36,766 nt of DNA. Origin: Candidatus Methylomirabilota bacterium. GTDB taxonomy: Bacteria; Methylomirabilota; Methylomirabilia; Rokubacteriales; CSP1-6. Shown in pieces: positions 1-36,766 of the stretch (position 1 is its first letter; each line of letters opens with the position of its first letter). Below the pieces are notes generated by a model. The model saw nothing but the letters and a program-made list of their open reading frames with translations, did no database searches and was not told the DNA's origin. A program made the position numbers and the translations under genes. The stretch covers positions 1 to 36,766 of the forward strand of contig JBKPAK010000200.1 of the NCBI GenBank assembly GCA_046726415.1, written 5' to 3'.

Positions 1-306
1 CCCCTGGCCAGTCAGGTCTTCGGCCAGCACCACGTCACCCGGCCCGACGCGCGCGACCGTGCCATCGCCCACCTCGATTTCCGCGATCCCTGACAACGAG
101 ATCGAGTACTGCCTCCTGGGCGCACAGTGCCAGTCCAGCACATACCCTGGTGGAGAGACGCGAAAGACGATTCCTGTGGCGGACTGCACCGGGGTACCTT
201 CGCCGTGAGCACCTTCGGTGTCCACGAATGGCTTCATGGCCCAGGGCACCTCGGCCAGATGCGAGCGCCCATCGGAGCCGCTGTAAACACGCCAGATCTT
301 CGGCAT
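1..306 (-). CDS. Cupin-domain protein (partial, runs off left edge)
   Basis: Not in the ORF track. Manual translation from ATG 306: MPKIWRVYSGSDGRSHL...LDWHCAPRRQYSISLSGIAEIEVGDGTVARVGPGDVVLAEDLTGQG. WHxAPRRQ and GDVVLAED.TG.G are typical of small cupin-barrel proteins. AGAGGA SD upstream. Confidence 0.8.
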   Translation of the reverse strand, partial: MPKIWRVYSGSDGRSHLAEVPWAMKPFVDTEGAHGEGTPVQSATGIVFRVSPPGYVLDWHCAPRRQYSISLSGIAEIEVGDGTVARVGPGDVVLAEDLTGQG

Positions 307-386
307 CTTCGGGGTGTCCTCTCTGGGGGGGCTCCCTCTTCTCTACCGCGTTCATCCCCCGCACTGTCGTCTCTGCACCGCGCGGT

Positions 387-398
387 ACTCTACCATCG
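387..398 (-). promoter_or_regulatory. Putative extended -10 element (CGATGGTAGAGT) for the cupin gene
   Basis: TGnTAGAGT pattern; near-identical 12-mer also lies upstream of the CoA-transferase (3153-3164). Confidence 0.35.
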
Positions 399-468
399 TC
401 GGGCGGTCCGGCCGGGGATCGCCTCGCGATTCTTCAATTGGCCTCCTCACGCCGGCGCGCAATGGCCG

Positions 469-497
469 TTTACCGAGCCGGGGCCAGTGCCTAGACT
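469..497 (+). promoter_or_regulatory. Putative sigma70-type promoter for the MFS gene
   Basis: TTTACC (469-474), 17-nt spacer, TAGACT (492-497); predicted +1 falls near GTG 504. Confidence 0.4.
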
Positions 498-503
498 CGG
501 CGC

Positions 504-1826
504 GTGGCGCACGATCGAGGAGAGCTCCGGGTTTCCCGGACCGCGCCGAGCCCGGCTGGCTTAGGGGACCCTGTCGGGGCCCCTCATCTCAACTGGAGCC
601 GCGGCAAGTTGATGGCCGCGCTCTTCGCGGCGCAGGTATGCGGAAGCACCGGTCACTCGATCGTGCTGGCGGTCGGCAGCATCATGGCCGCCACCATTAC
701 CGGGACGAACACCTGGTCGGGCCTGCCCGTCGCGGTGGGGGCCCTGGGCGCTGCCCTCGCAAGCTGGCCGCTGGCCAGGCTGATGAGCCGTTCCGGACGC
801 CGGCCGGGATTGGCCCTGGGCTATGGCCTCGCCGTCGCGGGAGCCCTGCTCGGCATGATGGGCGTGGTGAGCCGGAGCTTCGCCCTCATGCTCGCGGGGA
901 TGGCGCTCTTCGGGATCGCGAACACGTCGAATCTCCTGGCCCGCTATGCCGCGGCCGACGTCAGCCCGGGCGCGCAGCGCGGCCGGGCCATGGGACTGAT
1001 CGTTTGGGGCTCGACCGTTGGCTCGATCATCGGTCCGAACCTGATGGACCCGGCCCTGCGAGCGGGAAACCTTCTCGAAGTCTCACCGGCGGCCAGCGCC
1101 TTCCTGATCAGTGTGGCGGCGTACGCCCTGGCCGCGCTCCTCGTCGAGGTGTTCCTGCGGCCCGATCCCCTGCTGGTCACGCGCCAGCTTCAGGGCGTCG
1201 TCGGCGCGGGCCGGACAGCCCAACCCGCCCGGCCGCTCGGGGCCATCTTGGGAGATGTGCGCGTGCAGATCGCGCTCGCGGCACTCACGATCAGCCAGTT
1301 CGTGATGATCGGCACGACCTCCACGTCGCCGGTGTATCTGCACGACCAGGGTCACCATGTCCAAACAATCGGCCTGGCGGTGTCCTTTCATCTGGCCGGC
1401 ATGTATGTGGCCTCGCCGCTGTCGGGCTGGCTGTGCGACCGCTTCGGGCGCTTGGTGATGATCGGGACCGGAGTCTTGGTGCTGATCGCCGCGGTCATGC
1501 TGGCGGGACTCGCGCCGGGTACCGATCGCGCGCTGATCATCGCGGGGCTATTCCTCAACGGCGTCGGCTGGAACTTCGCCTTCGTGGCGGGCAGCGCCCT
1601 CTTGACCGAGGCGTTGTCGACCGCGGAGCGAGCTTCGGTCCAAGGCCTCGCCGACCTGGTCATGGGCTTGATGGGGGCCCTGGGCTCCGCGGCCGGCGGC
1701 ATGATCCTGGGTGCGTGGGGCTTTGCGATCCTCAACACGCTGGCCGCCGGGCTCGTGCTCGGCCCGCTTGCCATCACCCTGCTGCGCCGGCCCGCGCTTG
1801 TCTCCTTCTCGACGACGGAGAGTTAG
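504..1826 (+). CDS. MFS transporter
   Basis: About 12 hydrophobic segments; motif-A-like LMSRSGRR and GWLCDRFGR. Start uncertain (GTG 504 or ATG 612). Confidence 0.9.
   Translation: MAHDRGELRVSRTAPSPAGLGDPVGAPHLNWSRGKLMAALFAAQVCGSTGHSIVLAVGSIMAATITGTNTWSGLPVAVGALGAALASWPLARLMSRSGRRPGLALGYGLAVAGALLGMMGVVSRSFALMLAGMALFGIANTSNLLARYAAADVSPGAQRGRAMGLIVWGSTVGSIIGPNLMDPALRAGNLLEVSPAASAFLISVAAYALAALLVEVFLRPDPLLVTRQLQGVVGAGRTAQPARPLGAILGDVRVQIALAALTISQFVMIGTTSTSPVYLHDQGHHVQTIGLAVSFHLAGMYVASPLSGWLCDRFGRLVMIGTGVLVLIAAVMLAGLAPGTDRALIIAGLFLNGVGWNFAFVAGSALLTEALSTAERASVQGLADLVMGLMGALGSAAGGMILGAWGFAILNTLAAGLVLGPLAITLLRRPALVSFSTTES
516..592 (-). repeat. ~78-bp GC-rich palindromic interspersed repeat, copy A
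   Basis: Reverse strand reads TTGAGATGAGGGGCCCCG...CCGGGAAACCCGG...CTCCTCG; same termini as copies at 5165-5266 and 31064-31141. Confidence 0.7.
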
Positions 1827-1945
1827 CCAGCTTGCGCCGCTTCGCCTCCGCTCGCCCGAGCCGGATCGTCCTTCGATGGAGTTTCGGTCGTTCCGTTCGC
1901 TGCCGCGCACCGAGGGAACGTGGCTGAAGGCGAGGGCTGGCCGGG

Positions 1946-3142
1946 CTAGATCACGCCTTGGGCGCGCAGGCTCGCGATTTCATCGGAGGGCAGATCGAGA
2001 AGCCCCGACAAGATCTCGTCGGTGTCACGGCCCATCGCCGGCCCTGCGTGAGTGACGCGCCCGGGTGTCAGCGAGAGCTTGGGCACCACGCCAGGCTGGG
2101 GGAGGCTGCCCAATCCTTCGGTGGGCACGTCGATGATCATCTCCCGCGCCCGGTAGTGCGGGTCCGCGAAGATATCGGCCATGCTCATGATGGGTGAGTG
2201 CGGAATGTCGTGGGCGCGCAACTCCTCGACGGCCTTCTCGAAGGGTCGAGCGGCGAACCACTCCGTCGCGAGGCCGAGAATGACGTCGATGTGCTTCGGC
2301 CGCTCCGTCGCGCTGACGAACCGCGGGTCGTGCGGAAGCTCGGGCTGCCCGAGCATCGTGCAGAGCCGCTCGAAGAGGTGCTGGGCAGGCGCCGTAAAAA
2401 CCACCCATCGCCCGTCCAGGGTCTGAAAAGCACCTCCCGGCCAGCCGGCGTGCTGGAGGCTTCCGCGCTCCCGGACGACGCCCTGCCGGCCGTAGAGTGT
2501 GGTCGTGTACTCCATGATGCGGAAGGCCGACTCGTAGAGGGCGGCGTCGATCCACTGGCCCTCGCCGGTCGCGTCGCGATGGCGGAGCGCGGCCAGCACG
2601 CCGAATGCCGTGAATAGCCCGGTCATGTAGTCGGGGTACACCGGCGTCGGTCGGGCCGGTGGGCGATCCGCATGGCCGTTCACGTACCACGTTCCGCCGA
2701 ACGCCGATCCGATCGCCGCGTAACCGGGTCCCTGATTGAGCGGGCCTGTCTGGCCGAACGCGGTGATGCGCGCCATCACCAGGCGCGGGTTGATCGCGTG
2801 GAGCGCGTCCCACCCGAGACCCCAGCGCTCCAGAACGCCGGGCCGGAAGTTCTCGAGAACGACGTCGCAGTGGCCCACGAGCCGGCGGACGATCTCCTGC
2901 CCCTTCGGCCTGTGAAGGTCGAGCGTCATGAGCTTCTTGTTCCGGTTGTCGGCGGCGAACCAGTACCCACAACCGTCCTCGGACGGACCGAGGCGGCGGA
3001 GGTCGTCGCCCCGGCCGGGCATCTCGGTCTTGATCACCTCGGCCCCGAACTCGGCCAAGAGGGTCCCGCAGAACGGGCCGGCCACTACTTGGGCCAGCTC
3101 AAGCACTCGGATCCCGTCGAGCGGGCGGCGTGGCTGCGTCAT
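1946..3142 (-). CDS. Family III (CaiB/BaiF) CoA-transferase
   Basis: PLDGIRVLEL...VAGP, GAEVIKTE, NRNKK, ENFRPG, ITAFGQTGP; catalytic-Asp region YPDYMTG. Confidence 0.93.
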   Translation of the reverse strand: MTQPRRPLDGIRVLELAQVVAGPFCGTLLAEFGAEVIKTEMPGRGDDLRRLGPSEDGCGYWFAADNRNKKLMTLDLHRPKGQEIVRRLVGHCDVVLENFRPGVLERWGLGWDALHAINPRLVMARITAFGQTGPLNQGPGYAAIGSAFGGTWYVNGHADRPPARPTPVYPDYMTGLFTAFGVLAALRHRDATGEGQWIDAALYESAFRIMEYTTTLYGRQGVVRERGSLQHAGWPGGAFQTLDGRWVVFTAPAQHLFERLCTMLGQPELPHDPRFVSATERPKHIDVILGLATEWFAARPFEKAVEELRAHDIPHSPIMSMADIFADPHYRAREMIIDVPTEGLGSLPQPGVVPKLSLTPGRVTHAGPAMGRDTDEILSGLLDLPSDEIASLRAQGVI

Positions 3143-3152
3143 GGTGGGCCGC

Positions 3153-3164
3153 AGTCTACCATCG
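3153..3164 (-). promoter_or_regulatory. Putative extended -10 element (CGATGGTAGACT) for the CoA-transferase
   Basis: TGnTAGACT ends 10 nt before ATG 3142; no SD visible. Confidence 0.4.
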
Positions 3165-3656
3165 ACTCACCGTGCCGATCGGGTGTGCCCAAGGCGATCG
3201 AGGCGATGTTGGGTGAGACGGCGCGCCGAACAGCGGGAGCGGCGCACCCGCCTCAGCTGAGATCGGATGGAGGCGAGAGCCGCCGCGGAGAAGAGGGGGA
3301 CTCGGCTATGGCTTCCGCTGCCTGAGCAATGCCGAACGACTTCTCGAGGTTGCGCACGGCCAGCGCGGGCATCCGGATACCTTCGAGCTCCTCGCGACGT
3401 TGCCGCGATTATCCCCCGCGGTGGCGACCCTGTCGACCGCGGAACCACGGAAGTTAGTACGTCCGGCCGCTCCCGGCCCTCGCCGAGCCCAACTGCGCCC
3501 AGATTCGTCGGCAACCCGGGGGGGCGGCCCGTCTCGCCGGCGGACCGCTCCGAGACATGCCGTAGAATCTCTACGCTGTCGGGCGCGTCGTCGGGTCCTC
3601 ACGGCGGCACGTGGCGAACGTACCGTCCTGAGCCCGGCCCACCACGAGGGGGAAAC

Positions 3657-5156
3657 ATGCGGACAGGAGCCGAATACCGCGAGGCGCTGCGCGACGGCCG
3701 CCGAGTCTGGGTCATGGGCGAAGGGCCGATCGACGACGTGACGATCCATCCGGCCACCCGCGCCATGGTGGACGAATACGTAGCCTGGCATGACCGCCAC
3801 TTCGATGCCCAGTGGCAGGACGTCGTCCTGACCCCGCCCGATGCCCAGGGTGAACGCACACCGTGGTCCTTCATCGTGCCGAAGAGCTCCGACGACCTGC
3901 GGGGGATGGGCCGGTGCTTCGCCGCGACCACCTTCCTGAGCGCCGGCAACATCACGCACACCCCGGCTTACGGCAATCTCATCGCCCTGGGCATTCTCGA
4001 CGCCGTCCAGCAACGCAACGTTTCACCGGAACAGATCGCGAACGCGGCCGCCTACCGCACCCTGATCGCCCGCACCCAGCGTTTCCTCACCTTCTCGGCC
4101 GGCGCCGCCACTATCGGATATCGCTTCCGCGAGAATCCCAGTCAGCGGGCTGCTCTCCAGATCGTCCGCGAGACCGATGCCGGGATGGTCATCCGGGGCA
4201 AGGTCGGCATGCACACCAGTCCGGTCTATGCCGAGGACGTCTACATCGGCAGCCACTGCGGCATCGATCGAGGGGCCCATCGAGCCACCTTCATCGTGCC
4301 GGTCAATGCGCGTGGGGTGACCGTGCTGTGCCGCAAGATTTCCGCCCGCCATCCGAATGCGTTCATGGCTCCGCTGAGCAGCCGCTACGACGAGCTGGAT
4401 GGCCAGATGTGGCTCGAGGACGTGTTCGTCCCCTGGGAGCGCGTCTTCCTCATGGACATCTCCCCGGAACCCATGGCCTCCTGGCTGTTCTGGCATCAGC
4501 TCTACTGCTGGCTCTCCAAGGCCGAATTCACCCTCGGGCTCGCCCTCGCCTGCACCCATGCCATGGGGCTCGCCGAGCACGAGCCGACGCTCGAATACCT
4601 CGTTGATCTCGTCATCGATGTCCAGACGGTGCGGAGCTGCCAGACCGCCGCCGAGCTCGACCCCGAGTTGACGGCGGAGGGTTACTGCGTGCCCGGGCGG
4701 GGTCACATCGCGGCCGGCAGCATCGCGATGCAGAAGGCCCGTCAGCGCATGGCCGAGATCCTGCGCATCCTTCCCGGCTCGTCGCTCGTCGTCGCCCCGT
4801 CCGACAAGGACCTGGCCGCACCCGAGGTCGCCGCGGGCCTGGAGGAGTCGTTCGGCGGCGGCGGTTACACCGCTCTGCAGCGATCGGCGTTGCTCCAGAT
4901 GGCCGCGGACCACGTCGCGTCGGCCCTGGACGGCCGCGAGTCCGCCTTCGAGCTGCATGCCAACGGGGGTATCCCCGCCTGGCGGGGGCGGATTCGCCGC
5001 TACTTCAGTCGCTACAACGAGCTGGCCAACGGCGTCCTCCGCACGCTGAACCTGGACATGCCGGAGATCGATCTAAACAGCCTTCGCGCCATCCCCCTAG
5101 CACCACGGCGGCCGGTGAACCTTGCGACGAACCCGCCGCCGGCCAGCAAGGCCTAG
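3657..5156 (+). CDS. 4-hydroxyphenylacetate 3-hydroxylase (HpaB)-family flavoprotein, atypical active site
   Basis: RTGAEYREALRDGRRVWV, PLSSRYDELD, DVFVPWERVF family motifs; GAGGGGG SD before ATG 3657. The ORF-track start at 3267 looks over-extended. Confidence 0.85.
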   Translation: MRTGAEYREALRDGRRVWVMGEGPIDDVTIHPATRAMVDEYVAWHDRHFDAQWQDVVLTPPDAQGERTPWSFIVPKSSDDLRGMGRCFAATTFLSAGNITHTPAYGNLIALGILDAVQQRNVSPEQIANAAAYRTLIARTQRFLTFSAGAATIGYRFRENPSQRAALQIVRETDAGMVIRGKVGMHTSPVYAEDVYIGSHCGIDRGAHRATFIVPVNARGVTVLCRKISARHPNAFMAPLSSRYDELDGQMWLEDVFVPWERVFLMDISPEPMASWLFWHQLYCWLSKAEFTLGLALACTHAMGLAEHEPTLEYLVDLVIDVQTVRSCQTAAELDPELTAEGYCVPGRGHIAAGSIAMQKARQRMAEILRILPGSSLVVAPSDKDLAAPEVAAGLEESFGGGGYTALQRSALLQMAADHVASALDGRESAFELHANGGIPAWRGRIRRYFSRYNELANGVLRTLNLDMPEIDLNSLRAIPLAPRRPVNLATNPPPASKA

Positions 5157-5164
5157 GCTGCTGG

Positions 5165-5266
5165 CGAGGAGCACCACCGCTTGGCCGGGGTCCTCGGAGC
5201 GTTGCGGAGTCCCGGGGCGCGACGAGCGCTGGGGGTTTGGGGGCCATCTCGGGGCCCCCATCTCAA
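5165..5266 (-). repeat. Palindromic interspersed repeat, copy B (with internal partial duplication)
   Basis: Reverse strand TTGAGATGGGGGCCCCGAGATGGCCCCCAAACCCCCAGCGCTCG...GTGCTCCTCG; hairpin GGGGCC/GGCCCC; intergenic. Confidence 0.75.
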
Positions 5267-5307
5267 AGAGTTATCATCGACATCGTCCCCAGGAAGGAGC
5301 GAGGCCA

Positions 5308-6609
5308 GTGCTGAGCGAGGAACAGAACAGGGCACTGACGGAAGTCGGCGCCGGCACGCGCATGGGCGAGCTGCTGCGGCGGTACTGGATGCCCATCGCG
5401 GGCGTCGCCGAGCTGGACGACGTCCCGGTCAAACCTCTGCGCCTCTTGGGCGAGGACCTCGTCCTGTACCGCGACAAGAGCGGCACGCTAGGCCTCCTGG
5501 ACCGGCACTGCGGGCACCGCCGCGCGGATCTATCGTACGGCTACGTTGAGGACTGCGGATTGCGCTGTAGCTATCACGGCTGGCGGTGGGGCGAGCACGG
5601 GCAGTGTCTGGCCCAGCCGTTCGAAGAAATCGCCCACCCGGAGGCGCGCTTCAAGGATCGCGTCAGGATCAAAGCATATCCGGTGGAGGCCAAGGCGGGG
5701 CTGGTATGGGCCTATCTCGGGCCCACGCCGGCGCCGCTGGTGCCGACCTGGGAGCCGTTCACCTGGAAGAACGGCTTCGTCCAGATCGTGCTCTCGGAGA
5801 TCCCGTGCAACTGGTTCCAGTGCCAGGAAAACTCCATCGACCCCGTGCACTTCGAGTGGCTGCACGGGAACTGGTCGCGAATCTTGCGGGGCATCGACGG
5901 GCCAAAGCCGCCCAAGCACCTGAAGATCGGCTTCGAGGAGTTCGAGTACGGCTTCATCTACCGGCGGGTGCTCGAGGGTCAATCGGAGTCGGACCAGCTG
6001 TGGAGCGTCGGCCGCACCTGCCTGTGGCCGAACTGCTTGTTCACCGGCGGCCACTTCGAGTGGCGCGTGCCCATCGACGACGCGAACACGCTGAGCGTGG
6101 GCTGGTTCTTCGATCGCGTGCCGAACGAGATGGAGCCGTTCGAGCAGGCGCGCATTCCCTGCTGGGTGAGCCCGATCAAGGATCCGCTGACCGGCCGCTG
6201 GATCACCACCCACATCATGAACCAGGACTTCGTCGCGTGGGTCGGGCAGGGCGCAATCGCCGATCGAACACAGGAGCATCTGGGCGAGAGCGACCGCGGA
6301 GTCATCATGATGCGCCGCCGGCTGCTCGAACAGGCCGAGGTTGTCCACCGTGGCGGCGAGCCCAAGGCCGTGGTCCGCGACGCCGAGGCGAACCGATGCA
6401 TTGCGTTGCCCATCATCGACCGCGAGCGGTACATCGAGGGCTTTCCACGTGCCCGACTGTACCGCGAGGTCAGTGGAACCCCTGGACCCGTCGTCCCCGA
6501 AGGTTTCGTGTTTCAGGCGGGCCAGCCGGAAGAGGTCCGGCTGGCCTATCGACAGGCGATGGGGCTGGACGTCGAGACCTCGCGCCGCGCTCGCGCGGAC
6601 GCGCGCTGA
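5308..6609 (+). CDS. ligX: Rieske non-heme iron oxygenase alpha subunit, 5,5'-dehydrodivanillate O-demethylase (LigXa)-like
   Basis: Rieske ligands CGH...CSYH; mononuclear Fe motif ENSIDPVHFEWLH; MNQDFVAW. Overall sequence closely recalls Sphingobium SYK-6 LigXa (from memory). AGGAAGGAG SD before GTG 5308. Confidence 0.85.
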   Translation: MLSEEQNRALTEVGAGTRMGELLRRYWMPIAGVAELDDVPVKPLRLLGEDLVLYRDKSGTLGLLDRHCGHRRADLSYGYVEDCGLRCSYHGWRWGEHGQCLAQPFEEIAHPEARFKDRVRIKAYPVEAKAGLVWAYLGPTPAPLVPTWEPFTWKNGFVQIVLSEIPCNWFQCQENSIDPVHFEWLHGNWSRILRGIDGPKPPKHLKIGFEEFEYGFIYRRVLEGQSESDQLWSVGRTCLWPNCLFTGGHFEWRVPIDDANTLSVGWFFDRVPNEMEPFEQARIPCWVSPIKDPLTGRWITTHIMNQDFVAWVGQGAIADRTQEHLGESDRGVIMMRRRLLEQAEVVHRGGEPKAVVRDAEANRCIALPIIDRERYIEGFPRARLYREVSGTPGPVVPEGFVFQAGQPEEVRLAYRQAMGLDVETSRRARADAR

Positions 6610-6621
6610 CCAGGAGTCGCC

Positions 6622-7701
6622 ATGGCAGAAATCGTCCTCGGCCTCGGCACCTCGCATACTCCCCTGCTGACCCTTCCGGCCGAGCTTTGGCCCGCCTATG
6701 CCCAGCGGGACGAGCGCAACCAGGAGCTGGCCTACCCGCCGGACGGCGTGGTGATGTCGTATCAGGAGGCGCTCGACTCCATCGCTCCCGAGGTCCGCGC
6801 GAGATACCGAGGGCCGGAACCCTTCGGAGCGCAAGCCGAGACGTGTCAGCGCGCGCTCGACGAGTTGTCGCGCGCGCTGCGCGGCGTCAAGCCGGACATC
6901 ACCATTGTCATCGGCGACGACCAGGACGAGTGGTTCTACGAGGACAACATGCCCGCGCTGTCGGTGTACTGGGGGGAGAGTGCGCCGCTCATCCCACGCC
7001 CGGCGTCGGCGGCGCCCCAGGACCGCGATGTGGTAGAGGCCATTCGTCGGGGGTACGGCGACGTCCCCATGGACGTCCCGGTGGCCAGCGGCTTCGGACG
7101 GTTCCTGATCGAGTACCTGATCGAGCGCGACTTCGACGTCGCCCACATGCGCTACGTCAGGCAGCCGTACGGCGGGCGCGTGGCTCGGCGCTATCCGACG
7201 CGGAAGGGCGAGCTGGACTATGTGCGGGAGACGCCACCCCACGAGCAGGGGCTGCCGCATGCCTTTGCCTTCATCGTCAAGCGCCTCTTCGACAACGCCC
7301 CGGGGATGATCCTGCCCGTCTTCCAGAACACGTGCTACCCGCCCAACCAGCCCACGCCACGGCGCTGCTTCGCGGTGGGTGAAGCCATCGCGGCGGCGGT
7401 GGCCGAATGGCGTGAGCCGGCCTCGGTCGCCATCATCGCCTCTGGCGGCCTGAGCCACTTCGTCGTCGACGAGGAACTCGACCGGGCGCTGCTGGACGCG
7501 CTCGAGCGCAAGGACGCGGGCGCCCTGCGCTCACTGCCGCGCCACCGGCTCCATTCGGCCGGCTCGGAGATCTTGAACTGGGTCGCGCTCGGCGGAGCCA
7601 TGCAGCAGACTGATCTGAAAATGGAGCGGCTCGCCTACGTCCCCGTGTATCGGACGCCAGCCGCCACGGGTGGCGGCTGGGCCTTCGCCCGCTGGCAGTA
7701 G
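6622..7701 (+). CDS. LigB-family (type II) extradiol ring-cleavage dioxygenase, LigZ-like
   Basis: MAEIVLGLGTSH, GDDQDE, PHAF, NTCYPPNQPTPRRC, ASGGLSHFVVDEE, SEILNW; AGGAG SD. Confidence 0.88.
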   Translation: MAEIVLGLGTSHTPLLTLPAELWPAYAQRDERNQELAYPPDGVVMSYQEALDSIAPEVRARYRGPEPFGAQAETCQRALDELSRALRGVKPDITIVIGDDQDEWFYEDNMPALSVYWGESAPLIPRPASAAPQDRDVVEAIRRGYGDVPMDVPVASGFGRFLIEYLIERDFDVAHMRYVRQPYGGRVARRYPTRKGELDYVRETPPHEQGLPHAFAFIVKRLFDNAPGMILPVFQNTCYPPNQPTPRRCFAVGEAIAAAVAEWREPASVAIIASGGLSHFVVDEELDRALLDALERKDAGALRSLPRHRLHSAGSEILNWVALGGAMQQTDLKMERLAYVPVYRTPAATGGGWAFARWQ

Positions 7702-7720
7702 AGGCGAACGGAGCAGCCGG

Positions 7721-7846
7721 GTGATCCTCATCGTCGCGGCCTGGGATTCATCGGGCTGAACACGGCGCGTTGCTGGGTACCAGCCGGACCACACTGTCGA
7801 GACGGGCGTGGCCGTCTACCTCGAGTGGCTGCGGACCAATCCGCAG
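7721..7846 (+). pseudogene. Internally deleted remnant of an NAD-dependent epimerase/dehydratase
   Basis: GGAG SD, then VILIV / GLGFIGLNTAR (Rossmann N-terminus, frameshifted) joined directly to GYQPDHTVETGVAVYLEWLRTNPQ, a typical extended-SDR C-terminus. Confidence 0.55.
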
Positions 7847-7945
7847 GAGGAGCGGAACACAGATCTCCGAGGATCGTGGCGAACGACAATCGCCCAGGGC
7901 ACTTGACCCGACGCTGAATCTGGCTGGACGGCTACGGAGGGTGAG

Positions 7946-8476
7946 ATGGAGGAGCGGATCGTGGTGGCGGACCCGGTTGGAGATCCACGGGGCTACCAGA
8001 GGGAACTGCTGGCGTTGCTGGGCGGACGTGACCCCGTCGCGGTACTGGCCGCGACTCCTCTGTCCGTGCGGGAGGTGACGAGCGGGCTGTCCGAGGATCT
8101 GCTCGGCAGGCGGCCCGAGCCGAAGGAATGGTCGGTCTCGGAGTTACTCGGTCACCTGTGGGACTCCGAGATTGCCTACTCGTTCCGGGCGCGCGCAATC
8201 CTCGCGCAGGACGCGCCTCGGCTCATCGGCTACGACCAGGATGCCTGGGCGATGCTGGCACGGCCGGTGTTCGCTGAACTGCTCGCCGCCTTCGCGGCGC
8301 TTCGCACGGCCAACCTCGCGCTCATCAGGCGCACACCCGAGGCCCTCTGGGATCGTCTGGGCATCCATGAGGAGCGCGGCCCGATCAGCTTCCGCCCGAT
8401 GACCGAGACCATAGCCGGCCATGACCGTGCCCATTTGCAGCAGCTCGAGCAGACCATCACGGCGATACAGCGTTAA
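7946..8476 (+). CDS. DinB-superfamily protein
   Basis: WSVSELLGHLWDSE and AGHDRAHLQQ (three-His metal site); GGAGG SD. Confidence 0.88.
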   Translation: MEERIVVADPVGDPRGYQRELLALLGGRDPVAVLAATPLSVREVTSGLSEDLLGRRPEPKEWSVSELLGHLWDSEIAYSFRARAILAQDAPRLIGYDQDAWAMLARPVFAELLAAFAALRTANLALIRRTPEALWDRLGIHEERGPISFRPMTETIAGHDRAHLQQLEQTITAIQR

Positions 8477-8482
8477 GTCCCC

Positions 8483-9619
8483 TCATTCCGCACCGGGAGG
8501 TTGCGGGGGTTTCGGGCGATCTTCGCGGGACTCTGTTATTGCCCTGAAGGTCGACGTCACCGCCTGGTGGCCGCCGCTGTCCGTGAACGCCTCCTCCCGG
8601 TACAGGCCGAGAGCCTCGAGGACGGGCCGGTCCTGGATCGAGAAGAGGACGGCGGCGTTGCGCGCAGAGCGATTGGCGTGCTCGTGGAGGGCCCAGGGCG
8701 GGAGAGTGATGATGTCCCCCTTGCCCCAGGCGAAGCGGCAGCCGTCGATGATCGTCTCGCCTGATCCCTGGACGACGTAGTACACGGCGCTGCCTGTGTG
8801 GCGATGGGCCTTCAGCCGGTCGCCGGGACGCAGCATCTGGATCCAGCAGGCCATGGTCGGCAAAAGGGAGCGGCCCGTCTGCGGGTGCGTGTACTCGAGG
8901 GCGATGCCGTCGTGCTCGTCTCCCTCGGCGTCGCGCAGGGCGGCGAGCGACGGCCACGTCTTCTCCCAGGAGTACAGGAGCAAGGGCGAAGACTGCGGTC
9001 GCTCCTTCACCCAGGTCGGGGTCAGGCTGACGTGGCCATGGAGTTGGACGGAGGCATTGGCCGGCTTGCTCAACGGCACCTGAGGCTGGTCGTACAACTG
9101 AAAGAACATCGCGTTGAGGGCCTGGACGAGGGGGATGTCGAGGCCGTCCATCCATACGACAGGCCTATCGGTCTCGTTCCCGTGATCGTGCCACGCCCAG
9201 CTCGGCGTCAGCACGAGATCGCCGGGGGCCATGTAGACGCGCTCGCCGCCGACGGCGGTGTAGGCGCCCTCGCCGTCCATGATGAATCGGATCGCCGTCG
9301 GGGTATGCCGGTGGGCGCGGGCAATCTCGCCGGGCAGGAGGAGCTGGACGGCGGCGATCATGGTGTTCGTCGTCGCCCACCGGCCGTCGAGGCCGGGGTT
9401 GAACAGCTGGAGCGCTCTCCGCTCTTCGCCGACCGGCACCACCTCGCCGGACTCGCGGACCATGGTTTCGAGCTGCGACGCGGTCCACATGTACGGGATC
9501 GCTCGCGGCTCGGGGCGCGGCGTCATCTGGCTGGCCAGCTCCCAGAGGCCGTAGATGTGGGCGGCGTGCATCCGCTCGTGAAAGTCCTGCTCGACCGTGG
9601 TGACGGCTTGACCAGTCAT
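8483..9619 (-). CDS. Gentisate 1,2-dioxygenase-like bicupin dioxygenase
   Basis: ERRALQLFNPG, AHRHTPTAIRF, WHDHGN, WMDGLDIP, second cupin AHRHTGSAVY; GGAGG SD. Confidence 0.88.
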   Translation of the reverse strand: MTGQAVTTVEQDFHERMHAAHIYGLWELASQMTPRPEPRAIPYMWTASQLETMVRESGEVVPVGEERRALQLFNPGLDGRWATTNTMIAAVQLLLPGEIARAHRHTPTAIRFIMDGEGAYTAVGGERVYMAPGDLVLTPSWAWHDHGNETDRPVVWMDGLDIPLVQALNAMFFQLYDQPQVPLSKPANASVQLHGHVSLTPTWVKERPQSSPLLLYSWEKTWPSLAALRDAEGDEHDGIALEYTHPQTGRSLLPTMACWIQMLRPGDRLKAHRHTGSAVYYVVQGSGETIIDGCRFAWGKGDIITLPPWALHEHANRSARNAAVLFSIQDRPVLEALGLYREEAFTDSGGHQAVTSTFRAITESREDRPKPPQPPGAE

Positions 9620-9751
9620 GGCGGCCTCCCCGCGCGAGTCACAGCGTGCCTACCCGCGAATGATAGCTGAACCACGCTCATCGACGAGGTGCGCCGCCGG
9701 GTCGGTGGCGTATCGACCCCAGGCTCACTGCCGTCGTCCCAGGAACAGGGT

Positions 9752-10774
9752 TCAATCCACGCCGACGAGCTGGAGCTCGTGGGCGCGGTGACAGCCGACG
9801 AAGTGGCCCGGCGAGGTCTCTTGCCAGACCGGCGCCTGCGTCCGGCATACCTCGATTGCATACGGGCAGCGGGGATGGAAATAGCAGCCGCCGGGGGGAG
9901 AGGCCGGATTCGCCACTTCCCCGTGCAGCGCGATGCGCCGCGAGCGGGTGCGCGGATCTGGCTCGGGAACCGCGGACAGGAGGGCCGCCGTGTAGGGGTG
10001 CTTGGGGGCCGTGAAGAGCTCCTCCGTTTCCGCCAGCTCCACCATCCGCCCGACGTACATCACCGCCACGCGGTTGCTGATGTGTCGCACCACACTCAGG
10101 TCGTGCGCCACGAAGAGGTATGTCAGCTGAAACTCCGCCTGCAGGTCGAGTAGGAGATTCAAGATCTGGGCTTGCACCGAGACGTCCAGAGCGGACACCG
10201 GCTCATCGGCGACCACCAGGCGAGGATGGAGGGCCAGGGCGCGTGCGATGCCGATGCGCTGGCGTTCGCCCCCACTGAAGGCATGGGGAAACCGCCGCAT
10301 GTACTCGGGCCGGAGCCCGACGCGGCGCAGGAGTTCCGCCACGCGCTCCTCGCGGTCACGCCGGCTCTTCATGCCGTGGACCAGCAACGGTTCTCCGACG
10401 AGGTCGAGCAGGGTCATGCGGGGATTGAGCGAGGTAAAGGGATCCTGAAAGATCATCTGCATCTCTCGACGGAGTGCCCGCAGCGCCGCCGGGCGCAACT
10501 GGCCCATCTCGATCACCGAACCGCCTACCACCCGCATGAAGATCTCTCCCCGGGTCGGCTCGATGGCCCGCAGAATACACCGGGCGGTGGTGGTCTTCCC
10601 ACAGCCGCTCTCTCCCACCAGGCCCAAGGTTTCCCCTTCATCGATATGAAAGTTGACGCCGTCGACCGCGCGGACGTAGCCTACCGTCCGCTTCCAGAAG
10701 CCCTTCCGAATCGGAAAGAGCTTCTGCAGTCCCGCCACCCGCAGCAAGGCCGGCGGGCTGGTCATCATGGCCAT
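9752..10774 (-). CDS. Peptide/nickel-type ABC transporter ATP-binding subunit (DppF/OppF-like)
   Basis: [23 protein letters not shown]-terminal HPY and GCYFHPRC domain. Confidence 0.93.
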
Positions 10775-10787
10775 GGGGGTGGACGGC

Positions 10788-11855
10788 TCACTCGTAGAGG
10801 AAGCAACTCACGGTGTGCTGATCTCCCACCGGCCGCAAGCTCGGCGCCTCTCGATCACACGTCCCGGCCATGAATTCTGCGCAGCGCGGGTGGAAGGGGC
10901 ACCCCGGCGGACGGTCATAGGGGTGGGGCACGGACCCTGCGATTGGCGTGAGTCGCTCGCGCGATCGCGATCGCATGCGGGGGATGGAACGCAGGAGAGC
11001 CTGCGTATATGGATGCCGCGGAGCATGGAAGATCTCGTCGACGGGCGCTTGCTCGACCACGCGCCCCAAGTACATCACCGCCACGTCGCTGGCCATTGCC
11101 GCGATCACGCCCAGGTCATGGGTGATGAGCATGATGGCCATACCGTCTTCGTGCTGGAGCTGGCGCATCAGCTCGAGAATCTGCGTCTGGGTGGTCACGT
11201 CGAGCGCGGTGGTGGGTTCATCCGCGATCAGCAGGATCGGGTTGCAGGAGAGGGCCATGGCGATCATGGCCCGCTGGCGCAGGCCTCCGCTCAGTTGATT
11301 GGACAGCTGGTCCATCCGCTGTTCCGGCGACGACACGCCGACCCGGCGCAGCATCTCGATGGCCTTCCCGCGCGCCTGCCGCCGACTGACTTGCTGGTGC
11401 AGCATGATCGCCTCGATGATCTGGTTCCCGACGGTGTGCACGGGGCTGAACGACGACATCGGCTCTTGGAAGATGAGCGCGATTTCCGCCCCGCGGATGG
11501 CCCGCATGTCCTGGCCATTCGGAGCTAGCTTCGCCAAGTCCACCACGGGGTTGGGCTCCGCGCCGCCGTCGGTGGCCCGCCGACGGAACTGGATCTCTCC
11601 CTCGACGATCCGGCCCGGCCGATCGACGATCCCCAGAATCGATCTGGCCGTCACGCTCTTGCCGCAGCCGCTCTCCCCGACGATACCCAATGTTCCCCCT
11701 GGATACAGGTCGAAGCTGACCCCATCCACCGCCTTCACCGTCCCCTCATCCTGGGGAAAGTAGGTCTTCAGATTGCGGACAGACAGAAGCGTGTCCCGCC
11801 GGAGCGCGGCCGCGGGCTCACGCAGGTGGTCCCCTCCGAGCGTCTCAGCGCCCAT
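10788..11855 (-). CDS. Peptide/nickel-type ABC transporter ATP-binding subunit (DppD/OppD-like)
   Basis: [34 protein letters not shown]; start approximate. Confidence 0.92.
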
Positions 11856-13014
11856 AGGGATCGGCGGCATCCCGCAACCCGTCGCCGAGGAAGTTGAAGG
11901 CCATGACCGCGATGATCACGGGCACCGCCGGGATCAGTAGCCACGGGGAGATGGCCACCGCCTGGACATTCTGGGCCTGCTGCAGGAGGACGCCCCAGCT
12001 GATCGCGGGCGGGCGCAGGCCCAGGCCGAGAAAGCTCAGCGCGGTCTCGCTGATGATCATCGCCGGCAGGGCCAGGGTGGTCGCCGCGATGATGTGGCTC
12101 ATGAACGACGGCACCATGTGCACGAAGATGGTCCGCATCTGGCTGCAGCCCACCAGCCGGGCGGAGACCACGAAGTCCTCCTCGCGCAAGGCCAGGAACC
12201 GCCCCCGGACGACGCGGGCCAGCTCCGTCCAGCCGAGCAGCGAGATGATGATGGTGATGGCGAAGTAGATCTGCAAGATCGACCAGTCCCGGGGCAGCGC
12301 CGCGGCCAGGCCCATCCACAGGGGAATGGTCGGAATCGAGCGAAGGATCTCGATAACCCGCTGGATCACCGTGTCGGCGATCCCCCCGTAGAAACCCGAG
12401 AGCCCGCCCAGGACCACGCCCAGGACCAGGCTCATCGTCACCCCGACCAGTCCGATGGTGAGCGAGATGCGCGTGCCGTACATGAGCCGCGACCAGAGAT
12501 CGCGCCCCTGGAGATCTGTGCCCAGCAGAAAGATCGTTTGGCCGGCGTCGCGGCCCCCGTCGACGCCGATCAGATGGCGCGTCATGGGGATCAGGCCGAG
12601 GAATCGATACTCGAAGCCCTCGGTGAAGAGCCGAACGGGGATCCTCTCGCCGGGGTCGACGCGATACACGCGCTTGAAGGTCAGGGGGTCGCGGGCGCCC
12701 TTGACCGCGTAGACGTGGGGGCGAAACCGCCAGCCCTCGAACCAGTGGATGGGCTGCGGGGGCATCAGCGAGCGCTGGGCTTCGGAGACGTTGGGGTTGG
12801 CATAGGCGAGGAAATCCGCGCCCAGCACGACCAGATAGAAGCCCATGACGAGGAGGCCGCTGGCCACGGCCACACGATGCTTGCAGAATCGCCACCACGT
12901 CAGCTGCCACTGCGAGGCTACGAAGATGCGTTGCTCGTCCGCGGCGGCGACGGCGCTCGGCCTGTGAACGGGAGCGCTCGCCGGATCGAGGACCAGGCCA
13001 GGCTTGGTGGCCAT
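11845..13014 (-). CDS. Peptide/nickel-type ABC transporter permease (DppC/OppC-like)
   Basis: LGTDLQGRD, ETALSFLGLG, FNFLGDGLRDAADP; TGATG overlap with the upstream permease. Confidence 0.92.
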   Translation of the reverse strand: MATKPGLVLDPASAPVHRPSAVAAADEQRIFVASQWQLTWWRFCKHRVAVASGLLVMGFYLVVLGADFLAYANPNVSEAQRSLMPPQPIHWFEGWRFRPHVYAVKGARDPLTFKRVYRVDPGERIPVRLFTEGFEYRFLGLIPMTRHLIGVDGGRDAGQTIFLLGTDLQGRDLWSRLMYGTRISLTIGLVGVTMSLVLGVVLGGLSGFYGGIADTVIQRVIEILRSIPTIPLWMGLAAALPRDWSILQIYFAITIIISLLGWTELARVVRGRFLALREEDFVVSARLVGCSQMRTIFVHMVPSFMSHIIAATTLALPAMIISETALSFLGLGLRPPAISWGVLLQQAQNVQAVAISPWLLIPAVPVIIAVMAFNFLGDGLRDAADPYGR

Positions 13015-14003
13015 CAGGTGTTCTCGAGCCGGATGCGCGGGTCGATCCACACCAGAAGAATGTCCGAGATCAGCGTGCCGATCACGGTCATGACGCCCAG
13101 GAGGAGCACGATCGTCCCGGCCAGGAACATGTCCTGTGCGATGAGGGATTTCAGGAGCAGTGGCCCCACCGTGGGCAACCCGAGAACCAGGGACACGATG
13201 ATGCTCCCCGACACGATGTAGGGCAGCGTGTAACCGATCGTGCTGGCAAACGGGTTGAGAGCCACCCGCACCGGGTACTTCACGATCACCCGGGCCTCGG
13301 CCAGGCCCTTGGCGCGCGCCGTCACCACGTAGGGCTTGCGCAGCTCATCGAGCAGATTGGCGCGCATGATGCGGATCTGTTGCGCCGTCCCGGCCAGGCC
13401 CAGGATCAGCGCGGGGATCGGAAGATGCTTGAGCAGGTCCCACGCTCTCGCCCAGCTCCACGGGGCGTCCTGGAACTCCAGGGAAAACAGCCCCCCGATG
13501 TGCGCGTTGAACAAGGTGAAGCCCAGATAGAGGAGGACCAGGGCGAGGAGGAAGTTGGGGACGGCGAGGCCGATGAAGCCCACGAAGGTCGCCGCGTAGT
13601 CGCCCGGCGAGTACTGGCGGACGGCGGAATAGACGCCAATGGGCAAAGCCAGCACCCAGGTGAGGAACAGGGCGGCCACGGAGACCACCACCGTCAGCCA
13701 CAGGCGCTCGCCGATCACCTCGGTGACGGGCCGCCGCCACTCCATGGACATGCCGAAGTTGCCCCGGGCGATCAGCTTGACCCACTTCCAGTACTGCACG
13801 TACATGGGCTGGCCCAGGCCGTACTGGATCCTCAGATTCTCCGCCTCCTGCTCGGTGACCACGCTGCCCGTCGCCGCCATCTGGGCGACGTACGAGGTCA
13901 CGTAGTCACCGGGCGGCAACTGGATGATGGCAAAGGACAGGACGGAGATCGCCCAGACGGTGAAGACGGCGAGCAGGGCGCGACGTCCGATGTATGCGAG
14001 CAT
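13014..14003 (-). CDS. Peptide/nickel-type ABC transporter permease (DppB/OppB-like)
   Basis: MLAYIGRR, PGD, YVVTARAKGL, DPRIR motifs. Confidence 0.93.
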   Translation of the reverse strand: MLAYIGRRALLAVFTVWAISVLSFAIIQLPPGDYVTSYVAQMAATGSVVTEQEAENLRIQYGLGQPMYVQYWKWVKLIARGNFGMSMEWRRPVTEVIGERLWLTVVVSVAALFLTWVLALPIGVYSAVRQYSPGDYAATFVGFIGLAVPNFLLALVLLYLGFTLFNAHIGGLFSLEFQDAPWSWARAWDLLKHLPIPALILGLAGTAQQIRIMRANLLDELRKPYVVTARAKGLAEARVIVKYPVRVALNPFASTIGYTLPYIVSGSIIVSLVLGLPTVGPLLLKSLIAQDMFLAGTIVLLLGVMTVIGTLISDILLVWIDPRIRLENT

Positions 14004-14023
14004 GGCAGAGACCCTCGGCTATG

Positions 14024-14060
14024 GCCCGGTCCACCGCCCACGGGTGGCGGTGAACCGGGC
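14024..14060. terminator. Strong inverted repeat between SBP and permease (mRNA stabiliser/attenuator)
   Basis: GCCCGGT-C-CACCGCC ... GGCGGTG-A-ACCGGGC; no U-tract. Confidence 0.55.
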
Positions 14061-14071
14061 ACCTGCGAAGC

Positions 14072-16129
14072 CTACTTCTTCCAGAAGAAGGTCACCGGCC
14101 GGGAAATCGTCGGGGTCTTGCCGTCCGGGCTGTTGTACTGCCGGGAGGGGACATTCCCCATGTTCGTCTTGGCCACCCGCACGCCCATGGAGGCCGGGCC
14201 CATGCCGATCACGCCGATGATGTAGACCTCTTCCGCCGCGATCTTCCAGACCTCCTTGCCGAGCTGGATACGCTCCTTCTCGGGCACCCCGAAGGCTTTC
14301 CTCCACTTCTCCATCAGCTCGCGCAGGCGGGCCGGGGGCTCCTTGCCCTGGGTCCCGCTGGACTGGAACCACTTGCCGTACAGCGGTCCAGACGTAGCGA
14401 CGCCCGACAAGTCGAAGGGGAAGACGTGGTTCGGGAACGTGAACAGATGCTCGCTGCCGTCGTTGTTCCAGGCTCCGAGCTGTTGCTCATTGGCGGCGGT
14501 CCGCTTGAATGCCAAGCTTCGCTCCACCTCCTGGACGGTCAGATCGATGCCGATCTTCTTCCACTGCTCCCGGATCATCTCCGAGATCTGCGTGAACTGG
14601 AGGAACTGGCCCCCCAGAGTCATGATCTCGATGCGCAGCCGCCCCTTCCCGTCGGTGCGCAGCCGATAGCCCTCGGCGTCCTTCTTGCCGAGGCCCACCT
14701 TGTCGAGCATCTCATTGGCCTTCTTGACGTCCAGGGTCGACCAGAGCTTGCGGTACTCGGGTCCGGGGTTGTACTTGTTGCTGTCTGCCGGCACCACCGA
14801 GCTCGGCGTGCCCGTCCCCAGCCAGAACGTTTCGTTGATCTGGTCGCGGTCGATGCCCAGCGACAGCGCTCGCCGAAAGTCGGTCGTGTTCATCCACTTA
14901 GCGATCTCCGGGTCGGCCTCGTAGCTCAGATTGAACTTGATGATCATGTCGCCCCCGTAGTCGCCGGGGTCGAGAGAAAGCTTGTAGCCGCCCTTTGCCT
15001 GGTTCTCCAAGAAGACGGGCACCTTGCCGAGGTCGAGGTGCCGGGCCTGGAAGTCGTATTCGCCCGCGATCGCCCGGAGGTTGATGACCTCCAGGTTCTC
15101 GGCCAAGGTCAGGACCACCCGGTCGATGTACGGAAGCTGGTTGCCATCCGTGTCCACGAAGACGCTGTAGGGATTCCGCTCCAAGGTCCACGTCGGCGTG
15201 TTGATGGGGGTGACCGTCTTCCACGGCGTGAGGACCGGCAGCTCCGGGTTGAGGGCCCAGTCGTTCTTGAACAGGAACAGGCGGACCCAGTTGTCGAACT
15301 TGGCGTCCTTGACCTTCTTGTCGAGATCGTCCTTGGAGACGTACTTCGGGTGGAACTGCTTCAGGTAGTGGGCGGGCGCGTAGCCGCCCATCCCGTTCAA
15401 CCCCTGATGGGCCTGGCCACCGAGCTGAGTGGAGCCCGCCAGCACGTCAGGAAGCAGATAGTACGGGTCGGGGAACTTGAACTTCACCGTGTAGGTGTCG
15501 ACCTTCTGGACCTCGCCCGGCTTGCCGTTGATCGACATGGCGGCGGCGGGGGTGGGCACCAGGTCCTTGTTCCGGTAGATGTCCTCGAACCAGAAGGTGA
15601 AGTCATCGGCGGTGAACGGGCGGCCGTCGCTCCACTTCATCCCCCGGCGCAGATGCAGGATGAGCGTCCGTCCCCCATCCTGCATCTCCCAGCCCTTGGC
15701 GATGTTGGGGGTGACCTTGTCGCCCGTGTAGTCCCAGAACAGCAGATTGTCGGGCCCCGAGCAGCAGCGATAGCCGTTCCAGAAGTCGGCCGGCCCCGTG
15801 AAGCCGGCGCGCCAGGTGCCTCCGTACTTGCCGATCTCTTGCAGCGGCTTGATGACCAAGGGGTCTTGCCCGATGCGCTCCGCCACCGGCGGCAGCTTGC
15901 CCGCCTTGACCAACTCGGCCAGCTGGGGAGCCTCCTTCAACCTCTTGGGGGCCTTGGCGGGGTCGGCGACGACCTCCGGGCCTTCCAGCTTCCCGACCAA
16001 GGTGCCCTTGCCGCCGCTCTGCGCAAGGGCCCCGGCGACGGTGACGCCGGTGAGTACCCCCGCCACCAGAGTGACCGTGAGTCGGGATCGGAGCGTGCGT
16101 ATCCGCGGCTTGCGCCAAAGCTCGTTCAT
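14072..16129 (-). CDS. Family 5 ABC transporter substrate-binding protein
   Basis: Signal peptide ending ALAQ; LPPVAERI, GKYGG, LRRGMKWSDG.PFTADD, GNQLPYID, FRRALSLGIDR; AAGGGGG SD before ATG 16129. Confidence 0.93.
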   Translation of the reverse strand: MNELWRKPRIRTLRSRLTVTLVAGVLTGVTVAGALAQSGGKGTLVGKLEGPEVVADPAKAPKRLKEAPQLAELVKAGKLPPVAERIGQDPLVIKPLQEIGKYGGTWRAGFTGPADFWNGYRCCSGPDNLLFWDYTGDKVTPNIAKGWEMQDGGRTLILHLRRGMKWSDGRPFTADDFTFWFEDIYRNKDLVPTPAAAMSINGKPGEVQKVDTYTVKFKFPDPYYLLPDVLAGSTQLGGQAHQGLNGMGGYAPAHYLKQFHPKYVSKDDLDKKVKDAKFDNWVRLFLFKNDWALNPELPVLTPWKTVTPINTPTWTLERNPYSVFVDTDGNQLPYIDRVVLTLAENLEVINLRAIAGEYDFQARHLDLGKVPVFLENQAKGGYKLSLDPGDYGGDMIIKFNLSYEADPEIAKWMNTTDFRRALSLGIDRDQINETFWLGTGTPSSVVPADSNKYNPGPEYRKLWSTLDVKKANEMLDKVGLGKKDAEGYRLRTDGKGRLRIEIMTLGGQFLQFTQISEMIREQWKKIGIDLTVQEVERSLAFKRTAANEQQLGAWNNDGSEHLFTFPNHVFPFDLSGVATSGPLYGKWFQSSGTQGKEPPARLRELMEKWRKAFGVPEKERIQLGKEVWKIAAEEVYIIGVIGMGPASMGVRVAKTNMGNVPSRQYNSPDGKTPTISRPVTFFWKK

Positions 16130-16316
16130 GACGCTTCCCCCTTTCACGCTGCCCTGACGAGGGCCGCGTGCCACAGTCAGATAACCCTCAGCCCACCTGC
16201 GCCCCTGATCTCCGTCTCGGGTTCAGCTGGGATCGACGGCGCGAATGCGCGCACCCACCTCGATTGTGGCGCGGCACTTGTCGCGAATTCCGCGAGGTCC
16301 CGGCGCGTCGGGCCCG

Positions 16317-16345
16317 ATTATCGTGATATTCCCGCGGCAAGTCCA
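16317..16345 (-). promoter_or_regulatory. Putative sigma70 promoter of the peptide ABC operon
   Basis: TGGACT, 17 nt, GATAAT in a locally AT-richer patch. Confidence 0.4.
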
Positions 16346-16413
16346 GGCTCGTGACGGCCATCTGCGTGATGCCGCCCCGATCCGGGCCCACATGCGAATC
16401 CGCTATACCCACA

Positions 16414-19395
16414 TCACGGGTGCCCGCGAACCCTCCGCTGCACGCCATCGAGGTAGGCGCCGAACTCCGCCTCGCTGGCGAAGATCTGTTCGGATGGAAG
16501 CGCCTTGACGATCTCGAACACCGCTCGGACCGTGGCTTGTGGATTGATGATCGCCACCCGTCCGCCGCGGTCGGCCAGTGCCTTGTTCGCCCGCATCACG
16601 CAACGAATGCCCGCGCTGCTGACGTACTCGAGCCCGTCCAGCTGGAACACGAGCGACGTCACCTCCGCTGCGTTGAGCAGCGCGGCGAGCTCCCCCTCGA
16701 GCTGCGGCGTGGTGAGGGTGTCGAGGCGCCCCCGCAGCGTCACCCGCCGCTCGGCCGGCTTCTGGCTGGCGATGCCGATCTCCAGTGCCATGGCTCCTCC
16801 TTGTGCGCGCTGCTCCGTCAACGTGAGCGACGCCCCATCCGAGGGCGCGGTCGGGCGCCTTCGGTGCACCGTGAGGACATTGGCCTGTCCCTCTCGCGCA
16901 TACTCGCAGCGGTCGACGAGGTGTTTCAGCAAGGCGATGCCACGCCCGCCGAAAAACGGGGCCGCGTGCGGCGCGTCGAGGTCCGGTACAGGCTGCGCGA
17001 GCGGGTTGAACGGAGGCCCAGTGTCCTCGAACCGGATCTGAATTTCCTCGGGAAGCAGTCGGACCTCGACGTGCGTCTCCCTCCCGCTGCCGCCTCCATA
17101 CGCGTGCTCGGCGATGTTCGTCAACACCTCCTCGGCCGCCAATGAGCAGTCGTGTACCGTCGGGGCCGGCACGTCTCGGGCGCGCAGGATCGCCTCGATC
17201 CGCCGCTGCGCGTGCGCCGTGTCTACGGTCTCGCTCGTGATCGAGAGCCGCCATGCCTCGGCGCCGCGGCCGCCCACCTCGACATCGGGAGGCCGGTACT
17301 GCACCGCAAGGACCGCCAGGTCGTCGCGTGGGCCCCCGCCCTGAGTGAATCGCTCGACGGCCTCCACCAGACGATCCGGCAGCGAGCCGAGGGCTTCGGC
17401 TGGGATGTCCGCCACAACGCGCTGGAATCCTTCCAGGCCGAAGGCCACGCCTCTCGCGTCGAACGCCTCGGTCACCCCGTCTGTGCAGAGGACGAGGGCG
17501 TCACCGGGCGCGAGGTGCCCCGTCCACAGAGGGAACCGGAGGTTCATCTCCAGGCCGAGGGCGGGTCCACCCTCCAGGGCCAATACCGCCGTCGTGCCGT
17601 CGACTCTCCGCAGCAGCGGCTGGTGGTGACCCGCGCTGGCGTACCAGATCTCGCCACTCTCGCCGTCGAGCTCACCGCATGCCGCGGTAACGAACATGCA
17701 CGTATCGTTGCCCTCGGATAGCCTGGTGTCCAGCTCGCGCAGGATGGCGTCGGGACCGGTCCCGCCCCGGCCGATCGCTCGGAAGAGCCCGGTCACCCGC
17801 GCCATCAGGAGCGCGGCGGGCACGCCCTTGTCAGCCACGTCGCCGATGACAAACACGAGCCGGTGGCCATCGAGCAGGAAGAAGTCGTAGAGGTCGCCCC
17901 CGACCTCGCGAGCCGGCCGCAGGGTGGCGGCGACCAGGTATCGCCCATCCAGCGGCTCGTGAAGCGGCGCGGGCAGCATCGACCGCTGGATTTGTCGTGC
18001 GATATCGAGTTCCTGGGCCCGCCGTTGCTCGTCCGCGAGCCCGGCCGCTCGCTCCTCGATGTGATCCTTGAGCTGTACGCGCATCTGATCCGTCACCTCG
18101 ATCAGGGAGCCAACCTCGACCGGGTTCCAGATCTCGGGCAGCCCCGCGTCGAGGTTGCCCCGCCCGATCTCAGCCACCGACCGGGACAGCTCCTCGAGCG
18201 GCCGGGAGATGCGACGCGCGGAGAGCCAGACGAGGCCGAGGGTCAGCCCAAGCACGCCGAGGCCCAGCAGGAGCTGTCGCTGCGCCACACCCCGGGCCCG
18301 TGCAACCAGCTCAGCCCGAGGGGCCGCCAGGAGTAGGATCAGCGGGTCTCCCGCGTCAGCCGCGATGGAGCGCTTCATGCCAATCCACGCCCGTCCCCCG
18401 ATCTGCAGCGGGGTTCCACCACCCGCCTTCACACCGGCAGAGAACAGCGGCCCGAGCGCCGCATCGGCGAGGTCGTCAAGCCGAGTGATATCGGCGCCGC
18501 CGCCCGGCGAGGAGCGGACGAGCTGGCCGGCGTCTGGGTGGGCGATCACCAGACCTTGCCGATCGACGAGGGCCATCCGCGCGGAGGGCGTGACCCGGGA
18601 TTGGGCCAGGCGGCGCGAGAGGTCCTGGAGCGTGATATCGACGCCAACCACACTTCCGCCGTCCGCGCTACGCTGAGCGAGCGTGGTGCCGACCTCACGC
18701 GTGGTGAAGAACACGTAAGGACTGGTCCGGACGGGCGCGGGGCCCCGAAGGGCCTGCCGGTACCACTCCCGCGTCCGGGGGTCGAAGCGGTAATCGGGTC
18801 GGGATTCATCGCGCAGTATGCCGAGGTGCCCATCCAGGAAGAGGTATTGGCCGACGGCCGCTCCCTGGGCGGCGGTGCGGCTCTGGACGAGGAACACCGC
18901 CTGCGGTGGCGCACGTACGCTCTGCCGTGCCACGCCATGCAGCGAGCGGATGAGGAAGAAGTCACCGCTGCGGAAGCCCACGTAGACGGCCGAGATCTCG
19001 GGGTGCTCGGCGAGAGCGGTGGAGAGCAGGGGAAGGACCTCGAGACGCGCGCTCAGGCTGGCGCTTGCCGTGAGCTGGTGTTGCGCGAGGAGCTGGACGA
19101 GGAGATGGGCAGGGGCAAGCAGATCCCGGACATGGCCGGCGGTGCGCTCGGCCACGTGGAGGAACTCCTCGTCGCCCGCGGCAAGAAGCAGATGCGAGGT
19201 GGCGACGTACCCATAGCCGACGATGAGAAGACCGGCGGAGGCGATCAAGGCGACGAACAGTGTCGCGATGTGCACGCGCAGGCGGAATGCCCGGCGCCCG
19301 CGCCGGCGAGACTCGACGGTTCTGGGCCCGCCGAGCCGCGGTGCCCTGAGGGGAGTGTGGGGGCCCATATCCGAAGCCCCACCCACGTCACTCAA
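16414..19395 (-). CDS. Membrane sensor fusion: TM-Cache-TM-HAMP-PP2C(SpoIIE)-RsbW-like kinase-STAS
   Basis: Cache motif FDPRTREWY; HAMP ISRPLEELS; PP2C motifs VGGDLYD, IGDVADKG, TDGVTEA, DDLAV; kinase motifs EVLTNIAEHAY, DTGPPFNP, GGRGIAL; STAS YVSSAGIR. Start TTG 19395 or ATG 19368. Confidence 0.9.
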   Translation of the reverse strand: MSDVGGASDMGPHTPLRAPRLGGPRTVESRRRGRRAFRLRVHIATLFVALIASAGLLIVGYGYVATSHLLLAAGDEEFLHVAERTAGHVRDLLAPAHLLVQLLAQHQLTASASLSARLEVLPLLSTALAEHPEISAVYVGFRSGDFFLIRSLHGVARQSVRAPPQAVFLVQSRTAAQGAAVGQYLFLDGHLGILRDESRPDYRFDPRTREWYRQALRGPAPVRTSPYVFFTTREVGTTLAQRSADGGSVVGVDITLQDLSRRLAQSRVTPSARMALVDRQGLVIAHPDAGQLVRSSPGGGADITRLDDLADAALGPLFSAGVKAGGGTPLQIGGRAWIGMKRSIAADAGDPLILLLAAPRAELVARARGVAQRQLLLGLGVLGLTLGLVWLSARRISRPLEELSRSVAEIGRGNLDAGLPEIWNPVEVGSLIEVTDQMRVQLKDHIEERAAGLADEQRRAQELDIARQIQRSMLPAPLHEPLDGRYLVAATLRPAREVGGDLYDFFLLDGHRLVFVIGDVADKGVPAALLMARVTGLFRAIGRGGTGPDAILRELDTRLSEGNDTCMFVTAACGELDGESGEIWYASAGHHQPLLRRVDGTTAVLALEGGPALGLEMNLRFPLWTGHLAPGDALVLCTDGVTEAFDARGVAFGLEGFQRVVADIPAEALGSLPDRLVEAVERFTQGGGPRDDLAVLAVQYRPPDVEVGGRGAEAWRLSITSETVDTAHAQRRIEAILRARDVPAPTVHDCSLAAEEVLTNIAEHAYGGGSGRETHVEVRLLPEEIQIRFEDTGPPFNPLAQPVPDLDAPHAAPFFGGRGIALLKHLVDRCEYAREGQANVLTVHRRRPTAPSDGASLTLTEQRAQGGAMALEIGIASQKPAERRVTLRGRLDTLTTPQLEGELAALLNAAEVTSLVFQLDGLEYVSSAGIRCVMRANKALADRGGRVAIINPQATVRAVFEIVKALPSEQIFASEAEFGAYLDGVQRRVRGHP

Positions 19396-20098
19396 CCGCG
19401 GTGTACATCCGCTCGTCGTAGAGCGCGCCCGTGGCCGGCGCGAGCTTGTCGCGGAACTGGCGCGTCGGCGCGGCCATGGAGTGCGCCTCGACTGCCTTCG
19501 GGTCCTTCCAGATCTCGACGACCGTGAAGTGATTCGGGCGATTGGTCTGCTGCACCACCTCGAAGCGCAGGTTGCCGTCGCCCGTTCGGCTATCGGCGCC
19601 GAGCTGCTTGACCGCGGCCACGCCGTCGTCCTTGCGCGGCGGAATGATGTCGACGTGGGTCACCACGTAGATGGCACCGCGCATGGGCGATGATTCAATG
19701 GGGCCGACTGAGAGGCCGGTATGCACCCGCTCGTCGGTCGGGGCGTTGCGGATCGCGGCAATGCTCTCCCGCATCTCCCTCGAATTCGCGCCCTTGCCGT
19801 GCGCCTCGAACGCCCTCTGGTCCTTCCAGACTTCGAGGATCGCGAACTGGTACGGCTGGCCGATGCGCTGCACCACCTCGCAGCGCAGGTTGCCGTCCTC
19901 CTTTCGGGTGGCCTCCCGGTAGCGTTTGAGGAGGGCGCGGCCGTCCGCGGTGGACGTCGGCATGACCTCAACATAGATCACGGAATAGATGCTACCCTCG
20001 ATGGGGGCCGGAGCGGGCGCTTGGGCTCCGACCTCTCCGATGGCGCCGATCACCATGATCGCCACACCGAGGACAAGACTGCGAAGGAAGCGTTCCAT
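19388..20098 (-). CDS. Secreted tandem antibiotic-biosynthesis-monooxygenase (ABM)-domain protein
   Basis: Hydrophobic signal ending GAQ; two repeats of GNLR.EVVQ...F.(I/V).E.WKD..A.EAH; GAGGTG SD. Confidence 0.82.
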   Translation of the reverse strand: MERFLRSLVLGVAIMVIGAIGEVGAQAPAPAPIEGSIYSVIYVEVMPTSTADGRALLKRYREATRKEDGNLRCEVVQRIGQPYQFAILEVWKDQRAFEAHGKGANSREMRESIAAIRNAPTDERVHTGLSVGPIESSPMRGAIYVVTHVDIIPPRKDDGVAAVKQLGADSRTGDGNLRFEVVQQTNRPNHFTVVEIWKDPKAVEAHSMAAPTRQFRDKLAPATGALYDERMYTAVE

Positions 20099-20228
20099 CC
20101 CATCACCTCACTCGTCAACCGACATCCCACGCGCTCGTTCGCCGAAGCGGCTCGGCCCGCGGGAAATGATCGTCCTGGTGGGAGGCGTTCTCGGGAACTT
20201 GAGCGCGCAAAGCACTGAGCACGCCGGG

Positions 20229-21781
20229 TCATCGGGCGGGTCGCGCGTCCCAGAGTGCCGCCAGCGCGTGCCGGTCGATCTTGCCATTGGCATTTTTGGG
20301 GATCGCATCAACGACGAGGACCGCCGCCGGGACCTTGAACGCCACGAGCTTCGCCCGGCAATGCGCGAGCAGCGCCGCCTCGGCCACGCGCCGTCCCGGT
20401 CGCGGGGCGGCAAAGCCCACCGGCACCTCGCCGTAGATCCCGTCCTTGACGCCGACGGTGGCGACGTCGGCCACGTCCTCATGCTCGAGGAGGCAATTGG
20501 CAATCTCGAGCGGAGCGATGTTGACACCGCCCTTGATGATGACGTCCTTCGTGCGTCCGGTGATGTAGATGTAGCCGTCCTCGTCCCGGCGGGCGAGGTC
20601 ACCGTTCCGGAAGCCGTCTTGCGGGATCGGGACCAGCGCGTCTGGTCCCTGCCAGTAGGCCGAAGCCATCTGTCGACCGTCGACCACCATCTCCCCTTCC
20701 TGCCCCGGCGGCAGCGGGTGGCCCGCGTCGTCGAGGATGCGCACGCGCATGTTGAGAGTTGGGCGACCGATCGAGCCGTGCTTGCGCTGGCTCGGATGGT
20801 TGCCGCACATGAAGCCGGTCTCGGTGCCGCCGGCCAGCTGGACCACGGGAATCCCGTAGGTGCTCTCGAACTCCAGGTGCTTGTCCAGGGAGAGGGGGGC
20901 CGTGCTCGAGGTGATGAAGCGGAGCTTCGGCAGATCGGTTTTGACCACCGCCATCGGCCGGGCCAGGAGCATGTTGATGACCGTGGGAATGCCGACGGCG
21001 ATGGTCACACCATGGTCCCGGATCCACTCGAAGAACCGGGCCGGGGAGAATTTGGCCGCGAGGACCAGGGTGGCGCCGGTCAGCAGGGTCGGCCCGACGG
21101 AGAGGATCTGCGGGGACGACCAGCTGAAGTGTCGATAGTCCAGGATGGTGTCGGCTTCCGTCATCTCCAGTCGATCGATCGACGACTCACACATCGCGTA
21201 GTACGCCTCGTGGGTCCAGAGGACCCCTTGGGCGTGTCGGTGGTCCCTGATGTGTAGTCGATCAACGACCAGTCCCCTCGCGCCGGGTGGTCGGCGACAG
21301 GCGTCTTCGGCGCCGCCCGGATGCGGGCGAACAAGTCGTCGGGCGCGGGGTTCGGGGCGTTCCACGCCCCAAATGGGATCCATGGCGTCCCGCCGGACGA
21401 AGGCGCGCGCGCATCGACGGAGAGCTCGCGGCTCTTGAAGACGAGCCTCGGCGCGACTTCCCCGAGGATCTGGCGCACGTGCGTCCTGCGGATCTCGACG
21501 TTGATCGGGTTCACGATCACGCCGGAGCGAAGGGCACCCCAGAAGATGACCAGCGCTTCGATTCCGTTATCGGCCAGGACCGAGATCCGGTCGCCCGCGT
21601 GGATACCCTCGGTGGCGAGGAGGTTGGCGAAGCGGCGGGTCAGCGCCTCGAACTCCCCCCACGTGACCCGCGAGCTCTGATCCGGACTCTCGATGTAGAT
21701 TTTGCTCGGGCGCCGGCGAGCATGCTCCTCGAGGAGCGTGTTGACGTCGGTGTACGCGCTCGAGCCGGTGTCGACCGTCAT
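20229..21781 (-). pseudogene. AMP-forming acyl-CoA synthetase/CoA ligase, frameshifted (pseudogene or sequencing error)
   Basis: N-half ends at P-loop YTSGTTDTPKG; C-half continues VLWTHEAY...GGTETG...GDLA...GRTKDVIIKGG...PKNANGKIDR. One G is missing in the G4 run at 21224-21227. Confidence 0.85.
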
Positions 21782-21784
21782 GGA

Positions 21785-22831
21785 CTACTTGAACGCGAGC
21801 ATCACCTGTTTGGTGAGGATCTCGAGGCTCCGCTTCTCCTGGGCAATCGGCAAGAGTCCCCCGGGGTTCAGCTCGGCCGCGATTCCCGTCAACCCCAGCT
21901 CTTCCCTCAACCCCGTCAGGCGGTCGATGAGCCCCTCGGCCGTCCCGAACGCCACCTTGGTCGTCAGAATCGCCTCGTACGTGAGAGCGGACAGCCGGCT
22001 CGCTTGACCCTCCCGGAACTCGGCCGGTCCGGTGCCGGCCCGACCGATCGGCGCGCGGGCCAGCTGGGCCTGGCGCTGAAAGTAGTAGGTGATGGTCTCG
22101 TACGGTTCTTCGGTGGCGGCTTGCTCCGTGGGCGCGGCATACACCGGGATGCGAAGGCACACGTCACCGTTGCCGGCGTGCCCGGCGTCCCGCCACGCCG
22201 CGCGGTACGCCTGCAGGTTCTCCGCCAGCTCGGGGATACTCATCCCGCGCAGCCCGACGAAGATGGGCAATCCCATCCGGCCGACTCGGGGAAACGTCTC
22301 CGGCGTGGTGGCGGCCATCCGGACCGGCGGATGGGGGGCCCGATACGGCCGCGGGGCGACCGCCGCGTTGACGAACTTGTAGTACTTGCCTTCGTAGCTG
22401 AAGGGCTCGCCCTTCCAGGCCTGCAGGATGATCTCCAGCGCCTCGAAGAACCGCTCCTGACTTTCCGCGTAGGGAACGCCGAGCGCGTCATAGGCCCGGG
22501 GGGATCCGCTGCGGCCGATGCCGAAGTCGAACCGCCCCTGGCTGAGGTGATCGAGCGTGGTGATCTCACCGGCGACGCGGATCGGGTGGTTCAGGGGCAG
22601 GAGCTGGACCGCGGTGCCCACCCGCACGCGTGTGGTCCGGCCCACGATCCAGCTCGCCACCAGCAGCGGCGCCGACAGCACCGACCGGGCGGGGTTGATG
22701 AGCATCTCGGCCAGCCACACGATGTCCAGGCCCCACTCCTCTGAAGCGTCCACGACCTCGAACATCTCGCGAAACGCGTCATCCTGATTCACACCCAGCC
22801 GCGTCTGCTCCAGGAAGATTCCGAAGTCCAT
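21785..22831 (-). CDS. Luciferase-like (LLM class) flavin-dependent oxidoreductase
   Basis: MDFGIF, VWLAE, RVGTAV, LDHLSQGRFDFGIGR, PRP..PHPPV; GAGAGGAG SD before ATG 22831. Confidence 0.9.
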   Translation of the reverse strand: MDFGIFLEQTRLGVNQDDAFREMFEVVDASEEWGLDIVWLAEMLINPARSVLSAPLLVASWIVGRTTRVRVGTAVQLLPLNHPIRVAGEITTLDHLSQGRFDFGIGRSGSPRAYDALGVPYAESQERFFEALEIILQAWKGEPFSYEGKYYKFVNAAVAPRPYRAPHPPVRMAATTPETFPRVGRMGLPIFVGLRGMSIPELAENLQAYRAAWRDAGHAGNGDVCLRIPVYAAPTEQAATEEPYETITYYFQRQAQLARAPIGRAGTGPAEFREGQASRLSALTYEAILTTKVAFGTAEGLIDRLTGLREELGLTGIAAELNPGGLLPIAQEKRSLEILTKQVMLAFK

Positions 22832-22844
22832 TGCGCTCCTCTCG

Positions 22845-24374
22845 TCAGATGCCACGATCGGCCAGGAACTTCGCGTAGTCGCGCTGCCCGTCCTTCGCCT
22901 GCCGGATCTGCTCCGGCGAGTAGAAGCGGGCGAGGTCCACCACCTCGACGTTGTAGCGGGCCCGCTCGAAGGCGTCCTTGTAGATAAAGGGGCGGGTGGC
23001 GTCGATCCCCATCGCGCCGGAGAAGCGGATGTTGGTCTGCGTCCACTGGCGGTCGCCGGCCGAGCTGCGCTCCGCCGGCTGGAACGTCTGACCGAAGCCG
23101 CCCTCGCACACGGTCAGGATGTCCTCCCGAGGGTTCACCCGCGTGGTGATGGCCCACAGGATGTCCTCGATATTGTAGAGATCGACGTCCTCGTCGACCA
23201 CGATGCCGAGGCGCGCCCCGAGGGAGATCGACAGGGCTGCGGTCAGGATGTTGCGCTGAAGTCCTTCGTCGCGCGCTCGCCGCTTGCGGACCTGAAAGAG
23301 CACTCCGCCCCAGTCGGTCATGCCCATGGGGATATGGGTGTCGATGCACAGGCCCGGGACGATGCGCTCCGCGAGCTCCAGAAAGCACGCTTCTCGCATG
23401 TGGCCGTCGATGAAGTGCTCGTCCATGCTGTGAACGATGAGGCCGTAGTAGAGCGGCCGATCGGCGCGATGGGTGATCGCCGTCGCCTGGAACTTGTACG
23501 TCCGGTACGCCTTGCCCATGTAGCCCGACCACTCGGGGTGGAAGGGATGGACGCCCTGGGCATCGTCCTTCTCGGCGAGCGGGCTCTCCCATACTTTCTG
23601 GGTCGTGTCGAGGTAGCCCTCGATGACGTACTCCGCGTTGGCGATCGCCCAGGCATCCTGCGTGCGCGCCTTCACCAGCTCGACCGGATAGCCTTGCAGG
23701 GCGCCGGCCACACCCAGCTCGTCGCAGCCGCGCGGCAGGATCACATAGGTGAAGCCCGAGCCCGCCATCATCGTGCAGGCCGGCGGTATCCCGATGTTGA
23801 TCGTCATAGGGATGGGACCCTGGCGGAACCAGTTGGTGGCCACCTGGTCCATGTGGGAGCCCGGGGAAATCTGGAAGCTTGAGAAGTCGGGGCCGCGGAA
23901 ATTCATCCGGTTGTAGCCGATGTGCGAGCCGCCCCAGAAGTACTTCCCGCGGACCACGGTGGTGCCGGCGCCGAGCGTGCGCCCGGGATCGCTCTCGGCG
24001 TGAGAGATCATCGGCACGACGTCCCACACGTCGAAGTCCTTCGTCAGCACGACTTCCTGGCAGGGACCGTCCGGCACCTCCACCGGGGGAATCGGATTGC
24101 GCAGCGCCTCCACCGCCCGGTGCTTGATCCCGCGTGGGTCCTGGACGTCGAGGAGCTTGGCGATGCGTTCGGCGCTGGCGAAGATGTTGTTGCAGATCCG
24201 CGCGTTCGGGTAGCCCTTGACCCTGTTGAAGAGGAGGGCAGCGCCGCCGTCGAAGTGCTTCTGGATCGCGGCGACCTCGAGGTGCGGATCGACCTCCACA
24301 TCGGTGCTGACCAACTCGCCGACGGCCTCGAGGTACTCGAGGGTCGAGCGCAGGCTCCCGATGTCCTTCTTCAT
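22845..24374 (-). CDS. UbiD-family prFMN-dependent decarboxylase, phthaloyl-CoA decarboxylase-like clade
   Basis: GGSHIGYNRMNFR, FQISPGSHM, FHPEWSGYMGKAY, MTDWGG, GQTF.PAER, MGIDAT match my recollection of anaerobic phthaloyl-CoA decarboxylases; GGAGG SD before ATG 24374. Confidence 0.88.
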   Translation of the reverse strand: MKKDIGSLRSTLEYLEAVGELVSTDVEVDPHLEVAAIQKHFDGGAALLFNRVKGYPNARICNNIFASAERIAKLLDVQDPRGIKHRAVEALRNPIPPVEVPDGPCQEVVLTKDFDVWDVVPMISHAESDPGRTLGAGTTVVRGKYFWGGSHIGYNRMNFRGPDFSSFQISPGSHMDQVATNWFRQGPIPMTINIGIPPACTMMAGSGFTYVILPRGCDELGVAGALQGYPVELVKARTQDAWAIANAEYVIEGYLDTTQKVWESPLAEKDDAQGVHPFHPEWSGYMGKAYRTYKFQATAITHRADRPLYYGLIVHSMDEHFIDGHMREACFLELAERIVPGLCIDTHIPMGMTDWGGVLFQVRKRRARDEGLQRNILTAALSISLGARLGIVVDEDVDLYNIEDILWAITTRVNPREDILTVCEGGFGQTFQPAERSSAGDRQWTQTNIRFSGAMGIDATRPFIYKDAFERARYNVEVVDLARFYSPEQIRQAKDGQRDYAKFLADRGI

Positions 24375-24450
24375 GCGGCGCCCTCCGGTAACCGAACCCT
24401 GAGCCGTTCCGTTCCGCGTCCGTCGGGCCCGGCCCGATCCGTCGGCAGCG

Positions 24451-24479
24451 ATACTGCTCCGGTGGCTGCGCGCCGTCAA
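24451..24479 (-). promoter_or_regulatory. Putative promoter of the UbiD operon
   Basis: TTGACG, 17 nt, CAGTAT. Confidence 0.35.
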
Positions 24480-24726
24480 GGCGCCGCCGCCGACGACACA
24501 GATCGGGGAGACGTGGAACGCGCGCGGATGCGACCACGGTGAAGCGCGGGGCGCGAGGGCTATGAGAACGCGATCGATCTCCTGCGGAGGCGCCGATCAT
24601 GGGGCGCGGACGGGAGTTGTTGACGCCTCTGTCGATTGGTCGGTTCTGCGCCCCGATGCGGGCGAGGGTCGGCTTCGCGTATCGGTCTCGCTCACTCGGA
24701 CACCGCAGCAAAGAGGACCCACGGGT

Positions 24727-24912
24727 TCAAGCTATGCGGCCCGACGTTCCTCCCGCGATGACGCCACAGCCCAGGCACTGCCATACCGCGGGGCGATACC
24801 GGAATAGACGATCGCCGCACAACGGGCAATTCTTCAAATCTGGCGCCGTATTAGTGGTCACTGGCCCTCGATCCGTTCCAGCATCAGAAGCCGTATCGAC
24901 CTGGCCTGACAT
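24727..24912 (-). CDS. Small putative zinc-ribbon protein (61 aa)
   Basis: CPLCG-x12-QCLGCG; GGAGG SD 5 nt before ATG 24912; perfect TTGACA at 24971-24976. Confidence 0.5.
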   Translation of the reverse strand: MSGQVDTASDAGTDRGPVTTNTAPDLKNCPLCGDRLFRYRPAVWQCLGCGVIAGGTSGRIA

Positions 24913-25009
24913 GTCCGCCTCCAAAGCGCTGAAGGGCAACTGGAGGTAGTACACTAATCTCGATCGGAATTGTCAAGCCCTGCGCCTCTGAATCTCACCG
25001 CTCGACGAC

Positions 25010-25891
25010 TCAACTGTTCCTGAGGAAGGTTACGATCCGCCGCGTCACCTCCTCAGGCCGTTCCAGGTGCAGAAAGTGGCCAGTGCCCGGCAGAATGACC
25101 TTCTCTACGCCCTTGGGAAAGAGGTGATCCATGGCTTCGAACGCCTCCAGGCGGCCGGGGCGATCCCTCGTGCCGTGCAGGGCAAGCGTAGGGACGGGTG
25201 TAGGAGACGTGCTGATGCGTTCCTGCAGCGTGTGCAGGGCGGGATCGCGGTTGGCGGGATGAAAGGTGTGTCGGTAGTAGCTGAGCGCCGCGGTCAAGAC
25301 ACCGGGCTGGCGGAAGGTGGTCTTCACGCTCTCCATGATCTCCGGAGGGGGCGCGAATTCCGGAGAGGCGTCTCGCCACCAGCGCTCCAGAAACGCGTAG
25401 TCGTTCGCCGCCACCGCTTGCTCGGCGAAAGGCATCTGGAAGAAGTATGCGTGCCAGGTGCCCTTGAGCCGGTCGTAGGTGAACGCGAGCTCGCCCCGCG
25501 CGGCGGCTGGATGAGCCGCCGCTAACGTGACGAGCTTCTCCACGCGGGCCGGGGCCAGAGTCGCTGCCCCGTAGGTCGCAGTGGCACCCCAGTCATGGCC
25601 AACCAGAAATGCCCGCGCGGACCCGAGAGCCCCAATCAACTCCACCGCGTCTTGGGCCAGCAGGACGGCTTGATAGCGCCCATCGGGCGCTGGTGACGTC
25701 GGCGCATAGCCGCGCATGAAGGGCGCCACTCCCCGAAAGCCCGCCGCGGCCAGAGCCGGCAGGAGATGGCGGTACGTGTAGGCATTGTCGGGAAAGCCAT
25801 GCAGACACAACACCAGTGGGCCTTCCCCGAGCTCGAGATAATGAAAGGTGATGTCATTCGCCTGCACGCTGCCGGGGCGGAACTCGGCCAT
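25010..25891 (-). CDS. Alpha/beta hydrolase, epoxide-hydrolase-like
   Basis: HGFP oxyanion motif, GHDWG nucleophile Asp, GHFLHLE catalytic His; GAGG SD. Confidence 0.92.
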   Translation of the reverse strand: MAEFRPGSVQANDITFHYLELGEGPLVLCLHGFPDNAYTYRHLLPALAAAGFRGVAPFMRGYAPTSPAPDGRYQAVLLAQDAVELIGALGSARAFLVGHDWGATATYGAATLAPARVEKLVTLAAAHPAAARGELAFTYDRLKGTWHAYFFQMPFAEQAVAANDYAFLERWWRDASPEFAPPPEIMESVKTTFRQPGVLTAALSYYRHTFHPANRDPALHTLQERISTSPTPVPTLALHGTRDRPGRLEAFEAMDHLFPKGVEKVILPGTGHFLHLERPEEVTRRIVTFLRNS

Positions 25892-25951
25892 GCTGATTCC
25901 TCTGCTCCCCGCGAGTCGGGACGCGTTGCGCTCGGCTCGCCAAATTCGCCA

Positions 25952-26887
25952 TCAGCGCCGAAAGGCCGGGACGACTTCCTCCATGAAGAGCTGGAGTCCC
26001 TCCAGGTCGATCGGGCCCCGCAGCACCGCGTTCACCCAGGTGGCGCCGGCTTTCTGGTAGCGCCCGACGCGGTCGATAACTCGCTGCGGCGTTCCCGCTA
26101 GCATGCCTTCTTCCAGACGCGTCTCGTGGCGCGCGCCGAACCGCGCGGCGAGGTCCGCTTGCTTCTTGGCCACCTCGCCCTCGGTGCAACCGATCCCCAG
26201 ACCTAGGTTGACACTGCGGATCACGGTCGCGGGGTCGCGCTTCTCCACCTCGCACCATTCCGTGAGCACCGCATTCTTGCGCGACCATTCTTCAACGCTG
26301 ATGTAGGCGCCGTTCCAGGCGTCACCGTAGCGAGCGGCCAGGCGCAGGGTGCGTCGCTCACCACGTCCGCCGATCCAGATCCTGGGGGAAGGCTGCACGG
26401 GCCTCGGTCGGCTATAGGCCTGGCGCACCGTGAAGTACGTGCCCTCGAAGTCCGTGACATCCTGCGTCAGCATCGATTTGATGATCTGCAGCGCCTCTTC
26501 GAAGCGATCGAGGCGCTCGCGGGGCGGCAGGAACGGCACGCCAAAGGCCACGTGCTCAGCCTCGTGCCAGCCGGCCCCCAGGCCCACTTCCAGCCGGCCA
26601 TGGCTGATGTGGTCGATTGTGATGAGCGACTTGGCCAGGACGGCCGGGTTGCGGAAGGCACAACAGAGCACATGGCAGCCGACGCGCACCCGCGAGGTTT
26701 CCGCCGCCACCGCGGCCATCAGGGCTACGGCTTCCATCTCGGACCCCCCGGGATCCTCGACCAGGGCCGGGTAGAGGTGATCCCAGACCGAAACCCATTC
26801 GAGTCCGCCCACGTCAGCCAGCTTCCAGGCCCGCCGCAGCTCGTCGTAGGAGCAGTGCTGTTGGCCGGTGTGAATGCCAAAATGCAT
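25952..26887 (-). CDS. LLM-class oxidoreductase (probable F420-dependent subfamily)
   Basis: SVWDHL, FRNPAVLAK, IDHISHGRLEVGLGAGW..EH, PRIWIGGRGE; start ATG 26887. Confidence 0.88.
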   Translation of the reverse strand: MHFGIHTGQQHCSYDELRRAWKLADVGGLEWVSVWDHLYPALVEDPGGSEMEAVALMAAVAAETSRVRVGCHVLCCAFRNPAVLAKSLITIDHISHGRLEVGLGAGWHEAEHVAFGVPFLPPRERLDRFEEALQIIKSMLTQDVTDFEGTYFTVRQAYSRPRPVQPSPRIWIGGRGERRTLRLAARYGDAWNGAYISVEEWSRKNAVLTEWCEVEKRDPATVIRSVNLGLGIGCTEGEVAKKQADLAARFGARHETRLEEGMLAGTPQRVIDRVGRYQKAGATWVNAVLRGPIDLEGLQLFMEEVVPAFRR

Positions 26888-26992
26888 ATCGGACGCCTCG
26901 CGCCAGGTGGTCGCGATGGCCCTCGAGGGTAGCACAGGGCCCTGGCCAGAATGGTCCTCCGCTCTCGAGGCCAGGCGAGGCACGGCCCTCCC

Positions 26993-27021
26993 TTGCACCC
27001 ATTCAGTCCTTGGCCTAGTAT
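26993..27021 (+). promoter_or_regulatory. Putative sigma70 promoter of the Liv-type ABC operon
   Basis: TTGCAC, 17 nt, TAGTAT. Confidence 0.5.
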
Positions 27022-27079
27022 TCGCCGATCCCGTCGATGACCCGACCCTCCCGGGTCGGACCTCCAGGAGGACACGTCC

Positions 27080-28279
27080 ATGATGAAGCAGATTCTCGCG
27101 GTACTTGCGGCGCTGGCCATGACCGCGGCGTGGGCCCAAGCCCAGGAGGTGAAGGTGGGCGTGAATCTACCGTATACGGGCATTGGCGCCGAGTTCGCTC
27201 AACAGGTGGATCGCGGCATGGAGCTCTACCTCAAGCTCAATGCCGACAAGGTGAAACCCTACAAGATCTCGCTGATCAAGCGCGATGTGAAAGACCCGGG
27301 CGGAGCCAACGCCAAGATCGTGGTCCAGGAGCTCCTCACCCAGGACAACGTCGACATCCTCGCGGGCTGGATCTATTCGCCGAACGCCATCGCATCGGCG
27401 CCGGTCGTCACGGCTGGCAAGAAGCTGGCCGTGATCATGAACGCGGGCACGGCTCACATTACCAATATGTCGCCCTACTATGTCCGCACCTCGTTCAGCA
27501 TGTGGCATGCCGGCTACGCCATGGGGGACGCCGCCGCCAAACTGCTGAAAGCCAAGACGGCGGTCGTGGGTTATACCGACTTCCCGCCCGGTAAGGACAG
27601 CCTGGCCGCGTTCAAGCGCGGCTTCGAAGCCAACGGGGGCCAGGTGATCGACGAGATCCCGATGGCCGGCGCTGGCGCGGTGCCCGACTTCACGCCCTTC
27701 TTCCAGCGCGCCAAGGACAAGAAGCCAGACGTCTTCTTCGTCTTCGTGCCGGCTGGTGACCATGCCGCCGCCGTGGTGAAGACCTACGCCGCCCTCGGCA
27801 TGCGGGAGGCGGGCATCAAGCTGATCGGCCCCGGCGACATCACTCAGGACACCAAGCTGCAGGCCATGGGACCGGCCGCCGTCGGCCTCATCACGATGCA
27901 CCACTACACCGCCGATCTCGACAACCCCGAGAACAAGCGCTTCGTCGAGGCGTGGAAGAAGGAGTACGGCGCGAACTCCACCCCCGATTTCATGGCCGTG
28001 GGCGGCTACGACGGCATGGCCGCCATCGTCCACGTGATCCACACCCTCAAAGGCAAGATCGACTCGGACAAGGCACTGGAGGCGCTCAAGGGCTGGAAGT
28101 TCGCGAGCCCCCGGGGACCCATCATGATCGACCCCGTCACCCGCGACATCGTCATGAACGAGTACCTGTCCGAGGCGGTGATGAAGGACGGCCGCGTCGT
28201 CCAGAAGGTGATTGGCAAGATCGACGGAGTGAAGGACCCCTGCAAGGAGCAGAAGATCGGGCCTTGCGCGCCCAAGTGA
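27080..28279 (+). CDS. Liv/HAAT-family ABC substrate-binding protein (aromatic-acid-binding type)
   Basis: Signal peptide AWAQAQ; VKVG, RTSFS, PDFTPF, SPRGPI.IDP.TRD; AGGAGG SD. Confidence 0.9.
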   Translation: MMKQILAVLAALAMTAAWAQAQEVKVGVNLPYTGIGAEFAQQVDRGMELYLKLNADKVKPYKISLIKRDVKDPGGANAKIVVQELLTQDNVDILAGWIYSPNAIASAPVVTAGKKLAVIMNAGTAHITNMSPYYVRTSFSMWHAGYAMGDAAAKLLKAKTAVVGYTDFPPGKDSLAAFKRGFEANGGQVIDEIPMAGAGAVPDFTPFFQRAKDKKPDVFFVFVPAGDHAAAVVKTYAALGMREAGIKLIGPGDITQDTKLQAMGPAAVGLITMHHYTADLDNPENKRFVEAWKKEYGANSTPDFMAVGGYDGMAAIVHVIHTLKGKIDSDKALEALKGWKFASPRGPIMIDPVTRDIVMNEYLSEAVMKDGRVVQKVIGKIDGVKDPCKEQKIGPCAPK

Positions 28280-28299
28280 TGATGGTGGACCCGAGGGGC

Positions 28300-28328
28300 G
28301 CCGCCGCCCGGGGAGGCCGGGCGGCGGC
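28300..28328. terminator. Perfect 12-bp hairpin after the SBP gene (mRNA stabiliser/attenuator)
   Basis: GCCGCCGCCCGG-GGAGG-CCGGGCGGCGGC. Confidence 0.6.
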
Positions 28329-28361
28329 CTCGCTGAGTTCCTTCCCGCGACAGGCCCGCTC

Positions 28362-29237
28362 GTGATCTTCGGCATCGACCTGGCCAGCATGCTCCTGGGC
28401 GGAGTGGCGGCGGGCATGGTGCTGTTCATCGTGTCGGTGGGATTGTCGGTCACCATGGGCTTGATGGGTTTCGTCAATCTCGCCCATGGTGGCTTCGCCA
28501 TGCTCGGGGGCTACGCGATCGTGCAGGGCATGAAGCACTGGGGCATCGGGTTCGTGCCCGCCCTCGCCTTCGGATTCGTGGCCACCGCCGTGGTGAGCGT
28601 GGCGTTCGAACGCCTGCTCTACACAAGGCTCTACCGGGCGGCCGAGCTCGACCAGGTGCTGTTCACCATCGGCCTGGTCTTCATCATGATCGCGTCGGTG
28701 ACGTTGCTGATCGGCCCCGAAAACCAGCCCCTCGCGCTGCCCCCCATGCTGCAGGGTCAGATCAATCTCGGATTCACGCACTATCGCACCTACAGCGTCG
28801 TCCTCATCGCCATTGGGATCGCCATCGTCGTCGCCCTCTGGCTTGGCTTCGAGCGCACGCGCATGGGCGCGCAGATCCGCGCCGCGGTCGATAACCGGCG
28901 CATGGCCGAATCGCTCGGCATCAACATCGGTCGCCTGTTCACCGTCACCTTCGCCGTGGGCAGCGGCATGGCGGCCCTGGGGGGCGGGCTCGGCGCCGAG
29001 TTTCTCGGCCTCGATCCCCAGTACCCGCTCAAGTACCTGGTGTATTTCCTCATCGTCGTCTCGGTGGGCGGCCTCGGGCGCGTGACCGGCGTGTTTTACG
29101 CGGCGCTGCTGATCGGAGTTCTCGACTTCGCGCTCAAGAAATACGTGCCGCAGGGCGGCACCCTGTCCATCTACGCGCTTACCATCTTGCTCTTGCTTTG
29201 GCGGCCGCAGGGCCTGTTCGGAGGCAAGACGACATGA
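28362..29237 (+). CDS. livH: Branched-chain amino acid-type ABC permease
   Basis: GLSVTMGLMGFVNLAHG, IRAAVDN, WRPQGLFG. Confidence 0.9.
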   Translation: MIFGIDLASMLLGGVAAGMVLFIVSVGLSVTMGLMGFVNLAHGGFAMLGGYAIVQGMKHWGIGFVPALAFGFVATAVVSVAFERLLYTRLYRAAELDQVLFTIGLVFIMIASVTLLIGPENQPLALPPMLQGQINLGFTHYRTYSVVLIAIGIAIVVALWLGFERTRMGAQIRAAVDNRRMAESLGINIGRLFTVTFAVGSGMAALGGGLGAEFLGLDPQYPLKYLVYFLIVVSVGGLGRVTGVFYAALLIGVLDFALKKYVPQGGTLSIYALTILLLLWRPQGLFGGKTT

Positions 29238-30268
29238 CCTCGCCGCAGCCCGCGGGGGCCGATCATCTGGCCGCGCGCGCCCTGGCCGGCCGGCACCGGC
29301 TCCGGGCCTGGGAGCCGATCCCTTGGATCCTGGCCACCGCGTTCTATTTCGCCTTCCCACGACATCTCGGCTTTGGCACCGAACTCTTGATCGCGATCCT
29401 CTTTGCTCTCTCGCTCGACCTCGTGCTCGGCTATGCGGGGATCGTGACCCTCGGGCATGCCGCGTTCTTCGGGGCCGGCGCCTATACCGTGGGTATGCTC
29501 GCCAAGCACGGAATCTGGAACGAGCCCATCACCGGGCTGATCCTCGCGGCCCTGGTGGCCGCGGCCGTCGGTCTCGGCTCGGGTCTGGTGCTGCTGCGCA
29601 CGCAGGGTCTCACCCTGCTCATGCTGACCTTGTGCACCATGGCCCTGCTCGAGGAAGCCGCTAATCTCGGTCATGCCTACACCGGCGGCTTCGACGGCCT
29701 CGACAGCCTGCCCATCGCTCCGCTCCTCGGGATGTTCGAGTTCAGTCCGCTGTTTCCGACGACGCAGTATCTCTACGTCCTCGTCATGCTCTTCCTCTGC
29801 TTCGCGTTCGTGCGCACGCTGGTCTATTCGCCCTTCGGCCAGAGTCTGACCGGAATCCGCGAGAATACCCTGCGCATGCATGCCGTCGGTGCCCCGGTGC
29901 GCGCGCGGCTCGTCACCTGCTATACCCTCTCGGCGGCGATCGCTGGCATCGCGGGCGGCATCTGGGCGCAGGCCAACGCCTACGTCAACCTCGGCACCCT
30001 CGGCCTCGACCGCGCGGCGACGGTGCTCATCATCCTGGTCCTGGGTGGTTACGGCCGTCTCTACGGCGCCTTCATCGGGGCCGTCACCTACATGGTGCTC
30101 TCGCACTTTCTGTCGAAGATCTACCCGACCGCCTGGCAGCTCGGGTTGGGACTCCTCCTCGTCGTCATCGCGTTGTTCGCGCGCAACGGCATTCTCGGGA
30201 TCGCCGAGGTCGGGTGGCGAGCCGTGGGACGTCGGGTGCCACCCTCCGAGGCGAGCCAACGGCGATGA
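29234..30268 (+). CDS. livM: Branched-chain amino acid-type ABC permease
   Basis: GYAGIVTLGHAAFFG, SPFGQSLTGIREN; ATGA overlap with livH. Confidence 0.9.
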   Translation: MTSPQPAGADHLAARALAGRHRLRAWEPIPWILATAFYFAFPRHLGFGTELLIAILFALSLDLVLGYAGIVTLGHAAFFGAGAYTVGMLAKHGIWNEPITGLILAALVAAAVGLGSGLVLLRTQGLTLLMLTLCTMALLEEAANLGHAYTGGFDGLDSLPIAPLLGMFEFSPLFPTTQYLYVLVMLFLCFAFVRTLVYSPFGQSLTGIRENTLRMHAVGAPVRARLVTCYTLSAAIAGIAGGIWAQANAYVNLGTLGLDRAATVLIILVLGGYGRLYGAFIGAVTYMVLSHFLSKIYPTAWQLGLGLLLVVIALFARNGILGIAEVGWRAVGRRVPPSEASQRR

Positions 30269-31047
30269 TGCCTTCACCTCCAGGCGCCGCGCCTGGCCTG
30301 GGGCCCCTGCTCGAGACCCGCGATCTGTGTCGCAACTTCGGCGCGCTGGCCGCCGCGCGTCACATCGACTTCCGGCTCGAGGCCGGGGCGCGCCACGCGC
30401 TCATCGGTCCAAACGGCGCCGGCAAGACCACGTTTGTCAATCTGCTGACCGGAGTCATCCACCCTACCTCCGGCGAGGTGCGTCTGAAGGGTCGCGACAT
30501 CACGGGCGTCGCCCAGGCCGAACGGGTCAAGCTCGGCATCGCGCGCACGTTCCAGATCAACCGGCTCTTCCGACGGCTCTCGGTGCTGGACAACGTCTAC
30601 ATCGCGGTTGCCGAACGGGTGGGCGCCGCCCCGTCCATGTTTCGCCCGGCGGGCCGGCGCCGGGACGTCGTCCAAGAGTCGATGCATCTGCTCGAGACCT
30701 TGAAGCTCACCAACGACGCGAGTCACCGCGTCTGCGAGCTGCCCTATGGCCGCCAACGCCTGGTCGAGCTGGCCATCGCGCTCGGACTCCGCCCCGAAGT
30801 GCTGCTGCTCGACGAGCCCGCGGCCGGTGTGCCCAGCGCCGAGAGCCACATCATTCTCGACGCCATCGACGGCCTCCCCCGACACATCGGTGTGCTCATC
30901 ATCGATCACGACATGGATCTCGTCTTCCGCTTCGCGAAGCGGATTACGGTGATGGTGAGCGGGGCCGTCTTCGCCAGCGGAAGCCCCAAGGAGATTGGCG
31001 CCAATCCCGACGTGCGTGCCGTGTATCTGGGCCGGGTACGACGATGA
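30265..31047 (+). CDS. livG: Branched-chain amino acid-type ABC ATP-binding protein
   Basis: GPNGAGKT, GIARTFQ, LPYGRQR, LLDEPAAG, VRAVYLG. Confidence 0.92.
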   Translation: MMPSPPGAAPGLGPLLETRDLCRNFGALAAARHIDFRLEAGARHALIGPNGAGKTTFVNLLTGVIHPTSGEVRLKGRDITGVAQAERVKLGIARTFQINRLFRRLSVLDNVYIAVAERVGAAPSMFRPAGRRRDVVQESMHLLETLKLTNDASHRVCELPYGRQRLVELAIALGLRPEVLLLDEPAAGVPSAESHIILDAIDGLPRHIGVLIIDHDMDLVFRFAKRITVMVSGAVFASGSPKEIGANPDVRAVYLGRVRR

Positions 31048-31859
31048 GATGGGGGTTCGACAATCGAGATGGAAGGCCCCGCCCAGGCCCCCATGCCCCC
31101 CGAGCCTCGTCCCCGCCCTGGGGAACTCGGGGCGCTCCTCGGTTCCCGGTCATGCCTCCTAGCGCGGTGGAGCTGCGCCACGTTTCGGCCGGTTACGGCG
31201 AGACCGTCGTGCTCGAGGACATCAACCTCGCCCTGGCGCCGGGGGAATGCCTCAGCGTGATCGGCCGCAATGGCGTCGGCAAGACCACGCTGCTGGCCAC
31301 CGTGATGGGCCACACGACGCTGCACCGGGGCGAGGTAATGCTCCACGGACAGAGTCTCAATCGCGTCCCCGTCTTCCGCCGCGCGCTCAACGGTATCGGC
31401 TTCGTCCCCCAGGAGCGCGAGATTTTCCCTTCGCTCAGCGTGCGCGAGAACCTCGAGGTCGGGGCCCGGCCGGGCCACTGGACCCAATCGCGCGTGTTCG
31501 AGCTGTTCCCACACCTCGCGGCGCGGCTGTCGAACATGGGCTGGCAGCTCTCCGGGGGGGAGCAGCAGATGCTTTCGATCGCGCGGGCGCTGTTGACCAA
31601 CCCCTCGGTGCTGCTCATGGATGAGCCGACCGAGGGCCTGGCCCCGGTGATCGTCGAGGCACTCACCGCCGTGCTCTTGCGCCTGCGTGGCGAGCGCGCG
31701 CTCTCCATCGTCCTCGTCGAACAGAACAGCCGCGTCGCCCTCGCGTTCTCGACCCGCACCGTGGTCATGGGCAAGGGGCGCATCGTCTACGACGGCGATT
31801 CGGCGGCGCTCGACGCCGATCCCGAACGGCTGGCCCAGCTCATCGGGGTCGCCGAATAG
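31044..31859 (+). CDS. livF: Branched-chain amino acid-type ABC ATP-binding protein
   Basis: GRNGVGKT, LSGGEQQM, MDEPTEGL, VEQN. Start is either the coupled ATG 31044 (then includes a repeat-encoded extension) or ATG 31152. Confidence 0.9.
   Translation: MRWGFDNRDGRPRPGPHAPRASSPPWGTRGAPRFPVMPPSAVELRHVSAGYGETVVLEDINLALAPGECLSVIGRNGVGKTTLLATVMGHTTLHRGEVMLHGQSLNRVPVFRRALNGIGFVPQEREIFPSLSVRENLEVGARPGHWTQSRVFELFPHLAARLSNMGWQLSGGEQQMLSIARALLTNPSVLLMDEPTEGLAPVIVEALTAVLLRLRGERALSIVLVEQNSRVALAFSTRTVVMGKGRIVYDGDSAALDADPERLAQLIGVAE
31064..31141 (+). repeat. Palindromic interspersed repeat, copy C
   Basis: TCGAGATGGAAGGCCCCG...GGCCCCCATGCCCCCC...CGCCCTGGGGAACTCGGGGCGCTCCTCG; preceded by an extra TGAGATGGGGG at 31045-31055. 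Confidence 0.7.
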
Positions 31860-31999
31860 GCTCGGAAGGGCCGCTCCGCGCCCGAGCCATGACCGCGGCC
31901 ACTCGCGAGGACCACGGATGACGGGGTACTCTAGGTCACTCCGTCGAGCGGGGGCGGCCGATTCCTCGCACCGAGCTTCCCGACGGTCAGGAGAGTGCT

Positions 32000-33451
32000 A
32001 TGCCGGCGCGCACGGGACGTGAGTACATCCAAGCCTTGCGGGACCACGATTGCGAGGTCTGGCTGCGCGGAGAGCGGATCAAAGACGTGACGACCCACCC
32101 CGCCCTGAGCAATGGGGTGCGGGCCATCGCTTCGCTGTACGAGATGCAGCACGATCCCGAGCTGGGCGAGGTCATGACGTATGTGTCGCCGACGAGCGGT
32201 GATCGCGTCGGGCTGTCCTTCATCATCCCGCGCACCAGGCAGGAGCTGGAGCAGCGCCGCGTCATGATGCTGCACTGGGCGCGCACGACGTGCGGCATGA
32301 TGGGCCGCTCGCCCGACTTCATGAACGTGACCTTCGCGGCCTGGGCAGGGGCCGCCAAGTACTTCGCGCAGAACCGACCCGAGTTCGGGGAAAACATCCG
32401 CCGTTACTACGAGTACATCCGGGAAAAGGACCTGACCCTCACCCATGCGTTGATCAACCTGCAGCGAAGTCGGACCGTCTCCGGCGCCTTCAACCTGGAG
32501 GAGGGGACCGCGCTGCGCGTGGTGCGCGAGACCGATGCCGGCGTTGTCGTGCGCGGGGCCCGCGTTTTGGCGACCTTGGGGCCCCTGTCCGACGAGATTG
32601 CCGTGTACTCGCCCCGCATGGGGCGGTTGACGGAGACCCACAGCCCATTCGCCCTCAACTTCGCCATCCCCTGTGGCACGCCGGGGCTGAAATTTCTCTG
32701 TCGCGAGAGCTTTGACCTGGGACGGTCGCATTTCGATCATCCTCTCGGCTCGCGCTTCGAGGAGATGGACTGCGTCGTCTTCTTCGACGATGTGCTCGTG
32801 CCCTGGGAGCGGGTATTCCTGCTCGGCGACGTTGCGCTCATCAACGGAACGGCCCTGACCACCCATTCATCGATGCATTCCGCCCACCAGGGCGCGGCCA
32901 AGAACCTCGCCAAGTGCGAGTTCGTCTTGGGAGTGGCGCTTCTCATGACGCGGACGCTTGGGAACGCCGAGCTGCCCCACTCCGAGGAACGGCTGGGCGA
33001 GGTGATGATGCACACCGAGCTCATGAGGGCGTGCATGCGGGCGGCCGAGGCCGACGCGGAGCTCGACGAGTGGGGTGTGATGTGCCCCGCCCGGCTACCC
33101 GTAGAAACCAGCCGCAATCTCTTCATGACGGCCTATCCGCGGATGGTGGAGATCCTGCAGCTCCTCGGCTCCAGTAGCTTCATGATCATCCCGAGCGAGA
33201 CGGACTTCCACGGCCCCTTAGCGGGAGACATCGAGCAATACCTGGCCACGGATGCCGCCTCGGCCCGCGATCGGGTCAAGCTCTTTCGCCTCGCCTGGGA
33301 TATCGCGGGCAGCGCCTTCGGCAGTCGGCAGGTGCTCTACGAGCGCTTTTTCGCCAGTGACCCCCTGACCCGCGCGCGCATCTTGAACGCCATCTATCCG
33401 AAGGAGGAAGTCACCAAGCGCGTGCTGGATTTCCTCGACTGCGGCGACTAG
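32000..33451 (+). CDS. hpaB: 4-hydroxyphenylacetate 3-monooxygenase oxygenase component
   Basis: ARTGREYI, MMGRSPDF, THALIN, ATLGP, SRFEEMD, VPWERVF, RQVLYERFF; AGGAG SD. Confidence 0.88.
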   Translation: MPARTGREYIQALRDHDCEVWLRGERIKDVTTHPALSNGVRAIASLYEMQHDPELGEVMTYVSPTSGDRVGLSFIIPRTRQELEQRRVMMLHWARTTCGMMGRSPDFMNVTFAAWAGAAKYFAQNRPEFGENIRRYYEYIREKDLTLTHALINLQRSRTVSGAFNLEEGTALRVVRETDAGVVVRGARVLATLGPLSDEIAVYSPRMGRLTETHSPFALNFAIPCGTPGLKFLCRESFDLGRSHFDHPLGSRFEEMDCVVFFDDVLVPWERVFLLGDVALINGTALTTHSSMHSAHQGAAKNLAKCEFVLGVALLMTRTLGNAELPHSEERLGEVMMHTELMRACMRAAEADAELDEWGVMCPARLPVETSRNLFMTAYPRMVEILQLLGSSSFMIIPSETDFHGPLAGDIEQYLATDAASARDRVKLFRLAWDIAGSAFGSRQVLYERFFASDPLTRARILNAIYPKEEVTKRVLDFLDCGD

Positions 33452-33505
33452 CCCTCCTAGCCGGTTGGGATCGCGGCCGTCTCGCGGGACGAGAGCAGGG
33501 ACTGA

Positions 33506-34270
33506 TCACTGCCCGCCTCGCTTCGCCCAGAAGCGATACGGCCGTTCGCGGCGGTAGCCGAGTCTGCGGGCGAGCCGGGTCGAGGCCTGGTTATGGCGGT
33601 CGCAGCTCCAGACGGTGTCGTAGCCGCGCCGGCGGCACTCGTCGATCAGGGCGGCGCAGGTGGCGTACGCGAGGCCCTTTCGCCGGTATTCGGGGTGGAC
33701 GATCGGGCCGATTTCGTACGCCTGATCGCCGGGGATGCTCGCGTAGGCCTCGGAGACGACGCGGCCGCGCATCACGCCGCAGACGCCGAAGCCAATCTCC
33801 AGAAATCGCTCGACAGAGCCGCAGTCAGCGACGATCTCCGGCTTCCACAGACACCCTTCGAGCAGCTCGCGCGTCATCGCCACCAACTCGACGCCGTCTG
33901 GCACTGGCGGATCTGCCCGCCATGTCGGCACGTGATCGGTGAACTCGATGCGCTCGACGACGTCGCCTCGTCCCTCGGGAATCGGTTGGCGATCGAGGTC
34001 GTCGCCGCCCCAGATCACCAGCACCTGCCCCGTCGGATGACTCGCGGCGATCGCCGCATCCAGCAATGGCCGATTCCACCTTCCGCCCACGTATGTGAAG
34101 CGGTAGAGCGACACGACGACCGCCGCCGCCGGATGCTCCGCCTGGTCCGCGAACACCCATCCCGGGTTCCGACCCGCGAGGACCGACTCGAGCATCGGGC
34201 GGTTCGGGACGTCCACGGCAAACAGGCCTCGCACACCATCGGTCTCCGCCGGAGCCTTCAGCTCGATCAT
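33506..34270 (-). CDS. GNAT-family acetyltransferase
   Basis: HPEYRRKGLA acetyl-CoA motif; N.AS..LARRLGY. Confidence 0.85.
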   Translation of the reverse strand: MIELKAPAETDGVRGLFAVDVPNRPMLESVLAGRNPGWVFADQAEHPAAAVVVSLYRFTYVGGRWNRPLLDAAIAASHPTGQVLVIWGGDDLDRQPIPEGRGDVVERIEFTDHVPTWRADPPVPDGVELVAMTRELLEGCLWKPEIVADCGSVERFLEIGFGVCGVMRGRVVSEAYASIPGDQAYEIGPIVHPEYRRKGLAYATCAALIDECRRRGYDTVWSCDRHNQASTRLARRLGYRRERPYRFWAKRGGQ

Positions 34271-34354
34271 CGCTGGTCACCGCCATCGAGTCCCGGCGAG
34301 CTCGGATCGCCGGGCCTGTTCTCCCTGGAGTCGAAGAGCGCAACCTCCCCTGGA

Positions 34355-35146
34355 TTACAACACCGAGCGGACGAGGCCACCGTCGACCAGGATGGTGGTG
34401 CCGGTGATGTAGCTCGCCTTGTCCGACGCCAGGAACGCCACCAGGTGCGCCATTTCTTTGGGGTCCCCGATGCGGCCCACCGCGGTCTCGGCCGCTCGCT
34501 GGGCCAGCCCTTCTTCCACGGAGATCCCCAGTTCTTTGGCCCGAGCGGTCACGTTGGAAAGCATGCGTTCGGTGAGGATCGAGCCCGGGCACACATTGTT
34601 CACGAGAATGCCGTCGCGGCCCACCTCATCGGCCAGGCTCTTGGCGAACGCCACCACCCCCATCCGCGTGGCCCCCGAGAGGGCCAGGTTGGGAATGGGC
34701 TGATACACGGTGCTGGCCAGGATGTTGATGATGCGGCCACCGGCGTGCCGCTTCAGGTGGGGAACGGCCTCCCGCGACATTCGCGCGAAGAACAACAGGG
34801 ACCGCTGGAGCGCCGTCGCCCACTGATCCTCGGTGGCCGTGGCGGCCCGGGCCAGCGGCGGACCCCCGGAGTTGTTGACGAGGATGTCGAGACGTCCGAA
34901 GCGATCGACTGCGGCAGCAATCAGGTTGCGAATGGTGTCGTGCTGATCCAGATCCCCGGCGAAGGCCAGGACATCAGTCCCGGTCCCGTCGCGAATCTCC
35001 TTCGCCGTCCGGTCCAACTCGGCCCGGGTACGGCTGCACACCGCCACCTTGACGCCTTCTTCCGCCAGCACCTCGGCACAGGCCCGTCCGAGGCCCTTGC
35101 TGGCCCCGCCAACAATGGCCACCCTGCCTTTCAATCCGAGATCCAT
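34355..35146 (-). CDS. SDR-family oxidoreductase (atypical; SxxxR in place of YxxxK)
   Basis: MDLGLKGRVAIVGGASKGLG, LVNNSGGP, LSGATR, ASYITG..ILVDGG. Confidence 0.92.
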   Translation of the reverse strand: MDLGLKGRVAIVGGASKGLGRACAEVLAEEGVKVAVCSRTRAELDRTAKEIRDGTGTDVLAFAGDLDQHDTIRNLIAAAVDRFGRLDILVNNSGGPPLARAATATEDQWATALQRSLLFFARMSREAVPHLKRHAGGRIINILASTVYQPIPNLALSGATRMGVVAFAKSLADEVGRDGILVNNVCPGSILTERMLSNVTARAKELGISVEEGLAQRAAETAVGRIGDPKEMAHLVAFLASDKASYITGTTILVDGGLVRSVL

Positions 35147-35213
35147 GGGGAGCACACCTCTCTCGTTCCGCTTCGGTACGGGGAATGGGACATCTCGCCA
35201 TCGACCGCGCATG

Positions 35214-35242
35214 ATACTCGGCCAGTGGCAACGGCCTGTCAA
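35214..35242 (-). promoter_or_regulatory. Putative promoter of SDR-GNAT
   Basis: TTGACA, 17 nt, GAGTAT (TATCAT overlaps at 20-nt spacing). Confidence 0.45.
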
Positions 35243-35281
35243 GGCCGCCCGGACGAGGCTAGACATACGGGAGGATTTCGC

Positions 35282-35407
35282 CTGAGCGTCGAGTTCATCG
35301 GATGATTTCGACACGTCGGATCTCGAGATCCATCCGCCCGGGGCCCCGTCATCGATCGCGACTACCCGGGCGCCCTCGCGCGGGCGCACGAGCAGTGCGG
35401 GTTCGAT
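35282..35407 (+). pseudogene. Degenerate N-terminal relic of an LLM-class (alkanesulfonate-monooxygenase-like) gene
   Basis: GGGAGG SD, then CTG at the start position; across frameshifts reads SVEFIG-MISTRRIS-EIHPP-GPVIDRDY.GALARAHEQCGFD, a recognisable LLM N-terminus; truncated. Confidence 0.55.
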
Positions 35408-35408
35408 C

Positions 35409-35945
35409 CTAGACGGAGGCCGATCGGACGAGCAGCTCGGCCACGCGCCCGGTGATGACCTCCGCGCGCTCGAGCACCTCGGCAGGGGTCAGGCTCCCGA
35501 CCGGATGGGGAATCACCGCGTGCGGATAGCCAGGCAGCCCCGCCAGCTCGGCCATGGCGACGGCGGTGGGCACGAAGGGCTCGGTGATGACCACCGCCGC
35601 CGGAATGCCGCGCTTCTCGAACGAGATGGCGTCGAGCACACTGCCCGACGAGCACGACCCTCAATCGCCGATGGCGGTGATCACGGCGGCGCAGCGCTTG
35701 GCCAGCAGCTCGGAATCCTCCTCGCTCACCGGAGCGCTCGCGTTCGTCTTGGCCACCCGCACGATCTCGCCCGCGCCGTGGCGCGCGCGCAGCAGCTCGG
35801 CGATGCGGTCGAGGAGGGCCATGCCGTTGGATTTGCCATTGGCGAGCAGCCCGAGAGTGATTCCCCGCAGATCGTCCGGACGCGGGGCCGCCGAGACCGC
35901 ATTCGGCGACGCCGTGCGCAGGGTGGGATCGAGGATGCGCGTCAT
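35409..35945 (-). CDS. UGSC-family selenoprotein (178 aa, Sec at in-frame TGA 35661-35663)
   Basis: Two in-frame ORF-track fragments join via ...TAIGD-TGA-GGG-TCG-TGC (U-G-S-C); ATGA coupling to the upstream gene; SECIS-like hairpin follows. Confidence 0.85.
35630..35650 (-). promoter_or_regulatory. Candidate bacterial SECIS element
   Basis: CGUCGGGCA-GUG-UGCUCGACG: 9-bp stem (one G-U pair) starting at +11 after the UGA, with a G-first apical loop. Confidence 0.65.
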
Positions 35946-36766
35946 AATGGGACCTCCCTGGTGACGAAGGGAACGGAGCGGCCTCGACTCCACGAGGGGA
36001 AAAAGGCGGAATGGCCGCCAGCCTCCCCGCCGCCCACGCAGAGCAAGATGTCTTCCGGACCGAGCCCGCGATGCACCCGGACAGCCTCGTCCGCCTCGGT
36101 GACGCGCTCAGCGAGATCGTGATCGAGCATACCCTGGGGACCGGCGGCGGCATCCTGGTAGATCCACTCCAGCAGTTTCGGATTGGTGAAGAACGCGGGT
36201 TCGACCTTGCCGGCGCGCTTGAGAGCGGTGAGCGAGCGCCAGGCGTGCTCGTAGAGCCAGGCCTGAGTGCGGAGCCGATCCCAGCCGACGCGCCCGAGAT
36301 GCTGCGCATGCTCGGGGGCCAGCACGATGACCGAGCGGCCGGGGCTCAGGCTTCCGAGCCCGGCCATCGCGTCGGCGAACAGGGCAAGCAGGCGCTCCGG
36401 GGATCGCGTCCCGTGGGAAAGCACGTTGTGTCCGGACTCGGCCGCGTACACGGTGACAGTCGACTGGTCGGCGCGGAAGCCGCGAGCCACCGAGAGCGGC
36501 TCCCACGGACTTGCCTCCTCATTCTCGGCGAAGCACAGCGAGTATTTCCCCGGCCATCCTTGAGTCGACTTGTCGAGCACCCCGGGCCGGCAATCCAGGC
36601 AGTTCAGGAGAACCAGGCGAAGGGCGCGACCAATCGTCGCGTTGGCGCGAAACCCCGGCCCGAACAGATTGGCGGTGCCCTGGACGCCGAGGCGCCGCCG
36701 GACGGGGCCGTTCACGATCACCATGAGGGCTGCGCCGCCCGTGCTCGTGGCCGGACCGTGGAGCTC
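35942..36766 (-). CDS. Conserved hypothetical protein accompanying UGSC proteins (partial, runs off right edge)
   Basis: STGGAA.MVIVNGP, GPGFRANATIGRALRL, PGKYS.CFAENEEASPW, GGEAGGHS; frame is open to the window edge. Confidence 0.8.
   Translation of the reverse strand, partial: ELHGPATSTGGAALMVIVNGPVRRRLGVQGTANLFGPGFRANATIGRALRLVLLNCLDCRPGVLDKSTQGWPGKYSLCFAENEEASPWEPLSVARGFRADQSTVTVYAAESGHNVLSHGTRSPERLLALFADAMAGLGSLSPGRSVIVLAPEHAQHLGRVGWDRLRTQAWLYEHAWRSLTALKRAGKVEPAFFTNPKLLEWIYQDAAAGPQGMLDHDLAERVTEADEAVRVHRGLGPEDILLCVGGGEAGGHSAFFPSWSRGRSVPFVTREVPL

Follow-up and report, generated by a model that had tools for sequence, protein, structure and literature searches.

The window analysed here, a stretch of 36,766 nucleotides, contains three co-directional genes that were verified on the minus strand in the order UbiD, LLM and ANL CoA ligase (Table 1). 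UbiD and LLM are separated by 13 nt (22844-22832), and LLM and the ligase by 3 nt (21784-21782); the coordinates agree with those of the earlier note, which had reported the same orientation and the same gaps. UbiD, LLM and ligase most likely form one operon of a soil Rokubacteria (Methylomirabilota) genome. The spacer upstream of UbiD has no match to the loci of relatives beyond one 41-nt stretch, a simple scan of it returned no sigma-70-like or terminator-like site, and no Rfam family was found in it. The operon itself carries no UbiX, transporter or regulator gene.

Table 1. Features of the UbiD-LLM-ligase locus, in coordinates of the window.
Feature	Position	Strand	Details
UbiD, Pcd-like decarboxylase	22845..24374	-	509 aa, P0001; Pfam UbiD_N, UbiD, UbiD_C
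LLM, flavin-dependent monooxygenase-type	21785..22831	-	348 aa, P0002; Pfam Bac_luciferase 200 bits
ANL-superfamily acyl/aryl-CoA ligase	20229..21781	-	two frames in the window; ~517 aa if continuous
1-nt frameshift site in the ligase	21223..21227	.	plus-strand run of four C (gene strand: four G), right after the P-loop codons
Non-conserved spacer, 635 nt, 5' of UbiD	24375..25009	-	likely operon promoter region

UbiD has a three-domain architecture in Pfam (UbiD_N 63 bits, UbiD 123.5 bits, UbiD_C 62 bits), and its relatives share the length of 509 aa and an identical start position. It matches the solved phthaloyl-CoA decarboxylase (Pcd) structures 8oz5/8pmk over residues 7-501 with 510 bits (E 5e-152), whereas the next-best solved UbiD, 3,4-dihydroxybenzoate decarboxylase, reaches 172 bits. 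The protein is 48% identical to the Pcd of Aromatoleum aromaticum EbN1, whose gene (plasmid 2, WP_011255025.1) scores 1175 bits against 8pmk. The translation contains all three motifs quoted in the earlier note, GGSHIGYNRMNFR, FQISPGSHM and FHPEWSGYMGKAY. The claim that the usual EGPFGE is replaced was also borne out: alignment with seven canonical UbiD paralogues revealed a 13-residue insert between E263 and E281 in place of the canonical E-G-P-F-G-E. This insert, FHPEW.GYMGKAY and GGSHIGYNRMNFR, all present in the window UbiD, make up a Pcd-family signature that is defined from the present alignments and is not a published definition. R156, H174, E219, E263 and E281 are invariant in the alignment that includes the EbN1 Pcd (A1), and in the seven ordinary UbiDs the corresponding positions are the canonical R, H, E and E..E, which we take to be the catalytic Glu-Arg-Glu network and the metal ligands by Fdc1 residue numbering. 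Five residues ahead of the Arg, both the window UbiD and the EbN1 Pcd have His151 where canonical UbiDs have Asn. By sequence, this UbiD is a member of the Pcd family.

The Pcd-like family forms a long branch (1.68; 95 rows, SH-aLRT 100) in a quick IQ-TREE phylogeny of UbiD proteins (LG+G4, SH-aLRT support only). The EbN1 Pcd, the only characterised Pcd placed in this tree, belongs to clade I (33 rows, SH-aLRT 100), and the window UbiD to the sister clade II (62 rows, SH-aLRT 97). The earlier assignment to the phthaloyl-CoA-decarboxylase clade thus held in part, since the phylogeny proposed there as a check puts the protein inside the Pcd-like family and outside the clade of the characterised enzyme. 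Sixty-two alignment columns are fixed differently between a clade-I subset (23 rows) and a Rokubacteria subset (30 rows), which suggests that the substrate of the window UbiD may be other than any phthalate isomer. Compared with the Pcd of Thauera chlorobenzoica and A. aromaticum EbN1 (PDB 8oz5, 8p02, 8pmk), the window UbiD shares the sub-family, the insert, the motifs and the presumed E/R/E and metal-ligand columns, although the known enzyme lies in the other main clade. The reaction that defines Pcd is the conversion of phthaloyl-CoA into benzoyl-CoA by decarboxylation, with a dependence on prFMN, K+ and Fe2+.

The locus could also be read as a plain o-phthalate module, consisting of a phthalate-CoA ligase and a phthaloyl-CoA decarboxylase as in sulfate reducers, which would operate here under oxic or micro-oxic conditions. 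A ligase-dependent o-phthalate route with these two enzymes is described for Desulfosarcina cetonica in an excerpt of PMC13040137, and by that description its logic, in which an ATP-dependent CoA ligase acts first and a UbiD-type decarboxylase second, is shared with the window. An excerpt of PMC8269228 places the deltaproteobacterial Pcds in a clade of their own, separate from the beta- and gammaproteobacterial Pcds, so that a characterised o-phthaloyl-CoA enzyme could belong to the window's clade. However, clade II includes the UbiD of Pelotomaculum isophthalicicum (62% identity), an organism that degrades isophthalate, as well as that of a Syntrophorhabdus MAG. Moreover, members of the family are encoded in at least 475-579 species genomes, which come from many phyla and include named aerobic isolates, and this breadth is hard to square with one xenobiotic substrate. 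A plain o-phthalate module is therefore considered unlikely.

The ligase contains the N and C halves of the Pfam AMP-binding domain, an AMP-binding_C domain and the P-loop TSGTTDTPKG. The earlier note treated it as one gene and overlooked that its frame is broken in the window, where the C-run (plus strand 21224-21227) is one base short. The frame switches directly 3' of the P-loop: the N part (186 codons) covers AMP-binding profile positions 1-179, and the C part (330 codons), in a different frame, covers positions 179-384 and AMP-binding_C. In relatives, both halves share one frame, 3 nt apart, and intact orthologues of 515-519 aa lie directly 3' of UbiD or LLM. If the frameshift were real in this strain, the operon would be decaying, and the module would be non-functional or dependent on another CoA-activating enzyme. 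The window sequence as given does carry the frameshift, and the ligase has been lost from the locus in most crown relatives. Against this, contigs of run X1 (depth 29.8/29.8), which is possibly the window's own sample and then not independent, and of run X2 (10.5/10.5) carry an extra C behind plus-strand position 21223 at full depth and differ from the stretch at only 3-4 other letters; the coverage of runs X3 and X5 lies outside the frameshift position. Apart from this break, the gene is free of stops and indels, each half retains its full Pfam match, and a break in a homopolymer run is a typical consensus error. The frameshift is probably an assembly error, and decay of the operon is very improbable.

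The closest solved structures to the ligase, with the intact orthologue L018 as query, are FadD13, malonyl-CoA synthetase, oxalyl-CoA synthetase, MenE and benzoate-CoA ligase, and the window ligase is of the FadD/MatB/MenE-like type. For Syntrophorhabdus aromaticivorans, an excerpt of PMC9516798 describes an isophthalate:CoA ligase (IPCL) and an isophthalyl-CoA decarboxylase (IPCD), which represent the same sequence of CoA ligation and UbiD-type decarboxylation of a benzene dicarboxylate; IPCL is described there as a PaaK-like ligase, unlike that of the window. The excerpt of PMC8269228 groups IPCD with sequences that carry the annotation phenolic acid decarboxylase subunit C.

Conserved neighbourhoods connect this UbiD family with CoA activation. 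A window-type ligase (at least 35% identity) or a class III CoA-transferase was found within 5 kb of the Pcd-like UbiD in 87 of the 115 non-crown loci, and many of the loci without such a neighbour have cut flanks. The proportion is 9 of 10 among Rokubacteria-like loci at 70-86% UbiD identity, 20 of 25 at 58-69% and 58 of 80 at 42-57%. The pairing of UbiD with either of these CoA-activating enzymes, which the earlier note had stated for this UbiD clade in anaerobic phthalate degraders, is thus a general pattern of the family. In clade I, which holds the EbN1/Thauera type, UbiD usually has two class III CoA-transferase genes and UbiX as neighbours, whereas the window UbiD lies beside an ATP-dependent ligase and LLM, with UbiX elsewhere in the genome. 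The ligase is located directly 3' of UbiD in five loci (L001, L009, L016, L018 and L019) and 3' of LLM in L013. In 16 of the 23 crown Rokubacteria loci, neither a ligase nor a CoA-transferase is present within 5 kb, which indicates that the ligase is dispensable at the locus; most crown loci have two enoyl-CoA-hydratase genes 3' of LLM in its place.

LLM is predicted to adopt the Bac_luciferase TIM-barrel fold (pLDDT 89.6), and its orthologues in Rokubacteria are 73-88% identical. Its best sequence matches are FMN-type monooxygenases (E 3e-29 to 3e-19, 21-24% identity), its best fold matches reach TM 0.79-0.83 (0.83 to 7bip and 8cbb), and F420 enzymes rank below FMN enzymes by both sequence and fold. 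LLM passes no NCBIfam model; TIGR04020 (124.8 bits) and TIGR03619 (114.2 bits) both remain below cut-off, and FMN- and F420-type models score alike. CofD, which bears on the use of F420, is encoded in the genome. The closest FMN-dependent LLMs are RslO1 (7bip), the Enhygromyxa homodimeric luciferase (8cbb) and a PKS/NRPS OX domain (6ket), together with the Atu monooxygenase (2i7g) and the type II Baeyer-Villiger enzyme 4uwm. The PKS/NRPS OX domain acts on thioester-tethered substrates inside the assembly line. The operon has no flavin reductase gene; a Flavin_Reduct gene stands beside the LLM orthologue in four relatives' loci (L122, L125, L126 and L127), and the window's own genome has two, both on contig C245. 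The most likely role of LLM is that of the oxygenase component in an FMNH2-dependent monooxygenase of the two-component kind.

Whether LLM belongs to the same pathway as its neighbours was assessed from 34 orthologue rows. LLM could be a bystander, a monooxygenase that is widespread in Rokubacteria, acts on a separate substrate and came to lie beside UbiD by rearrangement, in which case only UbiD and the ligase would cooperate. In 14 of the 34 rows, two of which have a cut upstream flank (L127 and L130), no UbiD occurs within 5 kb, and the neighbours are varied (Opp-type binding proteins, Amidohydro_2 pairs, Zn-ADH with flavin reductase). In the MAG of the closest relative, UbiD and ligase are adjacent (L001) and LLM (88% identity) lies on another contig (L112), and no LLM orthologue was found near any of the 115 non-crown Pcd-like loci. 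However, the gaps in the window are tight, and in the other 20 rows LLM adjoins UbiD or a window-type ligase; these rows are spread over several sub-branches of the crown clade of UbiD. An LLM orthologue lies at most 5 kb from UbiD in 17 of the 23 crown loci, and 15-255 nt downstream of it in 10 loci; it precedes the ligase by 18-34 nt in L013/L115, L017/L180 and L131, and it stays downstream of UbiD even at loci where inserted export genes separate the two. Besides the window, only L013 has the exact trio, and L017 is a version split by a 4.8-kb insert. The synteny check proposed in the earlier note accordingly gave a divided answer: the UbiD-LLM link is kept in crown Rokubacteria, but only there and facultatively. 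The adjacency of UbiD with LLM and of UbiD with the ligase is beyond chance, as both recur in many Rokubacteria MAGs. A bystander LLM is a serious alternative but a rather unlikely one, and LLM may carry out a step of the UbiD/ligase pathway.

The rest of the genome supplies further parts. A UbiX family prenyltransferase (C188:1762-2415; 261.9 bits, cut-off 188) lies outside the operon in a housekeeping context. BoxB (858 bits, cut-off 499), BoxC (902.6 bits, cut-off 712) and a benzoate-CoA ligase family protein (686 bits, cut-off 375) are encoded, and the presence of oxygenases mentioned in the earlier note was confirmed both in the window and, with BoxB and BoxC, in the genome. BoxA was not found in the genome (best 24.8 bits, cut-off 459), nor was benzoyl-CoA reductase subunit B in this MAG, which is estimated to be 98% complete. 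D. cetonica, in contrast, is a strict anaerobe, and no LLM is reported for it in the excerpt of PMC13040137.

The operon, a variant of a known pathway with an added flavin monooxygenase-type gene, most likely serves to put CoA on an aromatic dicarboxylic acid and to remove one carboxyl. We infer the substrate class and the order of steps as follows. The ATP-dependent ANL ligase would form the mono-CoA thioester of a phthalate-isomer-type aromatic dicarboxylic acid, and the prFMN-dependent UbiD, with prFMN supplied by the UbiX encoded elsewhere, would take off the remaining ring carboxyl to give a benzoyl-CoA-type thioester. This product would enter the oxygen-dependent benzoyl-CoA (Box) route. 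The thioester or its precursor would also be the target of an O2-dependent step catalysed by LLM. As an overall explanation, a ligase and Pcd-type UbiD pathway that feeds the Box route, with LLM as an O2-dependent step, is favoured with somewhat better than even confidence. Ebenau-Jehle et al. reportedly described, in 2020, an aerobic hybrid phthalate pathway via phthaloyl-CoA in denitrifying bacteria. Like that pathway, the gene set of the window's genome suggests CoA-dependent decarboxylation leading into an oxygen-dependent benzoyl-CoA route; it differs in that BoxA was not found, and we know of no LLM among the parts of the hybrid pathway.

A more far-reaching idea can be put forward for the crown Rokubacteria. 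The Pcd-type decarboxylase may have been recruited there to a new oxygen-dependent CoA-thioester route for natural benzene dicarboxylates (e.g., lignin-derived substituted isophthalates such as 5-carboxyvanillate). In such a route, LLM would act as an oxygenase on aryl-CoA (or aryl-dicarboxyl-CoA), and the oxygenated ring would be processed by the products of the enoyl-CoA-hydratase-family genes that the relatives carry. This proposal is speculative and has a low probability; if true, ring attack by LLM would be a chemistry not known for LLM enzymes. In a still bolder form, LLM would carry out F420H2-dependent hydride transfer to the electron-poor ring.

Pcd-type enzymes are known for the key step in the anaerobic breakdown of phthalate plasticiser residues. 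The family is now seen in soil Rokubacteria that are abundant and uncultured, within a sister clade that is itself uncharacterised; here a Pcd-type gene is combined with oxygen-dependent benzoyl-CoA genes in the genome and with a flavin monooxygenase-type gene in the operon. The breadth of the family, which includes named aerobic isolates, argues for its evolution on natural aromatic dicarboxylates and not on man-made phthalates. According to an excerpt of the review PMC13040137, no CoA route for terephthalate has been elucidated. If LLM acts on the thioester, it would represent a new enzymatic step in CoA-dependent aromatic catabolism and would provide a route, open to testing, for compounds of the iso- or terephthalate type.

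The UbiD-family gene, the luciferase-like (LLM) gene and the AMP-forming CoA ligase gene form a co-directional trio with gaps of 13 and 3 nt, as originally described, and all three of the quoted UbiD motifs are present in the translated UbiD. The window spans an entire 36.8-kb contig (C200) and belongs to a 7.6 Mb metagenome-assembled genome (MAG), estimated to be 98% complete and 4.7% contaminated. The window has a G+C content of 64-69%, and its closest relatives are Candidatus Rokubacteria / Methylomirabilota MAGs. The operon observation is real, apart from a frameshift in the ligase that the earlier note overlooked.

Operon genes and other features of the window
Feature	Position	Strand	Remark
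UbiD-family gene, 509 aa	24374..22845	-	Pfam UbiD_N, UbiD, UbiD_C
LLM gene, 348 aa	22831..21785	-	
AMP-forming ligase gene	21781..20229	-	two frames in window
Small ORF, 61 codons	24727-24912	-	within spacer; two CxxC pairs, zinc-ribbon-like
Two-ABM-domain (antibiotic biosynthesis monooxygenase) gene	19388-20098	-	130 nt 3' of ligase; signal-peptide-like N-terminus
Sensor gene, 993 aa	16414-19395	-	single chain: dCache, HAMP, SpoIIE phosphatase, HATPase_c_2 anti-sigma kinase, STAS
Rieske oxygenase with LigXa C-terminal domain, adjacent LigB-type extradiol dioxygenase, bicupin	5119-7698; 8486-9649	+; -	

A scan of 19200-26000 returned no promoter and no terminator site, and 19000-27500 held no Rfam match. 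The 635-nt spacer 5' of UbiD shows no conservation in relatives, and its small CxxC ORF was not conserved among the relatives' loci compared. In most relatives UbiD is flanked by metallophosphoesterase and Amidohydro_2 genes, which in the host genome are located elsewhere. Relatives carry a CHASE2-SpoIIE gene and a separate HATPase_c_2 gene near their UbiD locus.

The ligase is present as the third operon gene, but in the window it cannot be read as a single open frame: the reading frame shifts right behind the P-loop TSGTTDTPKG, where the plus strand has a run of four C (21224-21227). All relatives that carry this ligase have both halves in frame with each other, separated by 3 nt. Contigs from two soil-metagenome runs, X1 (possibly the same sample as the window) and X2, carry one extra C behind 21223 at full depth (29.8/29.8 and 10.5/10.5, respectively) and differ from the window stretch by just 3-4 other letters. 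The X3 and X5 contigs do not reach this site. Judged from these comparisons, the break is very probably a homopolymer consensus error and not gene decay.

Among all solved structures, the best match of the window UbiD was phthaloyl-CoA decarboxylase (Pcd; 8oz5/8pmk, E 5e-152, 510 bits, residues 7-501), followed by 3,4-dihydroxybenzoate decarboxylase with 172 bits. A gene on plasmid 2 of Aromatoleum aromaticum EbN1 (L038:6959-8539) was taken as the Pcd reference because it matches 8pmk with 1175 bits over its full length; the window UbiD is 48% identical to it. The same plasmid encodes a second, unrelated UbiD (L038:11847-13358), which lies 3.3 kb 3' of Pcd behind an ABC transporter and has 7pda as its best solved match (374 bits). 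The host genome contains eight UbiD-family genes, of which only that of the window is Pcd-like. For comparison, seven paralogues of the ordinary UbiD type (six encoded in the host genome, one in EbN1) were aligned with the window UbiD. In the Pcd-like family, the E-G-P-F-G-E motif is interrupted by a 13-residue insert, giving E263-SPLA-[13 residues]-E281-W. The canonical Arg, His and Glu of ordinary UbiDs correspond to R156, H174 and E219, and these three residues, E263 and E281 are all invariant in the UbiD alignment that includes EbN1 Pcd. Residue 151 (codon ~23922-23924, minus strand), five positions before the catalytic Arg, is His in both the window UbiD and EbN1 Pcd; this column holds Asn in most ordinary UbiDs aligned (L041, L047 and EbN1 UbiD2) and Asp in some clade-I members. 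Fe2+ dependence was reportedly described by Mergelsberg et al. in 2017, and the His at residue 151 may be connected to it.

The UbiD tree comprised 103 rows (IQ-TREE quick, LG+G4, SH-aLRT support only), with long-branch warnings for L034, which is frameshifted, and for the outgroups. Its 95 Pcd-like rows form a family that was separated with SH-aLRT support of 100 and a branch length of 1.68, and that divides into clade I (33 rows, support 100), which contains EbN1 Pcd, and clade II (62 rows, support 97). Clade II has two parts. The window UbiD belongs to the Rokubacteria clade (34 rows, support 98), and the sister group (28 rows) includes Pelotomaculum isophthalicicum, a Syntrophorhabdus MAG, Desulfosporosinus and many Deltaproteobacteria MAGs. 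The P. isophthalicicum UbiD is 62% identical to that of the window. Placement in the phthaloyl-CoA decarboxylase clade was thus confirmed at the level of the Pcd-like family, but the window UbiD falls outside clade I, which holds the characterised EbN1 Pcd placed in the tree. Deltaproteobacterial Pcds form a clade of their own according to PMC8269228. A profile scan of genome contigs, ranked on a Desulfobacterales sequence, and a protein search with L057 revealed no D. cetonica or D. toluolica Pcd among the matches listed (best 80 and best 120, respectively). Column counts were made on subsets of 23, 30 and 28 rows, obtained on re-rooting from tree clades of 33, 34 and 28, and hold for those subsets only: 84 of 523 columns show at least 97% identity in every subset, and at 62 columns clade I and the Rokubacteria clade are fixed for different residues. 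At least 475-579 species genomes carry a Pcd-like UbiD gene. Named isolates with such a gene include Alteribacillus sp., Amycolatopsis alkalitolerans, Propylenella binzhouense and Devosia equisanguinis (L208, L210, L229 and L251), which are aerobic.

The neighbourhoods of 138 distinct Pcd-like loci were surveyed within 5 kb by tblastn with twelve to sixteen query proteins, leaving out the window's own copy and loci with a UbiD match of less than 400 residues. Window-type ligases were counted at 35% identity or more.

Loci with a partner gene within 5 kb of the Pcd-like UbiD, by UbiD identity to the window
UbiD identity	Loci	Ligase	CoA-transferase III	Either	UbiX	LLM
>=87% (crown)	23	6	1	7	0	17
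70-86%	10	7	3	9	5	0
58-69%	25	4	16	20	4	0
42-57%	80	13	45	58	30	0

A CoA-activating enzyme is a constant companion of the Pcd-like family, which supports a CoA-thioester substrate. The proposed conservation of the LLM linkage holds for crown Rokubacteria, where LLM lies within 5 kb of UbiD in 17 of 23 loci, but the linkage is facultative and was found at 0 of 115 non-crown loci, 40 of which are flanked on one side by under 3 kb of DNA. The usual crown order is Amidohydro_2 (opposite strand), metallophosphoesterase, UbiD, LLM, enoyl-CoA hydratase and a second enoyl-CoA hydratase (opposite strand), and enoyl-CoA hydratase genes lie near UbiD in 14/23 crown loci. LLM is located 15-255 nt 3' of UbiD in 10 loci, and polysaccharide-export genes stand between the two in some crown loci. 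The ligase directly follows UbiD in L001, L009, L016, L018 and L019. The window and L013 are the only loci with the order UbiD-LLM-ligase; in L017 an insert of 4.8 kb separates UbiD from the LLM and ligase that follow, and the contig of L131 has LLM-ligase at its edge.

In most crown relatives, two enoyl-CoA-hydratase-family genes come after UbiD-LLM, and neither a ligase nor a CoA-transferase lies within 5 kb (L003, L007, L011, L012, L014, L020, L025, L030 and others).

An LLM tree of 46 rows, which excluded the window copy L048 and seven rows whose contigs were already present, gave an orthologue clade of 34 rows with support of 100. UbiD was linked in 19 of these rows and the ligase, at a contig edge, in one; in the other 14, two of which lack upstream DNA, no UbiD lay within 5 kb. 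In the closest relative MAG, UbiD and ligase are adjacent and the LLM (88% identity) is on another contig. Since 14/34 rows are unlinked and the closest relative's LLM lies apart, the UbiD-LLM link is frequent but facultative.

The solved sequences nearest to the LLM are FMN-type enzymes (8cbb, 3e-29; 6ket, 6e-26; 7bip, 2e-23), compared with 8.5e-15 for Mer. The LLM modelled with AlphaFold on 24 sequences (pLDDT 89.6) had its best fold matches in the same FMN enzymes (TM 0.79-0.83), with F420 enzymes from rank 21. A Flavin_Reduct gene adjoins the LLM orthologue at four loci, and the host genome has two such genes, both on contig C245. NCBIfam left the choice between FMN and F420 types undecided, CofD is present in the host genome, and the ESM Atlas gave generic LLM clusters only. 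On balance, the LLM probably serves a two-component FMNH2-dependent monooxygenase as its oxygenase.

As described in a 2026 review (PMC13040137), o-phthalate and isophthalate undergo CoA-transferase- or ligase-dependent activation and then UbiD-type decarboxylation, and no route is elucidated for terephthalate. The UbiD-ligase pair is a further case of this known type. The window ligase is unlike the isophthalate ligase, which is PaaK-like (PMC9516798). No literature linking Rokubacteria to a CoA-dependent phthalate-type pathway was found. The available text of PMC13040137 makes no mention of an LLM in Pcd-type clusters, "luciferase" appearing there only as a biosensor. The novelty is the LLM inserted between UbiD and ligase and kept beside UbiD in crown Rokubacteria.

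Elsewhere in the host genome, contig C188 encodes a UbiX family prenyltransferase (261.9 bits, cut-off 188) in a housekeeping context. Contig C156 carries BoxB (858 bits, cut-off 499), BoxC (902.6, cut-off 712) and a benzoate-CoA ligase family gene (686, cut-off 375) together. BoxA and benzoyl-CoA reductase subunit B were not found in this MAG, estimated to be 98% complete. The box cluster (C156:24772-33297, L110:8773-17298) runs on one strand and comprises benzoate-CoA ligase, BoxB, BoxC, an EamA transporter, an HTH-cupin regulator and a paralogue of the LLM that shares 62% identity with the LLM of the relatives. The earlier note rightly stated that the genome encodes oxygenases: the window holds two HpaB-type enzymes, the Rieske/LigXa_C and LigB-type enzymes and a gentisate/5-aminosalicylate 1,2-dioxygenase-like bicupin (317-323 bits, below cut-offs). 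The Rieske/LigXa, LigB-type and bicupin gene set of the window recalls lignin-biphenyl catabolism, which yields 5-carboxyvanillate, a substituted isophthalate; a tie between these genes and the operon is speculation. By its gene content, the host appears to be aerobic or micro-aerobic, and in it a benzoyl-CoA-type product would enter an oxygen-dependent route.
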